64,000 nt of DNA from Eledone cirrhosa (lineage: Eukaryota). Shown one piece after another: positions 1 through 64,000 of this stretch. Location of the stretch: the NCBI GenBank assembly GCA_964016885.1, contig OZ024745.1, positions 5,828,001 through 5,892,000 on the forward strand, given 5' to 3'. A program made the translations under genes and the position numbers. The notes under the pieces are model-generated. The model saw only the letters and a list, made by a program, of their open reading frames with translations, ran no database searches and was not told the origin of the DNA. Position 1 is the first letter of the stretch; each line of letters opens with the position of its first letter.

Positions 1-959
1 GTTTGAGGTGGTGGATGGTCTAGTGTCGTGGGTTTGTTCCTGGTTTGAGGTGGTGGGTGGTCTAGTGTCGTGGGTTTTTTCCTGGTTTGAGGTGGTGGGT
101 GGTCTAGTGTCGTGGGTTTGATTCCTGGTTTGAGGTGGTGGATGGTCTAGTGTCGTGGGGTTTGATTCCTGGGTTGGGGTGGTGGGTGGTCTAGTGTCGT
201 GGGTTTGATTCCTGGGTTGGGGTGGTGGGTGGTCTAGTGTCGTGGGTTTGTTCCTGGTTTGAGGTGGTGGATGGTCTAGTGTCGTGGGTTTGATTCCTGG
301 GTTGGGGTGGTGGGTGGTCTAGTGTCGTGGGGTTGATTCCTGGGTTGGGGTGGTGGGTGGTCTAGTGTCGTGGGTTTGATTCCTGGTTTGAGGTGGTGGG
401 TGGTCTATTATCGTGGGTTTGATTCCTGGTTTGAGGTGGTGGATGGTCTAGTGTCGTGGGTTTGTTCCTGGTTTGAGGTGGTGGATGGTCTAGTGTCGTG
501 GGTTTGTTCCTGGTTTGAGGTGGTGGATGGTCTAGTGTCGTGGGTTTGTTCCTGGTTTGAGGTGGTGGGTGGTCTAGTGTCGTGGGTTTGTTCCTGGTTT
601 GAGGTGGTGGATAGTCTAGTGTCGTGGGTTTGTTCCTGGTTTGAAGTGGTGGATGGTCTAGTGTCGTGGGTTTGTTCCAGGGTTTGAGGTGGTGGGTGGT
701 CTAGTGTCGTGGGTTTGTTCCTGGTTTGAGGTGGTGGGTGGTCTAGTGTCGTGGGTTTGTTCCTGGTTTGAGCTGGTGGATAGTCTAGTGTCGTGGTTTT
801 GTTCCTGGTTTGAGGTGGTGGATGGTCTAGTGTCGTGGGTTTGTTCCTGGTTTGAGGTGGTGGATGGTCTAGTGTCGTGGGTTTGTTCCTGGTTTGAGGT
901 GGTGGATGGTCTAGTGTCGTGGGTTTGTTCCTGGTTTGAGGTGGTGGGTGGTCTAGTGT

Positions 960-2050
960 CGTGGGGTTGATTCCGAGGTTGGGAGGTGGCTAGTCTAATG
1001 TCGTGGGTTTGATTCCTGGTTTGAGGTGGTGGGTGGTCTAGTGTCGTGGGTTTGATTCCTGGTTTGAGGTGGTGGGTGGTCTAGTGTCGTGGGGTGATTC
1101 CTGGGTTGAGGTGGTGGGTGGTCTAGTGTCGTGGGTTTGATTCCTGGTTTGAGGTGGTGGGTGGTCTAGTGTCGTGGGGTTGATTCCTAGGTTGGGAGGT
1201 GGGTAGTCTAGTGTCGTGGGTTGATTCGTGGTTTGAGGTGGTGGGTGGTCTAGTGTCGTGGGATTGATTCCTGGTTTGAGGTGGTGGGTGGTCTAGTGTC
1301 GTGGGATGGATTCCTGGTTTGAGGTGGTGGGTGGTCTAGTGTCATGGGGTTGCTTCCTAGGTCCTAGGTTGCGGTGGTGGGTGGTCTAGTGTCGTGGGGT
1401 TGATTCATGGGTTGGGGTGGTGGGTGGTCTAGTGTCGTGGGGTTGATTCCCGGGTTGGGGTGGTGGGTGATCTAGTGTCGTTGGTTTGATTCTTGGGTTG
1501 AGGTGGTGGGTGGTCTAGTGTCGTGGGTTTGATTCCTGATTTGAGGTGGTGGGTGGTCTAGTGTCGTGGGGTTGATTCCTGGTTTGAGAAGGTGGGTGGT
1601 CTAGTGTCGTGGGGTTGATTCCTGGTTTCAGGTGGTGGGTGATCTAGTGTCGTGGGTTTGATTCCTGGCTTGGGGTGGTGGGTGGTCTAGTGTCGTGGGT
1701 TGGATTCCTGGGTTGGGGTGGTGGGTGGTCTAGTGTCGTGGGGTTGATTCCTGGTTTGAGGTGGTGGGTGGTCTAGTGTCGTGGGGTTGATTCCTGGGTT
1801 GGGGTGGTGGGTAGTCTAGTGTCGTGGGTTTGATTCCTGGTTTGAGGTGGTGGGTGGTCTAGTGTCGTGGGGTTGATTCCTGGTTTGAGGTGGTGGGTGA
1901 TCTAGTGTCGTGGGTTTGATTCCTATCTTGGGGTGGTGGGTGGTCTAGTGTCGTGGGTTTGATTCCTGGGTCGGGGTGGTGGGTGGTCTAGTGTCGTGGG
2001 TTTGATTCCTGGGTTGTGGTGGTGGGTGGTCTAGTGTCGTGGGTTTGATT
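960..2050 (+). repeat. Diverged cassette A (mostly 43-mers), first copy; others at ~3180-4430, ~5750-6990, ~8480-9560, partial ~11000-11470 and ~13550-14020, ~15320-16110, ~34720-35550
   Basis: Ordered private variants: GCTTCCTAGGTCCTAGG, GATTCATGGG, GATTCCCGGG, GATTCTTGGG, CCTGATTTGAG, GAGAAGG, TTTCAGG, CCTATCTTGG, CCTGGGTCGGGG. CCTAGGTCCTAGG starts at 1356, 3580, 6144, 8793, 15351 and 34748. Confidence 0.9.
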
Positions 2051-3059
2051 CCTGGTTTGAGGTGGTGGATGGTCTAGTGTCGTGGATTTGTTCCTGGTTT
2101 GAGGTGGTGGGTGGTCTAGTGTCGTGGGTTTGTTCCTGGTTTGAGGTGGTGGATGGTCTAGTGTCGTGGGTTTGTTCCTGGTTTGAGGTGGTGGATGGTC
2201 TAGTGTCGTGGGTTTGTTCCTGGTTTGACGTGGTGGATGGTCTAGTGTCGTGGGTTTGTTCCTGGTTTGAGGTGGTGGATGGTCTAGTGTCGTGGGTTTG
2301 TTCCTGGTTTGAGGTGGTGGATGGTCTAGTGTCGTGGGTTTTTTCCTGGTTTGAGGTGGTGGGTGGTCTAGTGTCGTGGGTTTGATTCCTGGTTTGAGGT
2401 GGTGGATGGTCTAGTGTCGTGGGTTTGATTCCTGGGTTGGGGTGGTGGGTGGTCTAGTGTCGTGGGTTTGATTCCTGGGTTTGGGTGGTGGGTGGTCTAG
2501 TGTCGTGGGTTTGTTCCTGGTTTGAGGTGGTGGATAGTCTAGTGTCGTGGGTTTGTTCCTGGTTTGAGGTGGTGGATGGTCTAGTGTCGTGGGTTTGTTC
2601 CTGGGTTTGAGGTGGTGGGTGGTCTAGTAACGTGGGTTTGTTCCTGGTTTGAGGTGCTGGGTGGTCTAGTGTCGTGGGTTTGTTCCTGGTTTGAGGTGGT
2701 GGGTGGTCTAGTGTCGTGGGTTTTTTCCTGGTTTGAGGTGGTGGGTGGTCTAGTGTCGTGGGTTTGATTCCTGGTTTGAGGTGGTGGATGGTCTAGTGTC
2801 GTGGGTTTGATTCCTGGGTTGGGGTGGTGGGTGGTCTAGTGTCGTGGGTTTGATTCCTGGGTTGGGGTGGTGGCTGCTCTAGTGTCGTGGGTTTGTTCCT
2901 GGTTTGAGGTGGTGGATGGTCTAGTGTCGTGGGTTTGATTCCTGGGTTGGGGTGGTGGGTGGTCTAGTGTCGTGGGTTTGATTCCTGGTTTGAGGTGGTG
3001 GGTGGTCTATTATCGTGGGTTTGATTCCTGGTTTGAGCTGGTGGATGGTCTAGTGTCGT

Positions 3060-6000
3060 GGGTTTGTTCCTGGTTTGAGGTGGTGGATGGTCTAGTGTCG
3101 TGGGTTTGTTCCTGGTTTGAGGTGGTGGATGGTCTAGTGTCGTGGGTTTGTTCCTGGTTTGAGGTGGTGGGTGGTCTAGTGTCGTGGGGTTGATTCCTAG
3201 GTTGGGAGGTGGGTAGTCTAATGTCGTGGGTTTGATTCCTGGTTTGAGGTGGTGGGTGGTCTAGTGTCGTGGGTTTGATTCCTGGTTTGAGGTGGTGGGT
3301 GGTCTAGTGTCGTGGGGTGATTCCTGGGTTGAGGTGGTGGGTGGTCTAGTGTCGTGGGTTTGATTCCTGGTTTGAGGTGGTGGGTGGTCTAGTGTCGTGG
3401 GGTTGATTCCTAGGTTGGGAGGTGGGTAGTCTAGTGTCGTGGGTTTGATTCGTGGTTTGAGGTGGTGGGTGGTCTAGTGTCGTGGGATTGATTCCTGGTT
3501 TGAGGTGGTGGGTGGTCTAGTGTCGTGGGATTGATTCCTGGTTTGAGGTGGTGGGTGGTCTAGTGTCATGGGGTTGCTTCCTAGGTCCTAGGTTTGGGTG
3601 GTGGGTGGTCTAGTGTCGTGGGGTTGATTCATGGGTTGGGGTGGTGGGTGGTCTAGTGTCGTGGGGTTGATTCCCGGGTTGGGGTGGTGGGTGATCTAGT
3701 GTCGTTGGTTTGATTCTTGGGTTGAGCTGGTGGGTGGTCTAGTGTCGTGGGTTTGATTCCTGATTTGAGGTGGTGGGTGGTCTAGTGTCGTGGGGTTGAT
3801 TCCTGGTTTGAGAAGGTGGGTGGTCTAGTGTCGTGGGGTTGATTCCTGGTTTCAGGTGGTGGGTGATCTAGTGTCGTGGGTTTGATTACTGGCTTGGGGT
3901 GGTGGGTGGTCTAGTGTCGTGGGTTGGATTCCTGGGTTGGGGTGGTGGGTGGTCTAGTGTCGTGGGGTTGATTCCTGGTTTGAGGTGGTGGGTGGTCTAG
4001 TGTCGTGGGGTTGATTCCTGCGTTGGGGTGGTGGGTAGTCTAGTGTCGTGGGTTTGATTCCTGGTTTGAGGTGGTGGGTGGTCTAGTGTCATGGGGTTGA
4101 TTCCTGGTTTGAGGTGGTGGGTGGTCTAGTGTCGTGGGGTTGATTCCTGGTTTGAGAAGGTGGGTGGTCTAGTGTCGTGGGGTTGATTCCTGGTTTCAGG
4201 TGGTGGGTGATCTAGTGTCGTGGGTTTGATTCCTGGGTTGGGGTGGTGCGTGGTCTAGTGTCGTGGTTTTGATTCCTGGGTCGGGGTGGTGGGTGGTCTA
4301 GTGTCGTGGGTTTGATTCCTGGGTTGGGGTGGTGAGTGGTCTAGTGTCGTGGGTTTGATTCCTGTGTTGGGGTGGTGGGTGGTCTAGTGTCGTGGGGTTG
4401 ATTCCTGGGTTGGGGTGGTGGGTGGTCTATTATCGTGGGTTTGATTCCTGGTTTGAGGTGGTGGATGGTCTAGTGTCGTGGGTTTGTTCCTGGTTTGAGG
4501 TGGTGGATGGTCTAGTGTCGTGGGTTTGTTCCTGGTTTGAGGTGGTGGATGGTCTAGTGTCGTGGATTTGTTCCTGGTTTGAGGTGGTGGGTGGTCTAGT
4601 GTCGTGGGTTTGTTCCTGGTTTGAGGTGGTGGATGGTCTAGTGTCGTGGGTTTGTTCCTGGTTTGAGGTGGTGGATGGTCTAGTGTCGTGGGTTTGTTCC
4701 TGGTTTGACGTGGTGGATGGTCTAGTGTCGTGGGTTTGTTCCTGGTTTGAGGTGGTGGATGGTCTAGTGTCGTGGGTTTGTTCCTGGTTTGAGGTGGTGG
4801 GTGGTCTAGTGTCGTGGGTTTTTTCCTGGTTTGAGGTGGTGGGTGGTCTAGTGTCGTGGGTTTGATTCCTGGTTTGAGGTGGTGGATGGTCTAGTGTCGT
4901 GGGTTTGATTCCTGGGTTGGGGTGGTGGGTGGTCTAGTGTCGTGGGTTTGATTCCTGGGTTGGGGTGGTGGGTGGTCTAGTGTCGTGGGTTTGTTCTTGG
5001 TTTGAGGTGGTGGATAGTCTAGTGTCGTGGGTTTGTTCCTGGTTTGAGGTGGTGGATGGTCTAGTGTCGTGGGTTTGTTCCTAGGTTTGAGGTGGTGGGT
5101 GGTCTAGTAACATGGGTTTGTTCCTGGTTTGAGGTGGTGGGTGGTCTAGTGTCGTAGGTTTTTTCCTGGTTTGAGGTGGTGGATGGTCTAGTGTCGTGGG
5201 TTTGTTCCTGGTTTGAGGTGGTGGGTGGTCTAGTGTCGTGGGTTTGATTCCTGTTTTGAGGTGGTGGATGTTCTAGTGTCGTTGGTTTGATTCCTGGGTT
5301 GGGGTGGTGTGTGGTCTAGTGTCGTGGGTTTGACTCCTGGGTTGGGGTGGTGGCTGGTCTAGTGTCGTGGGTTTGTTCCTGGTTTGAGGTGGTGGGTGGT
5401 CTAGTGTCGCGGGTTTGATTCCTGGGTTGGGGTGGTGGCTGGTCTAATGTCGTGGGGTTGATTCCTGGTTTGAGGTGGTGGGTGGTCTAGTGTCGTGGGT
5501 TTGATTCCTGGGTTGGGGTGGTGGGTCGTCTAGTGTCGTGGGTTTGTTCCTGGATTGAGGTGGTGGATGGTCTAGTGTCGTGGGTTTGTTCCTGGTTTGA
5601 GGGGGTGGATGGTCTAGTGTCGTGGGTTTGTTCCTGGTTTGAGGTGGTGGATGGTCTAGTGTCGTGGGTTTGTTCCTGGTTTGAGGTGGTGGATGGTCTA
5701 GTGTCGTGGGTTTGTTCCTGGTTTGAGGTGGTGGGTGGTCTAGTGTCGTGGGGTTGATTCCTAGGTTGGGAGGTGGGTAGTCTAATGTCGTGGGTTTGAT
5801 TCCTGGTTTGAGGTGGTGGGTGGTCTAGTGTCGTGGGTTTGATTCCTGGTTTGAGGTGGTGGGTGGTCTAGTGTCGTGGGGTGATTCCTGGGTTGAGGTG
5901 GTGCGTGGTCTAGTGTCGTGGGTTTGATTCCTGGTTTGAGGTGGTGGGTGGTCTAGTGTCGTGGGGTTGATTCCTAGGTTGGGAGGTGGGTAGTCTAGTG

Positions 6001-8200
6001 TCGTGGATTTGATTCGTGGTTTGAGGTGGTGGGTGGTCTAGTGTCGTGGGATTGATTCCTGGTTTGAGGTGGTGGGTGGTCTAGTGTCGTGGGATTGATT
6101 CCTGGTTTGAGGTGGTGGGTGGTCTAGTGTCATGGGGTTGCTTCCTAGGTCCTAGGTTTGGGTGGTGGGTGGTCTAGTGTCGTGGGGTTGATTCATGGGT
6201 TGGGGTGGTGGGTGGTCTAGTGTCGTGGGGTTGATTCCCGGGTTGGGGTGGTGGGTGATCTAGTGTCGTTGGTTTGATTCTTGGGTTGAGCTGGTGGGTG
6301 GTCTAGTGTCGTGGGTTTGATTCCTGATTTGAGGTGGTGGGTGGTCTAGTGTCGTGGGGTTGATTCCTGGTTTGAGAAGGTGGGTGGTCTAGTGTCGTGG
6401 GGTTGATTCCTGGTTTCAGGTGGTGGGTGATCTAGTGTCGTGGGTTTGATTACTGGCTTGGGGTGGTGGGTGGTCTAGTGTCGTGGGTTGGATTCCTGGG
6501 TTGGGGTGGTGGGTGGTCTAGTGTCGTGGGGTTGATTCCTGGTTTGAGGTGGTGGGTGGTCTAGTGTCGTGGGGTTGATTCCTGCGTTGGGGTGGTGGGT
6601 AGTCTAGTGTCGTGGGTTTGATTCCTGGTTTGAGGTGGTGGGTGGTCTAGTGTCATGGGGTTGATTCCTGGTTTGAGGTGGTGGGTGGTCTAGTGTCGTG
6701 GGGTTGATTCCTGGTTTGAGAAGGTGGGTGGTCTAGTGTCGTGGGGTTGATTCCTGGTTTCAGGTGGTGGGTGATCTAGTGTCGTGGGTTTGATTCCTGG
6801 GTTGGGGTGGTGCGTGGTCTAGTGTCGTGGTTTTGATTCCTGGGTCGGGGTGGTGGGTGGTCTAGTGTCGTGGGTTTGATTCCTGGGTTGGGGTGGTGAG
6901 TGGTCTAGTGTCGTGGGTTTGATTCCTGTGTTGGGGTGGTGGGTGGTCTAGTGTCGTGGGGTTGATTCCTGGGTTGGGGTGGTGGGTGGTCTATTATCGT
7001 GGGTTTGATTCCTGGTTTGAGGTGGTGGATGGTCTAGTGTCGTGGGTTTGTTCCTGGTTTGAGGTGGTGGATGGTCTAGTGTCGTGGGTTTGTTCCTGGT
7101 TTGAGGTGGTGGATGGTCTAGTGTCGTGGATTTGTTCCTGGTTTGAGGTGGTGGGTGGTCTAGTGTCGTGGGTTTGTTCCTGGTTTGAGGTGGTGGATGG
7201 TCTAGTGTCGTGGGTTTGTTCCTGGTTTGAGGTGGTGGATGGTCTAGTGTCGTGGGTTTGTTCCTGGTTTGACGTGGTGGATGGTCTAGTGTCGTGGGTT
7301 TGTTCCTGGTTTGAGGTGGTGGATGGTCTAGTGTCGTGGGTTTGTTCCTGGTTTGAGGTGGTGGGTGGTCTAGTGTCGTGGGTTTTTTCCTGGTTTGAGG
7401 TGGTGGGTGGTCTAGTGTCGTGGGTTTGATTCCTGGTTTGAGGTGGTGGATGGTCTAGTGTCGTGGGTTTGATTCCTGGGTTGGGGTGGTGGGTGGTCTA
7501 GTGTCGTGGGTTTGATTCCTGGGTTGGGGTGGTGGGTGGTCTAGTGTCGTGGGTTTGTTCTTGGTTTGAGGTGGTGGATAGTCTAGTGTCGTGGGTTTGT
7601 TCCTGGTTTGAGGTGGTGGATGGTCTAGTGTCGTGGGTTTGTTCCTAGGTTTGAGGTGGTGGGTGGTCTAGTAACATGGGTTTGTTCCTGGTTTGAGGTG
7701 GTGGGTGGTCTAGTGTCGTAGGTTTTTTCCTGGTTTGAGGTGGTGGATGGTCTAGTGTCGTGGGTTTGTTCCTGGTTTGAGGTGGTGGGTGGTCTAGTGT
7801 CGTGGGTTTGATTCCTGTTTTGAGGTGGTGGATGTTCTAGTGTCGTGGGTTTGATTCCTGGGTTGGGGTGGTGTGTGGTCTAGTGTCGTGGGTTTGACTC
7901 CTGGGTTGGGGTGGTGGCTGGTCTAGTGTCGTGGGTTTGTTCCTGGTTTGAGGTGGTGGGTGGTCTAGTGTCGCGGGTTTGATTCCTGGGTTGGGGTGGT
8001 GGCTGGTCTAATGTCGTGGGGTTGATTCCTGGTTTGAGGTGGTGGGTGGTCTAGTGTCGTGGGTTTGATTCCTGGGTTGGGGTGGTGGGTCGTCTAGTGT
8101 CGTGGGTTTGTTCCTGGATTGAGGTGGTGGATGGTCTAGTGTCGTGGGTTTGTTCCTGGTTTGAGGGGGTGGATGGTCTACTGTCGTGGGTTTGTTCCTG
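3060..8200 (+). repeat. Recent tandem duplication, unit 2564 bp
   Basis: ORF-track pairs 4392/6956 and 5518/8082 are both offset by 2564. Shared private variants: CCTGCGTTGG (~4018/6582), GGTGAGTGG (~4331/6895) and TGACTCC (5331/7895). Confidence 0.9.
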
Positions 8201-9348
8201 GTTTGAGGTGGTGGATGGTCTAGTGTCGTGGGTTTGTTCCTGGTTTGAGGTGGTGGGTGGTCTAGTGTCGTGGGTTTTTTCCTGGTTTGAGGTGGTGGGT
8301 GGTCTAGTGTCGTGGGTTTGATTCCTGGTTTGAGGTGGTGGCTGGTCTAGTGTCGTGGGTTTGTTCCTGGTTTGAGGAGGTGGATAGTCTAGTGTCGTGG
8401 GTTTGTTCCTGGTTTGAGGTGGTGGATGGTCTAGTGTCGTGGGTTTGTTCCTGGGTTTGAGGTGGTGGGTGGTCTAGTGTCGTGGGTTTGATTCCTGGTT
8501 TGAGGTAGTGGGTGGTCTAGTGTCGTGCGGTGATTCCTGGGTTGAGGTGGTGGGTGGTCTAGTGTCGTGGGTTTGATTCCTGGTTTGAGGTGGTGGGTGG
8601 TCTAGTGTCGTGGGGTTGATTCCTAGGTTAGGAGGTGGGTAGTCTAGTGTCGTGGGTTTGATTCGTGGTTTGAGGTGGTGGGTGGTCTAGTGAAGTGGGA
8701 TTGATTCCTGGTTTGAGGTGGTGGGTGGTCTAGTGTCGTGGGATTGATTCCTAGTTTGAGGTGGTGGGTGGTCTAGTGTCATGGGGTTGCTTCCTAGGTC
8801 CTAGGTTGGGGTGGTGGGTGGTCTTGTGTCGTGGGGTTGATTCATGGGTTGGGGTGATGGGTGGTCTAGTGTCGTGGGGTTGATTCCCGGGTTGGGGTGG
8901 TGGGTGATCTAGTGTCGTTGGTTTGATTCTTGGGTTGAGGTGGTGGGTGGTCTAGTGTCGTGGGTTTGATTCCTGATTTGAGGTGGTGGGTGGTCTAGTG
9001 TCGTGGGGTTGATTCCTGGTTTGAGAAGGTGGGTGGTCTAGTGTCGTGGGGTTGATTCCTGGTTTCAGGTGGTGGGTGATCTAGTGTCGTGGGTTTGATT
9101 ACTGGCTTGGGGTGGTGGGTGGTCTAGTGTCGTGGGTTGGATTCCTGGGTTGGGGTGGTGGGTGGTCTAGTGTCATGTGGTTGATTCCTGGTTTGAGGTG
9201 GTGGGTGGTCTAGTGTCGTGGGGTTGATTCCTGGGTTGGGGTGGTGGGTAGTCTAGTGTCGTGGGTTTGATTCCTGGTTTGAGGTGGTGGGTGGTCTAGT
9301 GTCGTGGGGTTGATTCCTGGTTTGAGGTGGTGGGTGATCTAGTGTCGT

Positions 9349-9360
9349 GGGTTCGATTCC
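9349..9360 (+). promoter_or_regulatory. Consensus-matching RNA polymerase III B-box-like motif GGGTTCGATTCC (single copy noticed; activity unknown)
   Basis: Matches the type-2 Pol III B-box consensus GTTCRANNC. Other monomers have T or G at the invariant C. Motif match only, no evidence of function. Confidence 0.3.
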
Positions 9361-9689
9361 TATCTTGGGGTGGTGGGTGGTCTAGTGTCGTGGGTTTGAT
9401 TCCTGGGTCGGGGTGGTGGGTGGTCTAGTGTCGTGGGTTTGATTCCTGGGTTGGGGTGGTGGGTGGTCTAGTGTCGTGGGTTTGATTCCTGTGTTGGGGT
9501 GGTGGGTGGTCTAGTGTCGTGGGGTTGATTCCTGGGTTGGGGTGGTGGGTGGTCTATTATCGTGGGTTTGATACCTGGTTTGAGGTGGTGGATGGTCTAG
9601 TGTCGTGGGTTTGTTCCTGGTTTGAGGTGGTGGATGGTCTAGTGTCGTGGGTTTGTTCCTGGTTTGAGGTGGTGGATGGTCTAGTGTCG

Positions 9690-12600
9690 TGGATTTGTTC
9701 CTAGTTTGAGGTGGTGGGTGGTCTAGTGTCGTGGGTTTGTTCCTGGTTTGAGATGGTGGATGGTCTAGTGTCGTGGGTTTGTTCCTGGTTTGAGGTGGTC
9801 GTTGGTCTAGTGTCGTGGGTTTGTTCCTGGTTTGACGTGGTGGATGGTCTAGTGTCGTGGGTTTGTTCCTGGTTTGAGGTGGTGGATGGTCTAGTGTCGT
9901 GGGTTTGTTCCTGGTTTGAGGTGGTGGGTGGTCTAGTGTCGTGGGTTTTTTCCTGGTTTGAGGTGGTGGGTGGTCTAGTGTCGTGGGTTTGATTCCTGGT
10001 TTGAGGTGGTGGATGGTCTAGTGTCGTGGGTTTGATTCCTGGGTTGCGGTGGTGGGTGGTCTAGTGTCGTGGGTTTGATTCCTGGGTTGGGGTGGTGGGT
10101 GGTCTAGTGTCGTGGGTTTGTTCTTGGTTTGAGGTGGTGGATAGTCTAGTGTCATGGGTTTGTTCCTGGTTTGAGGTGGTGGATGGTCTAGTGTCGTGGG
10201 TTTGTTCCTGGGTTTGAGGTGGTGGGTGGTCTAGTGTCGTGGGTTTGTTCCTGGTTTGAGGGGGTGGATGGTCTAGTGTCGTGGGTTTGTTCCTGGTTTG
10301 AGGTGGTGGATGGTCTAGTGTCGTGGGTTTGTTCCTGGTTTGAGGTGGTGGATGGTCTAGTGTCGTGGGTTTGTTCCTGGTTTGAGGTGGTGGGTGGTCT
10401 AGTGTCGTGGGTTTTTTCCTGGTTTGAGGTGGTGGGTGGTCTAGTGTCGTGGGTTTGATTCCTGGTTTGAGGTGGTGGATGGTCTAGTGTCGTGGGTTTG
10501 TTCCTGGTTTGAGGAGGTGGATAGTCTAGTGTCGTGGGTTTGTTCCTGGTTTGAGGTGGTGGATGGTCTAGTGTCGTGGGTTTGTTCCTGGGTTTGAGGT
10601 GGTGGGTGGTCTAGTGTCGTGGGTTTGTTCCTGGTTTGAAGTGGTGGGTGGTCTAGTGTCGTGGGTTTTCTCCTGGTTTGAGGTGGTGGGTGGTCTAGTG
10701 TCGTGGGTTTGTTCCTGGTTTGAGGTGGTGGGTGGTCTAGTGTCGTGGGTTTGATTCCTGTTTTGAGGTGGTGGATGGTCTAGTGTCGTGGGTTTGATTC
10801 CTGGCTTGGGGTGGTGGGTGGTCTAGTGTCGTGGGTTTGATTCCTGTTTTGAGGTGGTGGATGGTCTAGTGTCGTGGGTTTGATTCCTGGCTTGGGGTGG
10901 TGGGTGGTCTAGTATCGTGGGTTTGATTCCTGGGTTGGGGTGGTGGGTGGTCTAGTGTCGTGGGTTTGATTCCTGGGTTGGGGTGGTGGGTGGTCTAGTG
11001 TCGTGGGGTTGATTCCTGGTTTGAGAAGGTGGGTGGTCTAGTGTCGTGGGGTTGATTCCTGGTTTCAGGTGGTGGGTGATCTAGTGTCGTGGGTTTGATT
11101 ACTGGCTTGGGGTGGTGGGTGGTCTAGTGTCGTGGGTTGGATTCCTGGGTTGGGGTGGTGGGTGGTCTAGTGTCGTGGGGTTGATTCCTGGTTTGAGGTG
11201 GTGGGTGGTCTAGTGTCGTGGGGTTGATTCCTGGGTTGGGGTGGTGGGTGGTCTAGTGTCGTGGGTTTGATTCCTATCTTGGGGTGGTGGGTGGTCTAGT
11301 GTCGTGGGTTTGATTCCTGGGTCGGTGTGGTGGGTGGTCTAGTGTCGTGTGTTTGATTCCTGGGTTGGGGTGGTGGGTGGTCTAGTGTCGTGGGTTTGAT
11401 TCCTGTGTTGGGGTGGTGGGTGGTCTAGTGTCGTGGGGTTGATTCCTGGGTTGGGGTGGTGGGTGGTCTATTATGGTGGGTTTGATTCCTGGTTTGAGGT
11501 GGTGGATGGTCTAGTGTCGTGGGTTTGTTCCTGGTTTGAGGTGGTGGATGGTCTAGTGTCGTGGGTTTGTTCCTGGTTTGAGGTGGTGGATGGTCTAGTG
11601 TCGTGGATTTGTTCCTGGTTTGAGGTGGTGGGTGGTCTAGTGTCGTGGGTTTGTTCCTGGTTTGAGGTGGTGGATGGTCTAGTGTCGTGGGTTTGTTCCT
11701 GGTTTGAGGTGGTGGATGGTCTAGTGTCGTGGGTTTGTTCCTGGTTTGACGTGGTGGATGGTCTAGTGTCGTGGGTTTGTTCCTGGTTTGAGGTGGTGGA
11801 TGGTCTAGTGTCGTGGGTTTGTTCCTGGTTTGAGGTGGTGGGTTGTCTAGTGTCGTGGGTTTTTTCCTGGTTTGAGGTGGTGGGTGGTCTAGTGTCGTGG
11901 GTTTGATTCCTGGTTTGAGGTGGTGGATGGTCTAGTGTCGTGGGTTTGATTCCTGGGTTGGGGTGGTGGGTGGTCTAGTGTCGTGGGTTTGATTCCTGGG
12001 TTGGGGTGGTGGGTGGTCTAGTGTCGTGGGTTTGTTCTTGGTTTGAGGTGGTGGATAGTCTAGTGTCGTGGGTTTGTTCCTGGTTTGAGGTGGTGGATGG
12101 TCTAGTGTCGTGGGTTTGTTCCTAGGTTTGAGGTGGTGGGTGGTCTAGTAACGTGGGTTTGTTCCTGGTTTGAGGTGGTGGGTGGTCTAGTGTCGTAGGT
12201 TTTTTCCTGGTTTGAGGTGGTGGATGGTCTAGTGTCGTGGATTTGTTCCTAGTTTGAGGTGGTGGGTGGTCTAGTGTCGTGGGTTTGTTCCTGGTTTGAG
12301 ATGGTGGATGGTCTAGTGTCGTGGCTTTGTTCCTGGTTTGAGGTGGTCGTTGGTCTAGTGTCGTGGGTTTGTTCCTGGTTTGACGTGGTGGATGGTCTAG
12401 TGTCGTGGGTTTGTTCCTGGTTTGAGGTGGTGGATGGTCTAGTGTCGTGGGTTTGTTCCTGGTTTGAGGTGGTGGGTGGTCTAGTGTCGTGGGTTTTTTC
12501 CTGGTTTGAGGTGGTGGGTGGTCTAGTGTCGTGGGTTTGATTCCTGGTTTGAGGTGGTGGATGGTCTAGTGTCGTGGGTTTGATTCCTGGGTTGCGGTGG

Positions 12601-14785
12601 TGGGTGGTCTAGTGTCGTGGGTTTGATTCCTGGGTTGAGGTGGTGGGTGGTCTAGTGTCGTGGGTTTGTTCTTGGTTTGAGGTGGTGGATAGTCTAGTGT
12701 CATGGGTTTGTTCCTGGTTTGAGGTGGTGGATGGTCTAGTGTCGTGGGTTTGTTCCTGGGTTTGAGGTGGTGGGTGGTCTAGTGTCGTGGGTTTGTTCCT
12801 GGTTTGAGGGGGTGGATGGTCTAGTGTCGTGGGTTTGTTCCTGGTTTGAGGTGGTGGATGGTCTAGTGTCGTGGGTTTGTTCCTGGTTTGAGGTGGTGGA
12901 TGGTTTAGTGTCGTGGGTTTGTTCCTGGTTTGAGGTGGTGGGTGGTCTAGTGTCGTGGGTTTTTTCCTGGTTTGAGGTGGTGGGTGGTCTAGTGTCGTGG
13001 GTTTGATTCCTGGTTTGAGGTGGTGGATGGTCTAGTGTCGTGGGTTTGTTCCTGGTTTGAGGAGGTGGATAGTCTAGTGTCGTGGGTTTGTTCCTGGTTT
13101 GAGGTGGTGGATGGTCTAGTGTCGTGGGTTTGTTCCTGGGTTTGAGGTGGTGGGTGGTCTAGTGTCGTGGGTTTGTTCCTGGTTTGAAGTGGTGGGTGGT
13201 CTAGTGTCGTGGGTTTTCTCCTGGTTTGAGGTGGTGGGTGGTCTAGTGTCGTGGGTTTGTTCCTGGTTTGAGGTGGTGGGTGGTCTAGTGTCGTGGGTTT
13301 GATTCCTGTTTTGAGGTGGTGGATGGTCTAGTGTCGTGGGTTTGATTCCTGGCTTGGGGTGGTGGGTGGTCTAGTGTCGTGGGTTTGATTCCTGTTTTGA
13401 GGTGGTGGATGGTCTAGTGTCGTGGGTTTGATTCCTGGCTTGGGGTGGTGGGTGGTCTAGTATCGTGGGTTTGATTCCTGGGTTGGGGTGGTGGGTGGTC
13501 TAGTGTCGTGGGTTTGATTCCTGGGTTGGGGTGGTGGGTGGTCTAGTGTCGTGGGGTTGATTCCTGGTTTGAGAAGGTGGGTGGTCTAGTGTCGTGGGGT
13601 TGATTCCTGGTTTCAGGTGGTGGGTGATCTAGTGTCGTGGGTTTGATTACTGGCTTGGGGTGGTGGGTGGTCTAGTGTCGTGGGTTGGATTCCTGGGTTG
13701 GGGTGGTGGGTGGTCTAGTGTCGTGGGGTTGATTCCTGGTTTGAGGTGGTGGGTGGTCTAGTGTCGTGGGGTTGATTCCTGGGTTGGGGTGGTGGGTGGT
13801 CTAGTGTCGTGGGTTTGATTCCTATCTTGGGGTGGTGGGTGGTCTAGTGTCGTGGGTTTGATTCCTGGGTCGGTGTGGTGGGTGGTCTAGTGTCGTGTGT
13901 TTGATTCCTGGGTTGGGGTGGTGGGTGGTCTAGTGTCGTGGGTTTGATTCCTGTGTTGGGGTGGTGGGTGGTCTAGTGTCGTGGGGTTGATTCCTGGGTT
14001 GGGGTGGTGGGTGGTCTATTATGGTGGGTTTGATTCCTGGTTTGAGGTGGTGGATGGTCTAGTGTCGTGGGTTTGTTCCTGGTTTGAGGTGGTGGATGGT
14101 CTAGTGTCGTGGGTTTGTTCCTGGTTTGAGGTGGTGGATGGTCTAGTGTCGTGGATTTGTTCCTGGTTTGAGGTGGTGGGTGGTCTAGTGTCGTGGGTTT
14201 GTTCCTGGTTTGAGGTGGTGGATGGTCTAGTGTCGTGGGTTTGTTCCTGGTTTGAGGTGGTGGATGGTCTAGTGTCGTGGGTTTGTTCCTGGTTTGACGT
14301 GGTGGATGGTCTAGTGTCGTGGGTTTGTTCCTGGTTTGAGGTGGTGGATGGTCTAGTGTCGTGGGTTTGTTCCTGGTTTGAGGTGGTGGGTTGTCTAGTG
14401 TCGTGGGTTTTTTCCTGGTTTGAGGTGGTGGGTGGTCTAGTGTCGTGGGTTTGATTCCTGGTTTGAGGTGGTGGATGGTCTAGTGTCGTGGGTTTGATTC
14501 CTGGGTTGGGGTGGTGGGTGGTCTAGTGTCGTGGGTTTGATTCCTGGGTTGGGGTGGTGGGTGGTCTAGTGTCGTGGGTTTGTTCTTGGTTTGAGGTGGT
14601 GGATAGTCTAGTGTCGTGGGTTTGTTCCTGGTTTGAGGTGGTGGATGGTCTAGTGTCGTGGGTTTGTTCCTAGGTTTGAGGTGGTGGGTGGTCTAGTAAC
14701 GTGGGTTTGTTCCTGGTTTGAGGTGGTGGGTGGTCTAGTGTCGTAGGTTTTTTCCTGGTTTGAGGTGGTGGATGGTCTAGTGTCG
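9690..14785 (+). repeat. Recent tandem duplication, unit 2548 bp
   Basis: ORF pairs 9711/12259, 10219/12767 and 11433/13981 are all offset by 2548. Shared private variants: GGTCGTTGG, TATTATGGTGGG, GGTTGCGG and GTCGGTGTGG. Confidence 0.92.
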
Positions 14786-15049
14786 TGGGTTTGTTCCTGG
14801 TTTGAGGTGGTGGGTGGTCTAGTGTCGTGGGTTTGATTCCTGTTTTGAGGTGGTGGGTGGTCTAGTGTCGTGGGTTTGTTCCTGGTTTGAGGTGGTGGAT
14901 GGTCTAGTGTCGTGGGTTTGTTCCTGGTTTGAGGTGGTGGATGGTCTAGTGTCGTGGGTTTGATTCCTGGGTTGGGGTGGTGGGTGGTCTAGTGTCGTGG
15001 GTTTGATTCCTTGGTTGGGGTGGTGGATGGTCTAGTGTCGTGGGTTTGT

Positions 15050-18000
15050 TCCTGGTTTGAGGTGGTGGATGGTCTAGTGTCGTGGGTTTGATTCCTGGGT
15101 TGGGGTGGTGGGTGGTCTAGTGTCGTGGGTTTGATTCCTGGGTTGGGGTGGTGGCTGGTCTAGTGTCGTGGGTTTGTTCCTGGTTTGAGGTGGTGGGTGG
15201 TCTAGTGTCGTGGGTTTGATTCCTGGGTTGGGGTGGTGGCTGGTCTAATGTCGTGGGGTTGATTCCTGGTTTGAGGTGGTGGGTGGTCTAGTGTCGTGGG
15301 TTTGATTCATGGGTTGGGGTGGTGGGTGGTCTAGTGTCATGGGGTTGCTTCCTAGGTCCTAGGTTGGGGTGGTGGGTGGTCTTGTGTCGTGGGGTTGATT
15401 CATGGGTTGGGGTGGTGGGTGGTCTAGTGTCGTGGGGTTGATTCCCGGGTTGGGGTGGTGGGTGATCTAGTGTCGTTGGTTTGATTCTTGGGTTGAGGTG
15501 GTGGGTGGTCTAGTGTCGTGGGTTTGATTCCTGATTTGAGGTGGTGGGTGGTCTAGTGTCGTGGGGTTGATTCCTGGTTTGAGAAGGTGGGTGGTCTAGT
15601 GTCGCGGCGTTGATTCCTGGTTTCAGGTGGTGGGTGATCTAGTGTCGTGGGTTTGATTACTGGCTTGGGGTGGTGGGTGGTCTAGTGTCGTGGGTTGGAT
15701 TCCTGGGTTGGGGTGGTGGGTGGTCTAGTGTCGTGGGGTTGATTCCTGGTTTGAGGTGGTGGGTGGTCTAGTGTCGTGGGGTTGACTCCTGGGTTGGGGT
15801 GGTGGGTAGTCTAGTGTCGTGGGTTTGATTCCTGGTTTGAGGTGGTGGGTGGTCTAGTGTCGTGGGGTTGATTCCTGGTTTGAGGTGGTGGGTGATCTAG
15901 TGTCGTGGGTTTGATTCCTATCTTGGGGTGGTGTGTGGTCTAGTGTCGTGGGTTTGATTCCTGGGTCGGGGTGGTGGGTGGTCTAGTGTCGTGGGTTTGA
16001 TTCCTGGGTTGGGGTGGTGGGTGGTCTAGTGTCGTGGGTTTGATTCCTGTGTTGGGGTGGTGGGTGGTCTAGTGTCGTGGGGTTGATTCCTGAGTTGGGG
16101 TGGTGGGTGGTCTATTATCGTGGGTTTGATTCCTGGTTTGAGGTGGTGGATGGTCTAGTGTCGTGGGTTTGTTCCTGGTTTGAGGTGGTGGATGGTCTAG
16201 TGTCGTGGGTTTGTTCCTGGTTTGAGGTGGTGGATGGTCTAGTGTCGTGGATTTGTTCCTGGTTTGAGGTGGTGGGTGGTCTAGTGTCGTGGGTTTGTTC
16301 CTGGTTTGAGATGGTGGATGGTCTAGTGTCGTGGGTTTGTTCCTGGTTTGAGGTGGTGGATGGTCTAGTGTCGTAGGTTTGTTCCTGGTTTGACGTGGTG
16401 GATGGTCTAGTGTCGTGGGTTTGTTCCTGGTTTGAGGTGGTGGATGGTCTAGTGTCGTGGGTTTGTTCCTGGTTTGAGGTGGTGGGTGGTCTAGTGTCGT
16501 GGGTTTTTTCCTGGTTTGAGGTGGTGGGTGGTCTAGTGTCGTGGGTTTGATTTCTGGTTTGAGGTGGTGGATGGTCTAGTGTCGTGGGTTTGATTCCTGG
16601 GTTGGGGTGGTGGGTGGTCTAGTGTCCTGGGTTTGATTCCTGGGTTGGGGTGGTGGGTGGTCTAGTGTCGTGGGTTTGTTCTTGGTTTGAGGTGGTGGAT
16701 AGTTTAGTGTCGTGGGTTTGTTCCTGGTTTGAGGTGGTGGATGGTCTAGTGTCGTGGGTTTGTTCCTGGGTTTGAGGTGGTGGGTGGTCTAGTAACGTGG
16801 GTTTGTTCCTGGTTTGAGGTGGTGGGTGGTCTAGTGTCGTAGGTTTTTTCCTGGTTTGAGGTGGTGGATGGTCTAGTGTCGTGGGTTTGTTCCTGGTTTG
16901 AGGTGGTGGGTGGTCTAGTGTCGTGGGTTTGATTCCTGTTTTGAGGTGGTGGATGGTCTAGTGTCGTGGGTTTGATTCCTGGGTTGGGGTGGTGGGTGGT
17001 CTAGTGTCGTGGGTTTGATTCCTGGATTGGGGTGGTGGCTGGTCTAGTGTCGTGGGTTTGTTCCTGGTTTGAGGTGGTGGGTGGTCTAGTGTCGTGGGTT
17101 TGATTCCTGGGTTGGGGTGGTGGCTGGTCTAATGTCGTGGGGTTGATTCCTGGTTTGAGGTGGTGGGTGGTCTAGTGTCGTGGGTTTGATTCCTGGGTTG
17201 GGGTGGTGGGTGGTCTAGTGTCGTGGGTTTGATTCCTGGGTTGGGGTGGTGGCTGGTCTAGTGTCGTGGGTTTGTTCCTGGTTTGAGGTGGTGGGTGGTC
17301 TAGTGTCGTGGGTTTGATTCCTGGGTTGGGGTGGTGGCTGGTCTAATGTCGTGGGGTTGATTCCTGGTTTGAGGTGGTGGGTGGTCTAGTGTCGTGGGTT
17401 TGATTCCTGGGTTGGGGTGGTGGCTGGTCTAATGTCGTGGGGTTGATTCCTGGTTTGAGGTGGTGGGTGGTCTAGTGTCGTGGGTTTGATTCCTGGGTTG
17501 GGGTGGTGGGTCGTCTAGTGTCGTGGGTTTGATTCCTGGTTTGAGGTGGTGGATGGTCTAGTGTCGTGGGTTTGTTCCTGGTTTGAGGTGGTGGATGGTC
17601 AAGTGTCGTGGGTTTGTTCCTGGTTTGAGGTGGTGAATGGTCTAGTGTCGTGGGTTTGTTCCTGGTTTGAGGTGGTGGATGGTCTAGTGTCGTGGGTTTG
17701 TTCCTGGTTTGAGGTGGTGGGTGGTCTAGTGTCGTGGGTTTGTTCCTGGATTGAGGTGGTGGATGGTCTAGTGTCGTGGGTTTGTTCCTGATTTGAGGGG
17801 GTGGATGGTCTAGTGTCGTGGGTTTGTTCCTGGTTTGAGGTGGTGGATGGTCTAGTGTCGTGGGTTTGTTCCTGGTTTGAGGTGGTGGATGGTCTAGTGT
17901 CGTGGGTTTGTTCCTGGTTTGAGGTGGTGGGTGGTCTAGTGTCGTGGGTTTTTTCCTGGTTTGAGGTGGTGGGTGGTCTAGTGTCGTGGGTTTGATTCCT

Positions 18001-21000
18001 GGTTTGAGGAGGTGGATGGTCTAGTGTCGTGGGTTTGTTCCTGGTTTGAGGAGTTGGATAGTCTAGTGTCGTGGGTTTGTTCCTGGTTTGAGGTGGTGGA
18101 TGGTCTAGTGTCGTGGGTTTGTTCCTGGGTTTGAGGTGGTGGGTGGTCTAGTGTCGTGGGTTTGTTCCTGGTTTGAAGTGGTGGGTGGTCTAGTGTCGTG
18201 GGTTTTCTACTGGTTTGAGCTGGTGGGTGGTCTAGTGTCGTGGGTTTGTTCCTGGTTTGAGGTGGTGGGTGGTCTAGTGTCGTGGGTTTGATTCCTGTTT
18301 TGAGGTGGTGGATGGTCTAGTGTCGTGGGTTTGATTCCTGGCTTGGGGTGGTGGGTGGTCTAGTGTCGTGGGTTTGATTCCTGGGTTGGGGTGGTGGGTG
18401 GTCTAGTGTCGTGGGTTTGATTCCTGTGTTGGGGTGGTGGGTGGTCTAGTGTCGTGGGGTTGATTCCTGGGTTGGGGTGGTGGGTGGTCTTGTGTCGTGG
18501 GTTTGATTCCTGGTTTGAGGTGGTGGGTGGTCTATTATCGTGGGTTTGATTCATGGTTTGAGGTGGTGGATGGTCTAGTGTCGTGGGTTTGTTCCTGGTT
18601 TGAGGTGGTGGATGGTCTAGTGTCGTGGGTTTGTTCCTGTTTTGAGGTGGTGGATGGTCTAGTGTCGTGGGTTTGTTCCTGGTTTGAGGTGGTGGGTGTC
18701 TAGTGTCGTGGGTTTGTTCCTGGTTTGAGGTGGTGGATGGTCTTGTGTCGTGGGTTTGTTCCTGGTTTGAGGTGGTGGATGGTCTAGTGTCGTGGGTTTG
18801 TTCCTGGTTTGAGGTGGTGGATGGTCTAGTGTCGTGGGTTTGTTCCTGGTTTGAGGTGGTGGGTGGTCTAGTGTCGTGGGTTTTTTCCTGGTTTGAGGTG
18901 GTGGGTGGTCTAGTGTCGTGGGTTTGATTCCTGGTTTGAGGTGGTGGATGGTCTAGTGTCGTGGGTTTGATTCCTGGGTTGGGGTGGTGGGTGGTCTAGT
19001 GTCGTGGGTTTGATTCCTGGGTTGGGGTGGTGGATAGTCTAGTGTCGTGGGTTTGTTCCTGGTTTGAGGTGGTGGATGGTCTAGTGTCGTGGGTTTGTTC
19101 CTGGGTTTGAGGTGGTGGGTGGTCTAGTGTCGTGGGTTTGTTCCTGGTTTGAGGTGGTGGGTGGTCTAGTGTCGTGGGTTTGATTCCTGGTTTGAGGTGG
19201 TGGATGGTCTAGTGTCGTGGGTTTGATTCCTGGGTTGGGGTGGTGGGTGGTCTAGTGTCGTGGGTTTGTTCCTGGTTTGAGGTGGTGGATAGTCTAGTGT
19301 CGTGGGTTTGTTCCTGGTTTGAGGTGGTGGATGGTCTAGTGTCGTGGGTTTGTTCCTGGGTTTGAGGTGGTGGGTGGTCTAGTGTCGTGGGTTTGTCCCT
19401 GGTTTGAGGTGGTGGGTGGTCTAGTGTCGTGGGTTTTTCCTGGTTTGAGGTGGTGGGTGGTCTAGTGTCGTGGGTTTGTTCCTGGTTTGAGGTGGTGGGT
19501 GGTCTAGTGTCGTGGGTTTGATTCCTGTTTTGAGGTGGTGGGTGGTCTAGTGTCGTGGGTTTGATTCCTGGGTTGGGGTGGTGGGTGGTCTAGTGTCGTG
19601 GGTTTGTTCCTGGTTTGAGGTGGTGGATGGTCTAGTGTCGTGGGTTTGATTCCTGGGTTGGGGTGGTGGGTGGTCTAGTGTCGTGGGGTTGATTCCTGGG
19701 TTGGGGTGGTGGGTGGTCTAGTGTCGTGGGTTTGATTCCTGGTTTGAGGTGGTGGGTGGTCTATTATCGTGGGTTTGATTCCTGGTTTGAGGTGGTGGAT
19801 GGTCTAGTGTCGTGGGTTTGTTCCTGTTTTGAGGTGGTGGATGGTCCAGTGTCGTGGGTTTGTTCCTGGTTTGAGGTGGTGGATGGTCTAGTGTCGTGGG
19901 TTTGTTCCTGGTTTGAGGTGGTGGATGGTCTAGTGTCGTGGGTTTGTTCCTGGTTTGAGGTGGTGGGTGGTCTAGTGTCGTGGGTTTGTTCCTGGTTTGA
20001 GGTGGTGGATAGTCTAGTGTCGTGGGTTTGTTCCTGGTTTGAGGTGGTGGATGGTCTAGTGTCGTGGGTTTGTTCCAGGGTTTGAGGTGGTGGGTGGTCT
20101 AGTGTCGTGGGTTTGTTCCTGGTTTGAGGTGGTGGGTGGTCTAGTGTCGTGGGTTTGTTCCTGGTTTGAGCTGGTGGATGGTCTAGTGTCGTGGTTTTGT
20201 TCCTGGTTTGAGGTGGTGGATGGTCTAGTGTCGTGGGTTTGTTCCTGGTTTGAGGTGGTGGATGGTCTAGTGTCGTGGGTTTGTTCCTGGTTTGAGGTGG
20301 TGGATGGTCTAGTGTCGTGGGTTTGTTCCTGGTTTGAGGTGGTGGGTGGTCTAGTGTCGTGGGTTTTTTCTTGGTTTGAGGTGGTGGGTGGTCTAGTGTC
20401 GTGGGTTTGATTCCTGGTTTGAGGTGGTGGATGGTCTAGTGTCATGGGTTTGATTCCTGGGTTGGGGTGGTGGGTGGTCTAGTGTCGTGGGTTTGATTCC
20501 TGGGTTGGGGTGGTGGGTGGTCTAGTGTCGTGGGTTTGTTCCTGGTTTGAGGTGGTGGATGGTCTAGTGTCGTGGGTTTGATTCCTGGGTTGGTGTGGTG
20601 GGTGGTCTAGTGGCGTGGGGTTGATTCCTGGGTTGGGGTGGTGGGTGGTCTAGAGTCGTGGGTTTGATTCCTGGTTTGAGGTGGTGGGTGGTCTATTATC
20701 GTGGGTTTGATTCCTGGTTTGAGGTGGTGGATGGTCTAGTGTCGTGGGTTTGTTCCTGGTTTGAGGTGGTGGATGGTCTAGTGTCGTGGGTTTGTTCCTG
20801 GTTTGAGGTGGTGGATGGTCTAGTGTCGTGGGTTTGTTCCTGGTTTGAGGTGGTGGATGGTCTAGTGTCGTGGGTTTGTTCCAGGGTTTGAGGTGGTGGG
20901 TGGTCTAGTGTCGTGGGTTTGTTCCTGGTTTGAGGTGGTGGATGGTCTAGTGTCGTGGGTTTGTTCCAGGGTTTGAGGTGGTGGGTGGTCTAGTGTCGTG

Positions 21001-24000
21001 GGTTTGTTCCTGGTTTGAGGTGGTGGGTGGTCTAGTGTCGTGGGTTTGTTCCTGGTTTGAGCTGGTGGATGGTCTAGTGTCGTGGGTTTGTTCCTGGTTT
21101 GAGCTGGTGGATGGTCTAGTGTCGTGTGTTTGTTCCTGGTTTGAGGTGGTGGATGGTCTAGTGTCGTGGGTTTGTTCCTGGTTTGAGGTGGTGGATGGTC
21201 TAGTGTCGTGGGTTTGTTCCTGGTTTGAGGTGGTGGGTGGTCTAGTGTCGTGGGTTTTTTCCTGGTTTGAGGTGGTGGGTGGTCTAGTGTCGTGGGTTTG
21301 ATTCCTGGTTTGAGGTGGTGGATGGTCTAGTGTCGTGGGTTTGATTCCTGGGTTGGGGTGGTGGGTGGTCTAGTGTCGTGGGTTTGATTCCTGGGTTGGG
21401 TAGTGGGTGGTCTAGTGTCGTGGGTTTGTTCCTGGTTTGAGGTGGTGGATGGTCTAGTGTCGTGGGTTTGTTCCTGGTTTGAGGTGGTGGATGGTCTAGT
21501 GTCGTGGGTTTGTTCCTGGGTTTGAGGTGGTGGGTGGTCTAGTGTCGTGGGTTTGTTCCTGGTTTGAGGTGGTGGGTGGTCTAGTGTCGTGGGTTTTTTC
21601 CTGGTTTGAGGTGGTGGGTGGTCTAGTGTCGTGGGTTTGTTCCTGGTTTGAGGTGGTGGGTGGTCTAGTGTCGTGGGTTTGATTCCTGTTTTGAGGTGGT
21701 GGATGGTCTAGTGTCGTGGGTTTGATTCCTGGGTTGGGGTGCTGGGTGGTCTAGTGTCGTGGGTTTGATTCCTGGGTTGGGGTGGTGGGTTGTCTAGTGT
21801 CGTGGGTTTGTTCCTGGTTTGAGGTGGTGGGTGGTCTAGTGTCGTGGGTTTGATTCCTGGGTTGGGGTGGTGGCTGGTCTAATGTCGTGGGGTTGATTCC
21901 TTGTTTGAGGTGGTGGGTGGTCTAGTGTCGTGGGTTTGATTCCTGGGTTGGTGTGGTGGGTGGTCTAGTGTCGTGGGTTTGATTCCTGGTTTGATGTGGT
22001 GGATGGTCTAGTGTCGTGGGTTTGATACCTGGGTTGGGGTGGTGGGTGGTCTAGTGTCGTGGGTTTGATTATGGGTTGGGGTGGTGGTTGGTCTAGTTTC
22101 GTGGGATTGATTCTTGGGTTGGGGTGGTGGGTGGTCTAGTGTCGTGGGGTTGATTCCTGGTTTGAGGTGGTGGGTGGTCTAGTATCGTTGGTTTGATTAT
22201 GGGTTGGGGTGGTGGGTGGTCTAGTGTCGTGGGTTTGATTCCTGGTTTGAGTTGGTGGGTGGTCTAGTGTCTTGGGTTTGATTCCTGGGTTGAGGTTGTG
22301 GGTGGTCTAGTGTCGTGGGTTTGATTATGGGTTAGGGTGGTGGGTGGTCTAGTGTCGTGGGTTTGATTCCTGGTTTGAAGTGACGGGTGGTCTAGTGTCG
22401 TGGGTTTGTTCCTGGTTTGAGGTGGTGGTTGGTCTAGTGTCGTGGGTTTGTTCCTGGTTTGAGGTGATGGGTGGTCTAGTGTCGTGGGTTTGTTCCTGGT
22501 TTGAGCTGGTGGATGGTCTAGTGTCGTGGGTTTGTTCCTGGTTCTGAGGTGGTGGATGGTCTAGTGTCGTGGGTTTGTTCCTGGTTTGAGGTGATGGATG
22601 GTCTAGTGTCGTGGGTTTGTTCCTGGTTTGAGGTGGTGGATGGTCTAGTGTCGTGGGTTTGTTCCTGGTTTGAGGTGGTGGGTGGTCTAGTGTCGTGGGT
22701 TTTTTCCTGGTTTGAGGTGGTGGGTGGTCTAGTGTCGTGGGTTTGATTCCTGGTTTGAGGTGGTGGATGGTCTAGTGTCGTGGGTTTGATTCCTGGGTTG
22801 GGGTGGTGGGTGGTCTAGTGTCGTGGGTTTGATTCCTGGGTTGGGGTGGTGGGTGGTCTAGTGTCGTGGGTTTGTTCCTGGTTTGAGGTGGTGGATAGTC
22901 TAGTGTCGTGGGTTTATTCCTGGTTTGAGGTGGTGGATGGTCTAGTGTCGTGGGTTTGTTCCTGGGTTTGAGGTGGTGGGTGGTCTAGTGTCGTGGGTTT
23001 GTTCCTGGTTTGAGGTGGTGGGTGGTCTAGTGTCGTGGGTTTTTTCCTGGTTTGAGGTGGTGGGTGGTCTAGTGTCGTGGGTTTGTTCCTGGTTTGAGGT
23101 GGTGGGTGGTCTAGTGTCGTGGGTTTGATTCCTGTTTTGAGGTGGTGGATGGTCTAGTGTCGTGGGTTTGATTCCTGGGTTGGGGTGCTGGGTGGTCTAG
23201 TGTCGTGGGTTTGATTCCTGGGTTGGGGTGGTGGCTGGTCTAGTGTCGTGGGTTTGTTCCTGGTTTGAGGTGGTGGGTGGTCTAGTGTCGTGGGTTTGAT
23301 TCCTGGGTTGGGGTGGTGGCTGGTCTAATGTCGTGGGGTTGATTCCTGGTTTGAGGTGGTGGGTGGTCTAGTGTCGTGGGTTTGATTCCTGGGTTGGGGT
23401 GGTGGGTGGTCTAGTGTCGTGGGTTTGATTCCTGGTTTGAGGTGGTGGATGGTCTAGTGTCGTGGGTTTGTTCCTGGTTTGAGGTGGTGGATGGTCAAGT
23501 GTCGTGGGTTTGTTCCTGGTTTGAGGTGGTGGATGGTCTAGTGTCGTGGGTTTGTTCCTGGTTTGAGGTGGTGGATGGTCTAGTGTCGTGGGTTTGTTCC
23601 TGGTTTGAGGTGGTGGGTGGTCTAGTGTCGTGGGTTTGTTCCTGGTTTGAGGTGGTGGATGGTCTAGTGTCGTGGGTTTGTTCCTGGTTTGAGGGGGTGG
23701 ATGGTCTAGTGTCGTGGGTTTGTTCCTGGTTTGAGGTGGTGGATGGTCTAGTGTCGTGGGTTTGTTCCTGGTTTGAGGTGGTGGATGGTCTAGTGTCGTG
23801 GGTTTGTTCCTTGTTTGAGGTGGTGGGTGGTCTAGTGTCGTGGGTTTTTTCCTGGTTTGAGGTGGTGGGTGGTCTAGTGTCGTGGGTTTGATTCCTGGTT
23901 TGAGGTGGTGGATGGTCTAGTGTCGTGGGTTTGTTCATGGTTTGAGGAGGTGGATAGTCTAGTGTCGTGGGTTTGTTCCTGGTTTGAGCTGGTGGATGGT

Positions 24001-24900
24001 CTAGTGTCGTGGGTTTGTTCCTGGGTTTGAGGTGGTGGGTGGTCTAGTGTCGTGGGTTTGTTCCTGGTTTGAAGTGGTGGGTGGTCTAGTGTCGTGGGTT
24101 TTCTCCTAGTTTGAGGTGGTGGGTGGTCTAGTGACGTGGGTTTGTTCCTGGTTTGATGTGGTGGGTGGTCTAGTGTCGTGGGTTTGATTCCTGTTTTGAG
24201 GTGGTGGATGGTCTAGTGTCGTGGGTTTGATTCCTGGGTTGGGGTGGTGGGTGGTCTAGTGTCGTGGGTTTGATTCCTGGGTTGGGGTGGTGGGTGGTCT
24301 AGTGTCGTGGGTTTGTTCCTGGTTTGAGGTGGTGGGTGGTCTAGTGTCGTGGGTTTGATTCCTGGGTTGGGGTGGTGGGTGGTCTAGTGTCGTGGGTTTG
24401 ATTCCTGGTTTGAGGTGGTGGGTGGTCTATTATCGTGGGTTTGATTCCTGGTTTGAGGTGGTGGATGGTCTAGTGTCGTGGGTTTGTTCCTGGTTTGAGG
24501 TGGTGGATGGTCTAGTGTCGTGGGTTTGTTCCTGGTTTGAGGTGGTGGATGGTCCAGTGTCGTGGGTTTGTTCCTGTTTTGAGGTGGTGGATGGTCTAGT
24601 GTCGTGGGTTTGTTCCTGGTTTGAGGTGGTGGGTGGTCTAGTGTCGTGGGTTTGTTCCTGGTTTCAGGTGGTGGATGGTCTAGTGTCGTGGGTTTGTTCC
24701 TGGTTTGAGGTGGTGGATAGTCTAGTGTCGTGGGTTTGTTCCTGGTTTGAGGTGGTGGATGGTCTAGTGTCGTGGGTTTGTTCCTGGGTTTGAGGTGGTG
24801 GGTGGTCTAGTGTCGTGGGTTTGTTCCTGGTTTGAGGTGGTGGGTGGTCTAGTGTCGTGGGTTTTTCCTGGTTTGAGGTGGTGGGTGGTCTAGTGTCGTG
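15050..24900 (+). repeat. ~10-kb block repeated at ~34500-44250 (offset ~19.35-19.48 kb)
   Basis: ORF pairs and offsets: 16077/35517 (19440), 17801/37240 (19439), 18703/38141 (19438), 20658/40139 (19481), 23442/42836 (19394) and 24392/43744 (19352). Shared variants include GGCGTTGATT, GGTGAATGG, TAGAGTCG and TAGTGACG. Confidence 0.9.
21940..22390 (+). repeat. Diverged cassette B, first copy; others at ~27450-27900, partial ~33830-33960, ~41330-41780, ~50700-51155, ~56340-56795, ~62955-63410
   Basis: Ordered private variants: TTGGTGTGG, TTGATGTGG, GATACCTGG, GATTATGGG (three times), TAGTTTCG, TAGTATCGTTGG, GAGGTTGTGG, GGGTTAGGG and GAAGTGACGG. The last marker lies at ~22377, 27892, 33950, 41772, 51145, 56786 and 63401. 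Confidence 0.9.
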
Positions 24901-27900
24901 GGTTTGATTCCTGTTTTGAGGTGGTGGATGGTCTAGTGTCGTGGGTTTGATTCCTGGGTTGGGGTGGTGGGTGGTCTAGTGTCGTGGGTTTGATTCCTGG
25001 GTTGGGGTGGTGGGTGGTCTAGTGTCGTGGGTTTGTTCCTGGTTTGAGGTGGTGGATGGTCTAGTGTCGTGGGTTTGATTCCTGGGTTGGGGTGGTGGGT
25101 GGTCTAGTGTCGTGGGGTTGATTCCTGGTTTGAGGTGGTGGGTGGTCTATTGTCGTGGGTTTGATTCCTGGTTTGAGGTGGTGGATGGTCTAGTGTCGTG
25201 GGTTTGTTCCTGGTTTGAGGTGGTGGATGGTCTAGTGTCGTGGGTTTGTTCCTGGTTTGAGGTGGTGGATGGTCTAGTGTCGTGGGTTTGTTCCTGGTTT
25301 GAGGTGGTGGGTGGTCTAGTGTCGTGGGTTTGTTCCTGGTTTGAGGTGGTGGATAGTCTAGTGTCGTGGGTTTGTTCCTGGTTTGAGGTGGTGGATGGTC
25401 TAGTGTCGTGGGTTTGTTCCAGGGTTTGAGGTGGTGGGTGGTCTAGTGTCGTGGGTTTGTTCCTGGTTTGAGGTGGTGGGTGGTCTAGTGTCGTGGGTTT
25501 GTTCCTGGTTTGAGCGGGTGGATGGTCTAGTGTCGTGGTTTTGTTCCTGGTTTGAGGTGGTGGATGGTCTAGTGTCGTGGGTTTGTTCCTGGTTTGAGGT
25601 GGTGGATGGTCTAGTGTCGTGGGTTTGTTCCTGGTTTGAGGTGGTGGATGGTCTAGTGTCGTGGGTTTGTTCCTGGTTTGAGGTGGTGGGTGGTCTAGTG
25701 TCGTGGGTTTTTTCCTGGTTTGAGGTGGTGGGTGGTCTAGTGTCGTGGGTTTGATTCCTGGTTTGAGGTGGTGGATGGTCTAGTGTCGTGGGTTTGATTC
25801 CTGGGTTGGGGTGGTGGGTGGTCTAGTGTCGTGGGTTTGATTCCTGGGTTGGGGTGGTGGGTGGTCTAGTCTCGTGGGTTTGTTCCTGGTTTGAGGTGGT
25901 GGATGGTCTAGTGTCGTGGGTTTGATTCCTGGGTTGGGGTGGTGGGTGGTCTAGTGTCGTGGGTTTGATTCCTGGGTTGGGGTGGTGGGTGGTCTAGTCT
26001 CGTGGGTTTGATTCCTGGGTTGGGGTGGTGGGTGGTCTAGTGTCGTGGGGTTGATTCCTGGGTTGGGGTGGTGGGTGGTCTAGTGTCTTGGGTTTGATTC
26101 CTGGGTTAGGGTGGTGGGTGGTCTAGTGTCGTGGGGTTGATTCCTGTGTTGGGGTGGTGGGTGGTCTAGTGTCTTGGGTTTGATTCCTGGTTTGAGGTGG
26201 TGGGTGGTCTATTATCGTGGGTTTGATTCCTGGTTTGAGGTGGTGGATGGTCTAGTGTCGTGGGTTTGTTCCTGGTTTGAGGTGGTGGATGGTCTAGTGT
26301 CGTGGGTTTGTTCCTGGTTTGAGGTGGTGGATGGTCTAGTGTCGTGGGTTTGTTCCTGGTTTGAGGTGGTGGATGGTCTAGTGTCGTGGGTTTGTTCCAG
26401 GGTTTGAGGTGGTGGATGGTCTAGTGTCGTGGGTTTGTTCCTGGTTTGAGGTGGTGGATGGTCTAGTGTCGTGGGTTTGTTCCAGGGTTTGAGGTGGTGG
26501 GTGGTCTAGTGTTGTGGGTTTGTTCCTGGTTTGATGTGGTGGGTGGTCTAGTGTCGTGGGTTTGTTCCTGGTTTGAGCTAGTGGATGGTCTAGTGTCGTG
26601 GGTTTGTTCCTGGTTTGAGGTGGTGGATGGTCTAGTGTCGTGGGTTTGTTCCTGGTTTGAGGTGGTGGATGGTCTAGTGTCGTGGGTTTGTTCCTGGTTT
26701 GAGGTGGTGGATGGTCTAGTGTCGTGGGTTTGTTCCTGGTTTGAGGTGGTGGGTGGTCTAGTGTCTTGGGTTTTTTCCTGGTTTGAGGTGGTGGGTGGTC
26801 TAGTGTCGTGGGTTTGATTCCTGGTTTGAGGTGGTGGATGGTCTAGTGTCGTGGGTTTGATTCCTGGGTTGGGGTGGTGGGTGGTCTAGTGTCGTGGGTT
26901 TGATTCCTGGGTTGGGTAGTGGGTGGTCTAGTGTCGTGGGTTTGTTCCTGGTTTGAGGTGGTGGATAGTCTAGTGTCGTGGGTTTGTTCCTGGTTTGAGG
27001 TGGTGGATGGTCTAGTGTCGTGGGTTTGTTCCTGGGTTTGAGGTGGTGGGTGGTCTAGTGTCGTGGGTTTGTTCCTGGTTTGAGGTGGTGGGTGGTCTAG
27101 TGTCGTGGGTTTTTCCTGGTTTGAGGTGGTGGGTGGTCTAGTGTCGTGGGTTTGTTCCTGGTTTGAGGTGGTGGGTGGTCTAGTGTCGTGGGTTTGATTC
27201 CTGTTTTGAGGTGGTGGATGGTCTAGTGTCGTGGGTTTGATTCCTGGGTTGGGGTGCTGGGTGGTCTAGTGTCGTGGGTTTGAATCCTGGGTTGGGGTGG
27301 TGGGTTGTCTAGTGTCGTGGGTTTGTTCCTGGTTTGAGGTGGTGGGTGGTCTAGTGTCGTGGGTTTGATTCCTGGGTTGGGGTGGTGGCTGGTCTAATGT
27401 CGTGGGGTTGATTCCTGGTTTGAGGTGGTGGGTGGTCTAGTGTCGTGGGTTTGATTCCTGGGTTGGTGTGGTGGGTGGTCTAGTGTCGTGGGTTTGATTC
27501 CTGGTTTGATGTGGTGGATGGTCTAGTGTCGTGGGTTTGATACCTGGGTTGGGATGGTGGGTGGTCTAGTGTCGTGGGTTTGATTATGGGTTGGGGTGGT
27601 GGTTGGTCTAGTTTCGTGGGATTGATTCTTGGGTTGGGGTGGTGGGTGGTCTAGTGTCGTGGGGTTGATTCCTGGTTTGAGGTGGTGGGTGGTCTAGTAT
27701 CGTTGGTTTGATTATGGGTTGGGGTGGTGGGTGGTCTAGTGTCGTGGGTTTGATACCTGGTTTGAGGTGGTGGGTGGTCTAGTGTCTTGGGTTTGATTCC
27801 TGGGTTGAGGTTGTGGGTGGTCTAGTGTCGTGGGTTTGATTATGGGTTAGGGTGGTGGGTGGTCTAGTGTCGTGGGTTTGATTCCTGGTTTGAAGTGACG

Positions 27901-28719
27901 GGTGGTCTAGTGTCGTGGGTTTGTTCCTGGTTTGAGGTGGTGGGTGGTCTAGTGTCGTGGGTTTGTTCCTGGTTTGAGGTGGTGGGTGGTCTAGTGTCGT
28001 GGGTTTGTTCCTGGTTTGAGCTGGTGGATGGTCTAGTGTCGTGGGTTTGTTCCTGGTTTGAGGTGGTGGATGGTCTAGTGTCGTGGGTTTGTTCCTGGTT
28101 TGAGGTGGTGGATGGTCTAGTGTCGTGGGTTTGTTCCTGGTTTGAGGTGGTGGATGGTCTAGTGTCGTGGGTTTGTTCCTGGTTTGAGGTGGTGGGTGGT
28201 CTAGTGTCGTGGGTTTTTTCCTGGTTTGAGGTGGTGGGTGGTCTAGTGTCGTGGGTTTGATTCCTGGTTTGAGGTGGTGGATGGTCTAGTGTCGTGGGTT
28301 TGATTCCTGGGTTGGGGTGGTGGGTGGTCTAGTGTCGTGGGTTTGATTCCTGGGTTGGGGTGGTGGGTGGTCTAGTGTCGTGGGTTTGTTCCTGGTTTGA
28401 GGTGGTGGATAGTCTAGTGTCGTGGGTTTGTTCCTGGTTTGAGGTGGTGGATGGTCTAGTGTCGTGGGTTTGTTCCTGGGTTTGAGGTGGTGGGTGGTCT
28501 AGTGTCGTGGGTTTGTTCCTGCTTTGAGGTGGTGGGTGGTCTAGTGTCGTGGGTTTTTTCCTGGTTTGAGGTGGTGGGTCTTCTAGTGTCGTGGGTTTGT
28601 TCCTGGTTTGAGGTGGTGGGTGGTCTAGTTTCGTGGGTTTGATTCCTGTGTTGAGGTGGTGGATGGTCTAGTGTCGTGGGTTTGATTCCTGGGTTGGGGT
28701 GCTGGGTGGTCTAGTGTCG

Positions 28720-31700
28720 TGGGTTTGATTCCTGGGTTGGGGTGGTGGCTGGTCTAGTGTCGTGGGTTTGTTCCTGGTTTGAGGTGGTGGGTGGTCTAGT
28801 GTCGTGGGTTTGATTCCTGGGTTGGGGTGATGGCTGGTCTATTGTCGTGGGGTTGATTCCTGGTTTGAGGTGGTGGATGGTCTAGTGTCGCGGGTTTGAT
28901 TCCTGGTTTGAGGTGGTGGATGGTCAAGTGTCGTGGGTTTGTTCCTGGTTTGAGGTGGTGGATGGTCTAGTGTCGTGGGTTTGTTCCTGGTTTGAGGTGG
29001 TGGATGGTCTAGTGTCGTGGGTTTGTTCCTGGTTTGAGGTGGTGGGTGGTCTAGTGTCGTGGGTTTGTTCCTGGTTTGAGGTGGTGGATGGTCTAGTGTC
29101 GTGGGTTTGTTCCTGGTTTGAGGGGGTGGATGGTCTAGTGTCGTGGGTTTGTTCCTGGTTTGAGGTGGTGGATGGTCTAGTGTCGTGGGTTTGTTCCTGG
29201 TTTGAGGTGGTGGATGGTCTAGTGTCGTGGGTTTGTTCCTGGTTTGAGGTGGTGGGTGGTCTAGTGTCGTGGGTTTTTTCCTGGTTTGAGGTGGTGGGTG
29301 GTCTAGTGTCGTGGGTTTGATTCCTGGTTTGAGGTGGTGGATGGTCTAGTGTCGTGGGTTTGTTCCTGGTTTGAGGAGGTGGATAGTCTAGTGTCGTGGG
29401 TTTGTTCCTGGTTTGAGCTGGTGGATGGTCTAGTGTCGTGGGTTTGTTCCTGGGTTTGAGGTGGTGGGTGGTCTAGTGTCGTGGGTTTGTTCCTGGTTTG
29501 AAGTGGTGGGTGGTCTAGTGTCGTGGGTTTTCTCCTGGTTTGAGGTGGTGGGTGGTCTAGTGTCGTGGGTTTGTTCCTGGTTTGAGGTGGTGGGTGGTCT
29601 AGTGTCGTGGGTTTGATTCCTGTTTTGAGGTGGTGGATGGTCTAGTGTCGTGGGTTTGATTCCTGGGTTGGGGTGGTGGGTGGTCTAGTGTCGTGGGTTT
29701 GATTCCTGGGTTGGGGTGGTGGGTGGTCTAGTGTCGTGGGTTTGTTCCTGGTTTGAGGTGGTGGGTGGTCTAGTGTCGTGGGTTTGATTCCTGGGTTGGG
29801 GTGGTGGGTGGTCTAGTGTCGTGGGGTTGATTCCTGGGTTGGGGTGGTGGGTGGTCTAGTGTCGTGGGTTTGATTCCTGGTTTGAGGTGGTGGGTGGTCT
29901 ATTATCGTGGGTTTGATTCCTGGTTTGAGGTGGTGGATGGTCTAGTGTCGTGGGTTTGTTCCTGGTTTGAGGTGGTGGATGGCCTAGTGTCGTGGGTTTG
30001 TTCCTGGTTTGAGGTGGTGGATGGTCTAGTGTCGTGGATTTGTTCCTGTTTTGAGGTGGTGGATGGTCTAGTGTCGTGGGTTTGTTCCTGGTTTGAGGTG
30101 GTGGGTGGTCTAGTGTCGTGGGTTTGTTCCTGGTTTGAGGTGGTGGATGGTCTAGTGTCGTGGGTTTGTTCCTGGTTTGAGGTGGTTGATGGTCTAGTGT
30201 CGTGGGTTTGTTCCTCGTTTGAGGTGGTGGATGGTCTAGTGTCGTGGGTTTGTTCCTGGTTTGAGGTGGTGGATGGTCTAGTGTCGTGGGTTTGTTCCTG
30301 GTTTGAGGTGGTGGGTGGTCTAGTGTCGTGGGTTTTTTCCTGGTTTGAGGTGGTGGGTGGTCTAGTGTCGTGGGTTTGATTCCTGGATTGAGGTGGTGGA
30401 TGGTCTAGTGTCGTGGGTTTGATTCCTGGGTTGGGGTGGTGGGTGGTCTAGTGTCGTGGGTTTGATTCCTGGGTTGGCGTGGTGGGTGGTCTAGTGTCGT
30501 GGGTTTGTTCCTGGTTTGAGGTGGTGGATAGTCTAGTGTCGTGGGTTTGTTCCTGGTTTGAGGTGGTGGATGGTCTAGTGTCGTGGGTTTGTTCCTAGGT
30601 TTGAGGTGGTGGGTGGTCTAGTGTCGTGGGTTTGTTCCTGGTTTGAGGTGGTGGGTGTTCTAGTGTCGTGGGTTTTTCCTGGTTTGAGGTGGTGGGTGGT
30701 CTAGTGTCGTGGGTTTGTTCCTGGTTTGAGCTGGTGGATGGTCTAGTGTCGTGGGTTTGATTCCTGGGTTGGGGTGGTGGCTGGTCTAGTGTCGTGGGTT
30801 TGTTCCTGGTTTGAGGTGGTGGGTGGTCTAGTGTCGTGGGTTTGATTCCTGGGTTGGGGTGGTGGCTGGTCTAATGTCGTGGGGTTGATTCCTGGTTTGA
30901 GGTGGTGGATGGTCTAGTGTCGCGGGTTTGATTCCTGGTTTGAGGTGGTGGATGGTCAAGTGTCGTGGGTTTGTTCCTGGTTTGAGGTGGTGGATGGTCT
31001 AGTGTCGTGGGTTTGTTCCTGGTTTGAGGTGGTGGATGGTCTAGTGTCGTGGGTTTGTTCCTGGTTTGAGGTGGTGGGTGGTCTAGTGTCGTGGGTTTGT
31101 TCCTGGTTTGAGGTGGTGGATGGTCTAGTGTCGTGGGTTTGTTCCTGGTTTGAGGGGGTGGATGGTCTAGTGTCGTGGGTTTATTCCTGGTTTGAGGTGG
31201 TGGATGGTCTAGTGTCGTGGGTTTGTTCCTGGTTTGAGGTGGTGGATGGTCTAGTGTCGTGGGTTTGTTCCTGGTTTGAGGTGGTGGGTGGTCTAGTGTC
31301 GTGGGTTTTTTCCTGGTTTGAGGTGGTGGGTGGTCTAGTGTCGTGGGTTTGATTCCTGGTTTGAGGTGGTGGATGGTCTAGTGTCGTGGGTTTGTTCCTG
31401 GTTTGAGGAGGTGGATAGTCTAGTGTCGTGGGTTTGTTCCTGGTTTGAGCTGGTGGATGGTCTAGTGTCGTGGGTTTGTTCCTGGGTTTGAGGTGGTGGG
31501 TGGTCTAGTGTCGTGGGTTTGTTCCTGGTTTGAAGTGGTGGGTGGTCTAGTGTCGTGGGTTTTCTCCTGGTTTGAGGTGGTGGGTGGTCTAGTGTCGTGG
31601 GTTTGTTCCTGGTTTGAGGTGGTGGGTGGTCTAGTGTCGTGGGTTTGATTCCTGTTTTGAGGTGGTGGATGGTCTAGTGTCGTGGGTTTGATTCCTGGGT

Positions 31701-32740
31701 TGGGGTGGTGGGTGGTCTAGTGTCGTGGGTTTGATTCCTGGGTTGGGGTGGTGGGTGGTCTAGTGTCGTGGGTTTGTTCCTGGTTTGAGGTGGTGGGTGG
31801 TCTAGTGTCGTGGGTTTGATTCCTGGGTTGGGGTGGTGGGTGGTCTAGTGTCGTGGGGTTGATTCCTGGGTTGGGGTGGTGGGTGGTCTAGTGTCGTGGG
31901 TTTGATTCCTGGTTTGAGGTGGTGGGTGGTCTATTATCGTGGGTTTGATTCCTGGTTTGAGGTGGTGGATGGTCTAGTGTCGTGGGTTTGTTCCTGGTTT
32001 GAGGTGGTGGATGGTCTAGTGTCGTGGGTTTGTTCCTGGTTTGAGGTGGTGGATGGTCTAGTGTCGTGGGTTTGTTCCTGTTTTGAGGTGGTGGATGGTC
32101 TAGTGTCGTGGGTTTGTTCCTGGTTTGAGGTGGTGGGTGGTCTAGTGTCGTGGGTTTGTTCCTGGTTTGAGGTGGTGGATGGTCTAGTGTCGTGGGTTTG
32201 TTCCTGGTTTGAGGTGGTGGATGGTCTAGTGTCGTGGGTTTGTTCCTGGTTTGAGGTGGTGGATGGTCTAGTGTCGTGGGTTTGTTCCTGGTTTGAGGTG
32301 GTGGGTGGTCTAGTGTCGTGGGTTTTTTCCTGGTTTGAGGTGGTGGGTTGTCTAGTGTCGTGGGTTTGATTCCTGGATTGAGGTGGTGGAAGGTCTAGTG
32401 TCGTGGGTTTGATTCCTGGGTTGGAGTGGTGGGTGGTCTAGTGTCGTGGGTTTGATTCCTGGGTTGGCGTGGTGGGTGGTCTAGTGTCGTGGGTTTGTTC
32501 CTGGTTTGAGGTGGTGGATAGTCTAGTGTCGTGGGTTTGTTCCTGGTTTGAGGTGGTGGATGGTCTAGTGTCGTGGGTTTGTTCCTGGGTTTGAGGTGGT
32601 GGGTGGTCTAGTGTCGTGGGTTTGTTCCTGGTTTGAGGTGGTGGGTGTTCTAGTGTCGTGGGTTTTTCCTGGTTTGAGGTGGTGGGTGGTCTAGTGTCGT
32701 GGCTTTGTTCCTGGTTTGAGCTGGTGGATGGTCTAGTGTC
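28720..32740 (+). repeat. Tandem duplication, unit 2032 bp (second copy lacks one 42-mer); repeated in truncated form at ~57100-60180
   Basis: ORF pairs 28913/30945, 29864/31896 and 57300/59332 are offset by 2032. The 171-aa versus 157-aa ORFs differ by one 14-codon monomer. Markers: GTCGCGGG followed by GGTCAAGTG, GTTGGCGTGG and GGGTGTTCTAG. Confidence 0.88.
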
Positions 32741-35700
32741 GTGGGTTTGATTCCTGTTTTGAGGTGGTGGATGGTCTAGTGTCGTGGGTTTGATTCCTGG
32801 GTTGGGGTGGTGGGTGGTCTAGTGTCGTTGGTTTGATTCCTGGGTTGAGGTGGTGGGTGGTCTAGTGTCGTGGGTTTGTTCCTGGTTTGAGGTGGTGGAT
32901 GGTCTAGTGTCGTGGGTTTGATTCCTGGGTTGGGGTGGTGGGTGGTCTAGTGTCGTGGGGTTGATTCCTGGGTTGGGGTGGTGGGTGGTCTAGTGTCGTG
33001 GGTTTGATTCCTGGTTTGAGGTGGCTGGTGGTCTATTATCGTGGGTTTGATTCCTGGTTTGAGGTGGTGGATGGTCTAGTGTCGTGGGTTTGTTCCTGGT
33101 TTGAGGTGGTGGATGGTCTAGTGTCGTGGATTTGTTCCTGGTTTGAGGTGGTGGATGGTCTAGTGTCGTGGGTTTGTTCCTGGTTTGCGGTGGTGGATGG
33201 TCTAGTGTCGTGGGTTTGTTCCTGGTTTGAGGTGGTGGGTGCTCTAGTGTCGTGGGTTTGTTCCTGGTTTGAGGTGGTGGATAGTCTAGTGTCGTGGGTT
33301 TGTTCCTGGTTTGAGGTGGTGGATGGTCTAGTGTCGTGGGTTTGATTCCTGGGTTGGGGTGGTGGGTGGTCTAGTGTCGTGGGGTTGATTCCTGGGTTGG
33401 GGTGGTGGGTGGTCTAGTGTCGTGGGTTTGATTCCTGGTTTGAGGTGGTGGGTGGTCTATTATCGTGGGTTTGATTCCTGGTTTGAGGTGGTGGATGGTC
33501 TAGTGTCGTGGGTTTGTTCCTGGTTTGAGGTGGTGGATGGTCTAGTGTCGTGGGTTTGTTCCTGGTTTGAGGTGGTGGATGGTCTAGTGTCGTAGGTTTG
33601 TTCCTGGTTTGAGGTGGTGGATGGTCTAGTGTCGTGGGTTTGTTCCTGGTTTGAGGTGGTGGGTGGTCTAGTGTCGTGGGTTTGTTCTTGGTTTGAGGTG
33701 GTGGATAGTCTAGTGTTGTGGGTTTGTTCCTGGTTTGAGGTGGTGGATGGTCTAGTGTCGTGGGTTTGTTCCAGGGTTTGAGGTGGTGGGTGGTCTAGTG
33801 TCGTGGGTTTGTTCCTGGTTTGAGGTGGTGGGTGGTCTAGTGTCTTGGGTTTGATTCCTTGGTTGAGGTTGTGGGTGGTCTAGTGTCGTGGGTTTGATTA
33901 TGGGTTAGGGTGGTGGGTGGTCTAGTGTCGTGGGTTTGATTCCTGGTTTGAAGTGACGGGTGGTCTAGTGTCGTGGGTTTGTTCCTGGTTTGAGGTGGTG
34001 GGTGGTCTAGTGTCGTGGGTTTGTTCCTGGTTTGAGGTGGTGGGTGGTCTAGTGTCGTGGGTTTGTTCCTGGTTTGAGCTGGTGGATGGTCTAGTGTCGT
34101 GGGTTTGTTCCTGGTTTGAGGTGGTGGTTGGTCTAGTGTCGTGGGTTTGTTCCTGGTTTGAGGTGGTGGATGGTCTAGTGTCGTGTGTTTGTTCCTGGTT
34201 TGAGGTGGTGGATGGTCTAGTGTCGTGGGTTTGTTCCTGGTTTGAGGTGGTGGGTGGTCTAGTGTCGTGGGTTTTTTCCTGGTTTGAGGTGGTGGGTGGT
34301 CTAGTGTCGTGGGTTTGATTCCTGGTTTGAGGTGGTGGATGGTCTAGTGTCGTGGGTTTGATTCCTGGGTTGGGGTGGTGGGTGGTCTAGTGTCGTGGGT
34401 TTGATTCCTGGGTTGGGGTGGTGGGTGGTCTAGTGTCGTGGGTTTGTTCCTGGTTTGAGGTGGTGGATAGTCTAGTGTCGTGGGTTTGTTCCTGGTTTGA
34501 GGTGGTGGATGGTCTAGTGTCGTGGGTTTGATTCCTGGGTTGGGGTGGTGGCTGGTCTAGTGTCGTGGGTTTGTTCCTGGTTTGAGGTGGTGGGTGGTCT
34601 AGTGTCGTGGGTTTGATTCCTGGGTTGGGGTGGTGGCTGGTCTAATGTCGTGGGGTTGATTCCTGGTTTGAGGTGGTGGGTGGTCTAGTGTCGTGGGTTT
34701 GATTCCTGGGTTGGGGTGGTGGGTGGTCTAGTGTCATGGGGTTGCTTCCTAGGTCCTAGGTTGGGGTGGTGGGTGGTCTTGTGTCGTGGGGTTGATTCAT
34801 GGGTTGGGGTGGTGGGTGGTCTAGTGTCGTGGGGTTGATTCCCGGGTTGGGGTGGTGGGTGATCTAGTGTCGTTGGTTTGATTCTTGGGTTGAGGTGATG
34901 GGTGGTCTAGTGTCGTGGGTTTGATTCCTGATTTGAGGTGGTGGGTGGTCTAGTGTCGTGGGGTTGATTCCTGGTTTGAGAAGGTGGGTGGTCTAGTGTC
35001 GTGGCGTTGATTCCTGGTTTCAGGTGGTGGGTGATCTAGTGTCGTGGGTTTGATTACTGGCTTGGGGTGGTGGGTGGTCTAGTGTCGTGGGTTGGATTCC
35101 TGGGTTGGGGTGGTGGGTGGTCTAGTGTCGTGGGGTTGATTCCTGGTTTGAGGTTGTGGGTGGTCTAGTGTCGTGGGGTTGATTCCTGGGTTGGGGTGGT
35201 GGGTAGTCTAGTGTCGTGGGGTTGATTCCTGGTTTGAGGTGGTGGGTGATCTAGTGTCGTGGGTTTGATTCCTGGTTTGAGGTGGTGGGTGGTCTAGTGT
35301 CGTGGGGTTGATTCCTGGTTTGAGGTGGTGGGTGATCTAGTGTCGTGGGTTTGATTCCTATCTTGGGGTGGTGTGTGGTCTAGTGTCGTGGGTTTGATTC
35401 CTGGGTCGGGGTGGTGGGTGGTCTAGTGTCGTGGGTTTGATTCCTGGGTTGGGGTGGTGGGTGGTCTAGTGTCGTGGGTTTGATTCCTGTGTTGGGGTGG
35501 TGGGTGGTCTAGTGTCGTGGGGTTGATTCCTGGGTTGGGGTGGTGGGTGGTCTATTATCGTGGGTTTGATTCCTGGTTTGAGGTGGTGGATGGTCTAGTG
35601 TCATGGGTTTGTTCCTGGTTTGAGGTGGTGGATGGTCTAGTGTCGTGGGTTTGTTCCTGGTTTGAGGTGGTGGATGGTCTAGTGTCGTGGATTTGTTCCT

Positions 35701-38700
35701 GGTTTGAGGTGGTGGGTGGTCTAGTGTCGTGGGTTTGTTCCTGGTTTGAGATGGTGGATGGTCTAGTGTCGTGGGTTTGTTCCTGGTTTGAGGTGGTGGA
35801 TGGTCTAGTGTCGTGGGTTTGTTCCTGGTTTGACGTGGTGGATGGTCTAGTGTCGTGGGTTTGTTCCTGGTTTGAGGTGGTGGATGGTCTAGTGTCGTGG
35901 GTTTGTTCCTGGTTTGAGGTGGTGGGTGGTCTAGTGTCGTGGGTTTTTTCCTGGTTTGAGGTGGTGGGTGGTCTAGTGTCGTGGGTTTGATTCCTGGTTT
36001 GAGGTGGTGGATGGTCTAGTGTCGTGGGTTTGATTCCTGGGTTGGGGTGGTGGGTGGTCTAGTGTCGTGGGTTTGATTCCTGGGTTGGGGTGGTGGGTGG
36101 TCTAGTGTCGTGGGTTTGTTCTTGGTTTGAGGTGGTGGATAGTCTAGTGTCGTGGGTTTGTTCCTGGTTTGAGGTGGTGGATGGTCTAGTGTCGTGGGTT
36201 TGTTCCTGGGATTGAGGTGGTGGGTGGTCTAGTAACGTGGGTTTGTTCCTGGTTTGAGGTGGTGGGTGGTCTAGTGTCGTAGGTTTTTTCCTGGTTTGAG
36301 GTGGTGGATGGTCTAGTGTCGTGGGTTTGTTCCTGGTTTGAGGTGGTGGGTGGTCTAGTGTCGTGGGTTTGATTCCTGTTTTGAGGTGGTGGATGGTCTA
36401 GTGTCGTGGGTTTGATTCCTGGGTTGGGGTGGTGGGTGGTCTAGTGTCGTGGGTTTGATTCCTGGGTTGGGGTGGTGGCTGGTCTAGTGTCGTGGGTTTG
36501 TTCCTGGTTTGAGGTGGTGGGTGGTCTAGTGTCGTGGGTTTGATTCCTGGGTTGGGGTGGTGGCTGGTCTAATGTCGTGGGGTTGATTCCTGGTTTGAGG
36601 TGGTGGGTGGTCTAGTGTCGTGGGTTTGATTCCTGGGTTGGGGTGGTGGGTGGTCTAGTGTCGTGGGTTTGATTCCTGGGTTGGGTGGTGGCTGGTCTAG
36701 TGTCGTGGGTTTGTTCCTGGTTTGAGGTGGTGGGTGGTCTAGTGTCGTGGGTTTGATTCCTGGGTTGGGGTGGTGGCTGGTCTAATGTCGTGGGGTTGAT
36801 TCCTGGATTGAGGTGCTGGGTGGTCTAGTGTCGTGGGTTTGATTCCTGGGTTGGGGTGGTGGCTGGTCTAATGTCGTGGGGTTGATTCCTGGTTTGAGGT
36901 GGTGGGTGGTCTAGTGTCGTGGGTTTGATTCCTGGGTTGGGGTGGTGGGTCGTCTAGTGTCGTGGGTTTGATTCCTGGTTTGAGGTGGTGGATGGTCTAG
37001 TGTCGTGAGTTTGTTCCTGGTTTGAGGTGGTGGATGGTCAAGTGTCGTGGGTTTGTTCCTGGTTTGAGGTGGTGAATGGTCTAGTGTCGTGGGTTTGTTC
37101 CTGGTTTGAGGTGGTGGATGGTCTAGTGTCGTGGGTTTGTTCCTGGTTTGAGGTGGTGGGTGGTCTAGTGTCGTGGGTTTGTTCCTGGATTGAGGTGGTG
37201 GATGGTCTAGTGTCGTGGGTTTGTTCCTGATTTGAGGGGGTGGATGGTCTAGTGTCGTGGGTTTGTTCCTGGTTTGAGGTGGGGGATGGTCTAGTGTCGT
37301 GGGTTTGTTCCTGGTTTGAGGTGGTGGATGGTCTAGTGTCGTGGGTTTGTTCCTGGTTTGAGGTGGTGGGTGGTCTAGTGTCGTGGGTTTTTTCCTGGTT
37401 TGAGGTGGTGGGTGGTCTAGTGTCGTGGGTTTGATTCCTGGTTTGAGGTGGTGGATGGTCTAGTGTCGTGGGTTTGTTCCTGGTTTGAGGAGGTGGATAG
37501 TCTAGTGTCGTGGGTTTGTTCCTGGTTTGAGGTGGTGGATGGTCTAGTGTCGTGGGTTTGTTCCTGGTTTGAAGTGGTGGGTGGTCTAGTGTCGTGGGTT
37601 TTCTCCTGGTTTGAGCTGGTGGGTGGTCTAGTGTCGTGGGTTTGTTCCTGGTTTGAGGCGGTGGGTGGTCTAGTGTCGTGGGTTTGATTCCTGTTTTGAG
37701 GTGGTGGATGGTCTAGTGTCGTGGGTTTGATTCCTGGCTTGGGGTGGTGGGTGGTCTAGTGTCGTGGGTTTGATTCCTGGGTTGGGGTGGTGGGTGGTCT
37801 AGTGTCGTGGGTTTGATTCCTGGGTTGGGGTGGTGGGTGGTCTAGTGTCGTGGGGTTGATTCCTGGGTTGGGGTGGTGGGTGGTCTAGTGTCGTGGGTTT
37901 GATTCCTGGTTTGAGGTGGTGGGTGGTCTATTATCGTGGGTTTGATTCATGGTTTGAGGTGGTGGATGGTCTAGTGTCGTGGGTTTGTTCCTGGTTTGAG
38001 GTGGTGGATGGTCTAGTGTCGTGGGTTTGTTCCTGGTTTGAGGTGGTGGATGGTCTAGTGTCGTGGGTTTGTTCCTGTTTTGAGGTGGTGGATGGTCTAG
38101 TGTCGTGGGTTTGTTCCTGGTTTGAGGTGGTGGGTGTCTAGTGTCGTGGGTTTGTTCCTGGTTTGAGGTGGTGGATGGTCTTGTGTCGTGGGTTTGTTCC
38201 TGGTTTGAGGTGGTGGATGGTCTAGTGTCGTGGGTTTGTTCCTGGTTTGAGGTGGTGGATGGTCTAGTGTCGTGGGTTTGTTCCTGGTTTGAGGTGGTGG
38301 GTGGTCTAGTGTCGTGGGTTTTTTCCTGGTTTGAGGTGGTGGGTGGTCTAGTGTCGTGGGTTTGATTCCTGGTTTGAGGTGGTGGATGGTCTAGTGTCGT
38401 GGGTTTGATTCCTGGGTTGGGGTGGTGGGTGGTCTAGTGTCGTGGGATTGATTCCTGGGTTGGGGTGGTGGATAGTCTAGTGTCGTGGGTTTGTTCCTGG
38501 TTTGAGGTGGTGGATGGTCTAGTGTCGTGGGTTTGTTCCTTTGTTTGAGGTGGTGGGTGGTCTAGTGTCGTGGGTTTGTTCCTGGTTTGAGGTGGTGGGT
38601 GGTCTAGTGTCGTGGGTTTGATTCCTGGTTTGAGGTGGTGGATGGTCTAGTGTCGTGGGTTTGATTCCTGGGTTGGGGTGGTGGGTGGTCTAGTGTCGTG

Positions 38701-41700
38701 GGTTTGTTCCTGGTTTGAGGTGGTGGATAGTCTAGTGTCGTGGGTTTGTTCCTGGTTTGAGGTGGTGGATGGTCTAGTGTCGTGGGTTTGTTCCTGGGTT
38801 TGAGGTGGTGGGTGGTCTAGTGTCGTGGGTTTGTCCCTGGTTTGAGGTGGTGGGTGGTCTAGTGTCGTGGGTTTTTCCTGGTTTGAGGTGGTGGGTGGTC
38901 TAGTGTCGTGGGTTTGTTCCTGGTTTGAGGTGGTGGGTGGTCTAGTGTCGTGGGTTTGATTCCTGTTTTGAGGTGGTGGATGGTCTAGTGTCGTGGGTTT
39001 GATTCCTGGGTTGGGGTGGTGGGTGGTCTAGTGTCGTGGGTTTGATTCCTGGGTTGGGGTGGTGGGTGGTCTAGTGTCGTGGGTTTGTTCCTGGTTTGAG
39101 GTGGTGGATGGTCTAGTGTCGTGGGTTTGATTCCTGGGTTGGGGTGGTGGGTGGTCTAGTGTCGTGGGGTTGATTCCTGGGTTGGGGTGGTGGGTGGTCT
39201 AGTGTCGTGGGTTTGATTCCTGGTTTGAGGTGGTGGGTGGTCTATTATCGTGGGTTTGATTCCTGGTTTGAGGTGGTGGATGGTCTAGTGTCGTGGGTTT
39301 GTTCCTGGTTTGAGGTGGTGGATGGTCCAGTGTCGTGGGTTTGTTCCTGGTTTGAGGTGGTGGATGGTCAAGTGTCGTGGGTTTGTTCCTGGTTTGAGGT
39401 GGTGGATGGTCTAGTGTCGTGGGTTTGTTCCTGGTTTGAGGTGGTGGGTGGTCTAGTGTCGTGGGTTTGTTCCTGGTTTGAGGTGGTGGATAGTCTAGTG
39501 TCGTGGGTTTGTTCCTGGTTTGAGGTGGTGGATGGTCTAGTGTCGTGGGTTTGTTCCAGGGTTTGAGGTGGTGGGTGGTCTAGTGTCGTGGGTTTGTTCC
39601 TGGTTTGAGGTGGTGGGTGGTCTAGTGTCGTGGGTTTGTTCCTGGTTTGAGCTGGTGGATGGTCTAGTGTCGTGGTTTTGTTCCTGGTTTGAGGTGGTGG
39701 ATGGTCTAGTGTCGTGGGTCTGTTCCTGGTTTGAGGTGGTGGATGGTCTAGTGTCGTGGGTTTGTTCCTGGTTTGAGGTGGTGGATGGTCTAGTGTCGTG
39801 AGTTTGTTCCTAGTTTGAGGTGGTGGGTGGTCTAGTGTCGTGGTTTTTTTCTTGGTTTGAGGTGGTGGGTGGTCTAGTGTCGTGGGTTTGATTCCTGGTT
39901 TGAGGTGGTGGATGGTCTAGTGTCATGCGTTTGATTCCTGGGTTGGGGTGGTGGGTGGTCTAGTGTCGTGGGTTTGATTCCTGGGTTGGGGTGGTGGGTG
40001 GTCTAGTGTCGTGGGTTTGTTCCTGGTTTGAGGTGGTGGATGGTCTAGTGTCGTGGGTTTGATTCCTGGGTTGGGGTGGTGGGTGGTCTAGTGGCGTGGG
40101 GTTGATTCCTGGGTTGGGGTGGTGGGTGGTCTAGAGTCGTGGGTTTGATTCCTGGTTTGAGGTGGTGGGTGGTCTATTATCGTGGGTTTGATTCCTGGTT
40201 TGAGGTGGTGGATGGTCTAGTGTCGTGGGTTTGTTCCTGGTTTGAGGTGGTGGATGGTCTAGTGTCGTGGGTTTGTTCCTGGTTTGAGGTGGTGGATGGT
40301 CTAGTGTCGTGGGTTTGTTCCTGGTTTGAGGTGGTGGATGGTCTAGTGTCGTGGGTTTGTTCCAGGGTTTGAGGTGGTGGGTGGTCTAGTGTCGTGGGTT
40401 TGTTCCTGGTTTGAGGTGGTGGATGGTCTAGTGTCGTGGGTTTGTTCCAGGGTTTGAGGTGGTGGGTGGTCTAGTGTCGTGGGTTTGTTCCTGGTTTGAG
40501 GTAGTGGGTGGTCTAGTGTCGTGGGTTTGTTCCTGGTTTGAGCTGGTGGATGGTCTAGTGTCGTGGGTTTGTTCCTGGTTTGAGCTGGTGGATGGTATAG
40601 TGTCGTGGGTTTGTTCCTGGTTTGAGGTGGTGGATGGTCTAGTGTCGTGGGTTTGTTCCTGGTTTGAGGTGGTGGATGGTCTAGTGTCGTGGGTTTGTTC
40701 CTGGTTTGAGGTGGTGGGTGGTCTAGTGTCGTGGGTTTTTTCCTGGTTTGAGGTGGTGGGTGGTCTAGTGTCGTGGGTTTGATTCCTGGTTTGAGGTGGT
40801 GGATGGTCTAGTGTCGTGGGTTTGATTCCTGGGTTGGGGTGGTGGGTGGTCTAGTGTCGTGGGTTTGATTCCTGGGTTGGGTAGTGGGTGGTCTAGTGTC
40901 GTGGGTTTGTTCCTGGTTTGAGGTGGTGGATAGTCTAGTGTCGTGGGTTTGTTCCTGGTTTGAGGTGGTGGATGGTCTAGTGTCGTGGGTTTGTTCCTGG
41001 GTTTGAGGTGGTGGGTGGTCTAGTGTCGTGGGTTTGTTCCTGGTTTGAGGTGGTGGGTGGTCTAGTGTCGTGGGTTTTTTCCTGGTTTGAGGTGGTGGGT
41101 GGTCTAGTGTCGTGGGTTTGTTCCTGGTTTGAGGTGGTGGGTGGTCTAGTGTCGTGGGTTTGATTCCTGTTTTGAGGTGGTGGATGGTCTAGTGTCGTGG
41201 GTTTGATTCCTGGGTTGGGGTGCTGGGTGGTCTAGTGTCGTGGGTTTGATTCCTGGGTTGGGGTGGTGGGTTGTCTAGTGTCGTGGGTTTGTTCCTGGTT
41301 TGAGGTGGTGGGTGGTCTAGTGTCGTGGGTTTGATTCCTGGGTTGGTGTGGTGGGTGGTCTAGTGTCGTGGGTTTGATTCCTGGTTTGATGTGGTGGATG
41401 GTCTAGTGTCGTGGGTTTGATACCTGGGTTGGGGTGGTGGGTGGTCTAGTGTCGTGGGTTTGATTATGGGTTGGGGTGGTGGTTGGTCTAGTTTCGTGGG
41501 ATTGATTCTTGGGTTGGGGTGGTGGGTGGTCTAGTGTCGTGGGGTTGATTCCTGGTTTGAGGTGGTGGGTGGTCTAGTATCGTTGGTTTGATTATGGGTT
41601 GGGGTGGTGGGTGGTCTAGTGTCGTGGGTTTGATTCCTGGTTTGAGTTGGTGGGTGGTCTAGTGTCTTGGGTTTGATTCCTGGGTTGAGGTTGTGGGTGG

Positions 41701-43999
41701 TCTAGTGTCGTGGGTTTGATTATGGGTTAGGGTGGTGGGTGGTCTAGTGTCGTGGGTTTGATTCCTGGTTTGAAGTGACGGGTGGTCTAGTGTCGTGGGT
41801 TTGTTCCTGGTTTGAGGTGGTGGTTGGTCTAGTGTCGTGGGTTTGTTCCTGGTTTGAGGTGGTGGGTGGTCTAGTGTCGTGGGTTTGTTCCTGGTTTGAG
41901 CTGGTGGATGGTCTAGTGTCGTGGGTTTGTTCCTGGTTTGAGGTGGTGGATGGTCTAGTGTCGTGGGTTTGTTCCTGGTTTGAGGTGATGGATGGTCTAG
42001 TGTCGTGGGTTTGTTCCTGGTTTGAGGTGGTGGATGGTCTAGTGTCGTGGGTTTGTTCCTGGTTTGAGGTGGTGGGTGGTCTAGTGTCGTGGGTTTTTTC
42101 CTGGTTTGAGGTGGTGGGTGGTCTAGTGTCGTGGGTTTGATTCCTGGTTTGAGGTGGTGGATGGTCTAGTGTCGTGGGTTTGATTCCTGGGTTGGGGTGG
42201 TGGGTGGTCTAGTGTCGTGGGTTTGATTCCTGGGTTGGGGTGGTGGGTGGTCTAGTGTCGTGGGTTTGTTCCTGGTTTGAGGTGGTGGATAGTCTAGTGT
42301 CGTGGGTTTATTCCTGGTTTGAGGTGGTGGATGGTCTAGTGTCGTGGGTTTGTTCCTGGGTTTGAGGTGGTGGGTGGTCTAGTGTCGTGGGTTTGTTCCT
42401 GGTTTGAGGTGGTGGGTGGTCTAGTGTCGTGGGTTTTTTCCTGGTTTGAGGTGGTGGGTGGTCTAGTGTCGTGGGTTTGTTCCTGGTTTGAGGTGGTGGG
42501 TGGTCTAGTGTCGTGGGTTTGATTCCTGTTTTGAGGTGGTGGATGGTCTAGTGTCGTGGGTTTGATTCCTGGGTTGGGGTGCTGGGTGGTCTAGTGTCGT
42601 GGGTTTGATTCCTGGGTTGGGGTGGTGGCTGGTCTAGTGTCGTGGGTTTGTTCCTGGTTTGAGGTGGTGGGTGGTCTAGTGTCGTGGGTTTGATTCCTGG
42701 GTTGGGGTGGTGGCTGGTCTAATGTCGTGGGGTTGATTCCTGGTTTGAGGTGGTGGGTGGTCTAGTGTCGTGGGTTTGATTCCTGGGTTGGGGTGGTGGG
42801 TGGTCTAGTGTCGTGGGTTTGATTCCTGGTTTGAGGTGGTGGATGGTCTAGTGTCGTGGGTTTGTTCCTGGTTTGAGGTGGTGGATGGTCAAGTGTCGTG
42901 GGTTTGTTCCTGGTTTGAGGTGGTGGATGGTCTAGTGTCGTGGGTTTGTTCCTGGTTTGAGGTGGTGGATGGTCTAGTGTCGTGGGTTTGTTCCTGGTTT
43001 GAGGTGGTGGGTGGTCTAGTGTCGTGGGTTTGTTCCTGGTTTGAGGTGGTGGATGGTCTAGTGTCGTGGGTTTGTTCCTGGTTTGAGGGGGTGGATGGTC
43101 TAGTGTCGTGGGTTTGTTCCTGGTTTGAGGTGGTGGATGGTCTAGTGTCGTGGGTTTGTTCCTGGTTTGAGGTGGTGGATGGTCTAGTGTCGTGGGTTTG
43201 TTCCTTGTTTGAGGTGGTGGGTGGTCTAGTGTCGTGGGTTTTTTCCTGGTTTGAGGTGGTGGGTGGTCTAGTGTCGTGGGTTTGATTCCTGGTTTGAGGT
43301 GGTGGATGGTCTAGTGTCGTGGGTTTGTTCATGGTTTGAGCTGGTGGATGGTCTAGTGTCGTGGGTTTGTTCCTGGTTTTGAGGTGGTGGGTGGTCTAGT
43401 GTCGTGGGTTTGTTCCTGGTTTGAAGTGGTGGGTGGTCTAGTGTCGTGGGTTTTCTCCTGGTTTGAGGTGGTGGGTGGTCTAGTGACGTGGGTTTGTTCC
43501 TGGTTTGATGTGGTGGGTGGTCTAGTGTCGTGGGTTTGATTCCTGTTTTGAGGTGGTGGATGGTCTAGTGTCGTGGGTTTGATTCCTGGGTTGGGGTGGT
43601 GGGTGGTCTAGTGTCGTGGGTTTGATTCCTGGGTTGGGGTGGTGGGTGGTCTAGTGTCGTGGGTTTGTTCCTGGTTTGAGGTGGTGGGTGGTCTAGTGTC
43701 GTGGGTTTGATTCCTGGGTTGGGGTGGTGGGTGGTCTAGTGTCGTGGGTTTGATTCCTGGTTTGAGGTGGTGGGTGGTCTATTATCGTGGGTTTGATTCC
43801 TGGTTTGAGGTGGTGGATGGTCTAGTGTCGTGGGTTTGTTCCTGGTTTGAGGTGGTGGATGGTCTAGTGTCGTGGGTTTGTTCCTGGTTTGAGGTGGTGG
43901 ATGGTCCAGTGTCGTGGGTTTGTTCCTGTTTTGAGGTGGTGGATGGTCTAGTGTCGTGGGTTTGTTCCTGGTTTGAGGTGGTGGGTGGTCTAGTGTCGT

Positions 44000-46900
44000 G
44001 GGTTTGTTCCTGGTTTGAGGTGGTGGATGGTCTAGTGTCGTGGGTTTGTTCCTGGTTTGAGGTGGTGGATAGTCTAGTGTCGTGGGTTTGTTCCTGGTTT
44101 GAGGTGGTGGATGGTCTAGTGTCGTGGGTTTGTTCCTGGGTTTGAGGTGGTGGGTGGTCTAGTGTCGTGGGTTTGTTCCTGGTTTGAGGTGGTGGGTGGT
44201 CTAGTGTCGTGGGTTTTTCCTGATTTGAGGTGGTGGGTGGTCTAGTGTCGTGGGTTTGTTCCTGGTTTGAGGTAGTGGGTGGTCTAGTGTCGTGGGTTTG
44301 ATTCCTGTTTTGAGGTGGTGGATGGTCTAGTGTCGTGGGTTTGATTCCTGGGTTGGGGTGGTTGGTGGTCTAGTGTCGTGGGTTTGATTCCTGGGTTGTG
44401 GTGGTGGGTGATCTAGTCTCGTGGGTTTGTTCCTGGTTTGAGGTGGTGGATGGTCTAGTGTCGTGGGTTTGATTCCTGGGTTGGGGTGGTGGCTGGTCTA
44501 GTGTCGTGGGTTTGTTCCTGGTTTGAGGTGGTGGGTGGTCTAGTGTCTTGGGTTTGATTCCTGGGTTGGGGTGGTGGCTGGTCTAATGTCGTGGGGTTGA
44601 TTCCTGGTTTGAGGTGGTGGGTGGTCTAGTGTCGTGGGTTTGATTCCTGGGTTGGGGTGGTGGCTGGTCTAATGTCGTGGGGTTGATTCCTGGTTTGAGG
44701 TGGTGGGTGGTCTAGTGTCGTGGGTTTGATTCCTGGGTTGGGGTGGTGGGTCGTCTAGTGTCGTGGGTTTGATTCCTGGTTTGAGGTGGTGGATGGTCTA
44801 GTGTCGTGGGTTTGTTCCTGGTTTGAGGTGGTGGATGGTCTAGTGTCGTGGGTTTGTTCCTGGTTTGAGGTGGTGGATGGTCTAGTGTCCTGGGTTTGTT
44901 CCTGGTTTGAGGTGGTGGATGGTCTAGTGTCGTGGGTTTGTTCCTAGTTTGAGGTGGTGGGTGGTCTAGTGTCGTGGGTTTTTTCCTGGTTTGAGGTGGT
45001 GGGTGGTCTAGTGTCGTGGGTTTGATTCCTGGTTTGAGGTGGTGGATGGTCTAGTGTCGTGGGTTTGTTCCTGGTTAGAGGAGGTGGATAGTCTAGTGTC
45101 GTGGGTTTGTTCCTGGTTTGAGGTGGTGGATGGTCTAGTGTCGTGGGTTTGTTCCTGGGTTTGAGGTGGTGGGTGGTCTAGTGTCGTGGGTTTGTTCCTG
45201 GTTTGAAGTGGTGGGTGGTCTAGTGTCGTGGGTTTTCTCCTGGTTTGAGCTGGTGGGTGGTCTAGTGTCGTGGGTTTGTTCCTGGTTTGAGGTGGTGGGT
45301 GGTCTAGTGTCGTGGGTTTGATTCCTGTTTTGAGGTGGTGGATGGTCTAGTGTCGTGGGTTTGATTCCTGGCTTGGGGTGGTGGGTGGTCTAGTGTCGTG
45401 GGTTTGATTCCTGGGTTGGGGTGGTGGGTGGTCTAGTGTCGTGGGTTTGATTCCTGGGTTGGGGTGGTGGGTGGTCTAGTGTCGTGGGGTTGATTCCTGG
45501 GTTGGGGTGGTGGGTGGTCTAGTGTCGTGGGTTTGATTCCTGGTTTGAGGTGGTGGGTGGTCTATTATCGTGGGTTTGATTCATGGTTTGAGGTGGTGGA
45601 TGGTCTAGTGTCGTGGGTTTGTTCCTGGTTTGAGGTGGTGGATGGTCTAGTGTCGTGGGTTTGTTCCTGGTTTGAGGTGGTGGATGGTCTAGTGTCGTGG
45701 GTTTGTTCCTGTTTTGAGGTGGTGGATGGTCTAGTGTCGTGGGTTTGTTCCTGGTTTGAGGTGGTGGGTGTCTAGTGTCGTGGGTTTGTTCCTGGTTTGA
45801 GGTGGTGGATGGTCTTGTGTCGTGGGTTTGTTCCTGGTTTGAGGTGGTGGATGGTCTAGTGTCGTGGGTTTGTTCCTGGTTTGAGGTGGTGGATGGTCTA
45901 GTGTCGTGGGTTTGTTCCTGGTTTGAGGTGGTGGGTGGTCTAGTGTCGTGGGTTTTTTCCTGGTTTGAGGTGGTGGGTGGTCTAGTGTCGTGGGTTTGTT
46001 CCTGGTTTGAGGTGGTGGATAGTCTAGTGTCGTGGGTTTGTTCCTGGTTTGAGGTGGTGGATGGTCTAGTGTCGTGGGTTTGTTCCTGGGTTTGAGGTGG
46101 TGGGTGGTCTAGTGTCGTGGGTTTGTTCCTGGTTTGAGGTGGTGGGTGGTCTAGTGTCGTGGGTTTTTCCTGATTTGAGGTGGTGGGTGGTCTAGTGTCG
46201 TGGGTTTGTTCCTGGTTTGAGGTAGTGGGTGGTCTAGTGTCGTGGGTTTGATTCCTGTTTTGAGGTGGTGGATGGTCTAGTGTCGTGGGTTTGATTCCTG
46301 GGTTGGGGTGGTGGGTGGTCTAGTGTCGTGGGTTTGATTCCTGGGTTGGGGTGGTGGGTGGTCTAGTGTCGTGGGTTTGTTCCTGGTTTGAGGTGGTGGA
46401 TGGTCTAGTGTCGTGGGTTTGTTCCTGGTTTGAGGTGGTGGATAGTCTAGTGTCGTGGGTTTGTTCCTGGTTTGAGGTGGTGGATGGTCTAGTGTCGTGG
46501 GTTTGTTCCTGGGTTTCAGGTGGTGGGTGGTCTAGTGTCGTGGGTTTGTTCCTGGTTTGAGGTGGTGGGTGGTCTAGTGTCGTGGGTTTTTCCTGATTTG
46601 AGGTGGTGGGTGGTCTAGTGTCGTGGGTTTGTTCCTGGTTTGAGGTAGTGGGTGGTCTAGTGTCGTGGGTTTGATTCCTGTTTTGAGGTGGTGGATGGTC
46701 TAGTGTCGTGGGTTTGATTCCTGGGTTGGGGTTGTGGGTGGTCTAGTGTCGTGGGTTTGATTCCTGGGTTGGGGTGGTGGGTGGTCTAGTGTCGTGGGTT
46801 TGTTCCTGGTTTGAGGTGGTGGATGGTCTAGTGTCGTGGGTTTGATTCCTGGGTTGGGGTGGTGGCTGGTCTAGTGTCGTGGGTTTGTTCCTGGTTTGAG

Positions 46901-48390
46901 TTGGTGGGTGGTCTAGTGTCGTGGGTTTGATTCCTGGGTTGGGGTGGTGGCTGGTCTAATGTCGTGGGGTTGATTCCTGGTTTGAGGTGGTGGGTGGTCT
47001 AGTGTCGTGGGTTTGATTCCTGGGTTGGGGTGGTGGCTGGTCTAATGTCGTGGGGTTGATTCCTGGTTTGAGGTGGTGGGTGGTCTAGTGTCGTGGGTTT
47101 GATTCCTGGGTTGGGGTGGTGGGTCGTCTAGTGTCGTGGGTTTGATTCCTGGTTTGAGGTGGTGGATGGTCTAGTGTCGTGGGTTTGTTCCTGGTTTGAG
47201 GTGGTGGATGGTCTAGTGTCGTGGGTTTGTTCCTGATTTGAGGGGGTGGATGGTCTAGTGTCGTGGGTTTGTTCCTGGTTTGAGGTGGTGGATGGTCTAG
47301 TGTCGTGGGTTTGTTCCTGGTTTGAGGTGGTGGATGGTCTAGTGTCGTGGGTTTGTTCCTGGTTTGAGGTGGTGGGTGGTCTAGTGTCGTGGGTTTTTTC
47401 CTGGTTTGAGGTGGTGGGTGGTCTAGTGTCGTGGGTTTGATTCCTGGTTTGAGGTGGTGGATGGTCTAGTGTCGTGGGTTTGTTCCTGGTTAGAGGAGGT
47501 GGATAGTCTAGTGTCGTGGGTTTGTTCCTGGTTTGAGGTGGTGGATGGTCTAGTGTCGTGGGTTTGTTCCTGGGTTTGAGGTGGTGGGTGGTCTAGTGTC
47601 GTGGGTTTGTTCCTGGTTTGAAGTGGTGGGTGGTCTAGTGTCGTGGGTTTTCTCCTGGTTTGAGCTGGTGGGTGGTCTAGTGTCGTGGGTTTGTTCCTGG
47701 TTTGAGGTGGTGGGTGGTCTAGTGTCGTGGGTTTGATTCCTGTTTTGAGGTGGTGGATGGTCTAGTGTCGTGGGTTTGATTCCTGGCTTGGGGTGGTGGG
47801 TGGTCTAGTGTCGTGGGTTTGATTCCTGGGTTGGGGTGGTGGGTGGTCTAGTGTCGTGGGTTTGATTCCTGGGTTGGGGTGGTGGGTGGTCTAGTGTCGT
47901 GGGGTTGATTCCTGGGTTGGGGTGGTGGGTGGTCTAGTGTCGTGGGTTTGATTCCTGGTTTGTGGTGGTGGGTGGTCTATTATCGTGGGTTTGATTCATG
48001 GTTTGAGGTGGTGGATGGTCTAGTGTCGTGGGTTTGTTCCTGGTTTGAGGTGGTGGATGGTCTAGTGTCGTGGGTTTGTTCCTGGTTTGAGGTGGTGGAT
48101 GGTCTAGTGTCGTGGGTTTGTTCCTGTTTTGAGGTGGTGGATGGTCTAGTGTCGTGGGTTTGTTCCTGGTTTGAGGTGGTGGGTGTCTAGTGTCGTGGGT
48201 TTGTTCCTGGTTTGAGGTGGTGGATGGTCTTGTGTCGTGGGTTTGTTCCTGGTTTGAGGTGGTGGATGGTCTAGTGTCGTGGGTTTGTTCCTGGTTTGAG
48301 GTGGTGGATGGTCTAGTGTCGTGGGTTAGTTCCTGGTTTGAGGTGGTGGGTGGTCTAGTGTCGTGGGTTTTTTCCTGGTTTGAGGTGGTG
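44000..48390 (+). repeat. Tandem duplication, unit ~2.4 kb, with an internal 422-bp duplication
   Basis: GGTTAGAGGAGG at 45073/47488 and ORF pairs 45527/47942 and 45775/48190 are offset by 2415. TTTTTCCTGATTTGAG occurs at ~44215, 46165 and 46587. Confidence 0.8.
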
Positions 48391-51300
48391 GGTGGTCTAG
48401 TGTCGTGGGTTTGATTCCTGGTTTGAGGTGGTGGATGGTCTAGTGTCGTGGGTTTGATTCCTGGGTTGGGGTGGTGGGTGGTCTAGTGTCGTGGGTTTGA
48501 TTCCTGGGTTGGGGTGGTGGATAGTCTAGTGTCGTGGGTTTGTTCCTTGTTTGAGGTGGTGGATGGTCTAGTGTCGTGGGTTTGTTCCTGGGTTTGAGGT
48601 GGTGGGTGGTCTAGTGTCGTGAGTTTGTTCCTGGTTTGAGGTGGTGGGTGGTCTAGTGTCGTGGGTTTGATTCCTGGTTTGAGGTGGTGGATGGTCTAGT
48701 GTCGTGGGTTTGATTCCTGGGTTGGGGTGGTGGGTGGTCTAGTGTCGTGGGTTTGTTCCTGGTTTGAGGTGGTGGATAGTCTAGTGTCGTGGGTTTGTTC
48801 CTGGTTTGAGGTGGTGGATGGTCTAGTGTCGTGGGTTTGTTCCTGGGTTTGAGGTGGTGGGTGGTCTAGTGTCGTGGGTTTGTCCCTGGTTTGAGGTGGT
48901 GGGTGGTCTAGTGTCGTGGGTTTTTCCTGGTTTGAGGTGGTGGGTGGTCTAGTGTTGTGGGTTTGTTCCTGGTTTGAGGTGGTGGGTGGTCTAGTGTCGT
49001 GGGTTTGATTCCTGTTTTGAGGTGGTGGATGGTCTAGTGTCGTGGGTTTGATTCCTGGGTTGGGGTGGTGGATGGTCTAGTGTCGTGGGTTTGATTCCTG
49101 GGTTGGGGTGGTGGGTGGTCTAGTGTCGTGGGTTTGTTCCTGGTTTGAGGTGGTGGGTGGTCTAGTGTCGTGGGTTTGATTCCTGGGTTGGGGTGGTGGG
49201 TGGTCTAGTGTCGTGGGGTTGATTCCTGGGTTGGGGTGGTGGGTGGTCTAGTGTCGTGGGTTTGATTCCTGGTTTGAGGTGGTGGGTGGTCTATTATCGT
49301 GGGTTTGATTCCTGGTTTGAGGTGGTGGATGGTCTAGTGTCGTGGGTTTGTTCCTGGTTTGAGGTGGTGGATGGTCCAGTGTCGTGGGTTTGTTCCTGGT
49401 TTGAGGTGGTGGATGGTCTAGTGTCGTGGGTTTGATTCCTGGGTTGGGGTGGTGGATGGTCTAGTGGCGTGGGGTTGATTCCTGGGTTGGGGTGGTGGGT
49501 GGTCTAGAGTCGTGGGTTTGATTCCTGGTTTGAGGTGGTGGGTGGTCTATTATCGTGGGTTTGATTCCTGGTTTGAGGTGGTGGATGGTCTAGTGTCGTG
49601 GGTTTGTTCCTGGTTTGAGGTGGTGGATGGTCTAGTGTCGTGGGTTTGTTCCTGGTTTGAGGTGGTGGATGGTCTAGTGTCGTGGGTTTGTTCCTGGTTT
49701 GAGGTGGTGGATGGTCTAGTGTCGTGGGTTTGTTCCAGGGTTTGAGGTGGTGGGTGGTCTAGTGTCGTGGGTTTGTTCCTGGTTTGAGGTGGTGGATGGT
49801 CTAGTGTCGTGGGTTTGTTCCAGGGTTTGAGGTGGTGGGTGGTCTAGTGTCGTGGGTTTGTTCCTGGTTTGAGGTAGTGGGTGGTCTAGTGTCGTGGGTT
49901 TGTTCCTGGTTTGAGCTGGTGGATGGTCTAGTGTCGTGGGTTTGTTCCTGGTTTCAGCTGGTGGATGGTCTAGTGTCGTGGGTTTGTTCCTGGTTTGAGG
50001 TGGTGGATGGTCTAGTGTCGTGGGTTTGTTCCTGGTTTGAGGTGGTGGATGGTCTAGTGTCGTGGGTTTGTTCCTGGTTTGAGGTGGTGGGTGGTCTAGT
50101 GTCGTGGGTTTTTTCCTGGTTTGAGGTGGTGGGTGGTCTAGTGTCGTGGGTTTGATTCCTGGTTTGAGGTGGTGGATGGTCTAGTGTCGTGGGTTTGATT
50201 CCTGGGTTGGGGTGGTGGGTGGTCTAGTGTCGTGGGTTTGATTCCTGGGTTGGGTAGTGGGTGGTCTAGTGTCGTGGGTTTGTTCCTGGTTTGAGGTGGT
50301 GGATAGTCTAGTGTCGTGGGTTTGTTCCTGGTTTGAGGTGGTGGATGGTCTAGTGTCGTGGGTTTGTTCCTGGGTTTGAGGTGGTGGGTGGTCTAGTGTC
50401 GTGGGTTTGTTCCTGGTTTGAGGTGGTGGGTGGTCTAGTGTCGTGGGTTTTTTCCTGGTTTGAGGTGGTGGGTGGTCTAGTGTCGTGGGTTTGTTCCTGG
50501 TTTGAGGTGGTGGGTGGTCTAGTGTCGTGGGTTTGATTCCTGTTTTGAGGTGGTGGATGGTCTAGTGTCGTGGGTTTGATTCCTGGGTTGGGGTGCTGGG
50601 TCGTCTAGTGTCGTGGGTTTGATTCCTGGGTTGGGGTGGTGGGTTGTCTAGTGTCGTGGGTTTGTTCCTGGTTTGAGGTGGTGGGTGGTCTAGTGTCGTG
50701 GGTTTGATTCCTGGGTTGGTGTGGTGGGTGGTCTAGTGTCGTGGGTTTGATTCCTGGTTTGATGTGGTGGATGGTCTAGTGTCGTGGGTTTGATACCTGG
50801 GTTGGGGTGGTGGGTGGTCTAGTGTCGTGGGTTTGATTATGGGTTGGGGTGGTGGTTGGTCTAGTTTCGTGGGATTGATTCTTGGGTTGGGGTGGTGGGT
50901 GGTCTAGTGTCGTGGGGTTGATTCCTGGTTTGAGGTGGTGGGTGGTCTAGTATCGTTGGTTTGATTATGGGTTGGGGTGGTGGGTGGTCTAGTGTCGTGG
51001 GTTTGATTCCTGGTTTGAGTTGGTGGGTGGTCTAGTGTCTTGGGTTTGATTCCTGGGTTGAGGTTGTGGGTGGTCTAGTGTCGTGGGTTTGATTATGGGT
51101 TAGGGTGGTGGGTGGTCTAGTGTCGTGGGTTTGATTCCTGGTTTGAAGTGACGGGTGGTCTAGTGTCGTGGGTTTGTTCCTGGTTTGAGGTGGTGGTTGG
51201 TCTAGTGTCGTGGGTTTGTTCCTGGTTTGAGGTGGTGGGTGGTCTAGTGTCGTGGGTTTGTTCCTGGTTTGAGCTGGTGGATGGTCTAGTGTCGTGGGTT

Positions 51301-54300
51301 TGTTCCTGGTTTGAGGTGGTGGATGGTCTAGTGTCGTGGGTTTGTTCCTGGTTTGAGGTGATGGATGGTCTAGTGTCGTAGGTTTGTTCCTGGTTTGAGG
51401 TGGTGGATGGTCTAGTGTCGTGGGTTTGTTCCTGGTTTGAGGTGGTGGGTGGTCTAGTGTCGTGGGTTTTTTCCTGGTTTGAGGTGGTGGATGGTCTAGT
51501 GTCGTGGGTTTGATTCCTGGGTTGGGGTGGTGGGTGGTCTAGTGTCGTGGGTTTGTTCCTGGTTTGAGGTGGTGGATAGTCTAGTGTCGTGGGTTTATTC
51601 CTGGTTTGAGGTGGTGGATGGTCTAGTGTCGTGGGTTTGATTCCTGGGTTGGGGTGGTGGGTGGTCTAGTGTCGTGGGTTTGATTCCTGGGTTGGGGTGG
51701 TGGGTGGTCTAGTGTCGTGGGTTTGTTCCTGGTTTGAGGTGGTGGATAGTCTAGTGTCGTGGGTTTATTCCTGGTTTGAGGTGGTGGATGGTCTAGTGTC
51801 GTGGGTTTGTTCCTGGGTTTGAGGTGGTGGGTGGTCTAGTGTCGTGGGTTTGTTCCTGGTTTGAGGTGGTGGGTGGTCTAGTGTCGTGGGTTTTTTCCTG
51901 GTTTGAGGTGGTGGGTGGTCTAGTGTCGTGGGTTTGTTCCTGGTTTGAGGTGGTGGGTGGTCTAGTGTCGTGGGTTTGATTCCTGTTTTGAGGTGGTGGA
52001 TGGTCTAGTGTCGTGGGTTTGATTCGTGGGTTGGGGTGCTGGGTGGTCTAGTGTCGTGGGTTTGATTCCTGGGTTGGGGTGGTGGCTGGTCTAGTGTCGT
52101 GGGTTTGTTCCTGGTTTGAGGTGGTGGGTGGTCTAGTGTCGTGGGTTTGATTCCTGGGTTGGGGTGGTGGCTGGTCTAATGTCGTGGGGTTGATTCCTGG
52201 TTTGAGGTGGTGGGTGGTTTAGTGTCGTGGGTTTGATTCCTGGGTTGGGGTGGTGGGTGGTCTAGTGTCGTGGGTTTGATTCCTGGTTTGAGGTGGTGGA
52301 TGGTCTAGTGTCGTGGGTTTGTTCCTGGTTTGAGGTGGTGGATGGTCAAGTGTCGTGGGTTTGTTCCTGGTTTGAGGTGGTGGATGGTCTAGTGTCGTGG
52401 GTTTGTTCCTGGTTTGAGGTGGTGGATGGTCTAGTGTCGTGGGTTTGTTCCTGGTTTGAGGTGGTGGGTGGTCTTGTGTCGTGGGTTTGTTCCTGGTTTG
52501 AGGTGGTGGATGGTCTAGTGTCGTGGGTTTGTTCCTGGTTTGAGGGGGTGGATGGTCTAGTGTCGTGGGTTTGTTCCTGGTTTGAGGTGGTGGATGGTCT
52601 AGTGTCGTGGGTTTGTTCCTGGTTAGAGGTGGTGGATGGTCTAGTGTCGTGGGTTTGTTCCTTGTTTGAGGTGGTGGGTGGTCTAGTGTCGTGGGTTTTT
52701 TCCTGGTTTGAGGTGGTGGGTGGTCTAGTGTCGTGGGTTTGATTCCTGGTTTGAGGTGGTGGATGGTCTAGTGTCGTGGGTTTGTTCATGGTTTGAGGAG
52801 GTGGATAGTCTAGTGTCGTGGGTTTGTTCCTGGTTTGAGCTGGTGGATGGACTAGTGTCGTGGGTTTGTTCCTGGGTTTGAGGTGGTGGGTGGTCTAGTG
52901 TCGTGGGTTTGTTCCTGGTTTGAAGTGGTGGGTGGTCTAGTGTCGTGGGTTTTCTCCTGGTTTGAGGTGGTGGGTGGTCTAGTGACGTGGGTTTGTTCCT
53001 GGTTTGATGTGGTGGGTGGTCTAGTGTCGTGGGTTTGATTCCTGTTTTGAGGTGGTGGATGGTCTAGTGTCGTGGGTTTGATTCCTGGGTTGGGGTGGTG
53101 GGTGGTCTAGTGTCGTGGGTTTGATTCCTGGGTTGGGCTGGTGGGTGGTCTAGTGTCGTGGGTTTGTTCCTGGTTTGAGGTGGTGGGTGGTCTAGTGTCG
53201 TGGGTTTGGTTCCTGGGTTGGGGTGGTGGGTGGTCTAGTGTCGTGGGTTTGATTCCTGGTTTGAGGTGGTGGGTGGTCTATTATCGTGGGTTTGATTCCT
53301 GGTTTGAGGTGGTGGATGGTCTAGTGTCGTGGGTTTGTTCCTGGTTTGAGGTGGTGGATGGTCTAGTGTCGTGGGTTTGTTCCTGGTTTGAGGTGGTGGG
53401 TGGTCTAGTGTCGTGGGTTTGTTCCTGGTTTGAGGTGGTGGATGGTCTAGTGTCGTGGGTTTGTTCCTGGTTTGAGGTGGTGGATAGTCTAGTGTCGTGG
53501 GTTTGTTCCTGGTTTGAGGTGGTGGATGGTCTAGTGTCGTGGGTTTGTTCCTGGGTTTGAGGTGGTGGGTGGTCTAGTGTCGTGGGTTTGTTCCTGGTTT
53601 GAGGTGGTGGGTGGTCTAGTGTCGTGGGTTTTTCCTGGTTTGAGGTGGTGGGTGGTCTAGTGTCGTGGGTTTGTTCCTGGTTTGAGGTAGTGGGTGGTCT
53701 AGTGTCGTGGGTTTGATTCCTGTTTTGAGGTGGTGGATGGTCTAGTGTCGTTGGTTTGATTCCTGGGTTGGGCTGGTGGGTGGTCTAGTGTCGTGGGTTT
53801 GATTCCTTGGTTGGGGTGGTGGGTGGTCTAGTGTCGTGGGTTTGTTCCTGGTTTGAGGTGGTGGATGGTCTAGTGTCGTGGGTTTGATTCCTGGGTTGGG
53901 GTGGTGGGTGGTCTAGTGTCGTGGGGTTGATTCCTGGGTTGGGGTGGTGGGTGGTCTAGTGTCGTGGGTTTGATTCCTGGTTTGAGGTGGTGGGTGGTCT
54001 ATTGTCGTGGGTTTGATTCCTGGTTTGAGGTGGTGGATGGTCTAGTGTCGTGGGTTTGTTCCTGGTTTGAGGTGGTGGATGGTCTAGTGTCGTGGGTTGG
54101 TTCCTGGTTTGAGGTGGTGGATGGTCTAGTGTCGTGGGTTTGTTCCTGGTTTGAGGTGGTGGATGGTCTAGTGTCGTGGGTTTGTTCCTGGTTTGAGGTG
54201 GTGGGTGGTCTAGTGTCGTGGGTTTGTTCCTGGTTTGAGGTGGTGGATAGTCTAGTGTCGTGGGTTTGTTCCTGGTTTGAGGTGGTGGATGGTCTAGTGT

Positions 54301-57300
54301 CGTGGGTTTGTTCCAGGGTTTGAGGTGGTGGGTGGTCTAGTGTCGTGGGTTTGTTCCTGGTTTGAGGTGGTGGGTGGTCTAGTGTCGTGGGTTTGTTCCT
54401 GGTTTGAGCTGGTGGATGGTCTAGTGTCGTGGTTTTGTTCCTGGTTTGAGGTGGTGGATGGTCTAGTGTCGTGGGTTTGTTCCTGGTTTGAGGTGGTGGA
54501 TGGTCTAGTGTCGTGGGTTTGTTCCTGGTTTGAGGTGGTGGATGGTCTAGTGTCGTGGGTTTGTTCCTGGTTTGAGGTGGTGGGTGGTCTAGTGTCGTGG
54601 GTTTTTTCCTGGTTTGAGGTGGTGGGTGGTCTAGTGTCGTGGGTTTGATTCCTGGTTTGAGGTGGTGGATGGTCTAGTGTCGTGGGTTTGATTCCTGGGT
54701 TGGGGTGGTGGGTGGTCTAGTGTCGTGGGTTTGATTCCTGGGTTGGGGTGGTGGGTGGTCTAGTCTCGTGGGTTTGTTCCTGGTTTGAGGTGGTGGATGG
54801 TCTAGTGTCGTGGGTTTGATTCCTGGGTTGGGGTGGTGGGTGGTCTAGTGTCGTGGGTTTGATTCCTGGGTTGGGGTGGTGGGTGGTCTAGTGTCGTGGG
54901 TTTGATTCCTGGGTTGGGGTGGTGGGTGGTCTAGTCTCGTGGGTTTGTTCCTGGTTTGAGGTGGTGGATGGTCTAGTGTCGTGGGTTTGATTCCTGGGTT
55001 GGGGTGGTGGGTGGTCTAGTGTCGTGGGGTTGATTCCTGGGTTGGGGTGGTGGGTGGTCTAGTGTCTTGGGTTTGATTCCTGGTTTGAGGTGGTGGGTGG
55101 TCTATTATCGTGGGTTTGATTCCTGGTTTGAGGTGGTGGATGGTCTAGTGTCGTGGGTTTGTTCCTGGTTTGAGGTGGTGGATGGTCTAGTGTCGTGGGT
55201 TTGTTCCTGGTTTGAGGTGGTGGATGGTCTAGTGTCGTGGGTTTGTTCCTGGTTTGAGGTGGTGGATGGTCTAGTGTCGTGGGTTTGTTCCAGGGTTTGA
55301 GGTGGTGGGTGGTCTAGTGTCGTGGGTTTGTTCCTGGTTTGAGGTGGTGGATGGTCTAGTGTCGTGGGTTTGTTCCAGGGTTTGAGGTGGTGGGTGGTCT
55401 AGTGTTGTGGGTTTGTTCCTGGTTTGATGTGGTGGGTGGTCTAGTGTCGTGGGTTTGTTCCTGGTTTGAGCTGGTGGATGGTCTAGTGTCGTGGGTTTGT
55501 TCCTGGTTTGAGGTGGTGGATGGTCTAGTGTCGTGGGTTTGTTCCTGGTTTGAGGTGGTGGATGGTCTAGTGTCGTGGGTTTGTTCCTGGTTTGAGGTGG
55601 TGGATGGTCTAGTGTCGTGGGTTTGTTCCTGGTTTGAGGTGGTGGGTGGTCTAGTGTCGTGGGTTTTTTCCTGGTTTGAGGTGGTGGGTGGTCTAGTGTC
55701 ATGGGTTTGATTCCTGGTTTGAGGTGGTGGATGGTCTAGTGTCGTGGGTTTGATTCCTGGGTTGGGGTGGTGGGTGGTCTAGTGTCGTGGGTTTGATTCC
55801 TGGGTTGGGTAGTGGATGGTCTAGTGTCGTGGGTTTGTTCCTGGTTTGAGGTGGTGGATAGTCTAGTGTCGTGGGTTTGTTCCTGGTTTGAGGTGGTGGA
55901 TGGTCTAGTGTCGTGGGTTTGTTCCTGGGTTTGAGGTGGTGGGTGGTCTAGTGTCGTGGGTTTGTTCCTGGTTTGAGGTGGTGGGTGGTCTAGTGTCGTG
56001 GGTTTTTTCCTGGTTTGAGGTGGTGGGTGGTCTAGTGTCGTGGGTTTGTTCCTGGTTTGAGGTGGTGGGTGGTCTAGTGTCGTGGGTTTGATTCCTGTTT
56101 TGAGGTGGTGGATGGTCTAGTGTCGTGGGTTTGATTCCTGGGTTGGGGTGCTGGGTGGTCTAGTGTCGTGGGTTTGATTCCTGCGTTGGGGTGGTGGGTT
56201 GTCTAGTGTCGTGGGTTTGTTCCTGGTTTGAGGTGGTGGGTGGTCTAGTGTCGTGGGTTTGATTCCTGGGTTGGGGTGGTGGCTGGTCTAATGTCGTGGG
56301 GTTGATTCCTGGTTTGAGGTGGTGGGTGGTCTAGTGTCGTGGGTTTGATTCCTGGGTTGGTGTGGTGGGTGGTCTAGTGTCGTGGGTTTGATTCCTGGTT
56401 TGATGTGGTGGATGGTCTAGTGTCGTGGGTTTGATACCTGGGTTGGGGTGGTGGGTGGTCTAGTGTCGTGGGTTTGATTATGGGTTGGGGTGGTGGTTGG
56501 TCTAGTTTCGTGGGATTGATTCTTGGGTTGGGGTGGTGGGTGGTCTAGTGTCGTGGGGTTGATTCCTGGTTTGAGGTGGTGGGTGGTCTAGTATCGTTGG
56601 TTTGATTATGGGTTGCGGTGGTGGGTGGTCTAGTGTCGTGGGTTTGATTCCTGGTTTGAGGTGGTGGGTGGTCTAGTGTCTTGGGTTTGATTCCTGGGTT
56701 GAGGTTGTGGGTGGTCTAGTGTCGTGGGTTTGATTATGGGTTAGGGTGGTGGGTGGTCTAGTGTCGTGGGTTTGATTCCTGGTTTGAAGTGACGGGTGGT
56801 CTAGTGTCGTGGGTTTGTTCCTGGTTTGAGGTGGTGGGTGGTCTAGTGTCGTGGGTTTGTTCCTGGGTTTGAGGTGGTGGGTGGTCTAGTGTCGTGGGTT
56901 TGTTCCTGGTTTGAGGTGGTGGGTGGTCTAGTGTCGTGGGTTTTTTCCTGGTTTGAGGTGGTGGGTGGTCTAGTGTCGTGGGTTTGTTCCAGGTTTGAGG
57001 TGGTGGGTGGTCTAGTTTCGTGGGTTTGATTCCTGTTTTGAGGTGGTGGATGGTCTAGTGTCGTGGGTTTGATTCCTGGGTTGGGGTGCTGGGTGGTCTA
57101 GTGTCGTGGGTTTGATTCCTGGGTTGGGGTGGTGGCTGGTCTAGTGTCGTGGGTTTGTTCCTGGTTTGAGGTGGTGGGTGGTCTAGTGTCGTGGGTTTGA
57201 TTCCTGGGTTGGGGTGGTGGCTGGTCTAATGTCGTGGGGTTGATTCCTGGTTTGAGGTGGTGGATGGTCTAGTGTCGCGGGTTTGATTCCTGGTTTGAGG

Positions 57301-60180
57301 TGGTGGATGGTCAAGTGTCGTGGGTTTGTTCCTGGTTTGAGGTGGTGGATGGTCTAGTGTCGTGGGTTTGTTCCTGGTTTGAGGTGGTGGATGGTCTAGT
57401 GTCGTGGGTTTGTTCCTGGTTTGAGGTGGTGGGTGGTCTAGTGTCGTGGGTTTGTTCCTGGTTTGAGGTGGTGGATGGTCTAGTGTCGTGGGTTTGTTCC
57501 TGGTTTGAGGGGGTGGATGGTCTAGTGTCGTGGGTTTGTTCCTGGTTTGAGGTGGTGGATGGTCTAGTGTCGTGGGTTTGTTCCTGGTTTGAGGTGGTGG
57601 ATGGTCTAGTGTCGTGGGTTTGTTCCTGGTTTGAGGTGGTGGGTGGTCTAGTGTCGTGGGTTTTTTCCTGGTTTGAGGTGGTGGGTGGTCTAGTGTCGTG
57701 GGTTTGATTCCTGGTTTGAGGTGGTGGATGGTCTAGTGTCGTGGGTTTGTTCCTGGTTTGAGGAGGTGTTTAGTCTAGTGTCGTGGGTTTGTTCCTGGTT
57801 TGAGCTGGTGGATGGTCTAGTGTCGTGGGTTTGTTCCTGGGTTTGAGGTGGTGGGTGGTCTAGTGTCGTGGGTTTGTTCCTGGTTTGAAGTGGTGGGTGG
57901 TCTAGTGTCGTGGGTTTTCTCCTGGTTTGAGGTGGTGGGTGGTCTAGTGTCGTGGGTTTGTTCCTGGTTTGAGGTGGTGGGTGGTCTAGTGTCGTGGGTT
58001 TGATTCCTGTTTTGAGGTGGTGGATGGTCTAGTGTCGTGGGTTTGATTCCTGGGTTGGGGTGGTGGGTGGTCTAGTGTCATGGGTTTGATTCCTGGGTTG
58101 GGGTGGTGGGTGGTCTAGTGTCGTGGGTTTGTTCCTGGTTTGAGATGGTGGGTGGTCTAGTGTCGTGGGTTTGATTCCTCGGTTGGGGTGGTGGGTGGTC
58201 TAGTGTCGTGGGGTTGATTCCTGGGTTGGGGTGGTAGGTGGTCTAGTGTCGTGGGTTTGATTCCTGGTTTGAGGTGGTGGGTGGTCTATTATCGTGGGTT
58301 TGATTCCTGGTTTGAGGTGGTGGATGGTCTAGTGTCGTGGGTTTGTTCCTGGTTTGAGGTGGTGGATGGTCTAGTGTCGTGGGTTTGTTCCTGGTTTGAG
58401 GTGGTGGATGGTCTAGTGTCGTGGGTTTGTTCCTGTTTTGAGGTGGTGGATGGTCTAGTGTCGTGGGTTTGTTCCTGGTTTGAGGTGGTGGGTGGTCTAG
58501 TGTCGTGGGTTTGTTCCTGGTTTGAGGTGATGGATGGTCTAGTGTCGTGGGTTTGTTCCTGGTTTGAGGTGGTGGATGGTCTAGTGTCGTGGGTTTGTTC
58601 CTGGTTTGAGGTGGTGGATGGTCTAGTGTCGTGGGTTTGTTCCTGGTTTGAGGTGGTGGATGGTCTAGTGTCGTGGGTTTGTTCCTGGTTTGAGGTGGTG
58701 GGTGGTCTAGTGTCGTGGGTTTTTTCCTGGTTTGAGGTGGTGGGTGGTCTAGTGTCGTGGGTTTGATTCCTGGATTGAGGTGGTGGATGGTCTAGTGTCG
58801 TGGGTTTGATTCCTGGGTTGGGGTGGTGGGTGGTCTAGTGTCGTGGGTTTGATTCCTGGGTTGGCGTGGTGGGTGGTCTAGTGTCGTGGGTTTGTTCCTG
58901 GTTTGAGGTGGTGGATAGTCTAGTGTCGTGGGTTTGTTCCTGGTTTGAGGTGGTGGATGGTCTAGTGTCGTGGGTTTGTTCCTGGGTTTGAGGTGGTGGG
59001 TGGTCTAGTGTCGTGGGTTTGTTCCTGGTTTGAGGTGGTGGGTGTTCTAGTGTCGTGGGTTTTTCCTGGTTTGAGGTGGTGGGTGGTCTAGTGTCGTGGG
59101 TTTGTTCCTGGTTTGAGCTGGTGGATGGTCTAGTGTCGTGGGTTTGATTCCTGGGTTGGGGTGGTGGCTGGTCTAGTGTCGTGGGTTTGTTCCTGGTTTG
59201 AGGTGGTGGGTGGTCTAGTGTCGTGGGTTTGATTCCTGGGTTGGGGTGGTGGCTGGTCTAATGTCGTGGGGTTGATTCCTGGTTTGAGGTGGTGGATGGT
59301 CTAGTGTCGCGGGTTTGATTCCTGGTTTGAGGTGGTGGATGGTCAAGTGTCGTGGGTTTGTTCCTGGTTTGAGGTGGTGGATGGTCTAGTGTCGTGGGTT
59401 TGTTCCTGGTTTGAGGTGGTGGATGGTCTAGTGTCGTGGGTTTGTTCCTGGTTTGAGGTGGTGGGTGGTCTAGTGTCGTGGGTTTGTTCCTGGTTTGAGG
59501 TGGTGGATGGTCTAGTGTCGTGGGTTTGTTCCTGGTTTGAGGGGGTGGATGGTCTAGTGTCATGGGTTTATTCCTGGTTTGAGGTGGTGGATGGTCTAGT
59601 GTCGTGGGTTTGTTCCTGGTTTGAGGTGGTGGATGGTCTAGTGTCGTGGGTTTGTACCTGGTTTGAGGTGGTGGGTGGTCTAGTGTCGTGGGTTTTTTCC
59701 TGGTTTGAGGTGGTGGGTGGTCTAGTGTAGTGGGTTTGATTCCTGGTTTGAGGTGGTGGATGGTCTAGTGTCGTGGGTTTGTTCCTGGTTTGAGGAGGTG
59801 GATAGTCTAGTGTCGTGGGTTTGTTCCTGGTTTGAGCTGGTGGATGGTCTAGTGTCGTGGGTTTGTTCCTGGGTTTGAGGTGGTGGGTGGTCTAGTGTCG
59901 TGGGTTTGTTCCTGGTTTGAAGTGGTGGGTGGTCTAGTGTCGTGGGTTTTCTCCTGGTTTGAGGTGGTGGGTGGTCTAGTGTCGTGGGTTTGTTCCTGGT
60001 TTGAGGTGGTGGGTGGTCTAGTGTCGTGGGTTTGATTCCTGTTTTGAGGTGGTGGATGGTCTAGTGTCGTGGGTTTGATTCCTGGGTTGGGGTGGTGGGT
60101 GGTCTAGTGTCGTGGGTTTGATTCCTGGGTTGGGGTGGTGGGTGGTCTAGTGTCGTGGGTTTGTTCCTGGTTTGAGGTGG
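47200..60180 (+). repeat. ~13-kb block paralogous to ~17750-31800 (offset 28.4-29.4 kb) and partly to ~37200-44300 (offset 9.4-10 kb)
   Basis: ORF pairs and offsets: 20658/49512 (28854), 23442/52293 (28851), 25431/54325 (28894), 26174/55067 (28893), 28913/57300 (28387), 29864/58251 (28387), 40139/49512 (9373) and 41775/51148 (9373). Confidence 0.85.
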
Positions 60181-63100
60181 TGGGTGGTCTAGTGTCGTGG
60201 GTTTGTTCCTGGTTTGAGGTGGTGGGTGGTCTAGTGTCGTGGGTTTATCCTGGTTTGAGGTGGTGGGTGGTCTAGTGTCGTGGGTTTGTTCCTGGTTTGA
60301 GGTAGTGGGTGGTCTAGTGTCGTGGGTTTGATTCCTGTTTTGAGGTGGTGGATGGTCTAGTGTCGTGGGTTTGATTCCTGGGTTGGGCTGGTGGGTGGTC
60401 TAGTGTCGTGGGTTTGATTCCTTGGTTGGGGTGGTGGGTGGTCTAGTGTCGTGGGTTTGTTCCTGGTTTGAGGTGGTGGATGGTCTAGTGTCGTGGGTTT
60501 GATTCCTGGGTTGGGGTGGTGGGTGGTCTAGTGTCGTGGGGTTGATTCCTGGGTTGGGGTGGTGGGTGGTCTAGTGTCGTGGGTTTGATTCCTGGTTTGA
60601 GGTGGTGGGTGGTCTATTGTCGTGGGTTTGATTCCTGGTTTGAGGTGGTGGATGGTCTAGTGTCGTGGGTTTGTTCCTGGTTTGAGGTGGTGGATGGTCT
60701 AGTGTCGTGGGTTGGTTCCTGGTTTGAGGTGGTGGATGGTCTAGTGTCGTGGGTTTGTTCCTGGTTTGAGGTGGTGGATGGTCTAGTGTCGTGGGTTTGT
60801 TCCTGGTTTGAGGTGGTGGGTGGTCTAGTGTCGTGGGTTTGTTCCTGGTTTGAGGTGGTGGATAGTCTAGTGTCGTGGGTTTGTTCCTGGTTTGAGGTGG
60901 TGGATGGTCTAGTGTCGTGGGTTTGTTCCAGGGTTTGAGGTGGTGGGTGGTCTAGTGTCGTGGGTTTGTTCCTGGTTTGAGGTGGTGGGTGGTCTAGTGT
61001 CGTGGGTTTGTTCCTGGTTTGAGCTGGTGGATGGTCTAGTGTCGTGGTTTTGTTCCTGGTTTGAGGTGGTGGATGGTCTAGTGTCGTGGGTTTGTTCCTG
61101 GTTTGAGGTGGTGGATGGTCTAGTGTCGTGGGTTTGTTCCTGGTTTGAGGTGGTGGATGGTCTAGTGTCGTGGGTTTGTTCCTGGTTTGAGGTGGTGGGT
61201 GGTCTAGTGTCGTGGGTTTTTTCCTGGTTTGAGGTGGTGGGTGGTCTAGTGTCGTGGGTTTGATTCCTGGTTTGAGGTGGTGGATGGTCTAGTGTCGTGG
61301 GTTTGATTCCTGGGTTGGGGTGGTGGGTGGTCTAGTGTCGTGGGTTTGATTCCTGGGTTGGGGTGGTGGGTGGTCTAGTCTCGTGGGTTTGTTCCTGGTT
61401 TGAGGTGGTGGATGGTCTAGTGTCGTGGGTTTGATTCCTGGGTTGGGGTGGTGGGTGGTCTAGTGTCGTGGGTTTGATTCCTGGGTTGGGGTGGTGGGTG
61501 GTCTAGTGTCGTGGGTTTGATTCCTGGGTTGGGGTGGTGGGTGGTCTAGTCTCGTGGGTTTGTTCCTGGTTTGAGGTGGTGGATGGTCTAGTGTCGTGGG
61601 TTTGATTCCTGGGTTGGGGTGGTGGGTGGTCTAGTGTCGTGGGGTTGATTCCTGGGTTGGGGTGGTGGGTGGTCTAGTGTCTTGGGTTTGATTCCTGGTT
61701 TGAGGTGGTGGGTGGTCTATTATCGTGGGTTTGATTCCTGGTTTGAGGTGGTGGATGGTCTAGTGTCGTGGGTTTGTTCCTGGTTTGAGGTGGTGGATGG
61801 TCTAGTGTCGTGGGTTTGTTCCTGGTTTGAGGTGGTGGATGGTCTAGTGTCGTGGGTTTGTTCCTGGTTTGAGGTGGTGGATGGTCTAGTGTCGTGGGTT
61901 TGTTCCAGGGTTTGAGGTGGTGGGTGGTCTAGTGTCGTGGGTTTGTTCCTGGTTTGAGGTGGTGGATGGTCTAGTGTCGTGGGTTTGTTCCAGGGTTTGA
62001 GGTGGTGGGTGGTCTAGTGTTGTGGGTTTGTTCCTGGTTTGATGTGGTGGGTGGTCTAGTGTCGTGGGTTTGTTCCTGGTTTGAGCTGGTGGATGGTCTA
62101 GTGTCGTGGGTTTGTTCCTGGTTTGAGGTGGTGGATGGTCTAGTGTCGTGGGTTTGTTCCTGGTTTGAGGTGGTGGATGGTCTAGTGTCGTGGGTTTGTT
62201 CCTGGTTTGAGGTGGTGGATGGTCTAGTGTCGTGGGTTTGTTCCTGGTTTGAGGTGGTGGGTGGTCTAGTGTCGTGGGTTTTTTCCTGGTTTGAGGTGGT
62301 GGGTGGTCTAGTGTCATGGGTTTGATTCCTGGTTTGAGGTGGTGGATGGTCTAGTGTCGTGGGTTTGATTCCTGGGTTGGGGTGGTGGGTGGTCTAGTGT
62401 CGTGGGTTTGATTCCTGGGTTGGGTAGTGGATGGTCTAGTGTCGTGGGTTTGTTCCTGGTTTGAGGTGGTGGATAGTCTAGTGTCGTGGGTTTGTTCCTG
62501 GTTTGAGGTGGTGGATGGTCTAGTGTCGTGGGTTTGTTCCTGGGTTTGAGGTGGTGGGTGGTCTAGTGTCGTGGGTTTGTTCCTGGTTTGAGGTGGTGGG
62601 TGGTCTAGTGTCGTGGGTTTTTTCCTGGTTTGAGGTGGTGGGTGGTCTAGTGTCGTGGGTTTGTTCCTGGTTTGAGGTGGTGGGTGGTCTAGTGTCGTGG
62701 GTTTGATTCCTGTTTTGAGGTGGTGGATGGTCTAGTGTCGTGGGTTTGATTCCTGGGTTGGGGTGCTGGGTGGTCTAGTGTCGTGGGTTTGATTCCTGCG
62801 TTGGGGTGGTGGGTTGTCTAGTGTCGTGGGTTTGTTCCTGGTTTGAGGTGGTGGGTGGTCTAGTGTCGTGGGTTTGATTCCTGGGTTGGGGTGGTGGCTG
62901 GTCTAATGTCGTGGGGTTGATTCCTGGTTTGAGGTGGTGGGTGGTCTAGTGTCGTGGGTTTGATTCCTGGGTTGGTGTGGTGGGTGGTCTAGTGTCGTGG
63001 GTTTGATTCCTGGTTTGATGTGGTGGATGGTCTAGTGTCGTGGGTTTGATACCTGGGTTGGGGTGGTGGGTGGTCTAGTGTCGTGGGTTTGATTATGGGT

Positions 63101-64000
63101 TGGGGTGGTGGTTGGTCTAGTTTCGTGGGATTGATTCTTGGGTTGGGGTGGTGGGTGGTCTAGTGTCGTGGGGTTGATTCCTGGTTTGAGGTGGTGGGTG
63201 GTCTAGTATCGTTGGTTTGATTATGGGTTGCGGTGGTGGGTGGTCTAGTGTCGTGGGTTTGATTCCTGGTTTGAGGTGGTGGGTGGTCTCGTGTCTTGGG
63301 TTTGATTCCTGGGTTGAGGTTGTGGGTGGTCTAGTGTCGTGGGTTTGATTATGGGTTAGGGTGGTGGGTGGTCTAGTGTCGTGGGTTTGATTCCTGGTTT
63401 GAAGTGACGGGTGGTCTAGTGTCGTGGGTTTGTTCCTGGTTTGAGGTGGTGGGTGGTCTAGTGTCGTGGGTTTGTTCCTGGGTTTGAGGTGGTGGGTGGT
63501 CTAGTGTCGTGGGTTTGTTCCTGGTTTGAGGTGGTGGGTGGTCTAGTGTCGTGGGTTTTTTCCTGGTTTGAGGTGGTGGGTGGTCTAGTGTCGTGGGTTT
63601 GTTCCTGGTTTGAGGTGGTGGGTGGTCTAGTTTCGTGGGTTTGATTCCTGTTTTGAGGTGGTGGATGGTCTAGTGTCGTGGGTTTGATTCCTGGGTTGGG
63701 GTGCTGGGTGGTCTAGTGTCGTGGGTTTGATTCCTGGGTTGGGGTGGTGGCTGGTCTAGTGTCGTGGGTTTGTTCCTGGTTTGAGGTGGTGGGTGGTCTA
63801 GTGTCGTGGGTTTGATTCCTGGGTTGGGGTGGTGGCTGGTCTAATGTCGTGGGGTTGATTCCTGGTTTGAGGTGGTGGATGGTCTAGTGTCGCGGGTTTG
63901 ATTCCTGGTTTGAGGTGGTGGATGGTCAAGTGTCGTGGGTTTGTTCCTGGTTTGAGGTGGTGGATGGTCTAGTGTCGTGGGTTTGTTCCTGGTTTGAGGT
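53560..64000 (+). repeat. Recent tandem duplication, unit 6615 bp; second copy runs off the window end
   Basis: ORF pairs 53964/60579, 54325/60940, 55067/61682 and 55387/62002 are all offset by 6615. Private variants: TTGGGCTGG, GGTTGGTTCC, CCTGCGTTGG (~56180/62795) and GGGTTGCGG (~56610/63225). Confidence 0.93.

What the first reader, a model, noticed from the sequence alone, without database searches (positions are those of the whole stretch)
98..129. Monomer looks like a collapsed tRNA (Glu-like) or tRNA-derived SINE head: A-box and B-box fused and amplified ~1,500 times
Seen: 98-109 is GGTGGTCTAGTG, 110-113 is TCGT and 114-129 is GGGTTTGATTCCTGGT. Known (recalled from memory, needs checking): metazoan tRNA-Glu begins TCCCTGGTGGTCTAGTGG and ends ...CCCGGGTTCGATTCCCGGTCAGGGAA. 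That gives 12/12 identity over the A-box/D-arm and 14/16 over the T-arm/B-box, in the correct order, with both mismatches CpG>TpG. GTCGTGGGTTCGA is also a typical T-arm approach, as in tRNA-Lys(CTT) and many tRNA-SINE heads. Inference: the satellite arose from a tRNA gene or SINE head that lost ~30 nt (distal D-loop, anticodon and variable arms) and then amplified. This would make the GATTCC 43-mer ancestral and the GTTCC 42-mer derived. The sequence is low-complexity and G/T-rich, so chance similarity has to be excluded.
Basis: partly seen in the sequence, partly recalled or inferred. Interest (0 to 1): 0.75.

Follow-up and report, generated by a model that had tools for sequence, protein, structure and literature searches.

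The report
Satellite from a collapsed SINE promoter
This 181-kb block of about 4,250 short repeats is made from the front end of a common jumping element (a SINE) that lost 29 bases from its middle, and it likely grew by DNA copying errors into an inert satellite, a kind of repeat already described in reptiles.

Summary
The window is part of a 181-kb array (G000:C5:5,800,87x-5,981,68x, 4,256 monomers of 42/43 bp). The parent is not tRNA-Glu but the head of a host tRNA-like SINE (at least 10,619 heads). The monomer is that head minus 29 nt, cut at a TAGTG/TAATG microhomology. Five dispersed SINE copies carry the same deletion; one matches the commonest 43-mer at 34 of 36 bases (0 of 3,000 shuffles reach the score). 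Eleven other arrays repeat the undeleted head; a 71-bp unit minus those 29 nt matches the 43-mer at 37 of 43 columns. Only 1 of 4,256 monomers keeps a consensus B box, so the array is likely not a Pol III promoter array. It is a SINE-derived satellite, with a shorter, internally deleted unit and more copies than the reptile cases read. The scan had noted other SINE-head arrays in this genome (unchecked notes). One open lead: the three largest arrays all lost the same B-box C.

The parts
1..64000 (+). Interior of a 42/43-bp tandem array that spans G000:C5:~5,800,870-5,981,680 (181 kb, 4,256 monomers); the window holds 1,506 copies
186..228 (+). One copy of the ancestral (edge-type) 43-bp monomer; its first 36 bases match deletion-bearing SINE copy L133/L135 at 34 of 36
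   Evidence: 107 exact copies of this 36-mer in the window
99..109 (+). A-box block from the SINE 5' end (one C>T change against the SINE; the A box's last G is lost at the junction)
105..109 (+). Deletion junction: TAGTG/TAATG microhomology at which 29 nt of the SINE head (distal D loop, anticodon arm, most of the variable region by tRNA numbering, inferred) are missing
108..128 (+). T-arm / B-box block of the SINE head; position 119 is T where the B-box consensus GTTCRANNC has C
126..141 (+). Linker from the SINE bases just after the B box, running into the next A-box block (tandemisation junction of the type seen in the 71-bp head arrays on C2); this copy carries derived variants
9351..9359 (+). 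The only consensus B box (GTTCRANNC) in the whole 181-kb array; likely a back-mutation

Best explanation
The array is a SINE-derived satellite whose 43-bp founder unit is the tRNA-like head of a host SINE minus 29 internal bases, likely deleted by a slip between two short look-alike words and then likely expanded by DNA-level slippage and unequal exchange into a likely inert 181-kb block. Shown: the parent SINE family; the same 29-nt deletion in dispersed copies; tandem arrays of the undeleted head with the same unit-to-unit junction; no undeleted unit left in this array; ancestral units at the edges; loss of the B-box consensus. Inferred: microhomology as the cause of both junctions (TAGTG/TAATG inside the head; GTG-containing words before the A box and after the B box); recombination and slippage as the means of growth; lack of Pol III activity. 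The deletion came before the present expansion. Whether it arose in a solo SINE or in a small head array is open.
For: Parent: a ~280-bp dispersed family, 30 copies aligned at 91-100% to the query copy; 10,619 heads at up to 2 mismatches, control 0; non-simple target-site duplications such as L056, L058, L070, L071. Deletion: 5 dispersed copies on C6, C11, C14, C15 and C24 with the same 29-nt gap followed by SINE body. The exact junction motif occurs 874 times genome-wide: 872 in this array; the two copies on C11 and C24 fit the motif and account for the remainder. Shuffle test 0 of 3,000. Tandemisation: 11 arrays of the undeleted head, units 69-85 bp, 4 to at least 603 units; 9 of the 10 whose 3' end I read still run into the SINE body (one of them judged by eye). 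A real 71-bp unit minus the 29 nt aligns to the 43-mer at 37 of 43 columns; three SINE copies come within 5 edits. Polarity: GATT-type units are 0.96 of the first 10 kb, 0.80-0.88 of the last six full 10-kb bins and 0.35-0.57 of the ten central bins before a transitional one; the commonest derived class has 0 of 640 copies in the outer 5 kb at either end; divergence from the SINE rises away from the edges (rho 0.21; monomers are not independent). Turnover: exact 200-bp repeats at offsets of 2.5, 6.6, 9.4 and 19.4 kb; recurrent 17-bp deletion units. Promoter: 1 consensus B box in 4,256 monomers; a C56G change in this motif abolishes a TFIIIC-dependent readout in Dictyostelium (PMC5391098, passage).
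Against: Neither edge keeps the SINE's 5' end or body: the left edge starts in the linker and the right edge abuts a 62-bp satellite, so the founder copy is not seen. No deleted unit was found among about 880 units of ten sister arrays and no undeleted remnant in this array, so no locus shows both steps together. The 7-10 G/T-rich linker bases cannot be assigned uniquely. Recurrence of the deletion is likely but unproven: the five copies scatter on a tree (5 changes, 0% of bootstrap trees with one origin), yet one clade is not rejected (p-AU 0.149; poorly resolved tree, 46 rows). The young parent head itself scores only 14.7 bits against Rfam tRNA (cut-off 29); relatives with the same body score 39.6-44.1. 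No expression or binding data.
Confidence: 0.86

Rival explanations
1. The monomer comes straight from a tRNA-Glu gene by internal deletion.
For: Host tRNA-Glu matches 11/12 and 13/16 and beats shuffles with a free gap (0 of 3,000). The A-box T (GGTCTAG) is shared with tRNA-Glu, whereas most SINE copies have C. The host has at least 114 tRNA-Glu-like copies, mostly in a tandem gene array.
Against: It does not supply the TCGT linker (1/4) or the bases after the B box; scores are 25-32 against 56-66 for deleted SINE copies. The same C>T arises in SINE copies and SINE-head arrays.
Confidence: 0.03
2. The unit is one contiguous ~42-bp piece of the SINE (T arm into the start of the body), and the A-box likeness arose later by drift.
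For: The T arm plus the first body bases also spans about 42 nt and is G/T-rich.
Against: The 21-nt non-T-arm part aligns 10/11 to the A-box leader (score 17) but only 6/7 to the body start (score 9). Dispersed copies with the exact fused junction exist.
Confidence: 0.03
3. Same origin, but the array is a working element: a cluster of Pol III promoters or TFIIIC sites, in which tandem repetition restores a usable A-to-B distance (58 bp from one unit's A box to the next unit's B box, against 44 in the SINE and 15 within a unit).
For: Spacing figures (58 = 15 + 43). Both boxes are recognisable in every unit.
Against: The B-box C is T in all but 1 of 4,256 units; only 39 units keep a full A-box pattern; the central majority type has also lost the B-box A; 294 runs of four or more T lie on the sense strand.
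Confidence: 0.05
4. Chance likeness of a low-complexity G/T-rich satellite to promoter boxes.
For: Strong G and T skew; no Rfam hit.
Against: 0 of 3,000 shuffles reach the SINE scores; the junction motif occurs outside the array only in SINE copies, with a control count of 0.
Confidence: 0.01

Closest known systems
SINE-derived satellites (sSat1-3) of squamate reptiles, Vassetzky, Kosushkin and Ryskov 2023, PMC10702118 (parts 1-4 of 5 of the text read; supplements not seen)
   Same: Tandem unit is part of a host tRNA-derived SINE and shorter than it; includes box B (as snake sSat3) or the tRNA part (as sSat3Ppi2); homogeneous long locus with alternating subvariants; distal position (5.9 Mb from the contig end); short variable sister loci coexist.
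   Different: Unit is 42/43 bp (theirs about 67-290); it is discontinuous, fusing A- and B-box blocks (they mention central deletions only as minor variants of a body-derived unit, sSat1Aca); 4,256 units (their largest just over 1,200); no SINE terminus at either end, which they describe only for minor variants; the host is likely not a reptile.
tRNA-related tandem repeats of amphibians (newt PolIII/TAN, Xenopus OAX, Rana/polIII, Hy/polIII), as summarised in the introduction of PMC10702118; originals not read
   Same: Tandem arrays carrying Pol III promoter-like sequence.
   Different: Units of about 200-360 nt where given, parent SINE not established, PolIII/TAN transcribed in vitro; here the parent and both junctions are identified and the promoter is broken.
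Tandem SINE arrays in bivalves, PMC11481361 (passages seen)
   Same: SINE-derived direct repeats in an invertebrate.
   Different: Near-whole SINEs of 150 bp or more, 2-15 units; not a head-only satellite of thousands of units.
Octopus tRNA-derived SINEs OK/OR1/OR2 (Ohshima and Okada 1994; only citations seen; paper not held)
   Same: From recall, the parent's body resembles a CORE-type octopus SINE; this comes from no call.

Membership tests
SINE-derived satellite (sSat) | At least four head-to-tail middle monomers | tested here: met
   4,256 monomers
SINE-derived satellite (sSat) | Unit is homologous to part of a host SINE and shorter than it | tested here: met
   34/36 to a host SINE copy, 0 of 3,000 shuffles; SINE about 280 bp
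SINE-derived satellite (sSat) | A terminal unit extends to one SINE end (usual, not universal) | tested here: not met
   No SINE 5' end or body at either edge; PMC10702118 allows minor variants without it; met by 9 of 10 sister arrays read
SINE-derived satellite (sSat) | High monomer homogeneity in long loci | tested here: met
   Mean 3.4 differences between 42/43-bp monomers of the window; TRF 93% matches
SINE-derived satellite (sSat) | Subtelomeric tendency; heterochromatin | tested here: inconclusive
   5.9 Mb from the end of a 134.7-Mb contig; all 12 arrays lie 5-20 Mb from an end; chromatin state not testable
tRNA-derived SINE (parent element) | Dispersed, high copy number, short | tested here: met
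   10,619 heads (includes array units); about 280 bp
tRNA-derived SINE (parent element) | tRNA-like head with A and B boxes | tested here: inconclusive
   Both boxes present 44 bp apart; Rfam tRNA 14.7 bits for a young copy, under the cut-off; 39.6-44.1 bits for relatives with the same body
tRNA-derived SINE (parent element) | Target-site duplications and simple-repeat tail | tested here: met
   Flanking repeats in 20 of 30 undeleted copies, 9 of them simple TA runs and several more TA-rich; four clear non-simple cases; short repeated tail
tRNA-derived SINE (parent element) | Pol III transcription and a partner LINE | not tested
   No RNA data; no LINE search made
Named octopus SINE family (OK/OR1/OR2) or CORE superfamily | Match to the published consensus or CORE domain | not testable with these tools
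   Supplement and paper not available
tRNA gene / functional type 2 Pol III promoter (the monomer) | Cloverleaf tRNA | tested here: not met
   ARAGORN 0; Rfam 0 in 1-3000
tRNA gene / functional type 2 Pol III promoter (the monomer) | Consensus B box GTTCRANNC | tested here: not met
   1 of 4,256 monomers

The most novel reading that the evidence does not exclude
Breaking the Pol III promoter is what lets a SINE-head array grow large. The three largest arrays I found (this one, at least 603 units on C3, about 168 on C2) all carry the same B-box C>T in nearly every unit, against 3 of 38 dispersed copies chosen on the A box alone, while a neighbouring CpG stays intact in 97-99% of this array's units. 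This genome would then be a natural experiment showing that clusters of live TFIIIC sites are purged or cannot expand, and this array the end point of a traceable series from solo SINE to promoter-collapsed satellite. Against: n = 3 and post hoc; a 5-unit C2 array has the same T and may share descent with the large C2 one; a 37-unit array keeps intact boxes; large arrays may simply be older.
Probability: 0.2. Interest if true: 0.65.

Novelty: new variant of a known kind. Interest (0 to 1): 0.38.

Why it matters
The origin of most satellites cannot be traced. Here the parent, the deletion and the tandem junction each survive elsewhere in the same genome, so every step from a mobile element to a 181-kb satellite can be read from sequence. 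It extends SINE-derived satellites beyond reptiles, a question the 2023 paper leaves open, and shows that a unit can be a deleted, fused promoter that covariance-model and tRNA scans miss. No function is shown, and the kind is known, which caps the interest. The B-box pattern gives a cheap test of whether active Pol III promoters limit repeat growth.

Tried and rejected
tRNA-Glu as source: rejected. Another host tRNA-like repeat (L076) matches only the 17-nt T-arm block (score 29). SINE remnants at the array edges: none. Deleted units inside sister arrays: none; two loose hits on C3 were false. L133/L135 as the specific founder lineage: its extra GGTTG also occurs in an undeleted copy (L253), so it is not diagnostic. 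Hairpin excision as the cause of the deletion: the head is predicted to fold into one long hairpin, but the 29 nt cover only one strand plus the loop, so this is not a clean excision. G-quadruplex as growth driver: the ancestral 43-mer scores higher (G4Hunter mean 1.14) than the expanding central 42-mer (0.67), which argues against. Fixed higher-order period: no lag above 0.12 identity. Sequencing runs: no RNA holder listed, no evidence either way. Three DNA-contig runs of one study hold about a fifth of the words and may be the source sample. Two of them show the monomer in contigs far deeper than the flank, but nothing bridges the left edge; two RAD-seq runs gave next to no monomer reads; not used as support. 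Naming the SINE family: supplement and paper unavailable; those files could settle it. Scan notes near this place, by sequence and by words returned nothing.

Full report
Observation. The three blocks at 98-129 are as written. The window is a single array of 1,506 copies, about half 42-mers and half 43-mers, with no tRNA gene and no Rfam match in the first 3 kb. Walking outwards, the array runs from about C5:5,800,870 to 5,981,680: 181 kb and 4,256 monomers. It starts in non-array DNA on the left and abuts an unrelated 62-bp satellite on the right.

The parent. Searching the host for the two blocks with a gap found no tRNA but a dispersed element. Thirty of the 40 best copies were fetched; they align over about 280 bp at 91-100% identity to the query copy. 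They have an A box and a B box 44 bp apart, a shared body, a short repeated tail and target-site duplications. The head motif occurs 10,619 times at up to two mismatches. Rfam scores a young head weakly as tRNA (14.7 bits) and relatives with the same body above the cut-off. That the host is an octopus and the element CORE-like is my recall plus an unchecked scan note; I could not test it.

SINE versus tRNA-Glu. The host's tRNA-Glu matches 11/12 and 13/16 but only 1 of the 4 linker bases. The SINE supplies the linker and the bases after the B box. Shuffle tests give 66 and 56 for two deletion-bearing SINE copies, 42-46 for an undeleted head and 25-32 for tRNA-Glu, against shuffle means of 15-21; none of 3,000 shuffles reached a SINE score for the 43-mer.

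Junction 1, the collapse. The monomer lacks 29 nt between TAGTG in the A box and TAATG before the T arm. Five dispersed copies, on five contigs, have the same gap and continue into SINE body. Four came from one search at two mismatches, against 10,619 undeleted heads at the same tolerance, so the deletion is rare. The copies differ in subfamily features, and one has the other microhomology base at the joint. On a tree of 46 rows they do not group, but one clade is not rejected (p-AU 0.149). Recurrence is therefore likely, not proven. Whether the slip happens during reverse transcription or in DNA cannot be told.

Junction 2, tandemisation. A search for a B box followed closely by an A box gave 75 matches at ten loci, and a second search added one more. 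These are arrays of the undeleted head with units of 69-85 bp, from 4 units to at least 603. Nine of the ten whose 3' end I read still run into the SINE body. A real 71-bp unit minus the 29 nt aligns with the 43-mer at 37 of 43 columns. These searches see only this junction type, and about 160 of the 414 matches were not placed, so more arrays exist. No deleted unit was found in about 880 sister units and no undeleted remnant in this array. So the deletion preceded the present expansion, but the locus that joined both steps is not seen, and this array has lost both SINE ends.

Later history. The SINE-like 43-mer dominates both edges. Kilobase-scale exact repeats and recurrent 17-bp units point to ongoing unequal exchange and slippage; that mechanism is inferred.

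Function. One monomer in 4,256 keeps GTTCRANNC and 39 keep a full A-box pattern. A C56G change in this motif abolishes a TFIIIC-dependent readout (PMC5391098, passage), and yeast TFIIIC contacts bases at positions 55-56 (PMC11724288, passage). The array is therefore likely silent for Pol III. No expression data bear on this.

The open lead. The B-box C is T in 550 of 603 C3 units, 147 of 158 C2 units and nearly all units here, but in 3 of 38 scored dispersed copies (40 fetched, chosen on the A box). Taken naively that is about 5 in 10,000, but the comparison is post hoc and the arrays are neither independent nor age-matched. A 5-unit array has the T too, a 37-unit array keeps the C, and my first array search favoured intact boxes.

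Comparison. This works like, and is filed as, a SINE-derived satellite in the sense of PMC10702118 (parts 1-4 of 5 read). It misses the usual but not universal terminal SINE end. It differs in a shorter, internally deleted unit that fuses both promoter boxes and in having over three times the largest copy number reported there. Searches listed no paper on such a unit or on cephalopod SINE satellites; the library lacks most subscription papers, and supplements were not seen. Earlier scan notes describe many other SINE-head arrays in this genome (unchecked), so the phenomenon is not unique to this window; none of the eight shown describes the fused unit.

Verdict. Real, explained, a new variant of a known kind; interest 0.38.

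Noticed in passing
G000:C3:~13,070,000-13,130,900, minus strand (L188, L197-L202): At least 61 kb of 82/85-bp units of the undeleted SINE head; B-box C>T in 550 of 603 units; recurrent 56-bp deletion units; far end not fetched.
   Followed up: partly
G000:C2:396.0-407.6 Mb (L150, L186, L210, L184-L185, L164): Five separate arrays with the same 69/71-bp head unit within 12 Mb near the contig end, which suggests transfer of units between neighbouring SINE copies.
   Followed up: partly
G000:C12:39.82 and 39.96 Mb (L183, L182): Two 74-bp head arrays with the same unusual linker, in opposite orientation 137 kb apart; likely an inverted duplication or conversion.
   Followed up: partly
G000:C3:277.24-277.40 Mb (L099): Tandem array of tRNA-Glu genes with a period of about 1.34 kb, about 90 copies listed.
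   Followed up: no
G000:C5:5,981,680 onwards (L039-L040): A 62-bp satellite abuts the array directly; its unit also contains a CTAGTGT word. Most other 2-kb samples between 2 and 8 Mb on C5 began in further, unrelated tandem repeats.
   Followed up: no
array-wide, e.g. G000:C5:5,800,929-5,800,962: Recurrent 17-bp units that lack the B-box block, formed between two GTGGG words; the same kind of microhomology deletion continues inside the array.
   Followed up: partly
L100:1030-1160 (G000:C5:~5,800,700-5,800,830): A fragment of a different, very abundant repeat lies just left of the array edge.
   Followed up: no
L074, L076-L084: A dispersed family of near-perfect tRNA-like copies with variable anticodons and shared flanks, likely a second tRNA-derived element that passes tRNA scans.
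   Followed up: no
G000:C1:243.65-243.68 Mb (L073, L075): Cluster of tRNA-Thr genes.
   Followed up: no
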